Assembly: GCA_004347965.1 (NCBI GenBank)
Contig: QNVF01000003.1
Coordinates: forward strand, 1-49,261
Direction of reading: 5' to 3'
Length of the DNA: 49,261 nt
DNA from: Candidatus Nezhaarchaeota archaeon WYZ-LMO8
GTDB lineage: Archaea; Thermoproteota; Methanomethylicia; Nezhaarchaeales; WYZ-LMO8
The position numbers were made by a program, and so were the translations under genes. Under the pieces are notes generated by a model. It worked only from the letters and a program-made list of their open reading frames with translations. It ran no database searches and had not been told where the DNA came from. Within the stretch, counting starts at the first letter, position 1, and every line of letters begins with the position of its first letter. Of the stretch, positions 1 through 49,261 are shown piece after piece.

Positions 1-323
1 ATGAAGTTAGGGAGTACGTTGAGGAAATATCGAGGAGAGCAGGGTATTGTTATAAGAGGATTACAGAGACTGATGGATTGAGCTCTACAAAGCCTGAAGG
101 AGGCTTCCACTTCCTGCCTAAGATAGAGAGGCTCGACAGGTTTAGAGACGATCAAGAGTTTGCTTTAGAGCTCTTGAAGGAGAAAGGAGTCTTAGTTGTC
201 CCTGGATCATTCTTTGGTCCAGTAGGAGCATCTCACTTTAGGGAAACTTTCCTCCCGCCCATGGAGGTATTGGAGGAAGCACATAATTTGATAGAGGAGT
301 TCATGAGGAGATTGGCTAAGTGA
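1..323 (+). CDS. C-terminal fragment of a class I/II PLP-dependent aminotransferase (5' end lies outside the window)
   Basis: Frame 3 is open from the window edge to the stop at 321-323. The tail ...KPEGGFHFLPKI...VLVVPGSFFG...HFRETFLPP... resembles the C-terminal small domain of Asp/Ala-type aminotransferases. Confidence 0.55.
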   Translation, partial: EVREYVEEISRRAGYCYKRITETDGLSSTKPEGGFHFLPKIERLDRFRDDQEFALELLKEKGVLVVPGSFFGPVGASHFRETFLPPMEVLEEAHNLIEEFMRRLAK

Positions 324-494
324 GAGGCTAATTTATAGCTTGACTAAGGAGCTGGTTAGGTTTCTAAGGAACTAATTACTGTGACGTGACGGTTAAGGGG
401 CATCAAGCCGATTGTAGCTTAAGACGCACTAGTCCTTGAGAGGCTTTATTAATTAATGGGTTGGATTTATAGGGATGGTAATGTCAGTTATGGC

Positions 495-1415
495 TCATGC
501 ATGGAACGTTAAGTAGAAGTCTTGCTCCTTGCTTGCAGGTCTCTTCTCAAAGCCTGGTACTCCATAAGCATCTGCCCTGCATTGCTTGCATAGCCTGAAC
601 TGCTTTATGTACTTTGATGCTTCCTCCCTTACTCTATTAAGTTCCTCACAGGTTGGCGGTCTATGATCTCTAAAGGAGTGGAGGGGGATTAGGGGGATTA
701 TGTTTTGAATAAAAGCTCCTAGTTCAGCTGCTTTTTTAGCTACTTCCACAGCTTCTCCCTCATTGAGTCCAGGTATAAGCACGGTGTTGACCTTAACTAC
801 AAGACCTTCATTAGTAGCAGCTTTTAGGCCTTTAAGTTGTCTTTCTATTAGTATTTTCGATGCTTCAAGACCCCTTATAATCTCGCCATTTAGTATCACG
901 AACTCGTAGATTTTGGATGCTACTTCGGGATTTAGGGCGTTAATGGTTACCGTGATGGCCCTTACTCCGAGACTCTTAAGGACGGGAACCTTCTCCTGTA
1001 GGAGGAGACCGTTTGTTGCAACACATTTTATGAGGTTTGGATGTCTCTCGTTTATCAACTTAAAGGTCTCGAAGGTCTCGTCATTAAATAGTGGTTCACC
1101 CGGTCCAGCGACTGCTACTACCGTTAGCTTCTCATCTCTCTTAACGAGTTCATCAACTAGCTTAGCAGCTTCTTCGGGCTTCATTATAGTGCAGGTGACT
1201 CCAGGTCTATACTCGCACTTGTCTATACCTCTTTTACAATAACCACATTGAATATTGCACCTGGGAGCTACTGGAAGGTGTATACGTGAGTATTGAAAGT
1301 GAGCTTTAGGGTTAAAGCATGGATGACACGCAAGCCAGTGAGAGAACTTACTTCCCTGAGCTTTGTCTCTAAGCTCTTCAATTCGCTTCGTTATCCCTTT
1401 AACTTCCTCGCTCAT
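495..1415 (-). CDS. NifB-family radical SAM protein (SAM domain only, no NifX-like extension)
   Basis: HPCFNPKAHFQYSRIHLPVAPRCNIQCGYCKR is a NifB-type N-terminal motif that includes the CX3CX2C radical SAM cluster. The C-terminal CKQCRADAYG matches the NifB CxxCRADA.G motif. There is a 4-nt overlap with the upstream ORF. Confidence 0.75.
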   Translation of the reverse strand: MSEEVKGITKRIEELRDKAQGSKFSHWLACHPCFNPKAHFQYSRIHLPVAPRCNIQCGYCKRGIDKCEYRPGVTCTIMKPEEAAKLVDELVKRDEKLTVVAVAGPGEPLFNDETFETFKLINERHPNLIKCVATNGLLLQEKVPVLKSLGVRAITVTINALNPEVASKIYEFVILNGEIIRGLEASKILIERQLKGLKAATNEGLVVKVNTVLIPGLNEGEAVEVAKKAAELGAFIQNIIPLIPLHSFRDHRPPTCEELNRVREEASKYIKQFRLCKQCRADAYGVPGFEKRPASKEQDFYLTFHA

Positions 1416-2122
1416 CTTATACCCCTCTTAGCTAAGTAGGAGACAACATCTGATCCCCAGTACTGCTCAAAGTGTCTTAGCTTCTCATCTAACGGTAGTG
1501 CCCTCAAATTATCTAGATGCTCTTCAATCCTCAGGATGAGGGCCTCTCTCAACAATACAGCATTCATGCTCTCTGATATGAGGGATCTTGGTAAATCATG
1601 GTACGATCCTAACACCTTGACCTTGAAAATGGAGGGTATGCACGACATATCCATACCGGGCTCCCAATCTCTCTTCCATAGCGGATGTGAAAGTTGAGAG
1701 TCTATTGTAGCATCACAGCCAAGCCACCTGCCCTCTAAGTACACCTCAGTTAAGGTGTGAAGCACCGTCTTTGGAAGAAGATCGTAAACTTCCTGAGGAA
1801 GGTATGGTTTGAGAGCTTTCGTTGAGACTTCTTCAAGTCTATATCTTGCCGGTATGTCTAAGGCTCTTAGTAGAGCTATTTGAAGACTAGCCTTATTGAA
1901 GCATGCGCCCTTCCTGCTCCTCAAGACCTCAATAGCAGGTTTAATTCTGTCTATGGTCCACTTAATCTCGTCCCTCACGAATAGGTATATGTTCTTGACT
2001 GTTTGCTCAATCGATGAGCTACTTAGTCTCTTCGCACACCTTATTATTTCAGGGTTATCTGATTGAACTAGAAGTGTTGGCGCTAAGTACGTAGTCTCCA
2101 CGTTTAACCACCACGATTTCAA
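1412..2122 (-). CDS. transglutaminase-like cysteine protease superfamily protein
   Basis: RKGACFNKASLQIALLRALDIPARY carries the catalytic Cys followed by a GIPAR-like helix. HTLTEVYLEGRWLGCDAT carries the His and Asp. Together they give the classic transglutaminase-core Cys-His-Asp spacing. Confidence 0.65.
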   Translation of the reverse strand: MKSWWLNVETTYLAPTLLVQSDNPEIIRCAKRLSSSSIEQTVKNIYLFVRDEIKWTIDRIKPAIEVLRSRKGACFNKASLQIALLRALDIPARYRLEEVSTKALKPYLPQEVYDLLPKTVLHTLTEVYLEGRWLGCDATIDSQLSHPLWKRDWEPGMDMSCIPSIFKVKVLGSYHDLPRSLISESMNAVLLREALILRIEEHLDNLRALPLDEKLRHFEQYWGSDVVSYLAKRGIR

Positions 2123-2231
2123 AGGTTTAGCTTAACCTCTTAATAAGTTGGATGCACTAAATCAAGCTTAAGAAACCATATCTTCACGTGTTTAACGAAT
2201 ACATCCTATTGACGAGTTTCTTCTTAAGCCT

Positions 2232-3482
2232 TCAAGTTGCTGGCAGTATGTGACCACGAACTGTTTGACAAATAACAACTTTAAGTCCTGAGTCTTCTAA
2301 GATCTTCTTCACCTTAAGCATTTCCTCGAAGCTCGGTCTCCTAAGATGACGAGCTCTAAACTCTGGTCTATAATCCAACGCGCATACTTGTAGATTAGGT
2401 TCTATACTAGCGAGTCTAGATCCTATTTCATAAAGTTCCTCAAAGCTCATAAAAACCCTGTTGTATGGTATGCCAACCCCAATAAAGACCTTCCCCCAGT
2501 ACTTATCGACCACGTACTTCACGGTGTTCCACTCGTTCTCTAGCATTTTCTTAGCTAGCTCTCTATCCCTTATCCCGGTTATCCTCATGAATGTCTCGAG
2601 CCTCAAGCCCTTAACGTCCACTCCTATATCAGTCATTCCAGCCTCCACGAGCTCATCTATGTAGTCCGGTGTAAGTACGACAGCGTTCGTATCTATGTGT
2701 ATGCGTGCTCTCTCATCTACATTGAGTGTTTTAAGTGATCTTACGAACTCCACAAGCCACCGTCTATTGAGAGTTGGCTCACCACCGCTTATAGCCATCC
2801 TGTCTACGTTGTAGAGTCTACGAGTCTCAGTTAATAGATAAGCAGCTTGGAAAGGCGTTAGCGGATCCTCATTAGAGCTGTAAGTTATCTCCCAATTCTG
2901 ACAAGATGGACACCTCAATATGCATCCATGAGCAAAGCAAGCCACCTCTATGTACCTGTAGAAAGGCTCCTTCGGTTTGAGCCAATAAGGTGTTCCAACA
3001 CCTCCGACAGGATGCCCCTGAAAACTTGAGACTAGACGTAGCGGGGTCCTCTTGACGACTTCATCAGCTCTGGTCACGATCTCCATGCCTTCTCGTGCTG
3101 GAGTTATGCATGAGGGTTTAAGGGAGCCATTTACCAAGACAGCGCATGACCAACATCCACCTGTCATGCATGGAGTACATATGTCTCCACCTCCTGGTAG
3201 TCTTGAGATCTTAAAATCTATAAGTTCGAGTGCTTTGAGTACTGTAAATCCACGAGGTACTTGATGTTTTTCACCGTTAATCCTCAAGGTTATGTAGCGA
3301 TCTGGCACCTCAACCTTTAGTAATACCTTAGCTTCATAGGGGCAAGCATCTACACAGCTTCCACATCCATGACAATCCTCTTCTCCAGGACAATTAACGT
3401 AATAAGTGCAAAAGCCACATTTAACGCACCTTTCACGTAGGGTTTTAGCTTTAAGTAGCTTCACGAAGAATACGCTTAGCAC
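2232..3482 (-). CDS. multidomain radical SAM enzyme (N-terminal 4Fe-4S ferredoxin motif, 2Fe-2S-like domain, PflA/activase-like radical SAM core)
   Basis: CVKCGFC...CHGCGSCVDACP is a ferredoxin motif. CTPCMTGGCWSCAVLVNG is a 2Fe-2S-type Cys cluster. HGCILRCPSCQNWE (CX3CX2C) and ISGGEPTLN (SAM-binding GGEP) mark the radical SAM core. GTG start. Confidence 0.7.
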   Translation of the reverse strand: MLSVFFVKLLKAKTLRERCVKCGFCTYYVNCPGEEDCHGCGSCVDACPYEAKVLLKVEVPDRYITLRINGEKHQVPRGFTVLKALELIDFKISRLPGGGDICTPCMTGGCWSCAVLVNGSLKPSCITPAREGMEIVTRADEVVKRTPLRLVSSFQGHPVGGVGTPYWLKPKEPFYRYIEVACFAHGCILRCPSCQNWEITYSSNEDPLTPFQAAYLLTETRRLYNVDRMAISGGEPTLNRRWLVEFVRSLKTLNVDERARIHIDTNAVVLTPDYIDELVEAGMTDIGVDVKGLRLETFMRITGIRDRELAKKMLENEWNTVKYVVDKYWGKVFIGVGIPYNRVFMSFEELYEIGSRLASIEPNLQVCALDYRPEFRARHLRRPSFEEMLKVKKILEDSGLKVVICQTVRGHILPAT

Positions 3483-3714
3483 AGGTATATAAGTCCCTAA
3501 CTGATGGCAATTTCGTTAATCACAAGTATTCAGATGAGGATATGCTTTCAAGACATTTACGTAGCACTACTTCATGGCTAGGTTCGCATGGTTGAAATTA
3601 CAATCCTTCTCTAGCTTTTGCAATCTTTAAGGAATCCTCTTAAACTATGATGTATGAGGACTTGAGGGAAGTGAGGAAAAGTATAGATAGTTACAAGAAA
3701 TAAATCACTATAGG

Positions 3715-4173
3715 ATGGCTTCTATGTCTCCACGTCAGAAAGTCATAGTCAAATATCTAAGTAAAAGATCTAGTGAAATAAGGAGATTAGAGTTTCCTAA
3801 TCAAGCAATAGAGTACATCATAAGCACTGCCGGAAGATGGATCAACGTAGTTGCTAATGAAAGTATCGAAGTTAAGGCTGGACAACCAGTAGTAGTAAAG
3901 ATAGATCCTATTCACCTGAATCCAAAGGAGATAACGCTTACATGTCCCGTTTCGAGACATGCTCTTGGAATGTTACTAGGACTTTATGGATCTGAGGGTA
4001 AGCCGCAGCCCATTGAAGATAGCAGAGTTTACGATAAAGCTATTTTCCTTGCGATTAGAGACGGAGTAATTGAGGATGGTGATATGCTAGGGATCATAAA
4101 TGCAGTTGTAGTGTATGCTGTCTTAGAAAAACAAATCATCAGAGTTGATCACTTCGGATCTGTTATTTGCTGA
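3715..4173 (+). CDS. conserved hypothetical protein, paralog A of a two-member family in this window (possible single-hybrid/biotin-lipoyl-like fold)
   Basis: The 152-aa ORF aligns by eye with ORF 23825..24265: EY(I/L)IST..RW, P(I)(H/R)L.P.E, CPV, LG.L, FLA(I/F)RDG.I(E/L)(D/E)GD(M/L)LG(I/V). The tail resembles the hybrid-motif pattern V..GD.L..I. Confidence 0.5.
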   Translation: MASMSPRQKVIVKYLSKRSSEIRRLEFPNQAIEYIISTAGRWINVVANESIEVKAGQPVVVKIDPIHLNPKEITLTCPVSRHALGMLLGLYGSEGKPQPIEDSRVYDKAIFLAIRDGVIEDGDMLGIINAVVVYAVLEKQIIRVDHFGSVIC

Positions 4174-4176
4174 TCT

Positions 4177-5625
4177 TCACGCTAAGTCTTTAGCTACGTA
4201 AGGACCTAACCTTCTATACCCTAAAGAGTAGAAGTACGGCCTTGAACCTACGCCACTTATGACTACGATCCTCCTAGCTTCAAGTTCATCTCTCGCTATT
4301 CTCTCTACTTCACTAATTAATTTTTTTCCTAAGCCCCGATGCTGCCATGCATCCTCATCTTCGCAGCCAATGGGTACTTGAGGACCATAAACATGAAGTT
4401 CTCGAAGTAATACTGTAGGCTTCTCTACGATCTCAGGTCTCCAAGGGTTTGAGGGGAACCTTAATCTTGCATAGCCAGCTATTAGGTCGTAGCTCTCATC
4501 TTCTAGAGATATGAAGTACTCTAAACCTTGTGAGGCCTCGTATGCCCTCACACAAATTTTAAGGTCTAAGTCTTGAGGCCATATTCCTTGCTTCAGTTTT
4601 GCAAAGCCAACTTCTCTACACCTAATGCATCTGCACTTTAGCCCTAAGTCCTCCATCTTCTTCTGAACAACCTCCCTCAAGTTATTTGATTTAACTCCTG
4701 CAACAACACAATTACTTGGTATTGCTCTTTGAATCCTTATCACTCTAATCCATGGAGGTATGAGGGGCTTTGCCTCCAATAAGAACTCTATAGCCTTCGA
4801 GTCATCCATCTCTTTATACTCGCCCTTAAGCCACAACTCGTAGAGCTCCGTTCCTGGTAGGACCAGTGTTGGATATATCTTTATCATGTCTGGCCTAAAA
4901 TCAGGGTTTTCAAATAACTCCCTGAACCCTTCCAGGTCTCTATTGAGGTCTACTCCGGGCAGGCCAGGCATGTAATGATAAACGACCTTAAAGCCAGCAT
5001 CCTTAAGGGTCTTTGTCGCTTCTATCGTGTCCTTAACTTTATGGCCTCTTTTCACTCTCTCTAAAACATCGTCGTACACTGTCTGTACTCCGACTTCAAC
5101 TCTAGTCACTCCAAGCTTTAGTAGGAAGTCCACTATCTCTCTGCTTGCATAGTCAGGTCTCGTTTCAATTGTTAACCCAACACATCTGCTGTAAGCTTTC
5201 TCATTTACTTGATGTGCATCCTCAATATCTTTGGACTCGTAAATCGCATTAGGGAAGGAGTTGAGAGCATCAAAACACCTCTTAACAAACCACTCTTGAT
5301 AGCTTCTTGGCAGTGCTGGGAATGTCCCCCCAATGATTATGAGCTCAACCTTTGAGGGCTCATGGCCCATAGCTTTGTACGCTTTAAGTCTCGACGTGAC
5401 TTGAAGATAGGGATCATAATTTAATCTTTGAGCTCTAAGCGCTACAGGGCTTAAGTCGACGTAACTTTGAGGAGTGAGACCAGAGCCTTTGGGACAGTAA
5501 ATGCATCTTCCATGAGGGCACGGGAAATACCTGGTCATCACAGTTACGACTACTACCCCTGAGATTGACCTTACTGGCTTCTTAGTCTTGGCTTTGAGCG
5601 ATCGTTGAAGCTGCATAGTCCTCAC
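4177..5625 (-). CDS. elp3: Elp3-type tRNA wobble-uridine modification radical SAM / GNAT acetyltransferase
   Basis: N-terminal CPHGRCIYCP radical SAM motif, central TIM-barrel region, and a C-terminal GNAT motif WQHRGLGKKLISEVERIA. The 482-aa length is typical of archaeal Elp3. Confidence 0.85.
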   Translation of the reverse strand: MRTMQLQRSLKAKTKKPVRSISGVVVVTVMTRYFPCPHGRCIYCPKGSGLTPQSYVDLSPVALRAQRLNYDPYLQVTSRLKAYKAMGHEPSKVELIIIGGTFPALPRSYQEWFVKRCFDALNSFPNAIYESKDIEDAHQVNEKAYSRCVGLTIETRPDYASREIVDFLLKLGVTRVEVGVQTVYDDVLERVKRGHKVKDTIEATKTLKDAGFKVVYHYMPGLPGVDLNRDLEGFRELFENPDFRPDMIKIYPTLVLPGTELYELWLKGEYKEMDDSKAIEFLLEAKPLIPPWIRVIRIQRAIPSNCVVAGVKSNNLREVVQKKMEDLGLKCRCIRCREVGFAKLKQGIWPQDLDLKICVRAYEASQGLEYFISLEDESYDLIAGYARLRFPSNPWRPEIVEKPTVLLRELHVYGPQVPIGCEDEDAWQHRGLGKKLISEVERIARDELEARRIVVISGVGSRPYFYSLGYRRLGPYVAKDLA

Positions 5626-6798
5626 TAGCTTCAGAACACCCTACTCATTGATGCCCTAATAAACTCTAACTTTGCTAACACCATGTGAGGTTCATGCTAT
5701 GATGGAGGTCACAGACACTCATGCACATGCAGGTCTGCCTGGAGAACTAGATTTCATAGAGATCTCTAAGAGATTTATAGGCCTAGCTGAGGCCATAGTC
5801 TTTGTTCCACGCCTCCATGGCATTACTCAATATCTAACTTCGCCTGGAAGTTATTCTCATGTCACGATATCGTAGTGAGAAGTGTCGAGAGAGCTTAGTC
5901 GTATTAAGCGCTAGCCATGATGGAGGTTCATCCAGCAGAGGTTGTGAGGTTAGTTAAAGTCTTCGGAATTGAGAAGGACCTAACATAATTGAGGAAGCTA
6001 TGAAAAGAGTTGCCTACTATGTTGCTGAAGAGCTTGTAGTGGTCTTAGGGAAGTGAGTAGATCTCACTACAGCATCTCTAAACCGACAGTTAAAGCTTGT
6101 AACTTAATATTCCAGATTTCGCTTGAGCTTGCTAAGGATTTAGATTGCCCAATACATCTATTATACCTGGAGGAGAAACGAAGCACGATTAAAGACGTTC
6201 TTGAGAGAGTCCGCAAGGTGGGTTGAAGTCCCATCGAGTCATAATTCATTATGCTAAGCTAGGAATTGCAAGAAGAAATGATGGCTTAATATCATCCACA
6301 CCTCATAGAAACTAGAACTTAAGAGAAGCTTTACTAAGGAGGTTACGTTCTTAGTTAAAAAAGATTTCATAAATGATCCTAGCAGACTTGGGTTGTATCT
6401 TATCCATAAGCCATAGCTGCAGAGATATCAGAGCTGTTGGATAACAATCTCGTGAATGAAGATAAAGTAAAAAGGGGTCTTCATAGACTATTTCGAGGAA
6501 GTTTATGACGTAAGGCTTCGTTGAGAACTCATGTCGATGACTAGTTCTCAGCTGAAATATTCAACGATTTAAATGGGTAAAGCATAGCAGCATCTTTAAC
6601 TCAGCGAATAAAATTTTACGTAAAAAGATGGAGCATAATTGGAGCTGCTATTGCGTAGTAATAATCATCGAAGGTGGTGTATAAGGTACTTTGCTAAGCA
6701 GCGTGAAGACTATCTTTATATTACTAACTTATCAATGTACTGATAGGAGAGAGGTCTTTGAGAGCTTGTTCTCGTTCATCACTTGAGGTTGATACGCA

Positions 6799-7995
6799 TT
6801 GTTAATAGCTCACTTAAGCGATAATCATCTAGGTTATAGACAGTACGGGCTTCTTGAAAGAGAGAAGGATTTGTACTCTTGCTTTGAAGAGGCCATAGCT
6901 AAAGCTCTTGAAGAGCACGTCGACATGGTCATCCACTCAGGAGACTTATTTCACTCTCCCAATCCGCCGCCTCAAGCTTATAGATCAGTTTTAAGAGCCT
7001 TGAAGAAGCTTAAGCAGCGAGGTATACCCTTCCTCTACGTAATGGGTCAGCACGATAGACCTAAGACTCAAGCACTAGCTCCTGCATTGATTCTTGAGGA
7101 CATGGACCTATTAATTCACGTATCAGAGAAGCCCTACGTTACTGGAGATTATGGCGTTATTGGATTGGACTATGCGAGGAAGCAAGTCTTAAAGGAGAAG
7201 CTAGATTCGCTAAAGTCTCTAGCAAAGAAAAGCATACTTCTCGTGCACGTTCTTCTTAAGGAAATCTCGCCTTTAGGCGATATATCGATCCGGGAGCTTC
7301 CAAAAGGCTTTATGTACTATGCGTTAGGCGATTACCACATATTTAAGATTTTTAATGTACATGGCTCCGTGGCTGCATACCCTGGATCTAGCGAAGTTAT
7401 ATCATTGAACGACTTGACTAATGTAGGGAAGGGGTTTTGCTTCGTTGATCTTTCCGGAGATGAAGCTAAAGTACAGTTTCAGAAGCTCGAAAATGTGAGG
7501 CCTAGAATCGTCGCTGAAGTGGAGTTCAATGATATTAAGAACTTCGTGACTAAGGTGCTCTCTCAAGCTACCACAATGAAGTTGAAGCCGCTTATTCACG
7601 TAACAGTTAGGGGTGTTGGCATTAAGAGGAGAGATCTAGACAAGGTGAAGGAGGAGCTATCTAAAATTAGCTTAAGAGTCTTCGTATCAGTTGAAGAGGA
7701 GATCGTTGAATTACCCTCAGTAGCTGGGGCTTCACTTGGTGGAATTGAAGAAATTATACGTGCATTGTTCCCGAAGGGAGGTGATGTGATCGTAGAGCTT
7801 TATAAAGCTTTCAAGCTTGGAGCTCTCCACAGTGAGCTTGAAAGGTTACTGAGGACTGAAGAGTGGATGAAGCTCCTTCCTCAACAATATAAAGCAGAAA
7901 CGTTATCTAAATCTTCGAAACCAGTCCATTCTTCGACTAAAGCTAAGGACTCAACAATTTTGGAGTGGCTTAAACATGATGGTGGAGAAGCTTGA
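6799..7995 (+). CDS. mre11: Mre11 double-strand-break repair nuclease
   Basis: Calcineurin-like phosphoesterase motifs LSDNHLG, HSGDLFH and GQHD. TTG start preceded by GAGGT. The gene overlaps and precedes rad50. Confidence 0.85.
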   Translation: MLIAHLSDNHLGYRQYGLLEREKDLYSCFEEAIAKALEEHVDMVIHSGDLFHSPNPPPQAYRSVLRALKKLKQRGIPFLYVMGQHDRPKTQALAPALILEDMDLLIHVSEKPYVTGDYGVIGLDYARKQVLKEKLDSLKSLAKKSILLVHVLLKEISPLGDISIRELPKGFMYYALGDYHIFKIFNVHGSVAAYPGSSEVISLNDLTNVGKGFCFVDLSGDEAKVQFQKLENVRPRIVAEVEFNDIKNFVTKVLSQATTMKLKPLIHVTVRGVGIKRRDLDKVKEELSKISLRVFVSVEEEIVELPSVAGASLGGIEEIIRALFPKGGDVIVELYKAFKLGALHSELERLLRTEEWMKLLPQQYKAETLSKSSKPVHSSTKAKDSTILEWLKHDGGEA

Positions 7996-10342
7996 ACTAA
8001 TAAATTTTCTTTCACACAAGAGTTCAACAGTAACGTTCGGTAAAGGGCTAACAGCAATAGTTGGACCCAATGGTGCAGGCAAGTCATCCATGATAGAAGG
8101 CATAATTTTCTCGCTATTCCAAGATAGCTTTAGAACTCTTAGAGGTGGAACCAAGGAGTCCCTTAAGCAAATAGGTGCCAAATCGGCTTTCGTAAAGCTG
8201 ACGTTTAATGTTGCTGGAAGAAGGTTTAGAGTTGAAAGGGTCATTGAGAAAGGAGCTGTAGACAAGCTTTACGAAGAGGATAAACTCATAGCAACTCAAG
8301 CATCATACGTTGATAAGAAAATACTTGAAGTTCTCGGTGTTCCACGAAAGGAAGCTTACTTGAACACAGTTATAGTCAGGCAAGGAGAGCTTGAGAAGGT
8401 ACTTGAAAGCTTCATGACGGCTGGTGGTAGAGAAGAGTTAATGAGAGCATTGGGCTTCAAAGAACTTGAAGACATGGCTGAGACTTTGAAAGAAGAACGT
8501 AATGAGTTTGAGAAGGAGTACATGAAGTTATTGGGCGAAGCTGCACAATTAGAGAACTTGAAGAAACAATTAGAGAGGACCCAAGAAGAGGTGCAAAAAC
8601 TCGAAAGCGAGAAGAATAAGATCTTAGAAAACTTGAAGGTTCTTGAAAAGGGTCTGCTTTACGTGGAGAAAGCGTTGGCAGAGGTCCCTGAAAGCGTGGA
8701 ACAAGAGCTTGAGACGACAACGGCTAGGTACTACAAAACGAAGAGCGAGCTTGAGAGCTTAATTAGAGAGGCTAAAAAGGTTGAAGAAGAGCTTAACCGA
8801 TTAGGAGCATTAAAGAAAGAGTTAAACAATCTTCACTCGACATTAGTGTTAAAGGAAGAAATCCGTATCTTACAAGATAGATTGGAAAGAGCGGTATTTG
8901 CTCTTTCAAAGCTTGAGGAGCTTAAGTCCACAATTCGTAGGCTTGAAGAGAAGTTAACGCATAAATTAAGGATTATGTCTCAAAAGCTACAATGTCCTAC
9001 TAACGTGGAGGTCGTCGTTGAAGCTTATAATAAGCTCAAAGCTGAGGTTGAGGTCAAGGAGAGGTTAGTTAACAGCTTAAAGGTGAGCTTGGAAGAGAAG
9101 CGGGCAATGCTCAATAGTCTTGATAAAAGTGGAGATATTTGTCCATTGTGTGGTACTAAGCTAACTAGTGAGACTAAGCTTAGAGTTCAAGAGAAGATAG
9201 AGATTGAGCTTAACGAGATGGCTTCTAGGCTTAAGTCGTTACTCGAATCATTGAAGCATGAGAAGGAGATGTTAGATGCTGTTGAAAGATTAAACGTTGC
9301 TGGTTTAATGGACGAGCTTATGGCATTGAATGAGGAGAAGAAGAGAGAAGAGGAGGAGAAAAAAGCATACCTCGAACACGTAGTGGAAGCTAACAAAGTG
9401 TTGGAGAGGGTGATGGCTAGCAAGGTAAGTGATGAAGTGGCTCTCAAGGTCAGAGAAATTTCAAAGTTCATTAATACACCACTAGAAACCATAAGGTTGG
9501 TACGACAAGTAGCTGAGCTCATTACAAAAGCTGAAGGGAGGTTGGAAGAGCTCAAAAGAATCTCTGTTAACGAAGAAAACATGAAGGCTGAGATGCAACG
9601 TCTCATTAATCGTAGAGAAGAACTTCAAGAACTAGTCGTCCACTTAGAAAGAAGAGTAGAGGAACTAAGGAAAAAACTTGAGCTTAGAAAGAAGCTACTT
9701 GAAGAGAATAACAGGGTCAAGGCTCAAATAGCTGAACAGAGAGGTAAGCTTCTAGGAATCGAAGAAAGCATTAATGGTTACAAGAAGCGACTTGAAGAGC
9801 TCAAGGAGCTTTGTAAGAAAGCAGAAGATGCAGAGCTTGAAGCTTCAAAAATGAGGAACTTCATAGGCTTCGTGGACTTCTTGAGGAATACAGTTTTCGG
9901 GAGAGATGGTCTCATAGCCAAGCAACTTAGGAAAGCATATAGAGCTAAGCTTGAAAGCGAGGTCAATAACTACTTGTCAAGGTTCGGTATGGACTTTGAA
10001 GTGGAGTTCGACGAGGACCTGAGGCTCAAGGTTATATCAAGAGGCGAAGAGCTAAGCGTGGATAGCTTAAGTGGAGGCGAAAGAGCTGTTTTAGCTCTCT
10101 CAGCTCGTTTAGCTTTAGCTAAAGCTCTTAGCAGCAGGGAGGTCGAGCTATTAATACTAGATGAGCCAACAGCAAACTTAGATGCAGATAGAAGAAGAGA
10201 GCTTGTCAGGGTGCTAAGAGACTTGGCTGACGAAATTCCTCAAGTAATTGTGGTAACTCATGATCATGAAGTAGCGGAAGCAGCTGATCAAATATATAAA
10301 GTTAAGAAGGATAATGGAGTATCGATTGTGGAGGAGTATTGA
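7976..10342 (+). CDS. rad50: Rad50 SMC-like ATPase
   Basis: Walker A GPNGAGKSS, long Glu/Lys/Leu-rich coiled coil, zinc hook CPLCG in the middle, signature LSGGE, and Walker B LLILDEP. Confidence 0.9.
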   Translation: MMVEKLELINFLSHKSSTVTFGKGLTAIVGPNGAGKSSMIEGIIFSLFQDSFRTLRGGTKESLKQIGAKSAFVKLTFNVAGRRFRVERVIEKGAVDKLYEEDKLIATQASYVDKKILEVLGVPRKEAYLNTVIVRQGELEKVLESFMTAGGREELMRALGFKELEDMAETLKEERNEFEKEYMKLLGEAAQLENLKKQLERTQEEVQKLESEKNKILENLKVLEKGLLYVEKALAEVPESVEQELETTTARYYKTKSELESLIREAKKVEEELNRLGALKKELNNLHSTLVLKEEIRILQDRLERAVFALSKLEELKSTIRRLEEKLTHKLRIMSQKLQCPTNVEVVVEAYNKLKAEVEVKERLVNSLKVSLEEKRAMLNSLDKSGDICPLCGTKLTSETKLRVQEKIEIELNEMASRLKSLLESLKHEKEMLDAVERLNVAGLMDELMALNEEKKREEEEKKAYLEHVVEANKVLERVMASKVSDEVALKVREISKFINTPLETIRLVRQVAELITKAEGRLEELKRISVNEENMKAEMQRLINRREELQELVVHLERRVEELRKKLELRKKLLEENNRVKAQIAEQRGKLLGIEESINGYKKRLEELKELCKKAEDAELEASKMRNFIGFVDFLRNTVFGRDGLIAKQLRKAYRAKLESEVNNYLSRFGMDFEVEFDEDLRLKVISRGEELSVDSLSGGERAVLALSARLALAKALSSREVELLILDEPTANLDADRRRELVRVLRDLADEIPQVIVVTHDHEVAEAADQIYKVKKDNGVSIVEEY

Positions 10343-11298
10343 TGTCCATATGGGAGGAGGATATTAAGGAGATTGAGAGGGCTTTTGAAGCATTTAATAA
10401 AATTGAGGATGAAAAGGAGATCTTAAACACAGCATTAGATCACTGGGTTAAAGTAGAGAACTTTAGCTATGATGATGGTTGTGAGCTCGTAGGAGTTGAT
10501 GGAAGCTTCTTAGTAAGATCGTTAACCTTTTCTACCCTCTACTTGGCGAGAGCCATAGCCATAGCTCCCTCATTAGGAAGTTTTAAAGCGTCTAAGTCTG
10601 AGGTCCTTGATACTATAAATGATGACCAAGTCAGACAGCACGCTGAAGCTGTGATGACCAGTTTAGAGGTTGAGGTTGCATCAAGAGCTCTAACGGAACT
10701 AATGAGACGTGGTAAGGGGTTCATGCTGCTTTTTGATGGAAGTCTCTCATCGTTAATACTTCATCGGGTTATCCTACATAGGAGCCCCATATCTCATTAC
10801 TCTTACTACATTGCGAGCCGTATCTCTAAGGAGTTGTCTAGAGTAGCTGATGAAGGCCTCGTAGTCTTTGTAGCTAAGAGAAGTAGTAGCTCTATTTATA
10901 GTGAGATGCGCTTACCTGACATGGTGCTCTTCAGCTTAATGCCTAAAGGTTATAGTAAACCAAGAATAGTGAGGTTCTCAGATCTCTATAACATATCTGA
11001 GACGGAGCTTGACGAGCTACCTCTTAGCCCAAAGCTTAAGACCATGACGTTATCCTATGTAAGGTTATCAGAGAATGGTCCTTTGTTGAAGATAGAAGTT
11101 CCTGGTGCGCTTTCAGAAAGCGAAGTGCATGATGTAATAGCTAAGTTGAGTAGTGTGTCGCCGGCTGGCTATCCCGTTCCCCTCCTTGCTGCTCATAAGA
11201 GTGCAAAGTTGAGGAGAATGACGTTGAGGAGGGCTTTGTCGCTCGTGGGCATCAGACTTCGAACTGGAAGAGAAGCTTTAAGGGAGGTTTTTGTATGA
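10339..11298 (+). CDS. nurA: NurA 5'-3' nuclease
   Basis: GVDGS active-site motif near the N-terminus, ~320 aa, and translationally coupled between rad50 and herA (4-nt overlaps on both sides). Confidence 0.7.
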   Translation: MMSIWEEDIKEIERAFEAFNKIEDEKEILNTALDHWVKVENFSYDDGCELVGVDGSFLVRSLTFSTLYLARAIAIAPSLGSFKASKSEVLDTINDDQVRQHAEAVMTSLEVEVASRALTELMRRGKGFMLLFDGSLSSLILHRVILHRSPISHYSYYIASRISKELSRVADEGLVVFVAKRSSSSIYSEMRLPDMVLFSLMPKGYSKPRIVRFSDLYNISETELDELPLSPKLKTMTLSYVRLSENGPLLKIEVPGALSESEVHDVIAKLSSVSPAGYPVPLLAAHKSAKLRRMTLRRALSLVGIRLRTGREALREVFV

Positions 11299-12926
11299 AG
11301 ACGACGGAGATAGGCTTAGTTGCTAAGTCGACACCTGAAAGCGTTTACATAATTGCCTACGAGGCCCCCCAAATCGCTAGCTACCTTTATTCTGAAGTCA
11401 ACAACTTAAAGGTTGTAATGGTGGTGACAAATGTAGAAGTCACTGATGAAGCTCTCGCTGAAGCCATCGATTCTAAAGAAGCTGAGATCATGGTTAAGTA
11501 TGCTAAGGCTGGTGGCGCAATGAGAATAGGGGTTGAGGCTTCACCAGTTGTAGACCTAATTACAAAGCGAAGACCTCAAGTACCAATACCTCCTCGCACA
11601 CCAGTATACATAGCTTCAAAGGAGGTCCTAGAAGAAACGTTCTCAGTATGTTACGGAGCATTTGCTGAGCTCTACTCTGACACACCTCTATCCAGTTGGG
11701 TGAGGATAGGGGTTTTAAGATCACACCAGGATGTAGAGGTCAAGGTTAATGTAGATGCCGTGTTATCAAAGCACTTAGCAGTTCTTGGAAGTACTGGTAG
11801 TGGGAAGAGTAATCTCGTTGCCGTCTTGGTTGATAAAGTTGCAAGCCTTGGAGGTCAAGTGATCATAATCGATAGCCATGGAGAATATTCGGACATGACC
11901 GTATCATCTAAAGACGCTAAGCTAATCCACTTCGAAGCCAAAGTAAACCCGCTTAAAGTCAGTCCACTAGTACTAGCATCAACACTGATACCTGAAGCTG
12001 TAGCCACTAAACAAAGGAATCTTCTTAGAAAAGCCATTAGGGAACTCAATACTTTATATTCTAAGAGTGGAAGAGAGAAGATAAATGCTGAAGAGAGATT
12101 AGAAGATTTAATCCAAAGAGCTAGCAAGGAGCTTGATGTTGAAGTTGAGGACACCAGTGGTAGGAGGTATCTCAAAGCCCTCTATGCAACTGTTATGTGC
12201 ATGAAAACTAACCCTGCAATAGATAAGCGAGATCACACAGTCCTTGATAACATACTCTTAAAATTGGAGAGAAGCATAGTTGAATACGACGTCTATAGCA
12301 CGGATGTAGTGGACCCAGTGGATTTGCTTGAACCTGGAACAATAGTTGACGTTGACGTTTCTCTTCTACCAGACGCCGCTCGCAATGAGGTCGTCTCATA
12401 CATTTGTAGGCAGGTATTGCAAAGAGCTATAACTGGAAAGCTCTTGCCGACACTCATAGTAGTAGAGGAGGCTCACCTATACTTGAGTAGTGAGGCTGAA
12501 GATGCAGCTAAGCAAGCTATTGAGAGAATAGCTAGAGAGGGTAGAAAGTACGGTGTTGGCTTAGTCATAGTTTCTCAAAGACCTAAGGGCATAGATCCTA
12601 ACGTTTTAAGCCAAATAAATAGTTTATGTGTGTTAAAGATAATGCAGCCTGAGGATCAAGCATATGTTAAACAATATAGTGAGTGGTTGACGGATGAAAT
12701 GCTTGCTGCACTACCAACACTGGAAAGAGGAGAGGCTATACTGCTTGGCGAGTGGGTAAGGATGCCCGTAGCTGTGAAGATAGACAAGCATGAGGGCAAG
12801 AAGAAGGGGATCACCATCAGCTCAGTTAAGAGATGGCTTGATGCGAAGAGGACGAAGGAAGTGAAGTTGAAGGGACTATTAGAGGAAGAGGAAATGATAA
12901 GAGAAGCTAAGGAGGTCTTCAGTTAA
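11295..12926 (+). CDS. herA: HerA hexameric DNA translocase/helicase
   Basis: Walker A GSTGSGKSN, Walker B LIVVEEAH, and the VSQRP motif. Operon partner of nurA/mre11/rad50. Confidence 0.85.
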   Translation: MKTTEIGLVAKSTPESVYIIAYEAPQIASYLYSEVNNLKVVMVVTNVEVTDEALAEAIDSKEAEIMVKYAKAGGAMRIGVEASPVVDLITKRRPQVPIPPRTPVYIASKEVLEETFSVCYGAFAELYSDTPLSSWVRIGVLRSHQDVEVKVNVDAVLSKHLAVLGSTGSGKSNLVAVLVDKVASLGGQVIIIDSHGEYSDMTVSSKDAKLIHFEAKVNPLKVSPLVLASTLIPEAVATKQRNLLRKAIRELNTLYSKSGREKINAEERLEDLIQRASKELDVEVEDTSGRRYLKALYATVMCMKTNPAIDKRDHTVLDNILLKLERSIVEYDVYSTDVVDPVDLLEPGTIVDVDVSLLPDAARNEVVSYICRQVLQRAITGKLLPTLIVVEEAHLYLSSEAEDAAKQAIERIAREGRKYGVGLVIVSQRPKGIDPNVLSQINSLCVLKIMQPEDQAYVKQYSEWLTDEMLAALPTLERGEAILLGEWVRMPVAVKIDKHEGKKKGITISSVKRWLDAKRTKEVKLKGLLEEEEMIREAKEVFS

Positions 12927-14362
12927 TAAACTCGCTTGACAACAGCTTGCGAATGATCAAGGCTTTTCCACAAGATTACTAATCCATGTTTCTTTAAAAT
13001 TTTATGCACATCCTGAAGGTCTCTAATCCCAAACTTTCTTAAAGCTTCGAGCACATTCTTCAATGGCTCTTCTTCTATCCTTGATAGGTAGGAGTGAAGA
13101 AGATCCTCATCAATTGGTCTTGCTTCAACTTCTTCACGTGCCATAGAGGTCCTTTGCTTCTCTATTTCTTGTAACATTGGCGCTATATCTGATAACTTCA
13201 ACTTCTCCTCGAAAAGGAGAACCTTGATGTTTGGTGATCCCTTAAATGCAAAGCACACTTCCTTAGCACAGGATAGTTTCCTGTTGATCGCAACTATCAT
13301 AGGATCCTTCATAGCACCTATCTTTCTTAGCTTCCTCTCAACATATTCTGGCGTCCAGAAGCCCATTATCTCTAGGTAGACCTTTAAATCGTCCTTCATA
13401 AATGCAAAATCTGGTATTAAGACCATTCCGTCAATTACTACGAGATCGGGTTCTCTAACTATGTCCCAACCCATTTTGAAAGCCTTAAACCTTAACATGA
13501 AGTCTTCCTCTATCATGCTATCAAACTTCTCCTCTATTGGTGGCTTACCTGGCAGCATATCTCCATAGCGCTCATCAATTTCTAATACATAACGCTTATT
13601 TGAGTGCTGAATATCCGCTTTCATCCTCCACATCCTTAGATGGAGTACTAAAGGTAATACCTTAGCCATCCTAGTACCATATCTTCTAGTCTGAGTGAGT
13701 ATGGATGCTGGACCGTCAATGTGAATTTTTAGCAGCCCATTCTCCCTCTCAACCATGTACATTAAGCCGAGCTGCTTTACCTTCCTGAGTATGTTTTTCG
13801 CTTCCGTTCCAGTCATGTTGGATATTATCGTCATCGACGTTGCTTTAAACATTAATGTTTGAAGTAGGGATAAGTTGTAGTGCTTTAATAGGTCTAAGGG
13901 GTCGGGTGCATCAAAGCTTGTTATTACTTCAGAGCCTTCGTAACTTGCTTCGAAAGCTTCTACCAGCTCTTTTACCGATACCTTAAGTCTACGAGCAGCT
14001 TCAGATAGTATCCCGCTTCTAGCTTGTTCGGTGATGGCAAATCCTCTCTCAGACGATACTGAAAACACCATTCTCCTAGCTACTTCAGGTTGTATCTTCG
14101 TACTTGGTTTGTCAGTCGTTATTCTCCTATTAAGAAGTTCTATGAGACCCCTAACGAACTTAGGGTGATAGTCCATGTCTTCAAGCTGGCTCTCAGCGTC
14201 TTCTAGAGATTCTTCAAGCTCCTCCAATCTCTTACCTACATGTTCGTTGTAAACTTCTATTAAGAGTGAGGCAGCGAACTCGTTTTCATACGTTAAGCGA
14301 GCGAAGTTTGGTAGTATTTTTCTTCCCTTCCTCTTAACTCTAAGTAAAATTGATGGTAACAT
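12923..14362 (-). CDS. bax1: Bax1 (DUF790) endonuclease, XPB partner
   Basis: C-terminal nuclease-like block LIPDFAF...YLEIMGFWTPEY is typical of DUF790. The gene lies immediately downstream of XPB, and the Bax1 ATG shares one nucleotide with the XPB stop codon. Confidence 0.7.
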   Translation of the reverse strand: MLPSILLRVKRKGRKILPNFARLTYENEFAASLLIEVYNEHVGKRLEELEESLEDAESQLEDMDYHPKFVRGLIELLNRRITTDKPSTKIQPEVARRMVFSVSSERGFAITEQARSGILSEAARRLKVSVKELVEAFEASYEGSEVITSFDAPDPLDLLKHYNLSLLQTLMFKATSMTIISNMTGTEAKNILRKVKQLGLMYMVERENGLLKIHIDGPASILTQTRRYGTRMAKVLPLVLHLRMWRMKADIQHSNKRYVLEIDERYGDMLPGKPPIEEKFDSMIEEDFMLRFKAFKMGWDIVREPDLVVIDGMVLIPDFAFMKDDLKVYLEIMGFWTPEYVERKLRKIGAMKDPMIVAINRKLSCAKEVCFAFKGSPNIKVLLFEEKLKLSDIAPMLQEIEKQRTSMAREEVEARPIDEDLLHSYLSRIEEEPLKNVLEALRKFGIRDLQDVHKILKKHGLVILWKSLDHSQAVVKRVY

Positions 14363-15750
14363 CAGCTTCCTACCAACCCTTTACGTCTTCTTCTCGATAT
14401 CACTACTTCGGGTGTACCCTTAACTACTACCTCGTAGAGCAAAGCTTTTTTACCAGGCATTGGTCTCAGGATTCTTCCAAGTCTCTGAATGAAGGATCTT
14501 CTGCTTGCTGTCCCACTTAGAACAATGGCTACGTTTGCATCGGGGACGTCTATGCCTTCCTCAAGTACCTTACTCGTCACCACGGCTTTGTAGATACCTT
14601 TCTTGAAAAGCTCCATCACCATTGCCCTCTCGTTGAGGTTGGTTTTGTACGTTATCTCTGGTATTAACAGCATTTTTGATATCTTTTTAACGACCTTGTT
14701 CAATTCCGTGAATATTAGTATCCTATCATTTTGATGTATTCTCAATAGATCCCTTAGTATTTCAAGCTTAGAGACTGAGTTTAGAATTAAGAGCCTAGCA
14801 TTGCGCCAGGCTATTAGGGCTCTTCTAGCCTCACGACTTAGCCCGCTCATCATTATTAACCGCTTAAAATCTTGGAGAGACTTTAGTCTCCAGTTCTTCC
14901 TTTCTAAGAAGTCTTTGTACATAGAGTATAGATACTCGAACTTTCTTCTCTCCTCATCGGTCAACTCGACGTAAATCCTCACTAAATCGAAGTCTGCGAG
15001 GTGCTTGCTCTTCATCTCATAAACGCTCTTCCTGTACACTACATCGCCAACTAGATCTAAGAGGTCAACGTGCTTACCGTCCTCCCTCTCAAACGTCGCT
15101 GTAAGGCCAAGTCTGTAGGGAGCTGCACTTAGAAGAGCTATCTGTCGGAAGTTCTCACCAGCTAAGTGGTGAACCTCGTCGAATACCAAAAGCTTGAACT
15201 TGTCTCCAAGATCCTCAGCATGAATGTATGCTGAGTTGTATGTTGAGACCGTCACAAACGACAGTTCTCTAAAACCTCCGCCCACGATCCCCACGTTAAC
15301 GTTGAGGGACTTTGAGATCTCTAGCCTCCATTGTTCAAGAAGTTCTAGCGTGGGAACAATTACCATGGTTGGTTCGTTGAGAAGTGCTATTATCTTGATG
15401 GCTATTAGCGTCTTACCGGTTCCTGTTGGCAGAACTATTATGCCCCTCTTACCGGCCTTCATCCAAGCTTCTACAGCCTCCTCTTGATAGCTCCTCAGAG
15501 ACTTTAGTAGAGCCACTCCTATAGATCCCTTAACTGGAGACAGCACATTATCTTGAATCTTAAGTCCAAGTAGCTCAAGAGACTTCTTAACCTCAAAATA
15601 CTTGTAAGCTAATGCGCGTAGACACCTTGTCCTAGGATCCCACTTTAACGGTGGAATCTCATGAGTCAATCCTTTAACCACTATTGTTCCACGATCATAT
15701 TCGAGACTTACTAGTTGAGCTGAAGCGTTATCCTTGCCCTGAATTTCCAC
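14362..15750 (-). CDS. xpb: XPB (Rad25) superfamily-2 DNA helicase/translocase
   Basis: Motif I LPTGTGKT, motif II DEVHH, GLTATFERED containing the XPB-specific RED motif, and C-terminal helicase motifs SGTASRRSFIQRLGR. Confidence 0.85.
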   Translation of the reverse strand: MEIQGKDNASAQLVSLEYDRGTIVVKGLTHEIPPLKWDPRTRCLRALAYKYFEVKKSLELLGLKIQDNVLSPVKGSIGVALLKSLRSYQEEAVEAWMKAGKRGIIVLPTGTGKTLIAIKIIALLNEPTMVIVPTLELLEQWRLEISKSLNVNVGIVGGGFRELSFVTVSTYNSAYIHAEDLGDKFKLLVFDEVHHLAGENFRQIALLSAAPYRLGLTATFEREDGKHVDLLDLVGDVVYRKSVYEMKSKHLADFDLVRIYVELTDEERRKFEYLYSMYKDFLERKNWRLKSLQDFKRLIMMSGLSREARRALIAWRNARLLILNSVSKLEILRDLLRIHQNDRILIFTELNKVVKKISKMLLIPEITYKTNLNERAMVMELFKKGIYKAVVTSKVLEEGIDVPDANVAIVLSGTASRRSFIQRLGRILRPMPGKKALLYEVVVKGTPEVVISRRRRKGLVGS

Positions 15751-15807
15751 CTACGTTCTCCTTAATCTTATAAGCAGAATCTAGCTCTTATAAATTGCAC
15801 TTTAATG

Positions 15808-16665
15808 CTAATTCCTAGATGTTAAGTTTCTTAACTGCCTTATAACGTCAACTAAGCTGCTTGGACTTGCTTCCCTCCCCTCAGTATCTTTGAAAGCTTC
15901 TATAACAATAAATTTCAATCTTAGATTATCACTCTTAATCATGTCAATGAGAGACCTTATGGACTGAGAATTCATTGACGGAGCTATGTGCTCATCAACT
16001 CGTGATTTCCTGACTACACAATCATGAACGTGCACCCCTAAAATCCTTAATCTAAGCTCTTTAACCCACTTCCTTACTACGTCGTTAACGCTTACCCCTA
16101 CGTGATTGTTAAGCTTCATGGCTTGGATCTGTGCATGCCCAATGTCTAGGCATATGTTTGATCCTTCAACGCTCAGAACCGCTCTCTTCATGTGCTCTAT
16201 TGAGGAACCGAATTGCGATGGAGTGTTTTCGAAGAGTACAGTCATCCCGAGCTTCGAAGCAAGATCAACTATTCTTTTAACTGATTGTGAAGCTGCATAA
16301 ATGGCTAATTGCTCTAGCTCTTCTACCTCCTTTACAGCTTGATCAGTAGATACGTGGAACACTACGTACCTTGGTTTAAGCTCTTTAGCTATCTCAAGTG
16401 TTCTTAAAACATAATCTAGAGATGCTTCTCTTACCTGGTTTATTGGTGATGCCAACCTTATGTCCCTCCAACTACCGTGAATAGCTAGATCAAGACCCAT
16501 GTCTCGAATGAATCTTGCTATCCTCTTAGGTGTAAGATCGTCTGGTATCGGCCATGGATAATCGAAACTAAGCTCTATGAAGTCGAAACCGGCATCATAA
16601 GCTTCCCTTACTTTAGCTTCAAACTTCCTTCTATCACCAAGCCATATTGGAAAGCCTATCAGCAC
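15808..16665 (-). CDS. sugar phosphate isomerase/epimerase (xylose isomerase-like TIM barrel)
   Basis: The pattern FDFIELS...HGSW...VVFHV...FEN...LDIGHA...HVHD matches the metal-binding strands of AP-endonuclease-2/xylose-isomerase-like TIM barrels. Confidence 0.6.
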   Translation of the reverse strand: MLIGFPIWLGDRRKFEAKVREAYDAGFDFIELSFDYPWPIPDDLTPKRIARFIRDMGLDLAIHGSWRDIRLASPINQVREASLDYVLRTLEIAKELKPRYVVFHVSTDQAVKEVEELEQLAIYAASQSVKRIVDLASKLGMTVLFENTPSQFGSSIEHMKRAVLSVEGSNICLDIGHAQIQAMKLNNHVGVSVNDVVRKWVKELRLRILGVHVHDCVVRKSRVDEHIAPSMNSQSIRSLIDMIKSDNLRLKFIVIEAFKDTEGREASPSSLVDVIRQLRNLTSRN

Positions 16666-16994
16666 TCTGTATCACCAACAACTCATCACGGTCGGATTTC
16701 TTAACTAATAATCTTAAGCGTCCTGCTCATAAAGATCTTGACTACAAAGTAGAAGAGATTCACCTTGTAATACGCAAAAACGTATTGTACTGGCTTTCTT
16801 CCTTAAGCTTCTACAGTAAACATTAAGTGTACGAGCAAAGATCATGCTCGAAATCTACGAATATAGGGTTCATGATTTTTAAACCTGCAATCATGAATGT
16901 CATTGAAAGGTGACGGCTTATCGATTTAGTCTAGATAGGAGATTGACTTAAGCATTACTGTAGACCAACATAACAGGAAAATTTAATGTGTGCT

Positions 16995-17939
16995 TTACAT
17001 TTGATGAAATACAGATTCTTTGTTGAGATCCATGAAAACCTCTTTAGATGTGTCATACTTTACGACTATCTTCTTATCACTCGTCGTCTTACCTATCACT
17101 GAAACCACATAACCATGCTCTTTAAGCGTTTGAAGGCATTCTTGAACTCTATCTGATGTGAGTATGAAGCCAAATGATGGATAAATTTTGAGCCATAACT
17201 CTAAATCTATTTCTGGAGGCTTCGGTATAGAGTCGAGATCTACTAAAGCTCCAACACTACTAGATTCGCATAACATCGCTAGAGAGCCTAAGATGCCAGG
17301 TGCACTTATGTCTCGTGATGCCGAAACAAGACTTTTCTCAGCTACGATAACCATTCCATCAATCAACTTCCTAACTTGCTCCGGCGTCTTGTCATAAGCG
17401 GTATCGAAGCAGTATACCCAACCTTTAAGATGGCTTGAGCCATTGAGGTCTATGGCCATTATAATACCTTGATCTGGCTTTGCTGTGCTGCTAGGTATGA
17501 CCTTCCTTGCTTTACCAACAACACATCCATCGATAGCATCGTATGTAGTGTCAGGGTGGGTATGCATCTTAAGTAGAGCCAAGTCATAGAGCCTTAGGGC
17601 CTTTCTCAAACCTTTAACTATGTTTATCCTAGTGGAAGAGGAGCTTGATGCTATGTTGCCTGCGTAACCTAAAGGCCTAGCGCCTTTAGCTATTACGTCA
17701 TTAACGCATACTAAAACAGAGTAGAAGCCTGCTAGAAATGGATCCTCTCTTATTAGATCCTCAGCTATTCCGTCGCATGAGACAACTATGTACTCGTCTC
17801 CGACCATAAACCAGCCAGCATCATCAAACTTACAGTCCGCACTAAAGAACCTAGCAAGTGAGCCTATACAAGACTTCCTAGCTAGACCCTTATAGGACTT
17901 TAATTGAGTTAAGAGCTGGCTGAGCTCCAAGCTCTTCAC
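16995..17939 (-). CDS. AIR-synthase-related (PurM/ThiL/HypE superfamily) protein, specific function unknown
   Basis: N-terminal DDAGWF...VVSCDGI motif and a two-domain length (~314 aa) typical of the PurM-like superfamily. It lacks a HypE C-terminal Cys tail. Confidence 0.55.
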   Translation of the reverse strand: MKSLELSQLLTQLKSYKGLARKSCIGSLARFFSADCKFDDAGWFMVGDEYIVVSCDGIAEDLIREDPFLAGFYSVLVCVNDVIAKGARPLGYAGNIASSSSSTRINIVKGLRKALRLYDLALLKMHTHPDTTYDAIDGCVVGKARKVIPSSTAKPDQGIIMAIDLNGSSHLKGWVYCFDTAYDKTPEQVRKLIDGMVIVAEKSLVSASRDISAPGILGSLAMLCESSSVGALVDLDSIPKPPEIDLELWLKIYPSFGFILTSDRVQECLQTLKEHGYVVSVIGKTTSDKKIVVKYDTSKEVFMDLNKESVFHQM

Positions 17940-17998
17940 CTCATGAATATTGCTACAGTGATAACCCTATTCTCCTTATCTTTAACGTTTCTAAATTC

Positions 17999-18528
17999 CT
18001 ATAAAGTGAATTCTCCGAGCTTAATTAAAGCTAAGACAAGCGATGTTGTAGGCATGAGCTTAACCTCACCTTTAAACTTAAGCTCTAAGGCTTCGTCAGG
18101 AGATAGATAAACTATCTCTAATGCCGCTTCGGTCTCCTTTGGAGAGCTAAGCAACCTACATGGTATGTATATGTATCTTTTACTGGATCCTGAGATCCCA
18201 TTCAGCTCTATCGAAGATATATCAATGGTCTTATAGCCATGAAAGCCAAACCTTCCATTCAATGGAGGCCAGTATCTCTCAAGATAGTCATCTGGTAATG
18301 TAGCATTGCTGGGTCCCTCAAGTACTAGTACTCTGCTACTAAGTGGTTCAACTGAGCATCCTATTTCTTCCTTACATTCTCTGGCTAAACCAACTAAGGG
18401 CGATTCGTTTCTTTTTAAGTGGCCTTCAGGGAAGGAGTAGTAGCCTCTCTTAGGGGTTTCCCCCCTCTTTATTAAAAGGAGTTTTCCATCATTAGGTATC
18501 AGTGCAGAGACAACTATTCTGGTGTCAT
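17999..18528 (-). CDS. Nudix hydrolase; start codon unresolved (possible frameshift or non-canonical start)
   Basis: Perfect Nudix box GHLKRNESPLVGLARECKEEIGC (GX5EX7REUXEEXGU) lies upstream of the TTG used in the ORF track. The frame is open back to 18567 but has no in-frame ATG/GTG/TTG. An ATG at 18528 sits in the +1 frame. Confidence 0.6.
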
Positions 18529-18865
18529 CGGGCTCCTTACCATCGACAATTGAATACCACCCTTCTCCTCAACTTCGTTTTAGTCAATTTAAATTTTTTT
18601 AGCAACATGAGCATGGAACACAGAAGAGTTGTTGATGTATAATGTAGGAATTACTTTAAGGCGTGGAGACTTCTAACTTAAAATTGTTGATCCCATGTCT
18701 ATGTTTTAGAGTATTTTAGAGTAGCTATCAAGCTGATTTTATTGTGTAGCAATGTTCGGTCTGTTAAGATGCTCGGTGAACTTTAGTTAGAAGGTTTTGA
18801 ATGCTAGGATCTCAACTTAAATTGCTTCTCGAAACTATTAGTTAAATGGTATTGGAGGGTGTTTC

Positions 18866-19861
18866 TTGGTATCAGTATCTGCACCAGGTAAGATCACTTT
18901 ATTTGGTGAGCATGCCATCGTGTATGGTGAACCAGCAATCGCAATTGCCATAAACAAGAGGATTAGAGTTCATGCAACGAAGAGGAGTGATGATGCCATT
19001 AGGGTCGAGGCTAAAGACTTAGTGCTTGCAGGCTTTAAGGCCTTACTAACACCTAATGGCTCAATAACTCTTGAAGGTGAATCGGGGAAGATATTAGCGG
19101 CTTTAAGTTATGTGAAGAGAGCAATCGAAATAGTTCGTGAGAGGTATGGGATCAATGTTGGGGCTCACATCACCATTACGTCGGAGATGCCCGTAGGTGC
19201 AGGTCTAGGTACGTCAGCTGCTGTGGCTGTCTCAGTGATTAAGGCATATTCTCTATTAGCAGAACTAGACCTCAATAACGAAGAGTGCGCAGAGCTAGGG
19301 TACCATGTTGAGCTTAGTGTTCAGGGAAGGGCTAGTAGGATGGATTCTACAACAACAGCCATTGGCGGGGCTCTATACATAGATCCAAGAAAGGGGAAAG
19401 GTTACTGGGCTATTAAAGGAGTGGAGAGACTTAAGGGCCTAGTAGTTGGTTACGTGAATAGAGAAGCTAGTACAGGTGAAATGATTGAGAGAGTGAAGAA
19501 GCTTAGAGACTCTGTTCCTGAGGTGTTGGACTTAGTAATAAAGACCATTGGGGAGATAAGTAGGAAAGCTAAGAGCATGATTGAAGCTGGAATGGTAGAG
19601 GAACTGGGTACATTAATGAACATAAATCATGGACTCCTTGAAGCAATAGGGGTCTCAACAAGTAAACTGTCTCAAATGGTTTATGCAGCTAGATCTGCAG
19701 GAGCATTAGGATCGAAGATTACTGGAGCGGGAGGAGGAGGGTGCATTATAGCACTAGCTCCTCGAAGAGAGGAAGAGGTAATAGCAGCTCTAAAGGCTGT
19801 GGGAGCAGCTGCATTCAAAGCTGAGTTATCAAATGATGGCTTGAAAATAGAAGAGACATAG
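18866..19861 (+). CDS. mvk: mevalonate kinase (GHMP kinase family)
   Basis: N-terminal APGKITLFGEHAIVYGEPAIA, GHMP motif PVGAGLGTSAAV, and C-terminal KITGAGGGGC. TTG start after GGAGGG. Confidence 0.85.
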   Translation: MVSVSAPGKITLFGEHAIVYGEPAIAIAINKRIRVHATKRSDDAIRVEAKDLVLAGFKALLTPNGSITLEGESGKILAALSYVKRAIEIVRERYGINVGAHITITSEMPVGAGLGTSAAVAVSVIKAYSLLAELDLNNEECAELGYHVELSVQGRASRMDSTTTAIGGALYIDPRKGKGYWAIKGVERLKGLVVGYVNREASTGEMIERVKKLRDSVPEVLDLVIKTIGEISRKAKSMIEAGMVEELGTLMNINHGLLEAIGVSTSKLSQMVYAARSAGALGSKITGAGGGGCIIALAPRREEEVIAALKAVGAAAFKAELSNDGLKIEET

Positions 19862-20218
19862 CACTTTAAGTGTTAGTAGATGCGTTGATTGAGGTTGTAG
19901 AGACCCTTATTCAATAATTTTCTACTTGCTTTAGTTACTACAGCCATTTGAGGGGGTCCTAGCTTAAGTGATTGTAGTGACCATTAGGTAGTCGAGAATA
20001 GTTACCGGTGAAGTGAGACTCTGTGGTGCTTGTCAAAGTAACTCTCAACGAAGCCATGATATGTAGTCAAGTACTAAGGGGACGTATATATTCATAGTAA
20101 CCAGGTTATCCATAAGAGCCTAGCTAATGGGTATAAGCAACCACTTAAGTCCTAAGTGTTATACGGGTAAAACTTAAAAGAGCTAAATGCTAAAGCTCCC
20201 CGGTAATGGTGTAAGATC

Positions 20219-21226
20219 ATGATCTCAGAGATAGTCGCTTCAATTATATCGTTCATCGTCTCGTTGTTCGTAACCCCTTACTTCATGAAATTTCTTAATT
20301 TGGTTGGAGTAGTTGGTCTTGACTTGCAGAAGAAGGATAAACCCAAGCTTCCGACAAGTGGCGGTGTCTGCGTTGCTTTCGGTGTCTTAGCAGGCTTACT
20401 GAGCTATGTGGGGATCAAAACCTTCGTTTATGGCCTCCGAGTAGAAGTCATCCCTATACTCGCAATTCTTTCCTCTACTTTAATGGTTACGTTCGTTGGC
20501 CTACTGGATGATTTGAACGTTAGAGAAAGAGCCGTGAAGACAAAGGAAGGAGAAGACATAAGAGTTGGATTACCTCAATGGGTTAAGCCAATACTTACTC
20601 TACCCGCAGCAGTCCCCTTAATGGTAATAAAGGCTGGTCACACAACCATGTCCCTTCCATTCATAGGAGAAGTCGACTTTGGAATACTATACTCACTATT
20701 TTTAATCCCTATAGGGGTTGTTGGCGCCAGTAACGCCGTAAATCTTCTAGGTGGGTTTAATGGAATGGAGACTGGAATGGGCATAGTTTACATGCTGAGC
20801 CTTGGGGTATACGCCCTCCTAAACAGAAGTGTAGCTGCTGTTGTCTTCTTAGTATCCTTCGCTTCACTTCTTGGTTTCATACGTTACAACTGGTATCCAG
20901 CAAGGATACTTCCAGGGGATAGCTTAACTTACCTGCTCGGCTCTCTTGTTGCTTGCGGCGTAATAGTTGGTAACATGGAGAGAGCTGGTGTAATTGTCTT
21001 AACTCCCTTTATTGTAGAATTCTTCTTAAAGGCTAGATCTAGGTTTAAAGCTAGTTGTCTGGGAGTACTAAGGGAAGATGGGAGGTTGGATCCGCCTTAT
21101 GGAAGCAAGGTGTATAGTTTGACTCACTTAGTTTTACAGCTACGACCTACTGAGAAGCAGGTGACGCTTACGATGATATTGGTAGAAGCAACTTTCTCCT
21201 CAATTATTTTCTTAGGTGTACTTTAA
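20219..21226 (+). CDS. glycosyltransferase family 4, UDP-GlcNAc:dolichyl-phosphate GlcNAc-1-phosphate transferase-like (AglH/MraY superfamily)
   Basis: Polytopic membrane protein with LLDDL, NAVNLLGGFNGMETG and PGDSLTY motifs characteristic of MraY/WecA/AglH enzymes. Confidence 0.75.
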   Translation: MISEIVASIISFIVSLFVTPYFMKFLNLVGVVGLDLQKKDKPKLPTSGGVCVAFGVLAGLLSYVGIKTFVYGLRVEVIPILAILSSTLMVTFVGLLDDLNVRERAVKTKEGEDIRVGLPQWVKPILTLPAAVPLMVIKAGHTTMSLPFIGEVDFGILYSLFLIPIGVVGASNAVNLLGGFNGMETGMGIVYMLSLGVYALLNRSVAAVVFLVSFASLLGFIRYNWYPARILPGDSLTYLLGSLVACGVIVGNMERAGVIVLTPFIVEFFLKARSRFKASCLGVLREDGRLDPPYGSKVYSLTHLVLQLRPTEKQVTLTMILVEATFSSIIFLGVL

Positions 21227-21252
21227 TGATGGAGTTGGAGGTTTAGTAAAAA

Positions 21253-21462
21253 ATGTCTTCCAATAAACTTAAGGTTAATTCGGAAGTGGTGGAGCGAACC
21301 TACAGAATTATTAGGTTAGCTTTGGAGCTGGATGAATACTGGAGGAGGACAACGCCATTATACGAGCTGAGTAATGAGGATGTTGAAAGGATTCTAAGTT
21401 TACTAGCTCAGATCGAGGAAGTGATTTTTCAGCTCAGAAAGGAGCTTGGATCTAAGCCATAG
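21253..21462 (+). CDS. small helical hypothetical protein
   Basis: 69-aa ORF preceded by GGAGG. Its 3' end overlaps the convergent PIN-ATPase gene by 11 nt. No recognisable motif. Confidence 0.3.
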   Translation: MSSNKLKVNSEVVERTYRIIRLALELDEYWRRTTPLYELSNEDVERILSLLAQIEEVIFQLRKELGSKP

Positions 21463-22993
21463 GTCTTACTTCTATGTGCATGTCGAAGCGCTTACTTATC
21501 CTATCCAGCTTTTTGCGGCACTTCTTCATGACGAGTGGCAAGTAGTGTCGGGGTACGTAGATAAAGGCTACTCCTTCCTCAGGCATCTCTAATTCAAAGT
21601 CTGGAGTAACCTTACTTAAGGCATGCTCTAAAGCCTTTGTGACCACTGAACTGGGGACTTTGAGGCCTCTCTTGACTGGGACTACGAAAGTCCTCTCACC
21701 AAAGACGTAGAGCTCGTATTCAGGTTCATCGGTCAAGAAGTCCTTAACCATAACAACTGGTCTTGCCAAGTCCTCCTCCTTTAGACCATGAGGTATCTTG
21801 ATCGTAGTCTCTATTGAGTAGACCTTCTTTACATTGCCCTCACTTATGAAGAGTACTGTGTCAACTATTGAAGGTATCATGCCTAGCTCGACTCTACCGA
21901 CAAACCTCTGTATAGCATCTATTGGTGATGTAGCATGTACTACCCCAACCATCCCAACACCAGCTAATCTTAAGTCTGCATAAAGCTTGAAGTCCTCTGT
22001 GTCCCTCATCTCATCGAATATTGTGTAGTCTGGTCTACTTAGCAGTAGGACGTCGTGGATCTCTTGTGAGGATGCTACGCTCTTAGAATATTGTGTGATG
22101 TCTTGGGGTAGCTGTAAGTCTCTTGGCGCTTCTATCGTCTTAACGACCTTGTTCTTCCTCTTATAGTATTCTGCTAGAGCTTGAGCAAACGTACTTTTAC
22201 CCATTCCAGGCGCTCCTGCTATGAGAATCCCTTCAGCATGAGAATCTAATCTCTCAATCAACTTTGGAGGTAAGTTGTAGTCCTCTAGCTTCAACTTAAC
22301 TATTGGTCTAACAGCTGTGAGTTCTAGTCCATCTGAGAATGGTGGTCTAGTTATGACTATTCTATAGCTACCTAATTGCACTATGGTTGATGACTCCCTA
22401 TCAACCTCTATGAAGCCATCAGGTGAGCTTCTCGCTTTCTCCATAATCTCAGTGATTATTGTCTGAAGCTCTTCGCGTGTCATAGGTGAAGACCTTATGG
22501 GTTCAAAGGTCCACTTACCTGGTTGCCCTCTCTTAGCATAAGGTACTACGCCCTCCTTTAAGTGGACAGACATCGTTCTGTTATCGAAAAACTCCTCGAG
22601 CTTCATCTCGCCCTCCGGCTTAACATGAAGAACGTTTATCCCCATGGCTTCAGCTACCTTTGCCATGACCACATCGCATGTTATAAGTGTTCCTTTTAAG
22701 TCAAGTGCTAGCTCCCTTATCATTTCATTAAGGGCTTCTAGGGAAAGCTTCTTGCCACCATTAGCTTCACCGACGAGGGCTAGCTTAACTCCTTTGCTTT
22801 CGCATGTCCTTCTAAGGCTTGACAGCTCTTCTAGCCCTGAAAAATCGTTAAACCTAGCTCTCCTCTCTAACTCACTTATTATGGCTCTATGTACCACAAG
22901 CCTATCCTTAATTACTCCATCCTCTACTAGTCTTCTGACCACACCTGTCTCTATGGCTAAGAGGTCTGGCACGTAAACTCCTGAATAAGTCAT
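21452..22993 (-). CDS. PIN domain / PilT-like P-loop ATPase / KH domain protein (archaeal COG1855-type)
   Basis: N-terminal PIN-like region (VPDLLAI...), Walker A GAPGMGKST, Walker B-like IFDEMRD, and a C-terminal KH-like region. The 513-aa architecture matches conserved archaeal PilT-family ATPases. Confidence 0.7.
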   Translation of the reverse strand: MTYSGVYVPDLLAIETGVVRRLVEDGVIKDRLVVHRAIISELERRARFNDFSGLEELSSLRRTCESKGVKLALVGEANGGKKLSLEALNEMIRELALDLKGTLITCDVVMAKVAEAMGINVLHVKPEGEMKLEEFFDNRTMSVHLKEGVVPYAKRGQPGKWTFEPIRSSPMTREELQTIITEIMEKARSSPDGFIEVDRESSTIVQLGSYRIVITRPPFSDGLELTAVRPIVKLKLEDYNLPPKLIERLDSHAEGILIAGAPGMGKSTFAQALAEYYKRKNKVVKTIEAPRDLQLPQDITQYSKSVASSQEIHDVLLLSRPDYTIFDEMRDTEDFKLYADLRLAGVGMVGVVHATSPIDAIQRFVGRVELGMIPSIVDTVLFISEGNVKKVYSIETTIKIPHGLKEEDLARPVVMVKDFLTDEPEYELYVFGERTFVVPVKRGLKVPSSVVTKALEHALSKVTPDFELEMPEEGVAFIYVPRHYLPLVMKKCRKKLDRISKRFDMHIEVRPMA

Positions 22994-23106
22994 AGCTGAT
23001 AACTCACACCTCTACGTAAGGTCAACCTTAGCTAACCTGTAGAGTATTTTATAAACGTTTTCAATGAATAAGGTGGGAAGTCTCTGCGGATCGGTGGTTA
23101 GTTAAG

Positions 23107-23760
23107 ATGAAGTTGAGAAGTAAGCTGTACTATTATCCTGAAACCGGCTTCACATCTAACTCCTACATTATTGAAGATGGCGTCAGGGTACTGGTAGATC
23201 CTGGACATCAGAACCATCTTCAAAGTCTCATCGAATTTATGAGAGAGGATGGTCTTGAGCTAAGAGACATAGACTACATAATTGTAACTCACGCTCATGT
23301 AGATCATTGCGGCGCAGTTTACGAGATCCAAAAGCAGTACGGTATTAAAGTTGCAATGCATGAATTTGAGAAACAATACATGTACGGACAGTCAAAGTTC
23401 TTTCTTAGGCTACTAGGATTAAGCTTTACACCTTTTGATGTAAGTTACTGGTTTAAAGAAAGTGAAGATAGATTCGAAGGTCTTGACGTTACAATTCTTC
23501 ACACACCAGGACATACTCCTGGAAGCATATCAATATACTCTCCAACTCAAAAATACCTGATTACAGGTGATCTGGTCTTTGATGGGGGTGTTGGAAGAAC
23601 AGATTTAGGTGGTGATAGCACTCTTTTGACAAGATCCATAGAGCGGGTTTCTCAACTAGATGTGGAGCTCCTATTACCAGGACATGGACCTATAATTGTG
23701 GGTGCAAATAACGTTTCAAGAAACTTCAAGCTGATAAAGAACTTCATGAGTTACTTATAG
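23107..23760 (+). CDS. MBL-fold metallo-hydrolase (glyoxalase II-like)
   Basis: THAHVDHCG (HxHxDH), HTPGHTPG, GDLVF and LPGHG motifs. Confidence 0.8.
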   Translation: MKLRSKLYYYPETGFTSNSYIIEDGVRVLVDPGHQNHLQSLIEFMREDGLELRDIDYIIVTHAHVDHCGAVYEIQKQYGIKVAMHEFEKQYMYGQSKFFLRLLGLSFTPFDVSYWFKESEDRFEGLDVTILHTPGHTPGSISIYSPTQKYLITGDLVFDGGVGRTDLGGDSTLLTRSIERVSQLDVELLLPGHGPIIVGANNVSRNFKLIKNFMSYL

Positions 23761-23824
23761 ATAAAAAGTAGTAAAACGTAAAGAGGGAAGATCGTTAAAA
23801 GTAAAGACTTAGTGTGAGTAAGGT

Positions 23825-24265
23825 ATGAGCTACATAAATCTTGTATACATAGACAAGAAGGGCTACGAAGTTAAGAGATTAAGAATTCAAGAGGAGACCT
23901 ACGAGTACCTCATCAGTACAAGAGCCAGATGGGAGCCGGTAATAGCTATCGAGGGCGTAACGTTGAGGGCTAACAATGTGTATCAGATAAGCATAAGGCC
24001 AATAAGGCTCAGCCCCAACGAGCTCGTGGTACCATGCCCTGTAGAGTGGAATGGTCTAGGTCAGCTAGTAAGCGTAGGTCGAAGAGGAATTCCCAGAAAG
24101 GTTGAGAGAGAAAGATTATTTGACCATGCCAACTTCTTGGCTTTCAGAGATGGCAATATCTTAGAGGGGGACCTACTTGGAGTTCTAAACGTGTTCCCTC
24201 AAGCAACAATACTGCCCATACTACGATCAACTACTCGAGAAGTCCCACCGCCATATAGGAGCTAG
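23825..24265 (+). CDS. conserved hypothetical protein, paralog B of ORF 3715..4173
   Basis: 146-aa ORF sharing colinear blocks with 3715..4173 (YEYLIST.ARW, PCPV, LGQL, FLAFRDGNILEGDLLGV). Its stop lies 5 nt from the convergent cooC stop. Confidence 0.5.
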   Translation: MSYINLVYIDKKGYEVKRLRIQEETYEYLISTRARWEPVIAIEGVTLRANNVYQISIRPIRLSPNELVVPCPVEWNGLGQLVSVGRRGIPRKVERERLFDHANFLAFRDGNILEGDLLGVLNVFPQATILPILRSTTREVPPPYRS

Positions 24266-24270
24266 ATTTA

Positions 24271-25050
24271 CTATCGCACTAAGTTCATCTTCTTTACGAT
24301 GTTCTTTACGGCTCTAAGGGCTGGGCTATCATCAGGAAGTTTTAGTAGAGATACACCTTCAAGGTTAAAGTGGAAGACATTCTCATCGTAGGGAACTATT
24401 CCTAGAGGCTCTACTCCTATCTCGTTAGCGTATTTGTAAAGTAAGTTCTCTTGATCTAAAGAGAACTTGTTACCTACGAGGAATATATTCTTGAACTCTA
24501 TGTGAACCTCACTTGCTAGGTTCTTTATTCTTGAAGCCGTCATGAAGCCCATCTTGCTTGGATCGGTTACTATTATCATGTAGTCGACGTCTCGATCCGT
24601 TCTTCTACTTAGGTGCTCGAGGCCTGCCTCCATGTCCATTAACGTTATAGCGTAGTTCCTAGACAAAGCATCGACAACCTCGGTAAGGACATCGTTAACC
24701 ATGCAGTAGCAGCCCTCACCTTCAGTTCTGCCCATAACGAGGAGGTCAAAGTCAGGAAGCTCATTCAACACCTCAAACACTTTAAACTCGAGGAAGTCCC
24801 TTTTAGAAAGCAAAGGTGGGAGCTCCCCTCTGTCTATTGCTTTTTTTAGCTCATTTGTGACCTCCCCAACAGTCTTACCGATCTTCACACCTAAGACGTC
24901 TGGTAAATTAGAAGCTGGATCAGCATCAACAACAAGTATTGACTTGATCCCCATGTCTATGAGAGCCCTTAGCATGAGAGCAGTAATCGTTGTCTTACCT
25001 ACACCACCTTTACCTGAAACAGCTATCACAAGCTTCTCACTTCTTGACAC
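24271..25050 (-). CDS. cooC: CooC-type nickel-insertion accessory ATPase for CODH/ACS
   Basis: Deviant Walker A GKGGVGKTT, the CooC CxC metal-binding motif GEGCYCMVN, and position as the last gene of the cdh operon. Confidence 0.8.
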   Translation of the reverse strand: MSRSEKLVIAVSGKGGVGKTTITALMLRALIDMGIKSILVVDADPASNLPDVLGVKIGKTVGEVTNELKKAIDRGELPPLLSKRDFLEFKVFEVLNELPDFDLLVMGRTEGEGCYCMVNDVLTEVVDALSRNYAITLMDMEAGLEHLSRRTDRDVDYMIIVTDPSKMGFMTASRIKNLASEVHIEFKNIFLVGNKFSLDQENLLYKYANEIGVEPLGIVPYDENVFHFNLEGVSLLKLPDDSPALRAVKNIVKKMNLVR

Positions 25051-25123
25051 TTAATCTCACCTCAAGAATGATTTGAGTTAGAAGAAGGAAGAGTAATAGA
25101 AGAGAAAATTGTAGTAAAGTACT

Positions 25124-26548
25124 TTAAGCCGATTCCATCTCCTTCTTCAGAACTTTTTCTACAAATTCCGGTATGGCTGACGAATCCCTTGGACCAACTA
25201 GAACCTTCCACCCTGAAAGAAGCTCTTCAAGTTCACCACTAAGCCTAGCTGCTCTGCCTGGTATTACTAGCACCTTCTTCTTGAGCTTCTGATTCAGTCC
25301 GCTGGACTTTATGGCTTCAGCGAACTTATCTGCTGTTAATCTCCTGCCGGCTACTGATGATTCTACACTTAAACCCTCACTGTCCGCCACTACTAGGTAA
25401 GCATCTATCTTAGCGTTCTCTATGTCACCTCTAACCAAGAAGTACGTGAGCGCAAAGTTACCCGTTGCAAATACTGGTGAAACGTCTGTGGGCTTGCCTA
25501 TCTCGTATACTCCAGGCTTTACTGATGGTGGCACCCTCGGATCTGTGTAAATGTTCTGTCTCCACACTAATAGGGGCATTAGGACCCAAGGATCAAAGCT
25601 GTGCATTACCAGTAAGTCAGCGTACCTAGTCATCATTATTGATGCTACATAAGATTCCTTCATTTTCTTCTCGACTTCATCTCCTTCAGGGTCCATCCAA
25701 ACTACAGCTGGCACAGCCATTAGCGGAAAACCTACAGATTTATCCTCTTTTTCTATTGCAGCTCGTCTCAGCATCGTGAAGATGTTGATCGTTTCAGCTA
25801 GTGAATCTCCTCTTACAAACGTTCCTGGGTCTAGCACTATATCTTCTATTCCTGTGCTGATGAAGGTTGAAGCCAAGCTCTTTAGCGTATTTAAGTCTCC
25901 TGGCGATGAAATGGCTATCGGGCATTTGTATTTGCTAGCTAAATCGAGCATCTCTTTCCAATTATTCCTAGTTGCAGCGTATATGAGTGGTCTCTTATCG
26001 CCAACAACAGTCAACGCCTCCTCCATGGCGTCTGGGCTATAGGAACATAGTATTAGTGGTAGCGAAACGTTCTTTGATAGCACGTCTGCAGCTTTAGCAA
26101 ACTTCTCAGGGTTACCAGATACGTATCGGAGAGCTATCAAGTTAAGCCTTAATTGTTGACCTATTCTCTCGAATGTATACGATTCTATGGCCTTAGCCCT
26201 CTTGATTAAGGGATCGGCATCCACGTCATCCATGACGTCTATCGCTATAGCTGTGGGGTTATGATACGTAAGCTCATGCCTATACATGACGCGCTTACCC
26301 CCCACAATCACTTGATATGGTGGGGTTCCTATGGTGACGGCCTTGACTGGTGGTCTCGTAACTTCAAGTGCTTTTTGAAGCTTGCTCTTGTACTTCGGGT
26401 CCTTGAAGAGGGGCCTGCATTGAGTTATCTCCACTACGCCGTCAGCTACCTTTGCCGCGAAGGCCATGCACGTTGACTCTCCGCACTCACCACAATTTGT
26501 TTGGGGGAGTACACCGTAGACTTCTAGAGGTCTAAGTATCTTGGGCAT
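25124..26548 (-). CDS. cdhE: ACDS gamma subunit / corrinoid iron-sulfur protein large subunit
   Basis: N-terminal [4Fe-4S] motif NCGECGESTCMAFA, a TIM-barrel middle domain, ~474 aa, and operon context. Confidence 0.85.
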   Translation of the reverse strand: MPKILRPLEVYGVLPQTNCGECGESTCMAFAAKVADGVVEITQCRPLFKDPKYKSKLQKALEVTRPPVKAVTIGTPPYQVIVGGKRVMYRHELTYHNPTAIAIDVMDDVDADPLIKRAKAIESYTFERIGQQLRLNLIALRYVSGNPEKFAKAADVLSKNVSLPLILCSYSPDAMEEALTVVGDKRPLIYAATRNNWKEMLDLASKYKCPIAISSPGDLNTLKSLASTFISTGIEDIVLDPGTFVRGDSLAETINIFTMLRRAAIEKEDKSVGFPLMAVPAVVWMDPEGDEVEKKMKESYVASIMMTRYADLLVMHSFDPWVLMPLLVWRQNIYTDPRVPPSVKPGVYEIGKPTDVSPVFATGNFALTYFLVRGDIENAKIDAYLVVADSEGLSVESSVAGRRLTADKFAEAIKSSGLNQKLKKKVLVIPGRAARLSGELEELLSGWKVLVGPRDSSAIPEFVEKVLKKEMESA

Positions 26549-26551
26549 GAT

Positions 26552-27748
26552 TTACACCCTCATACTAACCCAGTCACTATAATCGATTTCTTCAAGCTTG
26601 GTGTCGAGCTTGGGCTTCGATAGTATCTCAGCTAAGCCCTTGACTATTTTCGCTGCTAATGGATGCATCATCATAAACATGTCTGCTCCAGCTAATAGAC
26701 CGACAATTGCTGTTGTGGTCTCCCATAGAGGGCCTCTATACTCTCTTGGACCCCATTCATCTACCTTCATCCACGCTTCTCTAGCAGCCCAAGCATTTGT
26801 TGCTGCACAAGATAATGGTGCCTGAAGCGTCTCGTCCCCCATTAGTCCTGAGAGCCTTATCCTCTCCATCACACTAAAGGAGTACTCGATACCGTATCCA
26901 AGTGCTCCTGTTGTTGGGTCTAATATGAGGTGGTCCTTTGGTAATCCTGCTTCAGTAAGCTTTCGTGAGAGCTCCTTAGCTTGATTTATGTCCATGAACG
27001 CTAAGGCCACAAGGTTATGACCGTACTTCGATATGACTTTCGCGATAGCGTCTAGGTCCATGTCTATTGTGGCTGAAGCGAACACTAGTCTCTCTCCAGC
27101 AGTCATCTCAGCTAAGTATTGAAATACTTGAAGATCCTTCTGCGGATTTCCAGAGCCTCCAATTATTATCGGTATATCAACTGCTTGAAGAACTCTTTCA
27201 ACAGCTTTAGCAGCTTCTTGGGGTGGTGTATCCTTTAATGTGGGATCTGTACTTACTAAGTGTAGTGAGACTAAATCGGCACCATAAACTTGAATAGCCT
27301 TCTTAGCCCATTCAGCAGGGTCTTCGAGCACATCTTTGTAAGCGCTTTTGACAGGACCAGCTAGTGGTACTATTGGCTGATCGAAGACATCAAGTGCTAT
27401 GATAGGTCTGTTCTTTGGTGGGCTTTCAAACCTATAGAAAGGTGGACAGGTCTCTCCGCCTATCTTTATCACTTTACCTCTAGTCCCACCTTCAGCCCTC
27501 GTAGCTCCTATTTGAACCTCAGGTATTGAGCCTGAGTACTTGATCACTGGAGGCTCAAACTTCTCCATCTTAAGCTCAATGACCTTCTTGAGAGCAGCAG
27601 CAGCTTCAGGTGCTGTGACCGCCATTGTCTGCATTACTACCGGGAGGAACTCTATGGCTAGCTCCTCAGCCTCTATCGTTACATCATGTAATTCTAATTC
27701 GGATGCTTGATCAAGTAGTTTAAGAAGATCGAGGAGCTCTTTGCTCAA
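26552..27748 (-). CDS. cdhD: ACDS delta subunit / corrinoid iron-sulfur protein small subunit
   Basis: Blocks SLHLVSTDP, AVDIPIIIGGSGNPQKD, LDPTTGALGYGIEYS, MERIRL and GPREYRGPLWE are typical of CdhD/AcsD. The TTG start overlaps the cdhC end by 29 nt. Confidence 0.85.
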   Translation of the reverse strand: MSKELLDLLKLLDQASELELHDVTIEAEELAIEFLPVVMQTMAVTAPEAAAALKKVIELKMEKFEPPVIKYSGSIPEVQIGATRAEGGTRGKVIKIGGETCPPFYRFESPPKNRPIIALDVFDQPIVPLAGPVKSAYKDVLEDPAEWAKKAIQVYGADLVSLHLVSTDPTLKDTPPQEAAKAVERVLQAVDIPIIIGGSGNPQKDLQVFQYLAEMTAGERLVFASATIDMDLDAIAKVISKYGHNLVALAFMDINQAKELSRKLTEAGLPKDHLILDPTTGALGYGIEYSFSVMERIRLSGLMGDETLQAPLSCAATNAWAAREAWMKVDEWGPREYRGPLWETTTAIVGLLAGADMFMMMHPLAAKIVKGLAEILSKPKLDTKLEEIDYSDWVSMRV

Positions 27749-29147
27749 TCTTCTCAGCCCTCTTAATTATTAACTTCTTAATCGTTATCTTAGCTCCTTG
27801 AAGAACTATCTTAACTCCACCTGCTGCAGTAGGTACAGCGCTTACTGGTATGCCAGTTATCTCTACTCCCACTGCCGTCGGGACTGCAGTTGGTGGTCTT
27901 TCTTCGGGTGGTGCTACAGCAGCCTCTATCTCCTTTATTTTAGCTGCTAATGGATGATTCCTTTCAACGAGGAAGTTCTTCAACTCGTCAATGCTCTTAG
28001 CCTCCTTCTCCGTTGCTATCTTATCATAAAGTTCAGGTGGTATTGCGTCCTTAACCCTCTCCTTCAGCTCCGATGGCATCCAAACTACCCTAGCCCACCC
28101 CCCATCAGCTTGGAAGAACTTTGGTGATCTGAAGTACTCTATACCCACCCCAAGGAAGCCAGTAGTCTGTATACCACCACCTGTTTGCGCAGCCATGGTG
28201 GAAAACGGTAGTCCATTAACTGTTGGACCTCTGAAGCCCCTATGGACAAAACCTATCCCGTCGACTTCAGGTATGTAGAAGGCTATGCACTCAAAGCACC
28301 CACAAGAGGTGTGCGGGTAGTCGAACATTGAGTAGAGAAAAACTCTCTTTACTGCTCCTAGGGATCTCTTAGCCACGACTTCGTTTACTCCTTCGTACTC
28401 ACCTTTAATTGGATCTAGACACTTGCCTTTAGGTATTGGGAAGTTTGGTCCTTTAGGATCTACGTTTGCTGCGGCTCTGGCATCAAACCAGTTTAATGCA
28501 CCGCAGAGCGAAACTCTGTTAGGAGCGATAACGCAAACGTGCTGTGGTGCAAATGATTGGCAAAGCACGCAGCCATAGAACGTATCGACGTCCTCGTCTC
28601 TTATCGCTCGTGCCCTAGCATCTCTTGCATTGTAAATCTCTAAAGCCTTCTGATACCACTCCTTGACCTTCTCCGGGTCAGTTATGAAGGAGACCTCCAT
28701 CTTCTCTATGAAGGGTAGCTCGGCTTTGAAGAGCTTAATTAAAGCTAGACCCCACCACTTTAAGCTTGTCAAGCCCTTCTTGAAGGACTTCTTGCTTATC
28801 CTTATCCATATGTCGTACCTCTGGTTAAGGTGCATGACTCCTTCTATGTAGTTCGTGTAGAGGTGTATCCTTCTTTCGATGACCGGTTCAAGGTCCTTCT
28901 CTATCTTAGCACCTGCGACCTTTATTAGTATGCCAAGTGGATAGCTTCCTCCCTCTTTAAGCTCCGTTAGATCAGGACCTATTACCTTAACAGCTCCATC
29001 CTCTACCTCACCCATTAAAGCTGCAAGCACTAGCTCAAACTTATGAGGAACTGCTGTACCGCCAAATTCAACGTACATGTCCTCTTTTCTAATTCGCTCA
29101 CCTTCGTATATGGGGCTCACTTCAACTGGGAAACCTTCAAACGACAT
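27720..29147 (-). CDS. cdhC: ACDS beta subunit (acetyl-CoA synthase, A-cluster subunit)
   Basis: CVLCQSFAPQHVCVIAPNRVSLCGA and the A-cluster Cys-Gly-Cys motif HTSCGCFECIA. ~475 aa, as in archaeal CdhC. Confidence 0.9.
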   Translation of the reverse strand: MSFEGFPVEVSPIYEGERIRKEDMYVEFGGTAVPHKFELVLAALMGEVEDGAVKVIGPDLTELKEGGSYPLGILIKVAGAKIEKDLEPVIERRIHLYTNYIEGVMHLNQRYDIWIRISKKSFKKGLTSLKWWGLALIKLFKAELPFIEKMEVSFITDPEKVKEWYQKALEIYNARDARARAIRDEDVDTFYGCVLCQSFAPQHVCVIAPNRVSLCGALNWFDARAAANVDPKGPNFPIPKGKCLDPIKGEYEGVNEVVAKRSLGAVKRVFLYSMFDYPHTSCGCFECIAFYIPEVDGIGFVHRGFRGPTVNGLPFSTMAAQTGGGIQTTGFLGVGIEYFRSPKFFQADGGWARVVWMPSELKERVKDAIPPELYDKIATEKEAKSIDELKNFLVERNHPLAAKIKEIEAAVAPPEERPPTAVPTAVGVEITGIPVSAVPTAAGGVKIVLQGAKITIKKLIIKRAEKIEQRAPRSS

Positions 29148-29167
29148 GCTAAATCACCTTAAAGAGC

Positions 29168-29710
29168 CTAGCTTTTCAGAAGCGCAATTACGTTATTTAA
29201 AGCTTGTTCCCATTCATCCTCCTTTAAGTTGGGCATTGAATAGGTTGCATTGGGATGGAAGTATCTATCAAGTGATAGCGTTCTTAGATGTGTGGCAAAG
29301 TGCTTTAGTGTTGAGAGCATCTGTGATTGTAGTTGATAAGAAACTCCCATGTAAATTACTAGGTCGTGGGGTCCCTTGCCATCAACGCTCCAATTTGGAT
29401 CCTGTAACCTATTCGTTACGTCAGCCACAGTCATTATGGCTGCTGGCTCCACGCCTCTATCCTTCAGTGCCTTGTATACATGCGCTGTGGCCACTGTCGG
29501 TATCCCAGCCTTTGCGAGTTCAGCAGCGAAGTCTATTAGCAGTTTGCCACCTAACTTTTCCTTGAGAGAAGCCCCGCCAACTATCAGCAAGGGTCGTTTG
29601 GCTGCTTTTACTAGCTTAGCGACTACGTCGCCTTTTACTGGTGTAGCCATTTCATGACCTGGAACGTTCCCCCACTGCCAAGGCTTGACGGTCATAGCCA
29701 TGAGCTTCAC
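29168..29710 (-). CDS. cdhB: ACDS epsilon subunit
   Basis: 180-aa protein encoded directly after cdhA (2-nt spacer). Size and position match CdhB, and it has a Rossmann-like PLLIVGG segment. Confidence 0.7.
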   Translation of the reverse strand: MKLMAMTVKPWQWGNVPGHEMATPVKGDVVAKLVKAAKRPLLIVGGASLKEKLGGKLLIDFAAELAKAGIPTVATAHVYKALKDRGVEPAAIMTVADVTNRLQDPNWSVDGKGPHDLVIYMGVSYQLQSQMLSTLKHFATHLRTLSLDRYFHPNATYSMPNLKEDEWEQALNNVIALLKS

Positions 29711-29712
29711 CT

Positions 29713-32073
29713 TTAGGCTTGAGCTCTAATTAACCTCTTTAACAGCGTTGGATCTATTGACGGTTTCTCCCAAGGCTCCCAGCCTACTTCTTTGAGGTAA
29801 CGCATTATTTCTTCCTTGAACGTGATGGGTATGTCTGCTTCAGTCCTCACGAAGTGGTGTAAGTCTGGTGGTAGCTTTCCATAGATCCTCTTGTAGAGAT
29901 CAACGTAGTGGGTAAGTTTAATCATCCTACCTTTAGTCGTATCGTTCGGCCTTATGCATAGCTTAGCTGTCCATACCATACACTCTTCCATGGTTTCAAG
30001 GGCTATGATCAAGTGCTCCGGAGCCGGACCTATCCAAACTCTCTCCCCCGTTCTAGCGTCATATACTGTGAACGACTCTTTATCTTCAGCTCTACCCAAG
30101 TACATCCTCCTATACTTCGAACCTTGAGGACCAACTATGACTGGAATACCTAGTCTATTACAGCCTGTGGCAATTGAAGCAGCCTTCTGCGAGTAGGCGC
30201 CCCATGCAACTCCTACTGCTCCAACTCTATTAAGTATGTAGTCCGCTATCTCCTCGTAGTTAGCTCTCAAAGGTCTTTTAGCGAATATGTTGGCTATCTT
30301 TATTGCTGCACCGGTTATGTGAGCATTTGCTACGCAAGAACCGACGTTCACTACTCCTCCTCTATCAAAGGTGCCTGGGAACTCCTCGTATATCGTCTTA
30401 CCCTCTTCATTCCTCACGTAAGAAGCAACCATTGCCGAGCAGCCTGAAAGAGTTACTATGTAGCCTCTCCTAGCGAACTCTCTCGCCATAATTCCAACTT
30501 CTTTTGCACCATTAGGGAAGTTTGCGCATCCAACGTAGGCTACAACACCTGGTATTTCACCTAAAACTATTGGTGAACCTACTTCTCTAATCTCTGTGTC
30601 AAGAATGGGGCCTCTCCCAACCCTTATCCTGTATTTCTCGGTCTTAATCTTATGTTGGAAGGCTGCTTCAATCAATGATAGAGCTGGTATCTTCCTTGGA
30701 CAAACTTGTTCACATCTAGCGCACCCAAGACAGAGATCGTGAAGCATTGAGAGCAGCTCGAAGTCTCCCTTCTTAGCGTTGAAGACTGCTTGGTCTATGG
30801 GTAGGTCTATTGGACAATTTCTTCTACAAGTACCGCAGAAGGTGCATCCTGATGCTTGAGCCTGTATTTGAGATGGATCCGGTATTATCTTGAACTTTTG
30901 CCTTATGGGTGCCATCCTTATGGCAGTTATAGCCGTGACTGCACCAGCTTTCTCAAGGTCTGGAAGAAATACGCCAGGTACTGAGCCACTGACAAGCATC
31001 TCTACGATCTTCTCTACAGGTAATTCACTTACATCCGGTAGTCCGTAGGAGGCCTTATCAGAGACTGCTACAACAGGTGTCTTCACTCGCTGAGCCTCGT
31101 AAACTACGTTAGTCCTAATGCATTGCTCGTCGGTCATTATTACATCTGCTGCTCCCGACCTTATTATCCTCAATTGATCAGATATTGGACCGATGATCTT
31201 AGCTTGATCCCTATATCTCACTATATCATGTGCTGTACAGCAGAGTCCTGCAACCTCAACCGTCTCCCCTGGCCCGCCGAGACCCGATTTTTCTAAGTAG
31301 TCGATGACCTCAATTCCAGCTGAGACGTTGTGACCTATACAGATGACCACAGGCTTACTTAGATCTAAGACGCCTAATCCAACCCAAGTTAGCGGTGCAT
31401 TGGGATCCCCCTTCGGAAAGTTGAATGTCACGATTTGAGCTACATCAGCTATCTCCATCGCCAAGTGGTCGATCATGCTGACGTGCAAGGCCTTGGACTC
31501 GAAGTCTAGGTAATTACCTTCTTGGCCGGTATGAGAAGCACTTAAACATTGTGTTACTTCCTTTTCACAATAATTGAGTAAGTAAGCTAAATCACCTAGG
31601 GTCTTCGGTTTTATCCCTGTTATCAATCTTGCATGAGGCATCTCAATTGCTATCTCTTGACCTAAGTTTATTGGATAATCTTCTCCGAACTTCTCGATTA
31701 AGTGGTCCACCATATGCCTTGCATGGGCTAAATGAGTTGATGCTCCTATGCAACATGCTATTAAAACGATTCTAGCAGTCTGAGCCTTCATGTTAATCCC
31801 GCACGCACCTAGCCTACCCTTAGATAGATCACACTTACCGTAGGTGCAGAGACAACAGTAGTCGCAGAACGGAGCATAGAAAGGCTTATACCTACTTAAC
31901 AGCATGTGGTCCCAAGACCTTAACGTTGATATGTGTGGAAACGGTGTTGGTCCAAGGAGCTCCCATTCCTCCTCCATCGCTATTCTTCCTATAAGTACCT
32001 CGATGTCCTTGGCACTTACAAGCCCGCTTGCTAACTCCTTAGCAGATATCTTTAATGGACCTTTTTCAACCAT
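29713..32073 (-). CDS. cdhA: ACDS alpha subunit (Ni-Fe carbon monoxide dehydrogenase)
   Basis: N-terminal FCDYCCLCTYGKCDL Fe-S motifs. There is an internal ferredoxin insertion, CTFCGTCRRNCP and CLGCARCEQVCP. The conserved C-cluster region GCSAM...VGSCVANAH is present. 786 aa. Confidence 0.9.
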   Translation of the reverse strand: MVEKGPLKISAKELASGLVSAKDIEVLIGRIAMEEEWELLGPTPFPHISTLRSWDHMLLSRYKPFYAPFCDYCCLCTYGKCDLSKGRLGACGINMKAQTARIVLIACCIGASTHLAHARHMVDHLIEKFGEDYPINLGQEIAIEMPHARLITGIKPKTLGDLAYLLNYCEKEVTQCLSASHTGQEGNYLDFESKALHVSMIDHLAMEIADVAQIVTFNFPKGDPNAPLTWVGLGVLDLSKPVVICIGHNVSAGIEVIDYLEKSGLGGPGETVEVAGLCCTAHDIVRYRDQAKIIGPISDQLRIIRSGAADVIMTDEQCIRTNVVYEAQRVKTPVVAVSDKASYGLPDVSELPVEKIVEMLVSGSVPGVFLPDLEKAGAVTAITAIRMAPIRQKFKIIPDPSQIQAQASGCTFCGTCRRNCPIDLPIDQAVFNAKKGDFELLSMLHDLCLGCARCEQVCPRKIPALSLIEAAFQHKIKTEKYRIRVGRGPILDTEIREVGSPIVLGEIPGVVAYVGCANFPNGAKEVGIMAREFARRGYIVTLSGCSAMVASYVRNEEGKTIYEEFPGTFDRGGVVNVGSCVANAHITGAAIKIANIFAKRPLRANYEEIADYILNRVGAVGVAWGAYSQKAASIATGCNRLGIPVIVGPQGSKYRRMYLGRAEDKESFTVYDARTGERVWIGPAPEHLIIALETMEECMVWTAKLCIRPNDTTKGRMIKLTHYVDLYKRIYGKLPPDLHHFVRTEADIPITFKEEIMRYLKEVGWEPWEKPSIDPTLLKRLIRAQA

Positions 32074-32567
32074 TACTTAAACCTCCAACAATGTGGTTAA
32101 GAAGTAGTGTGATGTCAAGTGTTTTTAAGTTTACCCTCTGTCTCACATGTACGAAAGCTTCTTAAGCAAACGTTAATTGGCGCTTGAAAGACCCCCAGCT
32201 AATTAAGTTAAAGATCATAACCTTAAGTTCTTCAAGTCGCTAGACAAAATTACGTAATGATTTCGGATGAATTCTTTACTAGCTCTCGTGGATGTTATCT
32301 GACGTTCTACCGTATATCGCTCGTACTATTTCAGTAATGTGTTGACCGAAGTAATCTAGCTGCTTAAAGTCTAACCTTGACGTTCTCTTAGCACGTTATA
32401 ATTACGACTCCCAACCGTTTTAATACAATGAGGTTGAGCATTCTCCTAGACTCTCTACTATCAGTTTAAGTTCCATACGCCACATCAACCAATTATCCGC
32501 CGATTCTTTTATCATGCGCATCGAAGCATATATTAGGTGAGGTGCTTTAAGCGGATTGGGGACCGTA

Positions 32568-32987
32568 ATGTTCGAGAAGAAGGATCTGGTAAGCATAAGG
32601 GAGTTTGAAGGTGGATATGCCCACGACAGGTTCCTCAAAAACGCTGTTCAACTGAGAACCAAGGTTTTAAAGGACTTAACTCAAGAAGAAGTTAAGGTAG
32701 TGGCAATGGCTGTTGGCGGTCTAGTTGTTGACTTTAAGATCGACGATGCAACCTTGTGGGCTATAGCTGTAACCCCCCTTCCAGGCTTCCACATAGTCTA
32801 CTGCATGCAGAAATACTCTCCAGAGTTTGAAGATACTATTGAAGTACTGTTCTCTAGGAAAGCTGTAGAGTTCGGGATACCAGCTGAAGATGCTAGTGAA
32901 TGGGCTATCCTGTACCTGAACGCCATGATATACGCAGTCAGAAGAATACTTAAGAAAGATATAGAAAGAGTTTCACATTACCTCTAA
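32568..32987 (+). CDS. hypothetical protein divergent from cdhA
   Basis: ORF with codon usage similar to its neighbours. ATG at 32568 is preferred over the upstream TTG at 32556. No motif recognised. Confidence 0.4.
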   Translation: MFEKKDLVSIREFEGGYAHDRFLKNAVQLRTKVLKDLTQEEVKVVAMAVGGLVVDFKIDDATLWAIAVTPLPGFHIVYCMQKYSPEFEDTIEVLFSRKAVEFGIPAEDASEWAILYLNAMIYAVRRILKKDIERVSHYL

Positions 32988-33036
32988 CCACATTAAAGCA
33001 TAAAAGTCTCTAGTATTGATGTAAGGAGAATGTGGA

Positions 33037-33114
33037 GGGCCGGTAGTTTAGCCTGGCTAGAACGCTACCCTTACGAGGTAGTGGTCCCCGGTTCAAATCC
33101 GGGCCGGCCCACCA
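33037..33114 (+). tRNA. tRNA-Val (anticodon UAC) with genomically encoded CCA
   Basis: A cloverleaf can be folded by hand. Acceptor stem: GGGCCGG/CCGGCCC. D stem: GTTT/GAAC. Anticodon stem: CTACC/GGTAG, with loop CT-TAC-GA. Variable loop: 5 nt. T stem: CCCGG/CCGGG, with loop TTCAAAT. Discriminator A, then CCA. Confidence 0.85.
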
Positions 33115-33222
33115 CGATTTAATCAAGTTCCTTAAATTATAACAACTCCTTTGTTATGTCTAAGAGGTCAACCGCAAGAGCATGTCGAGGAGAGTTATGG
33201 TGAACACATAAGAGTTCCTAAA

Positions 33223-34431
33223 TTAGTTAGAGAAAGTAGTTTCCATGTTGAAGAAGTTATTGATACACTTCTTTAGACTAGATTGCGTTGTCAAAAGAAA
33301 GAGTACTAGAAGTGATGATGCTTGCGTTAAAGCTACATAACCTATCACTATTGGTGCTGATAGTTGTAACATGAAGGTCATCATGAAGCCTCCGATACTC
33401 CATGAAGACCCATAAATCATTCCAAAGGTTCCATAAGCTATTGCTAACTTACCTTTATCAACAATATCTGCTATGGATGCTCTCATGATCGTCTCCGAAA
33501 CACCCATGGTGATGCCCCAGAGAACTGCCATTACATATGCTAGTGTCGTGATCCTTGTGGTTAATAGTATTGTTATCATCAATGTTACTATGGGCGCTAT
33601 GTAGAGACTCTTAAACTTTATCACATCATAGAGGTGACCTATCGGGAAGGCTATGATGGCGTCTACACCCATTGCAATTGCGTATAGTATTGCTATCTCA
33701 GCATCCCCCAAAACCCCCCAATCTTTTAGAAAATAGGATGCTATAGCCCAGTGCACAAACCCTAAAGACTGTAAGCTCATTGATAATGTGTATAACCAAA
33801 ACTTCTTGCCTAGACCTCTAAACGAGGTCTTTCTACGTGAGAACTCAACGCTTTTAATCTTTGGATATAGAGACCACGCTGTAAATATGAACATCATAGT
33901 CAATGCTCCTGGGATTAAGAGCGTTAGGAAGGCGCTAGGATAATCATAGCGTATAAGTATGTATGCGAAGAGGAGCGGTCCCACTAAAGCACCAACTTGA
34001 TCCATAACCTCATGGAGTCCGAAGCCTTTCCCCCTACCAACATCCTCTGTAACTTCAGCTAAAATCACATCTCTTACAGGAGTCCTTAAGCCCTTTCCAA
34101 CTCTCTCCAAAAGGTAAAGTGATGTTGCAATCCACCAGGAGCCTGCAAAAGCGAGAAATGGTAGAACCATGACGTTCATGGCATAACCAGACGCCACGAA
34201 GCCCCAAAAAACGTAAGAGGAGCCAAGGTATGATGCTAGCACGCCACTTACAATTCTAAAGAAATATCCTATGAGCTCCCCCACACCGATTATAGCTGAG
34301 GCAATAGGTGGAGCACCCAAAAACTCTAGGTAAGCTCCACTAGCAGACCTAGCCCCCTCATAAACCATGTCAGCAGACAGAGAGGTAAGTCCTAGCAGCA
34401 CGAACACAATTAAGATTCTTCTACTACTCAT
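33223..34431 (-). CDS. major facilitator superfamily transporter
   Basis: ~12 predicted hydrophobic helices in two halves. An MFS-like loop motif, ERVGKGLRTPVRD, lies between TM2 and TM3. Confidence 0.7.
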   Translation of the reverse strand: MSSRRILIVFVLLGLTSLSADMVYEGARSASGAYLEFLGAPPIASAIIGVGELIGYFFRIVSGVLASYLGSSYVFWGFVASGYAMNVMVLPFLAFAGSWWIATSLYLLERVGKGLRTPVRDVILAEVTEDVGRGKGFGLHEVMDQVGALVGPLLFAYILIRYDYPSAFLTLLIPGALTMMFIFTAWSLYPKIKSVEFSRRKTSFRGLGKKFWLYTLSMSLQSLGFVHWAIASYFLKDWGVLGDAEIAILYAIAMGVDAIIAFPIGHLYDVIKFKSLYIAPIVTLMITILLTTRITTLAYVMAVLWGITMGVSETIMRASIADIVDKGKLAIAYGTFGMIYGSSWSIGGFMMTFMLQLSAPIVIGYVALTQASSLLVLFLLTTQSSLKKCINNFFNMETTFSN

Positions 34432-34916
34432 CTCTTATTCGCCATCACGTTAACCTGAAAGCATGAAAGGATATTTAAGGGTACTTCTTTAAACGACGTA
34501 AACGTGCTAAGTATTTGAGGTAAGTGAGCACAGAGACTTTAACAAGCGAAAGAGGGGTTTAAAAAACTCGAAATTTACAGATTAATAAGGTTCAGGCATC
34601 GTAGTAACCCTCCTAAGAGAAATTTGAATGAGTTAACGTTATGTGCTATAGAATACGCTGCATTATGCTCGTGAAGGCTGTAGCTTTAAGGTCTTTGTGG
34701 ATGAGATAGAGTAACCCTGTAGGTCTATGTTGAGGAGTTTATGTTCTTCTAAAATGGAGGTCACATAGTTCTAGAGCCTTACACAACTCTAAATTTATGC
34801 GCTAGATCGTTTCACATACTGCAAAACATCTTGTAAATTATTTTTAATAAAACATGGCTATTGTAGATGATAAGCTTTTTTCGTATGCTATTATTTGGTT
34901 TATAAGCGGAGAAAAA

Positions 34917-35516
34917 ATGACAGCCTTAGCTCTAAAGTTCCCATTGAAACTCGATAGTAAAGACCTCAGAATTATATCGCTTTACTCTGAGAATCCTGAG
35001 CTATCTCAAGAAGAGGTAGCAAAGAAGCTTGGTATATCTCAACCAGCTGTAGCTATGAGAATTAAGAGACTCAAGCAGTTAGGAGCTTTAGAACATAAGT
35101 TCGGTATAAATCCATTAAAAATAGGCTTCCATGTTGCTAAGGTTGACATATCGACTGTCAACGTCAATAAGATTCTAAGCAAGTTTGCCAACTGCCCCTA
35201 CTTCTTAAATGGCTTCGTGACTACAGGAAAGAACAATTTATGTCTCTTATTCATGGCTGAAGACATATCAACTCTCGAAGCGATAGTCAACAATCACCTA
35301 AGAATCGATGAAGATGTAAGGGATGTAGAGTTCAACATAGTCATATCAGCTGTTAGAGGACTCATAGTGCCGATCAAAATTTACGAGAGGCCTGAAGATA
35401 GACCCCCATGTGGAAGTGCGATTATTTGTCGTGAGTGCCCCAGCTTTAAGGATGGTTCGTGTGCAGGCTGTCCAGCTCTAGGACATCGTCGGTCGATGTT
35501 TAGATCTAATCATTAA
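34917..35516 (+). CDS. Lrp/AsnC-type HTH transcriptional regulator with a C-terminal Cys-rich (metal/Fe-S?) tail
   Basis: HTH LSQEEVAKKLGISQPAVAMRIKRLKQLG, followed by an AsnC-like alpha/beta ligand domain, then PPCGSAIICRECPSFKDGSCAGCPALGH (5 Cys). ATG at 34917 is preferred over 34854, which would add a hydrophobic non-conserved leader. Confidence 0.6.
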   Translation: MTALALKFPLKLDSKDLRIISLYSENPELSQEEVAKKLGISQPAVAMRIKRLKQLGALEHKFGINPLKIGFHVAKVDISTVNVNKILSKFANCPYFLNGFVTTGKNNLCLLFMAEDISTLEAIVNNHLRIDEDVRDVEFNIVISAVRGLIVPIKIYERPEDRPPCGSAIICRECPSFKDGSCAGCPALGHRRSMFRSNH

Positions 35517-35601
35517 TAAATTTCTAAGCATTTTTAACTTATAAATTATGGTGAAAATGTTTTTAAATAATTAAAGCCGCACTTATACTTAGTGTTTTTC
35601 C

Positions 35602-36924
35602 ATGAGCGAGCAACAATTCAAGATGTTCTGTTATCAGTGCGTTCAAACCGCTAAAGGTCAAGGCTGCACGGTGATGGGTATCTGCGGTAAGAACCCTACG
35701 GTCGCTCGTCTTCAAGACTTCTTGATATTTGGTGTTAAAGGGGTCTCAGCCTATCTCTACCATGCTAGAGAGCTTGGCTACTCAGATCCAGAAGTCAACT
35801 CCATTTTGGAGGAAGCAGTCTTCACCACTTTAACTAATGTGAACTTCAATGAGAAGGAGCTTTTTGAGTACTGTTTGAAGATCGGGGAAGTCAATATAAA
35901 GGCTATGAGATTGCTGAAGAAAGCTCACATAGAAACCTACGGCGAACCTGAGCCAACACTCGTTAGGACTAGTGCTGTTAAGGGTCGTGGAATCATAGTT
36001 ACTGGTCACAGCTTGAAGGCCTTAGATGAGCTATTAAAGCAAACCGAAGGTACTGGAATAAAGGTTTACACTCACTCCGAGATGTTGCCAGCACATGGAT
36101 ATCCTAAGCTTAGGAAGTATGATCACTTAGCCGGTAACCTAGGTAAGGCGTGGTACGATCAAAGACAATTGTTTGCCAAGTACCCAATGACCATATTAGC
36201 AACTACAAACTGCGCACTAATACCGATTGAAGCTTATAGGAACAGGATGTTCACGACTGGACCAGTTAGATTACCAGGTGTTAAGCACATAAGCAACTAC
36301 GACTACACGGAGGTCATTAAGAAGGCTGAGGAGCTTCCAGAGGTTCAGGAAGAAGAGGGCAAAATAGTTTTGTGGACTGGGTTCTCCAGGTCAGCTATAT
36401 TAAGCCAAGCTAAGAAGATCAAGGAGTTAGTGAATGAGGGCAAGATAAGGCGCATATTCCTCATAGGCGGTTGCGATTCACCGCTTCGAGAAATGGAGTA
36501 CTTTAGAGAGTTAGCTTTGAAGCTCCCTAGAGACACGATAATCCTCACTCTTGCTTGCGGTAAGTATAGAATAAACGATTTAGACTTGGGCACTGTGGAT
36601 GGTTTGCCGAGATTAATGGATCTTGGGCAGTGCAACGATGCCATAGTAGCTATAGACTTGCTTCCAGAATTAGCTAAGCTCTTAGACTTGGAGGTTCAAG
36701 AACTACCATTAACCATGGTATTAAGCTGGTGTGAGCAAAAGGCGGTAAGTATTCTTTTAAGCCTACTATACTTAAACGTGAAAAACATATACTTGGCTCC
36801 TAGACTTCCAGCATGGATTAATGAGGATATTCTCAAAACGTTGAAAGAACGATATGAGCTAAAGGTCGTCTCGAACCCAGAGAGTGATTTGAAAGAGATG
36901 CTGAAGAGTCAACAATCTTCCTAG
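35602..36924 (+). CDS. hcp: hybrid-cluster protein / hydroxylamine reductase (short archaeal class)
   Basis: N-terminal [23 protein letters not shown] (CX2CX8CX5C cubane motif) and downstream hybrid-cluster ligand regions (HSEM, NCA, GGCD, CGKY, GQCND). 440 aa. Confidence 0.85.
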
Positions 36925-37095
36925 TATTAAGACTCTTTCATTTTTACTACCAAAAATCTTAAACTAGGATAGCATCATTTACTGAAGTTACTTCTTAAGT
37001 AGCAAGGCTATCTCGTCACCATTTTATACTAGGAATAATTTTAGAGGTTTATGCGATGTTAAATAAAGAGGTTTATGAGGTTGCATGCTTAAACG

Positions 37096-37887
37096 TCAAC
37101 CTCCACGTAAGAAGTCAATTATTGCCGCAATTGCTTTGTCAATCTCCTCTGCTAGTCCATGTCCTGATTTCTCAAGGATTATTAGCTTAGCGTTTGGTAT
37201 CGTGCTGGCTAGTATCGTAGCATTTTCTACTGGTAGGAGGATGTCCTTCTTCCCATGTACTATCAATGTGGGTACCTTTATTTGTGGTAATCTATCGTGC
37301 GTGTCAAACTGCATTATGGCGTAAAACTGCTGTATGAAAGCTTCCTTCGTGATCGGAGCTTTGAGCATTCGTTGTATCATGTCCTCAAATGCTTGAGGGT
37401 TGTTATTGATGAATTCTTCAGTAAAGATTGTTTTAGCCATAAACTCCATGACCTTCCTAGGATTTTCCGCTAAATCATCAAGAGGTACTGGTTGTGGAGG
37501 TGGAAGCACCCCTCGCCTAGCACCACAGAACGTTGAGCATAGAACTAGCTTCTCAACTCTTTCAGGGTAGTTTAACACTAGCTCTTGAGCTATCATTCCA
37601 CCCATCGAGAAACCCAAGACGTTGGCCTTTGAAATGCCTAGTGCATCCATTAACCCTACAGTGTCATCAGCAAAGAGTTTAATCGAAAACGGTTTTTGAC
37701 CCATATCACTACGTCCAGCACCCCTATTGTCGAACAGTATAAGCTTAAAGTGCTTTGAGAACTCTGAAATCATCTTTGGATCCCACCAATCTAAGTTTCC
37801 CGCTAAACCCATTATCATGACCAAGGGATTCCCTTCGCCCTTGATTTCATAATAGATATTTACGTCCCCAACTCTTACTTTAGGCAT
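37096..37887 (-). CDS. alpha/beta-fold hydrolase
   Basis: Oxyanion-hole HG-like MIMGL, nucleophile elbow GFSMGG, and C-terminal GHGL histidine. ATG at 37887 is preceded by GAGGAGAGG and is preferred over the longer 37941 start. Confidence 0.75.
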   Translation of the reverse strand: MPKVRVGDVNIYYEIKGEGNPLVMIMGLAGNLDWWDPKMISEFSKHFKLILFDNRGAGRSDMGQKPFSIKLFADDTVGLMDALGISKANVLGFSMGGMIAQELVLNYPERVEKLVLCSTFCGARRGVLPPPQPVPLDDLAENPRKVMEFMAKTIFTEEFINNNPQAFEDMIQRMLKAPITKEAFIQQFYAIMQFDTHDRLPQIKVPTLIVHGKKDILLPVENATILASTIPNAKLIILEKSGHGLAEEIDKAIAAIIDFLRGG

Positions 37888-38062
37888 TAACCTCTCCTCA
37901 CAACTTAGGTCTTTTTTCAAAAATAGTCTTGTATTATGCATCTATTAAAGATTTTGAGCTCCTACATCGAATTTAACTACATTTAAAAAGAAGGGTGAAT
38001 ACGTTAAATTGCTAGCTGGAGATGTCTCTAATTTATTTAAGGAAATCTGCGATAAAGGACTA

Positions 38063-38350
38063 TTAGTTTTTCTGCTTTGATTTCTCTTTCAACATCCTCT
38101 CTAGTTCGTCAGCCCTTTCAGGAGGAAGTGCCCCTAATCTTCTTAGGTTAGCTATGCACTCAGCTGCTGATTTACACCACATAATACATGACTCCGATGC
38201 CTCTCTTCTTACTGTTCTACCACACTCGGGACATTTCCTCTCAACTTCGTATTCGAAGAACTCTACTTCAGCCCCACAAACTGGACAGTAAGCGACTATT
38301 ATTTGAGGTTCAACAAGGCTTCTTGCTCCTGGACAGTATTTCAGTGCCAT
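38063..38350 (-). CDS. small zinc-ribbon / Cys-rich protein
   Basis: CPVCGAEVEF...CPECGRTV is a CxxC...CxxC ribbon, with additional Cys residues (CIMWC, C). It lies 23 nt downstream of the ferredoxin-like gene. Confidence 0.4.
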   Translation of the reverse strand: MALKYCPGARSLVEPQIIVAYCPVCGAEVEFFEYEVERKCPECGRTVRREASESCIMWCKSAAECIANLRRLGALPPERADELERMLKEKSKQKN

Positions 38351-38373
38351 GAGCTAAACACCACACAACATAG

Positions 38374-39021
38374 CTAATTGGCCCTTATCCTACCATCTAT
38401 TGTCACTATTAGTTCTTCAATATTTAGCTTCTTCCCAGATCTTTCGAGCGCTTCATAAGTTATTTTAGCCAGGTTAGAACAGCATGGGACCTCCATTCTC
38501 ACGACCTTAATTGACAGCACATTGTTGTGCTTTATAATCCCCATGAGCTTGTCCCTGTAAAGACTCTTATCTCCAAATATTGGGCAACCTGATACAACGA
38601 CCTTGCCGCTAAAGTGTGGAACGAAGTTTTTGTACACGAAGGGGGCGCAGTCAGCAGCAACGACAAGCTCATGGTTGCTTATAAATGGTGCTCGCGGATT
38701 AATCAACTCAAGCTTTACTGGCCAGTTCACTATCCTTAGGTCCTTAGAAGCTTGAATTTCCACTTGAGTAATCTCATGGCGAATAGCATGTTCATTGCTT
38801 GTCTCAAAAGGTTCAGTCTCACGCTCCTCAATGGTTATGGCCCCTTTAGGGCATTCTTTAATGCACGCCCCTAAACCATCACATAGAGACTCCTTCACTA
38901 GGGTTGCCTTTCCATTAATTATTTGGAGAGCTCCCTCAGGACAAGCTGGTATGCAGGCACCACAACCATCACACTTCTCAGGGTCGATTCTAACTATCCT
39001 TCTTAGAACCTTCCTACTCAT
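38374..39021 (-). CDS. 2x[4Fe-4S] ferredoxin-domain protein with a Cys-containing C-terminal domain
   Basis: CDGCGACIPACPEGAL and CDGLGACIKECPKGAI dicluster motifs. The C-terminal domain carries AADCAP, SGCPIFGD and PCCSN. Confidence 0.7.
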   Translation of the reverse strand: MSRKVLRRIVRIDPEKCDGCGACIPACPEGALQIINGKATLVKESLCDGLGACIKECPKGAITIEERETEPFETSNEHAIRHEITQVEIQASKDLRIVNWPVKLELINPRAPFISNHELVVAADCAPFVYKNFVPHFSGKVVVSGCPIFGDKSLYRDKLMGIIKHNNVLSIKVVRMEVPCCSNLAKITYEALERSGKKLNIEELIVTIDGRIRAN

Positions 39022-39190
39022 TCACGCTCACCATAAGTATTCGATTTTATCTTTAATAAATTGATTTGTTATAATTTATAAATATTCAAAGAATAACATT
39101 GATTAAATTATAAATAATGGTAAGGCTCTAGCCCTTTCATCCCTAGATCTGCTAATGAGCTCTTTGAATTAGCTTACTTTTAGAGCTGAA

Positions 39191-39219
39191 TTAACCTTCT
39201 ATCTCTCTTAGAAGGTTAA
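39191..39219. repeat. perfect 11-bp inverted repeat with 7-nt loop (possible terminator or operator downstream of the membrane-arm operon)
   Basis: TTAACCTTCTA-tctctct-TAGAAGGTTAA, 64 nt past the mbhM stop. No adjacent oligo-T run on the minus strand. Confidence 0.4.
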
Positions 39220-39282
39220 GTTACTCAATTCTTGGCAACTATTCATTTTTATTTTAGGGAAAGTATTAGTTCACTTGAGGTA

Positions 39283-40272
39283 TTAAGCAACTAAGTAAGT
39301 TATTACGATGGATGTCAATAGAGCTATTGCAGCCATTGGGAGAATGTACTTCCAGAATATTACGAGGGCTTGATCTATCCTCAGCCTTGCGGTCATAGCT
39401 TTGATCCACGTTAGTATTGTAACTATCACTACGTATTCAATTACCGTTATCATCATTGCTAGGTACCAGGGCAACCATGCAAAGGGCGTAAAGCCTCCAA
39501 AGAATAACATGGTTATCAGTAATGAGCCGACAACCATCTCTAAGTCGTGAAGTCCGATGATCAGAGCCAATTTGAAGCCTGAGTACTCAGTGAAGGGGCC
39601 AGCCACTATCTCCGTCTCAGCTTCAGGTATGTCAAAAGGCTTTGATAGAAGCTTGCATTGTAATGATATGAGAGCCGCTATTAAGGCGAGAGTCATTGGT
39701 ATTATGGTGTAAGGGTTAAACCAAAGTCTCCAGGCGTTGAGACAAGAGTGATAGAGTGAGTAGTTTGATGCTCCTATTGCAGTTGAGAGAATTATCGGTG
39801 TTAAGATGGAGGCAACGAACGTAACTTCGTAGGCTAGGGTCATGCTGAAAATTCTTGACGCACCCACAGCACTGAATGGGTTTGGCGTTAGCATACCTAT
39901 TAGTGCTATTGCTATCGTTGGCCAGACGAGTAAGTACATAGCTAGCATTACATCGTACTCAGCTACTATTGGTCGAAATGGCGTTATGGGCAGCATAAGG
40001 GTTAGAGCGACTAATGAGCCAATGGCTATTGAGATTAAGGTTAACGCTAGCCGTGGATGAGAGCCTTCGATTGAGACATCTTCCTTGAAGAAAAGCTTGA
40101 GGTAGTCCGCTATGGGTTGGAGGATCCCAAAGGGGCCAGTATGTAAGGGGCCTATCCTGCTTTGCATGCGTGCATAGACTTTCCTATGATACCATTGAGT
40201 TAGCCATATAACTAGGCATAGGAAGATCACGCCCGGATAAACTATCGTCTCAAATAGCAATTCATAGGGCAT
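39283..40272 (-). CDS. mbhM: MbhM / NuoH-like membrane subunit of the group-4 hydrogenase
   Basis: NuoH/HycD-family polytopic protein (RIGP...GILQP.AD..K motif: MQSRIGPLHTGPFGILQPIADYLKLFFKED). The start is taken at ATG 40272, which forms a TAATG overlap with the upstream ORF. Confidence 0.85.
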   Translation of the reverse strand: MPYELLFETIVYPGVIFLCLVIWLTQWYHRKVYARMQSRIGPLHTGPFGILQPIADYLKLFFKEDVSIEGSHPRLALTLISIAIGSLVALTLMLPITPFRPIVAEYDVMLAMYLLVWPTIAIALIGMLTPNPFSAVGASRIFSMTLAYEVTFVASILTPIILSTAIGASNYSLYHSCLNAWRLWFNPYTIIPMTLALIAALISLQCKLLSKPFDIPEAETEIVAGPFTEYSGFKLALIIGLHDLEMVVGSLLITMLFFGGFTPFAWLPWYLAMMITVIEYVVIVTILTWIKAMTARLRIDQALVIFWKYILPMAAIALLTSIVITYLVA

Positions 40273-40625
40273 TAAAGAGACACCACCATCATTGATACCA
40301 CGACAATGACGACCATAAATATGAGCATCCACATGAGCCAGTCACTTAGAATACCTGTATGTAGCCTATCCCTCAATGTATTATAAAGCGATTTGAAGAC
40401 CAATCTCCAAACTGCGGTGTACAAACCCGCATCAGGCAGACCAGTCTTAAGTGAAGATATGGATTCTCCACATGCGAATGGTTTTCGTTTCTCATTCGAT
40501 TTTTGTGTCATGGACCTCGTAAACTTTATTGAGAAAGCGTACGCAGCCAGCAATATCAATACAGTTACCGCTATAGCAAGAGAGACCTCTAATACTGCTA
40601 AGAGGAGGGAAACCACCTTATCCAC
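40272..40625 (-). CDS. MbhI / NuoA-like small membrane subunit
   Basis: 117 aa with hydrophobic helices and a KRKPFACGES loop resembling the NuoA ..PYECG.. motif. It sits between the MbhH-like and MbhM-like genes, as in Pyrococcus mbh. Confidence 0.5.
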   Translation of the reverse strand: MDKVVSLLLAVLEVSLAIAVTVLILLAAYAFSIKFTRSMTQKSNEKRKPFACGESISSLKTGLPDAGLYTAVWRLVFKSLYNTLRDRLHTGILSDWLMWMLIFMVVIVVVSMMVVSL

Positions 40626-42213
40626 CTTCCATAATCAATTTAGCTGCTTCTTGTGCTGCTAAAACATAGTCTTGGGTGTTAAGTAGTGATAGAGCCCCCG
40701 GCACAATCACGTTATCGACGATTATGGGTGCTGCTATACCTAAGACTATGCATAGCGATGCTAAAACCAAGAGCGGTACGACCATTAATGTAGGCGCTTC
40801 TTTAACAGACGATATATCTCTCGTAGGTTGTTTGGCGTATACATGGTAGAAAACCTTCAAGTAACCCATTAGAGCAAAAACACTTGTCAACACTATAACT
40901 ACAACCAAGGGGGCTAGCCAGCCAGACTCCAAGTAAGCTTTGAATAGGAGGAGCTTGCTCATGAAGCAACTAAGTGGAGGTGCACCTGCAAGCGCTAAAG
41001 CTCCTACTAGATAAGCTGCGGTTGTAAATGGCATTCTCCTACCCACTCCAGTCAATTCATCTAGGTCCCTCGAACCCGTAACGTGTATGTAGGCCCCGGC
41101 TGCCATGAATAGAAGTGCTTTGCCTATTGCATGGTTTACTATGTGGAATAAGGATGCTACTAGCCCGCTAAGGTTGGCAAGCCCTACTCCCATGGCTATG
41201 TACCCTATATTCAGTATGGTTCCATAAGCTATTAGTCTCTTTATGTCTCTCTGTACAAGCATAAGTGTTGATCCGAGGATTGTTGATAGAACCCCCATGG
41301 TTATGAGAGTATAATTAAGGAGCTCTACGACTGGAAATGTTGGTATAGTTCCCTTGAATATCGTTAGCATATATCTCATCAATGCAAATATAGCTACTTT
41401 AACCATGATTCCTGATAGCAGCGCTGATATCGGTGATGGCGCTGCTGGATGCGCATCCGGAAGCCAGAAGTGATTAGGTGCTATAGCAGCTTTTAAACTG
41501 AGAGCCCAAAATGCTAGTGTTAAGAATACTGTTGAGCCTATGAGTATGTCGCCAATTGGTGGACCAGTTATTGGGAGCGTTGAGTCTTTAAGCTTTAATG
41601 CTAGATCAGCCATGTTTAATGTGCCGAAGGATCCGTAGGCGAAGATTACGGCTATGAAATATATAGTTGTTGCGACACTGCCAACAATGGCATACTTTAT
41701 GGCGGCTTCAACAGCTTCGTGAGTTTCGCGACGGAACGCTACTAAACCATAGGCACTGATAGACATAACCTCGAGCATTACAAATAGATTGAAGATATCT
41801 CCAGTGTAAACGCAACCAAGCATGCCTGCTTCAAAACCCAACATAAGCGTGTAATACCATTGAGTACCGCCTTCATGTTCCATGTAGCGTATGCTGAATA
41901 TCATAGCTGTGAGGACGAGACCGTTGATGAGGAGACCAATTAAGGATGCTCCACGATCTATTGTGTAAACTATGCCTATCGGCGGGGGCCATGAACCGAA
42001 AGCGTAGAGTAGGGGTTTGCATGAAAAATTATACATGTAGTAGAAGACTATCAACGATAGGGCAAAGTTTATTAAAAGAATTGTTAACGTAAAGCATTCC
42101 CATATCTGTCTCCTCTTTGCAAGTAAGCTTATGAGGGGCAGCGCAAAAGCTGCGAAGATAGCTAAGAATGGTTGAAGTGCTGCGAGACCTGCAATGTAAT
42201 TAGTCCAAGTCAA
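40618..42213 (-). CDS. mbhH: MbhH / MrpD / NuoN-like antiporter-type subunit
   Basis: 531 aa with ~14 TM helices. Proton-antiporter family blocks: WLPDAHPAAPSPISALLSG and MVKVA.FA..R. Confidence 0.85.
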   Translation of the reverse strand: MTWTNYIAGLAALQPFLAIFAAFALPLISLLAKRRQIWECFTLTILLINFALSLIVFYYMYNFSCKPLLYAFGSWPPPIGIVYTIDRGASLIGLLINGLVLTAMIFSIRYMEHEGGTQWYYTLMLGFEAGMLGCVYTGDIFNLFVMLEVMSISAYGLVAFRRETHEAVEAAIKYAIVGSVATTIYFIAVIFAYGSFGTLNMADLALKLKDSTLPITGPPIGDILIGSTVFLTLAFWALSLKAAIAPNHFWLPDAHPAAPSPISALLSGIMVKVAIFALMRYMLTIFKGTIPTFPVVELLNYTLITMGVLSTILGSTLMLVQRDIKRLIAYGTILNIGYIAMGVGLANLSGLVASLFHIVNHAIGKALLFMAAGAYIHVTGSRDLDELTGVGRRMPFTTAAYLVGALALAGAPPLSCFMSKLLLFKAYLESGWLAPLVVVIVLTSVFALMGYLKVFYHVYAKQPTRDISSVKEAPTLMVVPLLVLASLCIVLGIAAPIIVDNVIVPGALSLLNTQDYVLAAQEAAKLIMEGG

Positions 42214-42719
42214 TCGAAAACCCTCCTCAAGTATTTCTCAAAGGTCTTGGATATCATTTCATGGCAAACTTTGGGATCAGTTGCCTTAACGTCTATCCAA
42301 TGCACGTAGTACTTCTTTCCTTCCTCATCTACGTCGACTACAACAGTTCCAGGGGTGTTAGTTATTGAGCACGCGACTGCTGTTATCGTGTAATCGCTCT
42401 TCACATCATAAGGTACTCTCACTATACCTGGCTTAATTGGCATCTTTGGGTGAAGGATCCTCTTCACAACGTCCCAGTGACATTTAGGTTCGATTATTAG
42501 AAAGTAGTAGAAGAAGTATGCTATAGCCCAAGCCCATCTTATTACGTTAAAGACTTTCGTGGGTGCTTCCTTTATTAAAAGCGTTGAAGAAAAGGCTGCT
42601 ACAATTACTGACGTTATTAGACCCAGAACTATGTCCATAGGCGATATGGAAGCTGATGCTATTATAAACACGACGAACAAAAGAAGAAAGGTAGCTAGAA
42701 AGCTTAGAATTCTCGACAT
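42210..42719 (-). CDS. MrpE / MbhA-like subunit
   Basis: Two N-terminal TM helices and a C-terminal soluble domain with a YYVHWIDV block typical of MnhE. 169 aa. Confidence 0.65.
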   Translation of the reverse strand: MSRILSFLATFLLLFVVFIIASASISPMDIVLGLITSVIVAAFSSTLLIKEAPTKVFNVIRWAWAIAYFFYYFLIIEPKCHWDVVKRILHPKMPIKPGIVRVPYDVKSDYTITAVACSITNTPGTVVVDVDEEGKKYYVHWIDVKATDPKVCHEMISKTFEKYLRRVFD

Positions 42720-42723
42720 TAAC

Positions 42724-43113
42724 TCACCCTTTGAGCTTAGCTATCTTCTTGACCATTGTGGTGCCGTAGAGCCTATAAATTTGGATCACTAAAAAAGCTA
42801 GAAACATGGTTATAGCCATGTTTATGACCACAGCTGTTATCACGAGACATTGAGGAACTGGATCAACAGCCGTAGAGACGAACCAGGCAATGTCTTCAAG
42901 TGTTGGTTTTAAAGTCGGTAGGACTGGTGGATATATCTCTCCAAACTTAAAGCCAAGGAATATTATTAGTGCATTAGCAGTGTCTCCAAATATCGTTAAA
43001 GCTATTAACTTCTTAATTAGCGATGCCCCTCTAACTATGCCGTAGAGCGAAATTACCATTATCACCATGAGGGCTAAGTAGCCGTAAAGCTGGAGGAAGA
43101 TTTCAAAGTTCAT
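42724..43113 (-). CDS. MrpC / NuoK / MbhG-like subunit
   Basis: 129 aa, three TM helices, and LIALTIFGDTANALII resembling the NuoK/MnhC core helix. Confidence 0.65.
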   Translation of the reverse strand: MNFEIFLQLYGYLALMVIMVISLYGIVRGASLIKKLIALTIFGDTANALIIFLGFKFGEIYPPVLPTLKPTLEDIAWFVSTAVDPVPQCLVITAVVINMAITMFLAFLVIQIYRLYGTTMVKKIAKLKG

Positions 43114-43916
43114 AACCTCAAGATCCTCCTAAACTCCTCTTCCGGGATCGAGATTAAAAGGAAGAGAAGTGTGAAACCTGCTCCTACGGTCAAGAACTCA
43201 GCTAAATTGTAGTAGAATATGGAGCCTGCTGTCCACAAGATGCCGAGAGCTTCCGGGAATGAAGGAGTGGAAGACCATGGTTTTGCTTGATTCTGCATTA
43301 GGGCAATAGATCCGGCTAATATTGGTGCTAACGCTAATATGGCTATGGTTATTAGCCCCACACTCCTTAAAGTCAAGAAGTTGTCCTTAGTCAACTTGAG
43401 ATTTTCCTCTATAAAGTATCTTGAGAAGGCAGCTATTGCTGTTAAGAAGGCAACAGCCATCATTGAGCCTGATTGGAAACCACCTCCAGGAGTTAAATGC
43501 CCGTGAAGAGCTACTGATGCAGAGACAGTGATTATCAGGGGGAAGGCGATTCTCGTCACGGTCTTGACTATTATCGATAGGCCAAGCTCTCTTCGCATAC
43601 TACTTATGGCACCAACCTTCACCTCGGCTATCCTGAAGAGAGCTACACCACTTATGACCGCAAGAAAGAAGACCGCGGTCTCGTAATAGGTATCTATTCC
43701 TCTATAATCCCACAACATAGCACTTACGGCTTCAGGGCTAGCTGCCCAATAGTTTTTGTCAAATAAATTAAAACAGTTTTCAAGGTAGAACTTAGCTAAT
43801 AAGCGTATTTCAGTAAGGGGAGTCCAACCAGTGCCTCCAAGAATTATCGCTATAGCAATTACAAGTAGGAGGATGGCTGTCGTAATCCCTATTACCACAT
43901 CTTTCGTCTTCATCAC
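43110..43916 (-). CDS. MrpB-like subunit (apparent MbhE-MbhF fusion)
   Basis: MnhB signature HGHLTPGGGFQSG in the C-terminal half. The extra N-terminal TM helices make it about the summed size of Pyrococcus MbhE plus MbhF. Confidence 0.7.
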   Translation of the reverse strand: MMKTKDVVIGITTAILLLVIAIAIILGGTGWTPLTEIRLLAKFYLENCFNLFDKNYWAASPEAVSAMLWDYRGIDTYYETAVFFLAVISGVALFRIAEVKVGAISSMRRELGLSIIVKTVTRIAFPLIITVSASVALHGHLTPGGGFQSGSMMAVAFLTAIAAFSRYFIEENLKLTKDNFLTLRSVGLITIAILALAPILAGSIALMQNQAKPWSSTPSFPEALGILWTAGSIFYYNLAEFLTVGAGFTLLFLLISIPEEEFRRILRL

Positions 43917-44173
43917 GATTCAACCTCCTCGTATCTCTCCGTCTTACTTATGATGTAAAGAAGTATCACCGTGTAAATCCCTATGGCCACAGCTATGTAC
44001 GCTAAGACTATGTCGGGGGCCATGAGGAGGAAGAAAATCAAGGCATAGGTTGCAGATTGAGCTGCTGAGAAGATCGTAGCCTTGAGCAAATCTCTACTCT
44101 TAATAGCAAGGTAGGTAAAGAGAGCTCCTATCGTGAGAGTAAAGGTTATGAGTGATGCTGCAAAGAGCGACAT
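43913..44173 (-). CDS. MbhD-like small membrane subunit (MrpA C-terminal-like)
   Basis: 86 aa, three hydrophobic helices, position between the MrpG-like and MrpB-like genes, and 4-nt/1-nt overlaps with its neighbours. Confidence 0.5.
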   Translation of the reverse strand: MSLFAASLITFTLTIGALFTYLAIKSRDLLKATIFSAAQSATYALIFFLLMAPDIVLAYIAVAIGIYTVILLYIISKTERYEEVES

Positions 44174-44556
44174 TAACTCCTCCCCTTATCCTCTTCAAGA
44201 AAGTCGCACACTTTAGGCTCAACCGGAACCCTACCTCGATGAGAGCCTCTAGCTAGTGCGTGAGAGCCTGCTGGAGCTGTGAACATTATTATTATGGCTG
44301 TGATGAACGAGCCTGAAGCAAACAACCATCTCCAATACCCCAAAAAATCACAAGCAAAAGCTATGAGTGTGAGACCAAAAAGTGGGTACACAGCTCCACC
44401 AATTACTCCAACAGTAGCAGCGTGGATGCGTACAAAGAAGTTTGGAAACCTTAGTAAGCCTAGCGCTCCAATTAAGTCGCATAACGCCCCTACGACTATT
44501 AGAGCCATTCCTATGTATAAGAATAATTGGTTTACCACTTCCCACACGCTACTCAC
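44173..44556 (-). CDS. MrpG / MbhC-like subunit
   Basis: LGLLRFPNFFVRIHAATV resembles the MnhG motif (..DFYTR.HA..). Three TM helices. Confidence 0.65.
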   Translation of the reverse strand: MSSVWEVVNQLFLYIGMALIVVGALCDLIGALGLLRFPNFFVRIHAATVGVIGGAVYPLFGLTLIAFACDFLGYWRWLFASGSFITAIIIMFTAPAGSHALARGSHRGRVPVEPKVCDFLEEDKGRS

Positions 44557-44833
44557 CTAGCTCTCTTCTTTCAAGGTACTTTGCCAAGTATACGCTGAAA
44601 ATATAGGTCCAGAGGGCAAGACAGATGGAACACACTATTAAGAAGGGTGCTTTAAAATACACGGCTAAAAGGGCCATGAAGAAGCAGACATCATAAGTTA
44701 AGCAATCGATGGCTAAAGCCATATCAGAAGGTGTTGGTCCCTTTATTATTCTTACAGTGTAGAGAGCAACGGCGACACAGAATATTGGCGTTATCGCGAT
44801 GATTAATGTCCTTACTAGTTCTTCGACTGACAA
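44549..44833 (-). CDS. MrpF / MbhB-like subunit
   Basis: RIIKGPTPSDMALAIDCL resembles the MnhF motif (GPT..DR..ALD). 94 aa, three TM helices, and first gene of the minus-strand operon. Confidence 0.6.
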   Translation of the reverse strand: MSVEELVRTLIIAITPIFCVAVALYTVRIIKGPTPSDMALAIDCLTYDVCFFMALLAVYFKAPFLIVCSICLALWTYIFSVYLAKYLERRELGE

Positions 44834-44973
44834 TATGCACCACCGAGCATCATTAGATAGCTTCTTAGTTTGCTATTAAGATTTACCCCAAAATTTATAA
44901 AAAATTTAGAGATAGTGAAGTGGTAGGATTAAGAGCATCTTAAGCCTGCTCAGTTGATTCTAAGGTGTGAGAA
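44834..44973. promoter_or_regulatory. 140-bp divergent control region between the membrane-arm and peripheral-arm operons, with a central A/T box
   Basis: AAATTTATAAAAAATTT at about 44891-44907 is a near-symmetric TATA-like element. It lies ~58 nt from the minus-strand start and ~67 nt from the plus-strand GTG start. GGTG lies upstream of the mbhJ GTG. Confidence 0.45.
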
Positions 44974-45408
44974 GTGTTAATCCAAAGAATCGCAGCATGG
45001 GCTCGACTAAGATCTCCCTGGATACTTCATATTAACACTGGAGCTTGCAATTCATGTGACATCGAAGTTCTGGCAGCGCTAACGCCTAGGTTTGACGTTG
45101 AACGTTTTGGTATCTTGCTTAAGCCATCTCCAAGGCATGCAGATGTTATTGCTATCACTGGACCAGTTACGAGACAAGCAGCTGAAAGGATAAGAAGGGT
45201 GTACGAACAAACTCCTGACCCTAAGTTCGTGATCGCAATAGGCAGCTGCGCAATAAGTGGGGGGGTCTTCCAGGATTGTTATGGTGTAATAGGAGGGGTT
45301 GATAAAGTCATACCTGTTGATGTCTACGTCCCTGGATGTCCTCCAAGACCTGATGCCATAATATACGGAGTTGTCAAGCTCGTAGAAAAGGTGAGCAAAG
45401 GTGGTTAA
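44974..45408 (+). CDS. mbhJ: [NiFe] hydrogenase small subunit, NuoB/MbhJ-like
   Basis: The four Cys ligands of the proximal [4Fe-4S] cluster are present: GACNSCDIE, GSCAISGG and PGCPPRP. GTG start. Confidence 0.85.
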   Translation: MLIQRIAAWARLRSPWILHINTGACNSCDIEVLAALTPRFDVERFGILLKPSPRHADVIAITGPVTRQAAERIRRVYEQTPDPKFVIAIGSCAISGGVFQDCYGVIGGVDKVIPVDVYVPGCPPRPDAIIYGVVKLVEKVSKGG

Positions 45409-45850
45409 TGACCACCTTGAAGTAATAGATTCTTTGGGGAATGAGCTTAAAGAAGGGCTCTTGGACGTTAGATACTTGCCTGAAAAGAGGGCTTTGTTGG
45501 TCTTGGTTGATAAGGCCTTAATCTTCAAGGCAATTGAAGCACTTAATAAGATCAGCGGGGGCGAGATGCATTTAACAACGATAAGTGGAGCTGATCTCGG
45601 TGAAGACTACATAGAGTTGACGTACTTTCTATGGCTTTTACCTCAAAGGCTTCGCGTTATCGTAAAAACTAAACTTTCTAAAGACGATTTAAGAGTTCAA
45701 AGCATAGTGAATATAGCTCCAGCAACAGTGCTTTACGAGCGTGAGGTCTATGAAATGCTTGGAGTTATTTTTGAGGGACATCCAAAACTGGAGCGGCTCT
45801 TCTTACCTGAGGATTGGCCTCAAAATATGTATCCCTTAAGGAGGAGATAA
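45401..45850 (+). CDS. mbhK: NuoC / MbhK-like subunit
   Basis: 149 aa. ERE.YEM.G..F.GHP..R.L block (YEREVYEMLGVIFEGHPKLERLFL) is typical of the NuoC/30-kDa family. Confidence 0.75.
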   Translation: MVNDHLEVIDSLGNELKEGLLDVRYLPEKRALLVLVDKALIFKAIEALNKISGGEMHLTTISGADLGEDYIELTYFLWLLPQRLRVIVKTKLSKDDLRVQSIVNIAPATVLYEREVYEMLGVIFEGHPKLERLFLPEDWPQNMYPLRRR

Positions 45851-45851
45851 T

Positions 45852-47015
45852 GTGTCAAGCATTGATCTAATCGTGGGACCAATACATCCAGCCCTCCACG
45901 AACCTGAGAGATTTGTGTTTAAAATTGATGGTGAAATAGTTGTCGATGTAGAACCGAGATTGGGTTACGTTCATAGAGGGATTGAAAAAGCATTGTCTGA
46001 GAGGACTTACATCAAGGACATATACCTGGTTGAGAGAGTGTGCGGTATATGTAACGTAGCTCACACATTGACAGCTGCTCAGGCCATTGAGCAAGCCTTC
46101 GGCGTTGAGGTACCTCGAAGATCTAAATACCTTCGTACCATAGTTCATGAGCTCAATAGATTACACAGTCACCTACTGATACTGGGGGTTGTTTGCGAGC
46201 TTATAGGATTTGACACCTTGTTCATGCTGTTTTGGAGGGACAGAGAAGTTATCATGGACCTCATTGAAATGATAACTGGCAATAGAGTTATGTCCGCCTA
46301 CAACATCATAGGTGGTGTTAGGAGAAACATAGGCGACTTTGAGGTTACCCAAATTAAGGGGGTTCTCAGTTCCCTAGCTAAGAGGGTTAAGCAATATAAG
46401 AAAGTCTTCATGGACGATCCAACTATAAGGGCTCGTTGTGCCGGTGTGGGGTATCTGAGTAGGGCCAAGGCTTTGGCCCTTGGAGCTGTAGGACCCACAG
46501 CAAGAGGTTCTGGACTTGAGTTAGATGTCCGAGTCGACGAGCCTTATGCTGCATACGATGAAGTTAAATACTGTGCAGTGATATACAACGACGGCGATGT
46601 ATGGGCTAGGCTCATGGTTAGGCTTGACGAGCTCCTTGCATCAATGGAAGTTATAAATGAGTGTCTCGACAAGATGCCCTCAGGACCCATTAGGGTACCC
46701 GTTCCTGAGGCTGCCCCTCAAAGTGCCGAGGGAGTATCAGTTATTGAAGCCCCTAGAGGGGAACTCATACATCACGTTTATACAAAGAGGGACGATGATA
46801 AGCCTTTTAGGTACAGAATTAGAACACCAACGTATGCGAACATACCAGCAGTATGTGAAATGCTCAAGGGATGCTACATAGCTGATATTCCCGCTATACT
46901 CGCTAGCATAGATCCTTGCTTCTCATGTACTGATAGAGCGGCTTTAATCGATACAAATTCTGGAGAAAAAAGAATTATAGACATACTAAGCTTAGCAAGG
47001 AGGTCTAAGAAGTGA
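45852..47015 (+). CDS. mbhL: group-4 [NiFe] hydrogenase large subunit, MbhL/NuoD-like
   Basis: Both Ni-Fe ligand pairs are intact: the N-terminal RVCGICNVAH (RxCGxCxxxH) and the C-terminal DPCFSCTDR (DPCxxCxxR). The 387-aa short form is typical of energy-converting hydrogenases. Confidence 0.9.
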   Translation: MSSIDLIVGPIHPALHEPERFVFKIDGEIVVDVEPRLGYVHRGIEKALSERTYIKDIYLVERVCGICNVAHTLTAAQAIEQAFGVEVPRRSKYLRTIVHELNRLHSHLLILGVVCELIGFDTLFMLFWRDREVIMDLIEMITGNRVMSAYNIIGGVRRNIGDFEVTQIKGVLSSLAKRVKQYKKVFMDDPTIRARCAGVGYLSRAKALALGAVGPTARGSGLELDVRVDEPYAAYDEVKYCAVIYNDGDVWARLMVRLDELLASMEVINECLDKMPSGPIRVPVPEAAPQSAEGVSVIEAPRGELIHHVYTKRDDDKPFRYRIRTPTYANIPAVCEMLKGCYIADIPAILASIDPCFSCTDRAALIDTNSGEKRIIDILSLARRSKK

Positions 47016-47350
47016 GGCTTCCTTCCTTAATAAGAGAGGTATGGGCAAACCTGTTAAAGAAACCAGCAACTGTAAAGTACCCGTTTGAAAAACTGCCCTT
47101 ATCAAAGACATATCGTGGAAAGCACGAGCTAATGAGAGATAGATGTGTAGGTTGTGGTCTTTGCGCCAAGATATGCCCTGCATTTGCCATAACCATGCGA
47201 TCAGTCTATGGTAAAGTTTCTCCTGAAGTAGACCTGGCTAAGTGCATATTCTGCTATCAATGTGAAGACGTCTGCCCAAGAGGGGCTATCAAGCGTGGTA
47301 AGGAGTATGAGCTTGCATCTTGGAGTAGAAATGAAATGATAGTAAGGTGA
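47012..47350 (+). CDS. mbhN: 2x[4Fe-4S] NuoI / MbhN-like subunit
   Basis: CVGCGLCAKICP and CIFCYQCEDVCP motifs. 4-nt overlap with mbhL. Confidence 0.8.
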   Translation: MRLPSLIREVWANLLKKPATVKYPFEKLPLSKTYRGKHELMRDRCVGCGLCAKICPAFAITMRSVYGKVSPEVDLAKCIFCYQCEDVCPRGAIKRGKEYELASWSRNEMIVR

Positions 47351-47356
47351 TCCTTC

Positions 47357-48418
47357 ATGGAAGCGTTGAGGAAAGCCGAAGAAAACTTTGTAGTCTTGAA
47401 AGCTTTTAATGACCTGGTTCTTGATGTAGTAAGCAAAGACCTGTGCACTAAGTGTGGTATGTGCGTTTCATCATGTCAAGTACATGCCATTTCCATGACT
47501 GATGAGGGGCCAAAAAGTGTTGGTCCATGTAGACAGTGCGAGGCGTGCTACTATGGATGTCCAAGAAGCCCGGCCACGTCTGAAGAGCTCCTTAAAGCCT
47601 CATTGAGCTCTGAAAAGAAGGATGATATTTTAGGAAGCTACAATAAAATTGTTAGTGCAAGAACTGTTCTTAGTGAGGTTAAGTCAGTAGCCCAGGATGG
47701 AGGCGTGGTCACCACCCTCCTCATATATGCTCTTGAAGAGGGTTTAATTGATGGTGGGATAGTTGCATCCAAGAGTACCATAGAAGCCTGGAAGCCCGTA
47801 CCAAAAGTTGCTTTAAGCATAAATGACGTGTTAGAGGCTGCAGGCACCAAGTATTCTAATTGCCCTAGCCTAGTGGCTCTTAAGGATGCTTTATATGGTT
47901 ACGATCTTAGTAAGGTTTGTGTGGTTGGAGTACCTTGCCAAGTTACTGCAGCACGAAATGTTAAGGTTCAGCCAAAAGCTGCAAGAAAAATTGGAGATAA
48001 GATAGCTTTCATAATAGGATTATTCTGCATGGAGTCATTCCCACATGTAAAACTTGCTCAGTTTCTCACATCAAATGGAATAGATATAGCTAAAGTATCG
48101 AAGTTTGACATAAAGGAGGGTAAATTCAGGGTCTACATGGGCGATGCTGAGGTACTAAGTGTCCCAATAAGGAACTTAAAAGATTATGCCAATCGCTTCT
48201 GTGAGACGTGCAGAGACTTAACGTCGTGGTACGCTGATGTATCGGTAGGAGCTATAGGCTCTGGAAGAGATTGGTCAACGGTGATAGTTAGAAGCGATGA
48301 AGGCGCTAAGCTATTTGATGGCGCTGTCCAGAACGGATATCTCGAAGTCAAGGATATTGAAAGTGATGGAATTGAAAGTCTAAGAAAGATAGCTAAAAGA
48401 AAGGCTTCAAAGAATTAA
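47357..48418 (+). CDS. FpoF/FrhB-family protein (N-terminal 2x[4Fe-4S] domain + coenzyme F420 hydrogenase/dehydrogenase beta-subunit-like domain)
   Basis: CTKCGMCVSSCQ and CRQCEACYYGCP form the ferredoxin domain. FrhB/FdhB-like blocks follow: LGSY...SAR....VKSVAQDGGVVTTLLIYALEEGLIDG and VVGVPCQVTAARN (GxPCQ). The ATG lies 6 nt after the mbhN stop, with AAGGTGA as a ribosome-binding site. Confidence 0.75.
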   Translation: MEALRKAEENFVVLKAFNDLVLDVVSKDLCTKCGMCVSSCQVHAISMTDEGPKSVGPCRQCEACYYGCPRSPATSEELLKASLSSEKKDDILGSYNKIVSARTVLSEVKSVAQDGGVVTTLLIYALEEGLIDGGIVASKSTIEAWKPVPKVALSINDVLEAAGTKYSNCPSLVALKDALYGYDLSKVCVVGVPCQVTAARNVKVQPKAARKIGDKIAFIIGLFCMESFPHVKLAQFLTSNGIDIAKVSKFDIKEGKFRVYMGDAEVLSVPIRNLKDYANRFCETCRDLTSWYADVSVGAIGSGRDWSTVIVRSDEGAKLFDGAVQNGYLEVKDIESDGIESLRKIAKRKASKN

Positions 48419-48512
48419 GGAAGCGATTAGACGAAGATTTATTTGCCGTTTGTCCTTGGATATTCATCCTTGTTTGTTCATGTTCTTTCATATCCAGGGG
48501 CTTCCACCTTGT

Positions 48513-48538
48513 CCACGCGGATTTGGATATCCGCGTGG
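48513..48538. repeat. perfect 10-bp stem / 6-nt loop hairpin upstream of the tnpB-like gene (candidate IS200/IS605-type subterminal hairpin)
   Basis: CCACGCGGAT-ttggat-ATCCGCGTGG lies inside a stretch that is visibly GC-richer than the flanking chromosome. Confidence 0.5.
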
Positions 48539-48658
48539 GTTCATGGGTGGCTGTCGAGCCCAACGGCACGGGGCTCACATCTAGCTAGCTAGCCTTGAGC
48601 GGCTTGGAGCATTGCTCCCATCGCCACCCAGGGCTTTGAGGAGGAGGTTGAAGCACGC

Positions 48659-49261
48659 ATGCAAGGTAACAGGAACGTGAGGTTAGATGACTCCAGCAAG
48701 GTGAGGATCAGGTATCCGTACGACAAGTCGTGGCTCAGCTTCAGAGCAAGATTCGGAGAAAATTATGTACCGCTCGTCAAGGAGCTATCAGAGCTTGCTA
48801 AATCGAGGAAGTGTAGCTACGGTGTAAGAATCGTCTTCAGAAATGGTAGAATCTACCTCCACCTATCTGTGCCCGTAGAGCTCTACCTAAAGTACTTCAG
48901 GAAGGGTGAGGCCAAAGGGGACCTGATAGCCGGCTTCGACCTAAACAGCGATAGGATAAACATGGTGATAGTGGATAAGTACGGAAGAGTAGTGGATGTG
49001 AGGACAGCTTGGTTCCCCGAGGTAACATCACCTGTTTACCCGAGAAGCAAAGCTAGGGTCGTTAGGCTTCAAGCTCTAGTAAAGCTACTCAACTACGCAT
49101 ACCACCACGGTGCTAGTGTAGTCGTGTTCGAAGACCTTGACAAGATCAAGCGGAGAAGATTCACCAGTTCACCCACAGCCAACAGGAAGATAGCCAGATT
49201 CGCAAAGAAACAACTACTAACTCACGCAGTAGTCATGAGCCTGAGATACGGGTTAAAACCC
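48659..49261 (+). CDS. tnpB: TnpB / IS605 OrfB-like RuvC-fold protein, 3'-truncated by the window edge
   Basis: This ORF is absent from the supplied track because it has no stop in the window. Frame 2 is open from 48599, and the ATG at 48659 follows GAGGAGGAGG. It has the beta-strand pair VRIVFRNGRIYLHLSVP, RuvC-I IAGFDLNSDRINMVIVD (Asp94), and RuvC-II ASVVVFEDLDKIK (Glu158). The tail NRKIARFAKKQLLTHAVVMSLRYG is typical of TnpB. Confidence 0.65.
   Translation, partial: MQGNRNVRLDDSSKVRIRYPYDKSWLSFRARFGENYVPLVKELSELAKSRKCSYGVRIVFRNGRIYLHLSVPVELYLKYFRKGEAKGDLIAGFDLNSDRINMVIVDKYGRVVDVRTAWFPEVTSPVYPRSKARVVRLQALVKLLNYAYHHGASVVVFEDLDKIKRRRFTSSPTANRKIARFAKKQLLTHAVVMSLRYGLKP

What the first reader, a model, noticed from the sequence alone, without database searches (positions are those of the whole stretch)
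47357..48418. FpoF/FrhB-like flavo-FeS subunit translationally coupled to a bona fide Mrp-linked [NiFe] hydrogenase
The peripheral-arm operon mbhJ-K-L-N is followed 6 nt later by a gene encoding an N-terminal 2x[4Fe-4S] domain plus FrhB/FdhB-type domains. That is the architecture of FpoF/FqoF, the F420H2-oxidising input module of the Fpo/Fqo complexes. Fpo/Fqo have lost the Ni-Fe site, but the large subunit here keeps both CxxC ligand pairs (RVCGICNVAH, DPCFSCTDR). Classical Mbh has 14 subunits and takes electrons from free ferredoxin through MbhN, with no FrhB-like partner. The arrangement therefore predicts a chimeric complex: an ion-translocating hydrogenase with an Fpo-style two-electron cofactor module. 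It could run in either direction, from F420H2 or a related deazaflavin/flavin substrate to H2, or from H2 to F420. This would be a mechanistic intermediate between Mbh and Fpo/complex I. I am not aware of a biochemically characterised example, but I cannot search the literature from here.
Basis: partly seen in the sequence, partly recalled or inferred. Interest (0 to 1): 0.8.

Follow-up and report, generated by a model that had tools for sequence, protein, structure and literature searches.

The report
F420 module on membrane-bound hydrogenase
An archaeon of the hot-spring Nezhaarchaeales lineage encodes an ion-pumping nickel-iron hydrogenase with an extra F420-handling flavoprotein gene at the end of the operon. 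This probably links hydrogen to the methanogen cofactor F420, but the same arrangement was described as an untested hypothesis in a 2025 paper.

Summary
Window 47357-48418 encodes a 353-aa protein with an N-terminal 2x[4Fe-4S] domain and FrhB_FdhB_N/C domains. It starts 6 nt after mbhN, behind a Shine-Dalgarno site that overlaps the mbhN stop codon. The mbhJKLN genes keep both Ni-Fe CxxC pairs, and a complete nine-gene Mrp/Mbh membrane arm is transcribed divergently.

The protein keeps the FAD-site motifs of true FrhB. Its model superposes over its full length on the F420-reductase subunit of an archaeal CO dehydrogenase (8RIU_B, TM 0.90). That subunit is a proven plug-in module that makes a ferredoxin enzyme F420-dependent.

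The mbhN-frhB adjacency recurs in four other Nezhaarchaeales genomes. It is absent from one syntenic relative, from a paralogous Nezhaarchaeales cluster and from the nearest outgroups.

The most likely function is an F420H2:H+ (or H2:F420) oxidoreductase built on an Mbh/Mrp chassis. Kohtz et al. (Sci Adv 2025, PMC12700198) already describe this frhB-flanked "Ehi" hydrogenase in cultured Methanonezhaarchaeia and interpret it the same way, with transcript evidence only. No biochemistry exists.

I rate the finding as already known and of moderate interest. In passing, I found that many Bathyarchaeia Fpo-like hydrogenase clusters also end in an FrhB-family gene.

The parts
47357..48418 (+). FrhB-like flavo-iron-sulfur subunit. 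N-terminal 2x[4Fe-4S] ferredoxin domain (about residues 24-71), then an FrhB-type FAD/[4Fe-4S] F420-oxidoreductase domain (about residues 90-350).
   Evidence: Pfam and NCBIfam. FAD-site motifs QDGG, AAGTKY and GLFCMESF match solved FrhB. AF2 model pLDDT 92.3. Foldseek best hit 8RIU_B, TM 0.90.
47345..47356 (+). mbhN-frhB junction. The Shine-Dalgarno-like GGTGATC overlaps the mbhN TGA stop, followed by a 6-nt gap.
   Evidence: Sequence. GGTGA at the mbhN stop and gaps of 6, 6, 7 and 15 nt are conserved in the window, L001, L003 and L090.
47012..47350 (+). mbhN (NuoI/TYKY-like 2x[4Fe-4S] subunit), the presumed docking and electron-entry point.
   Evidence: Pfam and NCBIfam. PDB hits 7Z0S_F, 6U8Y_N and 6CFW_N.
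45852..47015 (+). mbhL, the [NiFe] large subunit. Both CxxC pairs are intact and there is a 25-aa C-terminal extension after DPCFSCTDR.
   Evidence: 6CFW_L at 302 bits. L1 and L2 motifs.
45401..45850 (+). mbhK (NuoC-like)
   Evidence: Pfam Complex1_30kDa
44974..45408 (+). mbhJ (NuoB-like small subunit carrying the proximal [4Fe-4S] cluster)
   Evidence: Pfam Oxidored_q6 and NCBIfam NuoB
44834..44973 (.). Divergent intergenic region with an archaeal TATA-like box (TTTATAAAAAA), shared by the peripheral-arm and membrane-arm operons.
   Evidence: Sequence. Promoter function is inferred only.
44549..44833 (-). mrpF-like (MbhB)
   Evidence: ORF. Homologue annotated PF04066 in L001.
44173..44556 (-). 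mrpG-like (MbhC)
   Evidence: PF03334
43913..44173 (-). mbhD-like
   Evidence: PF13244
43110..43916 (-). mnhB-like (corresponds to MbhE/F)
   Evidence: PDB 6U8Y_E and 6CFW_F.
42724..43113 (-). mrpC/nuoK-like (MbhG)
   Evidence: PF00420
42210..42719 (-). mnhE-like (MbhA)
   Evidence: PF01899
40618..42213 (-). mrpD-like antiporter subunit (MbhH)
   Evidence: Pfam Proton_antipo_M and NCBIfam
40272..40625 (-). mbhI-like small membrane subunit
   Evidence: Weak PDB hit 6CFW_I, E = 0.003. Position is conserved in L001, L003, L089 and L090.
39283..40332 (-). mbhM (NuoH-like). The true start is probably about 20 codons downstream of the listed GTG, because the homologues are 328-332 aa.
   Evidence: Pfam NADHdh..

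Best explanation
The gene encodes a dedicated F420-reactive input/output subunit of an Mbh/Mrp-type, ion-translocating [NiFe] hydrogenase. This is the frhB-flanked 'Ehi' complex of Methanonezhaarchaeia.

Proposed electron path (inferred): F420H2 gives a hydride to the FAD of the FrhB domain. Single electrons then pass through the FrhB [4Fe-4S] cluster, the two clusters of its N-terminal ferredoxin domain, the two clusters of MbhN and the proximal cluster of MbhJ, and reach the Ni-Fe site of MbhL. There protons are reduced to H2. This redox chemistry is coupled to ion movement through the MbhM/Mrp membrane arm. The N-terminal ferredoxin domain acts as both anchor and wire, as it does in the ACDS-zeta and FwdI F420 reductases.

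Direction: the reaction is close to equilibrium (from textbook potentials, F420 is about -340 to -360 mV and H+/H2 is -414 mV). It should therefore run towards H2 only when H2 is kept low, for example by an uptake hydrogenase linked to heterodisulfide reduction (intracellular H2 cycling). It could run in reverse to make F420H2 from H2.

Shown: the gene order, the domain, cofactor-ligand and motif content, the predicted fold, and the conservation of the adjacency.
Inferred: physical docking, F420 as the substrate, ion coupling and direction.
For: 1. Architecture and cofactor sites. The protein has Fer4 plus FrhB_N plus FrhB_C domains. Eight Cys of the ferredoxin domain and four Cys of the FrhB cluster (C194, C224, C282, C285) are invariant or nearly invariant in 42 homologues. 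The FAD-site loops QDGG, AAGTKY and GLFCMESF match solved FrhB.

2. Similarity. It is 43% identical to M. marburgensis FrhB and passes the NCBIfam FrhB subfamily cut-off. The AF2 model (pLDDT 92.3) matches the F420-reductase subunits 8RIU_B and 8RJA_E over its full length (TM 0.90 and 0.85). Those subunits were shown biochemically to make CODH and Fwd reduce F420 (PMC11493965).

3. Operon linkage. The gap is 6 nt and the SD lies inside the end of mbhN. This junction is conserved in L001, L002, L003 and L090.

4. Specific association. The Mbh-linked FrhB proteins form one clade, distinct from a stand-alone paralogue in the same genomes. The paralogous Nezhaarchaeales Mbh cluster (L087) and the nearest outgroups (L008, L088) lack the gene.

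5. Independent recurrence. FrhB-family genes are also attached to Bathyarchaeia Fpo-like [NiFe] hydrogenase operons: 9 of 23 loci that had enough downstream sequence to judge.

6. The hydrogenase is real and complete. The L1 and L2 motifs are intact, MbhL is closest to P. furiosus MbhL, and all Mbh subunit types are present.

7. Literature. In cultured strain YNP3N the frhB-flanked group 4 hydrogenase is expressed, F420 biosynthesis is encoded, and the authors identified no genes other than frhB for recycling F420 (PMC12700198).
Against: - There is no biochemical or structural evidence that the protein binds the Mbh complex. Multimer docking could not be run.
- The window has no F420 biosynthesis or F420-dependent genes, so F420 use by this organism rests on a relative's published genome.
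- The syntenic locus L089 has the same hydrogenase without frhB, so the hydrogenase works without the module and MbhN may still accept ferredoxin.
- FpoF and FqoF homologues have been proposed to act as soluble ferredoxin:F420 oxidoreductases (and my own recall).
- A Thermococcus FrhAGB reduces rubredoxin rather than F420 (abstract of PMC13333549). FrhB-fold proteins are therefore not always F420-specific.
- If proton reduction at the Ni-Fe site drives outward pumping as in Mbh, F420H2-driven H2 evolution is favourable only at very low H2. The reverse direction would consume ion gradient.
Confidence: 0.6

Rival explanations
1. The protein is a soluble, free-standing ferredoxin:F420 oxidoreductase. 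Its ferredoxin domain accepts electrons from free ferredoxin and its FAD reduces F420, or the reverse. The gene sits on the mbh operon only for co-regulation, because both enzymes manage the same ferredoxin/H2/F420 redox pool.
For: Close homologues (44-47% identity) with the same architecture are stand-alone genes in unrelated neighbourhoods. The hydrogenase exists without the gene at the syntenic locus L089. Soluble FqoF/FpoF-type Fd:F420 oxidoreductase activity has been proposed in the literature (Methanosarcina FpoF from my own recall).
Against: The conserved 6-15 nt junction with the SD inside mbhN suggests co-translation in matched amounts. The linked genes form their own clade, distinct from the stand-alone paralogue in the same genomes. 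In the only solved examples of this architecture, the N-terminal ferredoxin domain is a docking anchor on a partner enzyme. FrhB-family genes were recruited independently to hydrogenase operons in Bathyarchaeia.
Confidence: 0.2
2. The protein is bound to the hydrogenase but its FAD site serves a substrate other than F420, such as rubredoxin, another flavin or deazaflavin, or NAD(P).
For: FrhAGB of Thermococcus onnurineus reduces rubredoxin (abstract of PMC13333549). The FrhB fold also occurs in ferredoxin-dependent HCAR. F420 biosynthesis cannot be checked in this window.
Against: The FAD and substrate-channel motifs are identical to those of true F420-reducing FrhB. All close characterised relatives use F420, and HCAR scores only 42 bits against 218 for FrhB. 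The window encodes an archaeal CODH/ACS (cdhABCDE). From general knowledge this implies a methanopterin-type Wood-Ljungdahl pathway, whose Mtd and Mer steps use F420. The cultured relative encodes F420 biosynthesis.
Confidence: 0.08
3. The protein docks on a different enzyme, for example the CODH/ACS encoded about 15 kb upstream in the window or the formylmethanofuran dehydrogenase. This would match its structural twins ACDS-zeta and FwdI. On this reading its position after mbhN is incidental.
For: The best structural matches are exactly those subunits (8RIU_B and 8RJA_E). The window carries cdhABCDE at 25124-32073.
Against: The gene is never next to cdh in the Nezhaarchaeales loci examined, and lies directly after mbhN in every Nezhaarchaeales locus that carries it. 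Identity to ACDS-zeta is only 35%. The protein lacks the C-terminal dimerisation extension described for zeta: it is 353 aa against 370.
Confidence: 0.07

Closest known systems
frhB-flanked 'Ehi' group 4 [NiFe] hydrogenase of Methanonezhaarchaeia (Ca. Methanonezhaarchaeum fastidiosum YNP3N; Sci Adv 2025, PMC12700198)
   Same: Same lineage: the closest homologues are all Nezhaarchaeota/Nezhaarchaeales MAGs. [quoted passage not shown]
   Different: I could not compare sequences directly with YNP3N because no supplement is held. The paper gives no biochemistry. It also names the FrhB-linked complex inconsistently: Ehi-1 in one section and Ehi-2 in another.
ACDS zeta subunit and FwdI, the F420-reductase add-on modules of Ca. 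Ethanoperedens thermophilum (PDB 8RIU_B, 8RJA_E; PMC11493965)
   Same: Identical domain plan: N-terminal 2x[4Fe-4S] ferredoxin domain, then an FrhB-type FAD/[4Fe-4S] domain. They are the best full-length structural matches (TM 0.90 and 0.85). They give biochemical proof that such a module makes a ferredoxin-type enzyme F420-dependent.
   Different: Their host enzymes are soluble CODH and Fwd, not a membrane hydrogenase. Sequence identity is only 30-35%. The 20-residue C-terminal dimerisation tail of zeta is absent here.
FpoF/FqoF, the F420H2-oxidising input subunit of F420H2 dehydrogenases (Fpo, Fqo)
   Same: Same architecture: the FpoF model aligns end to end, including the Fe-S domain. Same logical role as a two-electron cofactor module on a complex-I-like, NuoI/NuoB-containing chassis.
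   Different: The score is 176.6 bits against a cut-off of 475, so it is not an FpoF orthologue. By established knowledge, Fpo and Fqo have lost the Ni-Fe ligands and reduce methanophenazine or quinone. Here the Ni-Fe site is intact and the membrane arm is Mrp/Mbh-type. No Fpo structure turned up in the PDB searches.
FrhB of the soluble F420-reducing [NiFe] hydrogenase FrhABG (group 3a; PDB 4OMF, 4CI0, 6QGR, 9R51)
   Same: The catalytic domain is most similar to FrhB: 218 bits, 43% identity, TM about 0.9 on the target, and identical FAD-site motifs. The overall chemistry, H2 <-> F420, is the same.
   Different: FrhB has no N-terminal ferredoxin domain. In Frh that role is played by FrhG. Frh is cytoplasmic and not coupled to ions, and its large subunit is group 3, not group 4.
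Pyrococcus furiosus Mbh (group 4d; PDB 6CFW) and the modular Thermococcales relatives
   Same: MbhL is closest to 6CFW_L at 302 bits. All 14 Mbh subunit types have counterparts (with MbhE/F fused in one gene), and the Mrp module is present.
   Different: The genes are split into two divergent operons, and there is an extra FrhB-like subunit. Classical Mbh takes electrons from free ferredoxin at MbhN. From my own recall, Thermococcales variants add formate dehydrogenase or CODH modules, not an F420 module.
Bathyarchaeia Hfo (Fpo-like 11-subunit group 4g [NiFe] hydrogenase; PMC7886697)
   Same: It is a group 4 hydrogenase with intact Ni-Fe motifs. In my survey it often carries an FrhB-family gene at the operon end.
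   Different: Its membrane arm is Nuo/Fpo-type with three antiporter-like subunits, not Mrp-type. Most linked FrhB genes there are fused to tandem CBS domains and have a diverged FAD motif. The paper states that Hfo lacks FpoFO.

Membership tests
FrhB/FdhB/FpoF flavo-iron-sulfur family (Pfam PF04422 + PF04432) | Both FrhB_FdhB_N and FrhB_FdhB_C domains score above the gathering thresholds | tested here: met
   76.8 bits (cut-off 22) and 147.4 bits (cut-off 23.3)
FrhB/FdhB/FpoF flavo-iron-sulfur family (Pfam PF04422 + PF04432) | FAD-binding loops (QDGG, G-T-K-Y loop, xCMExF loop) and four Cys ligands of the [4Fe-4S] cluster | tested here: met
   AQDGGVVT, AAGTKY and GLFCMESF match M. marburgensis FrhB. 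C194, C224, C282 and C285 are invariant in 42 homologues.
FrhB/FdhB/FpoF flavo-iron-sulfur family (Pfam PF04422 + PF04432) | Catalyses F420 reduction or F420H2 oxidation | not testable with these tools
   Needs an enzyme assay. Only similarity to F420 enzymes is available.
FrhB proper (subunit of FrhABG) | Passes the curated FrhB models | tested here: inconclusive
   Subfamily NF006807 scores 291.7, above its cut-off of 269. Equivalog TIGR03289 scores 272.3, below its cut-off of 331.5.
FrhB proper (subunit of FrhABG) | Encoded with frhA and frhG (group 3a hydrogenase) and lacks an N-terminal ferredoxin domain | tested here: not met
   The neighbours are group 4 mbhJKLN. The protein has an extra 2x[4Fe-4S] domain of about 90 residues.
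FpoF/FqoF (F420H2 dehydrogenase subunit F) | Passes the NCBIfam FpoF models | tested here: not met
   NF040616 scores 176.6 against a cut-off of 475. NF006808 scores 176.6 against 444.
FpoF/FqoF (F420H2 dehydrogenase subunit F) | N-terminal 2x[4Fe-4S] domain fused to the FrhB-type domain | tested here: met
   Eight Cys in two CxxCxxCxxxC(P) motifs. The FpoF model aligns from residue 21 to 353.
FpoF/FqoF (F420H2 dehydrogenase subunit F) | The partner complex has a NuoD/FpoD subunit without Ni-Fe ligands and reduces methanophenazine or quinone | tested here: not met
   MbhL keeps both CxxC pairs (L1 CGICNVAH, L2 DPCFSCTDR).
Mrp-linked membrane-bound [NiFe] hydrogenase (Mbh type, HydDB group 4d/4g) | Large subunit has L1 and L2 Ni-Fe motifs and is most similar to group 4 enzymes | tested here: met
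   6CFW_L scores 302 bits and HycE 273 bits. Complex I NuoD hits align only residues 1 to about 300.
Mrp-linked membrane-bound [NiFe] hydrogenase (Mbh type, HydDB group 4d/4g) | Full subunit set: J, K, L, N, M, I, H and the Mrp-derived A-G equivalents | tested here: met
   13 genes cover all 14 Mbh subunit types, with MbhE/F fused in one MnhB-like gene.
Mrp-linked membrane-bound [NiFe] hydrogenase (Mbh type, HydDB group 4d/4g) | Formal HydDB subgroup assignment (4d or 4g) | not testable with these tools
   HydDB is not available. Published trees place Nezhaarchaeia, Desulfurococcales and Bathyarchaeia relatives in or near 4g.
frhB-flanked 'Ehi' complex of Methanonezhaarchaeia (PMC12700198) | A group 4 [NiFe] hydrogenase gene cluster flanked by frhB in a Nezhaarchaeia genome | tested here: met
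   The window's proteins are 61-89% identical to Nezhaarchaeota/Nezhaarchaeales MAG proteins. The arrangement is identical in L001, L002, L003 and L090.
frhB-flanked 'Ehi' complex of Methanonezhaarchaeia (PMC12700198) | Orthology to the YNP3N locus named Ehi in the paper | not tested
   No YNP3N sequence or supplement is held.

The most novel reading that the evidence does not exclude
FrhB-type F420 modules have been attached repeatedly and independently to energy-converting group 4 [NiFe] hydrogenases in Thermoproteota. One recruitment is on the Mrp/Mbh-type enzyme of Nezhaarchaeales. At least two more are on the Fpo-like 'Hfo' hydrogenase of Bathyarchaeia, one of them as a CBS-domain fusion that may be nucleotide-regulated.

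If these are real subunits, 'F420-coupled ion-translocating hydrogenases' form an unrecognised functional class. Hfo, published as lacking an FpoF module, would then be a true Fpo look-alike with a live Ni-Fe site.
Probability: 0.35. Interest if true: 0.7.

Novelty: already known. Interest (0 to 1): 0.45.

Why it matters
If the complex works as predicted, it replaces the soluble Frh hydrogenase with an ion-coupled one. F420H2 oxidation or H2-dependent F420 reduction would then be linked to the membrane potential. This would change the energy budget calculated for the newly cultured Thermoproteota methanogens.

It would also be a living functional analogue of the step from ferredoxin-dependent hydrogenases to cofactor-dependent complex-I-type enzymes such as Fpo.

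A cultured host now exists (strain YNP3N), so the prediction can be tested directly. The natural presence/absence polymorphism (L089 against L090) and the parallel Bathyarchaeia cases offer comparative handles.

Tried and rejected
- F420 biosynthesis or F420-dependent genes in the window: none found. The radical-SAM ORFs are NifB-like, Elp3 and an unassigned Fer2-fused protein, not CofG/H.
- Supplementary tables of PMC12700198, to match gene IDs or MAG accessions: none held.
- Earlier mention of the arrangement in other Nezhaarchaeia papers: none found.
- Differences in MbhN between FrhB-linked and FrhB-less clusters that might mark a docking surface: nothing decisive.
- Bacterial-type promoter and terminator scan: counts were no higher than in shuffled sequence, and the models do not apply to archaea.
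- Chance adjacency, rejected: the junction is conserved in four other genomes and the module recurs independently in Bathyarchaeia.
- FpoF orthology, rejected: scores are far below the curated cut-offs.
- 'Evolutionary intermediate between Mbh and Fpo', rejected: the module is restricted to a shallow clade and absent from syntenic and outgroup loci.
Full report
**1. Observation**

The + strand from 44974 to 48418 carries five tightly packed ORFs:

- mbhJ, 44974-45408
- mbhK, 45401-45850
- mbhL, 45852-47015
- mbhN, 47012-47350
- a 353-aa ORF, 47357-48418

The last ORF starts 6 nt after the mbhN stop. The sequence aaGGTGATCcttcATG puts a strong Shine-Dalgarno match across the mbhN TGA.

Pfam assigns Oxidored_q6, Complex1_30kDa, Complex1_49kDa plus NiFeSe_Hases, and Fer4 to the first four genes. 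The fifth gets Fer4 (residues 24-71), FrhB_FdhB_N (99-176, 77 bits) and FrhB_FdhB_C (185-336, 147 bits).

MbhL contains RVCGICNVAH and DPCFSCTDR, followed by a 25-residue tail. By general knowledge, such a tail is what protease-processed [NiFe] large-subunit precursors carry. Its best solved relative is P. furiosus MbhL (6CFW_L, 302 bits), ahead of E. coli HycE and all complex I NuoD subunits.

A nine-gene membrane arm is transcribed divergently from a 140-bp intergenic region that contains a TTTATAAAAAA box. It encodes MrpF, MrpG, MbhD, MnhB, MrpC, MnhE, MrpD, MbhI and MbhM.

**2. What the ORF is**

NCBIfam scores:

| Model | Score (bits) | Cut-off | Result |
|---|---|---|---|
| FrhB subfamily NF006807 | 291.7 | 269 | above |
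| FrhB equivalog TIGR03289 | 272.3 | 331.5 | below |
| FpoF NF040616 | 176.6 | 475 | far below, though it aligns end to end |

The catalytic domain is therefore FrhB-like, while the architecture (ferredoxin domain plus FrhB domain) is FpoF-like.

PDB sequence hits, in order:

- true FrhB, 218 bits; 43% identity
- the 370-aa and 359-aa 'FrhB-like' chains of 8RIU and 8RJA, 195 and 175 bits, full-length alignments
- Fsr, 150 bits
- FdhB, 49-60 bits
- the ferredoxin-dependent HCAR, 42 bits

The FAD-site loops described for FrhB are the 24-QDGG stretch, the G73-T77 loop and the I132-F138 loop that includes the cluster ligand Cys134 (PMC3930138). All three are conserved here as AQDGGVVT, AAGTKY and GLFCMESF. 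In a 42-sequence alignment, the eight ferredoxin-domain Cys and the four FrhB-cluster Cys are invariant or nearly so.

An AlphaFold2 model built on that alignment is confident (pLDDT 92.3, pTM 0.91). Its best full-length structural match is 8RIU_B (TM 0.90/0.86, rmsd 2.5 Å over 346 columns), then 8RJA_E, then the FrhB chains and Fsr.

**3. Biochemical precedent**

8RIU_B and 8RJA_E are the zeta subunit of the CODH/ACDS and the FwdI subunit of formylmethanofuran dehydrogenase from Ca. Ethanoperedens thermophilum. Lemaire et al. (PMC11493965) showed three things:

- The module has a ferredoxin domain (residues 1-83, two [4Fe-4S] clusters) and an F420-reductase domain (FAD plus one [4Fe-4S] cluster).
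- It anchors to the host enzyme through its N-terminal domain.
- It makes normally ferredoxin-dependent enzymes reduce F420.

This is direct evidence that this protein type acts as a plug-in F420 adaptor.

**4. Conservation of the adjacency**

The closest homologues of both the FrhB-like protein (61-80% identity) and MbhL (69-89%) are Nezhaarchaeota/Nezhaarchaeales MAG proteins. Four other genomes have the same divergent Mrp arm, mbhJKLN and a directly following frhB-like gene:

- L001, GCA_026414405
- L002, GCA_025059375
- L003, GCA_038734475
- L090, GCA_038887515

The gaps are 6, 6, 7 and 15 nt, and GGTGA sits at the mbhN stop in each. L003 carries a second, tandem copy behind a 344-bp AT-rich spacer.

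The association is specific:

- L089 (GCA_030055465, MbhL 69% identical) is syntenic on both sides but has no frhB. There mbhN is followed directly by the convergent class I aminoacyl-tRNA synthetase gene that flanks frhB in the other genomes.
- A paralogous Nezhaarchaeales Mbh cluster lacks it (L087, 62%; mbhN is followed by btpA).
- The nearest outgroups lack it (L088 Thermoprotei and L008 Methanomethylicia, both 63%).
- Homologues of the FrhB-like protein at 44-47% identity are stand-alone genes. One of them is a paralogue on the same contig as L002.

In a rough neighbour-joining tree, the Mbh-linked proteins form one clade that is sister to that stand-alone Nezhaarchaeales paralogue.

**5. 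Wider survey**

I fetched 80 genome loci that encode MbhL relatives. I scanned them with an HMM of the FrhB-like family and with the window's own subunits.

Among Bathyarchaeia clusters of the Fpo-like 'Hfo' type, 9 of the 23 loci with enough downstream sequence have an FrhB-family gene directly after the last antiporter gene, on the same strand. The Hfo layout is mbhJ, K/L, nuoH-like, nuoI-like and three antiporter-like genes. Others have an FrhB-family gene just upstream, or convergent right after mbhN (L047, L064, L057). All these large subunits keep the L1 motif, and all but L057 also matched the L2 pattern.

Two kinds of linked gene occur:

- A roughly 360-aa form with QDGG and AAGTKY intact (L030, L057).
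- A roughly 510-aa form with two C-terminal CBS domains and a diverged FAD motif (L014 and others).

These lie apart from the Nezhaarchaeales clade in the tree, so recruitment to hydrogenase operons happened more than once. Loh et al. (PMC7886697) described Hfo as lacking FpoFO and treated FrhB as an orphan. I found no paper that notes this adjacency.

**6. Mechanism**

The best-supported reading is an F420H2:H+ oxidoreductase (reversible) on an Mbh/Mrp chassis. The proposed path is:

F420H2 -> FAD -> FrhB [4Fe-4S] -> two clusters of the ferredoxin domain -> two clusters of MbhN -> MbhJ cluster -> Ni-Fe site

Ion translocation would occur in the MbhM/Mrp arm.

The parts list, the cofactor ligands and motifs, the predicted fold and the operon linkage are shown. 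Docking, substrate, coupling and direction are inferred.

From textbook potentials (F420 about -340 to -360 mV; H+/H2 -414 mV), H2 evolution from F420H2 is mildly uphill under standard conditions. It needs H2 to be kept low. This fits the intracellular H2-cycling scheme that Kohtz et al. propose, in which another hydrogenase (Ehg, linked to Hdr) re-oxidises the H2.

By microscopic reversibility, if proton reduction drives outward pumping as in Mbh, then H2-dependent F420 reduction would draw on the ion gradient. This is an inference worth testing.

The rival readings are a soluble Fd:F420 oxidoreductase that is merely co-expressed, a non-F420 substrate, and docking on ACDS or Fwd. They are set out with their evidence in the rival explanations. 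Their main support is that stand-alone homologues exist, that the hydrogenase exists without the module (L089), and that a Thermococcus FrhAGB uses rubredoxin.

**7. Comparison with the literature**

[quoted passage not shown] They add that the strain encodes F420 biosynthesis and that they found no genes other than frhB for recycling F420. They also report that the FrhB-associated Ehi complex is conserved across the nine species clusters of the family. The complex is called Ehi-2 in that later passage, which is an inconsistency in the paper.

It rests on genomics and a single transcriptome. No paper found here reports purification, activity or structure.

**8. Verdict**

Two corrections apply:

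- The protein is FrhB-like in sequence and FpoF-like only in architecture.
- It is a late, clade-restricted add-on, so the complex is a convergent analogue of Fpo rather than an evolutionary intermediate.

Novelty is 'already known'. Interest is moderate (0.45): the enzyme is uncharacterised, mechanistically informative and now experimentally accessible, but it would no longer surprise a specialist. The parallel FrhB linkage in Bathyarchaeia Hfo clusters appears not to have been described.

Noticed in passing
L013, L014, L022, L024, L030, L032, L033, L038, L043 (FrhB-family ORF starting within about 100 nt of the end of the last antiporter-like gene, e.g. L014:18312-19868, L030:18522-19598); also L047, L064, L057: Bathyarchaeia Fpo-like 'Hfo' group 4 [NiFe] hydrogenase operons often end in an FrhB-family gene: 9 of the 23 loci with enough downstream sequence. 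Most are fusions of Fer4, FrhB_N, FrhB_C and two CBS domains with a diverged FAD motif (HSGG or KSGG instead of QDGG). L030 and L057 keep QDGG and AAGTKY. The paper that defined Hfo says it lacks an FpoF module.
   Followed up: partly
L089:11161-11716 compared with L090:9647-11050: There is a natural presence/absence polymorphism. Nezhaarchaeota MAG GCA_030055465 has the same Mbh/Mrp cluster and the same flanking genes (class I aminoacyl-tRNA synthetase, TldD/PmbA) but no frhB-like gene after mbhN.
   Followed up: partly
L003:8598-9656 and L003:10001-11050: In GCA_038734475 there are two tandem frhB-like genes after mbhN. The second lies behind a 344-bp AT-rich spacer, so it probably has its own promoter.
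   Followed up: no
window 38374-39021 (-) and 38063-38350 (-): A 215-aa protein (2x[4Fe-4S] plus an AF_0155 domain) lies beside mbhM in every Nezhaarchaeales locus examined, in variable orientation. Its 95-aa zinc-ribbon partner is seen beside it where the fetched locus extends far enough (window, L001, L002, and a 100-aa gene in L089). The zinc-ribbon protein also has a 106-bit homologue about 1.1 kb from the frhB-like gene in Bathyarchaeia locus L057 (13848-14201). These may be a further electron-transfer or maturation partner.
   Followed up: partly
window 24271-32073 (-): A complete archaeal CODH/acetyl-CoA synthase operon: cdhA 29713-32073, cdhB 29168-29710, cdhC 27720-29147, and two CdhD-family genes (presumably cdhD and cdhE) at 26552-27748 and 25124-26548. 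A CooC/MinD-like ATPase follows at 24271-25050. This implies a Wood-Ljungdahl pathway in this organism.
   Followed up: partly
window 48659-49261 (+): A partial ORF runs off the window end, with no Pfam or NCBIfam hit. From reading the sequence it looks like the N-terminal part of an archaeal OrfB/TnpB-type transposase (my guess only). It occupies the position where the other Nezhaarchaeales loci have a class I aminoacyl-tRNA synthetase gene, so there is a local rearrangement downstream of frhB.
   Followed up: partly
window 46938-47015 (C-terminus of MbhL): MbhL extends 25 residues beyond the DPCFSCTDR motif, as expected for a precursor cleaved by a hydrogenase maturation protease. No hyp or protease gene was found among the window ORFs that were annotated.
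   Followed up: no
window 16995-17939 (-) and 495-1415 (-): There is an AIR-synthase-related protein whose best match is 'methanogenesis marker 2' (243 bits, below the cut-off of 365), and a NifB-like radical-SAM protein (280 bits, below the cut-off of 344). Both hint at a methanogen-type background without proving it.
   Followed up: no
window 6799-15750: A DNA-repair block: an Mre11-like phosphoesterase, a Rad50-like ATPase, NurA and HerA (6799-12926, +), then Bax1/DUF790 and the XPB helicase (12923-15750, -). Two DUF22 paralogues lie at 3715-4173 and 23825-24265, and a hybrid-cluster protein at 35602-36924.
   Followed up: no
PMC12700198, main text: [quoted passage not shown] This inconsistency could confuse later annotation.
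   Followed up: no
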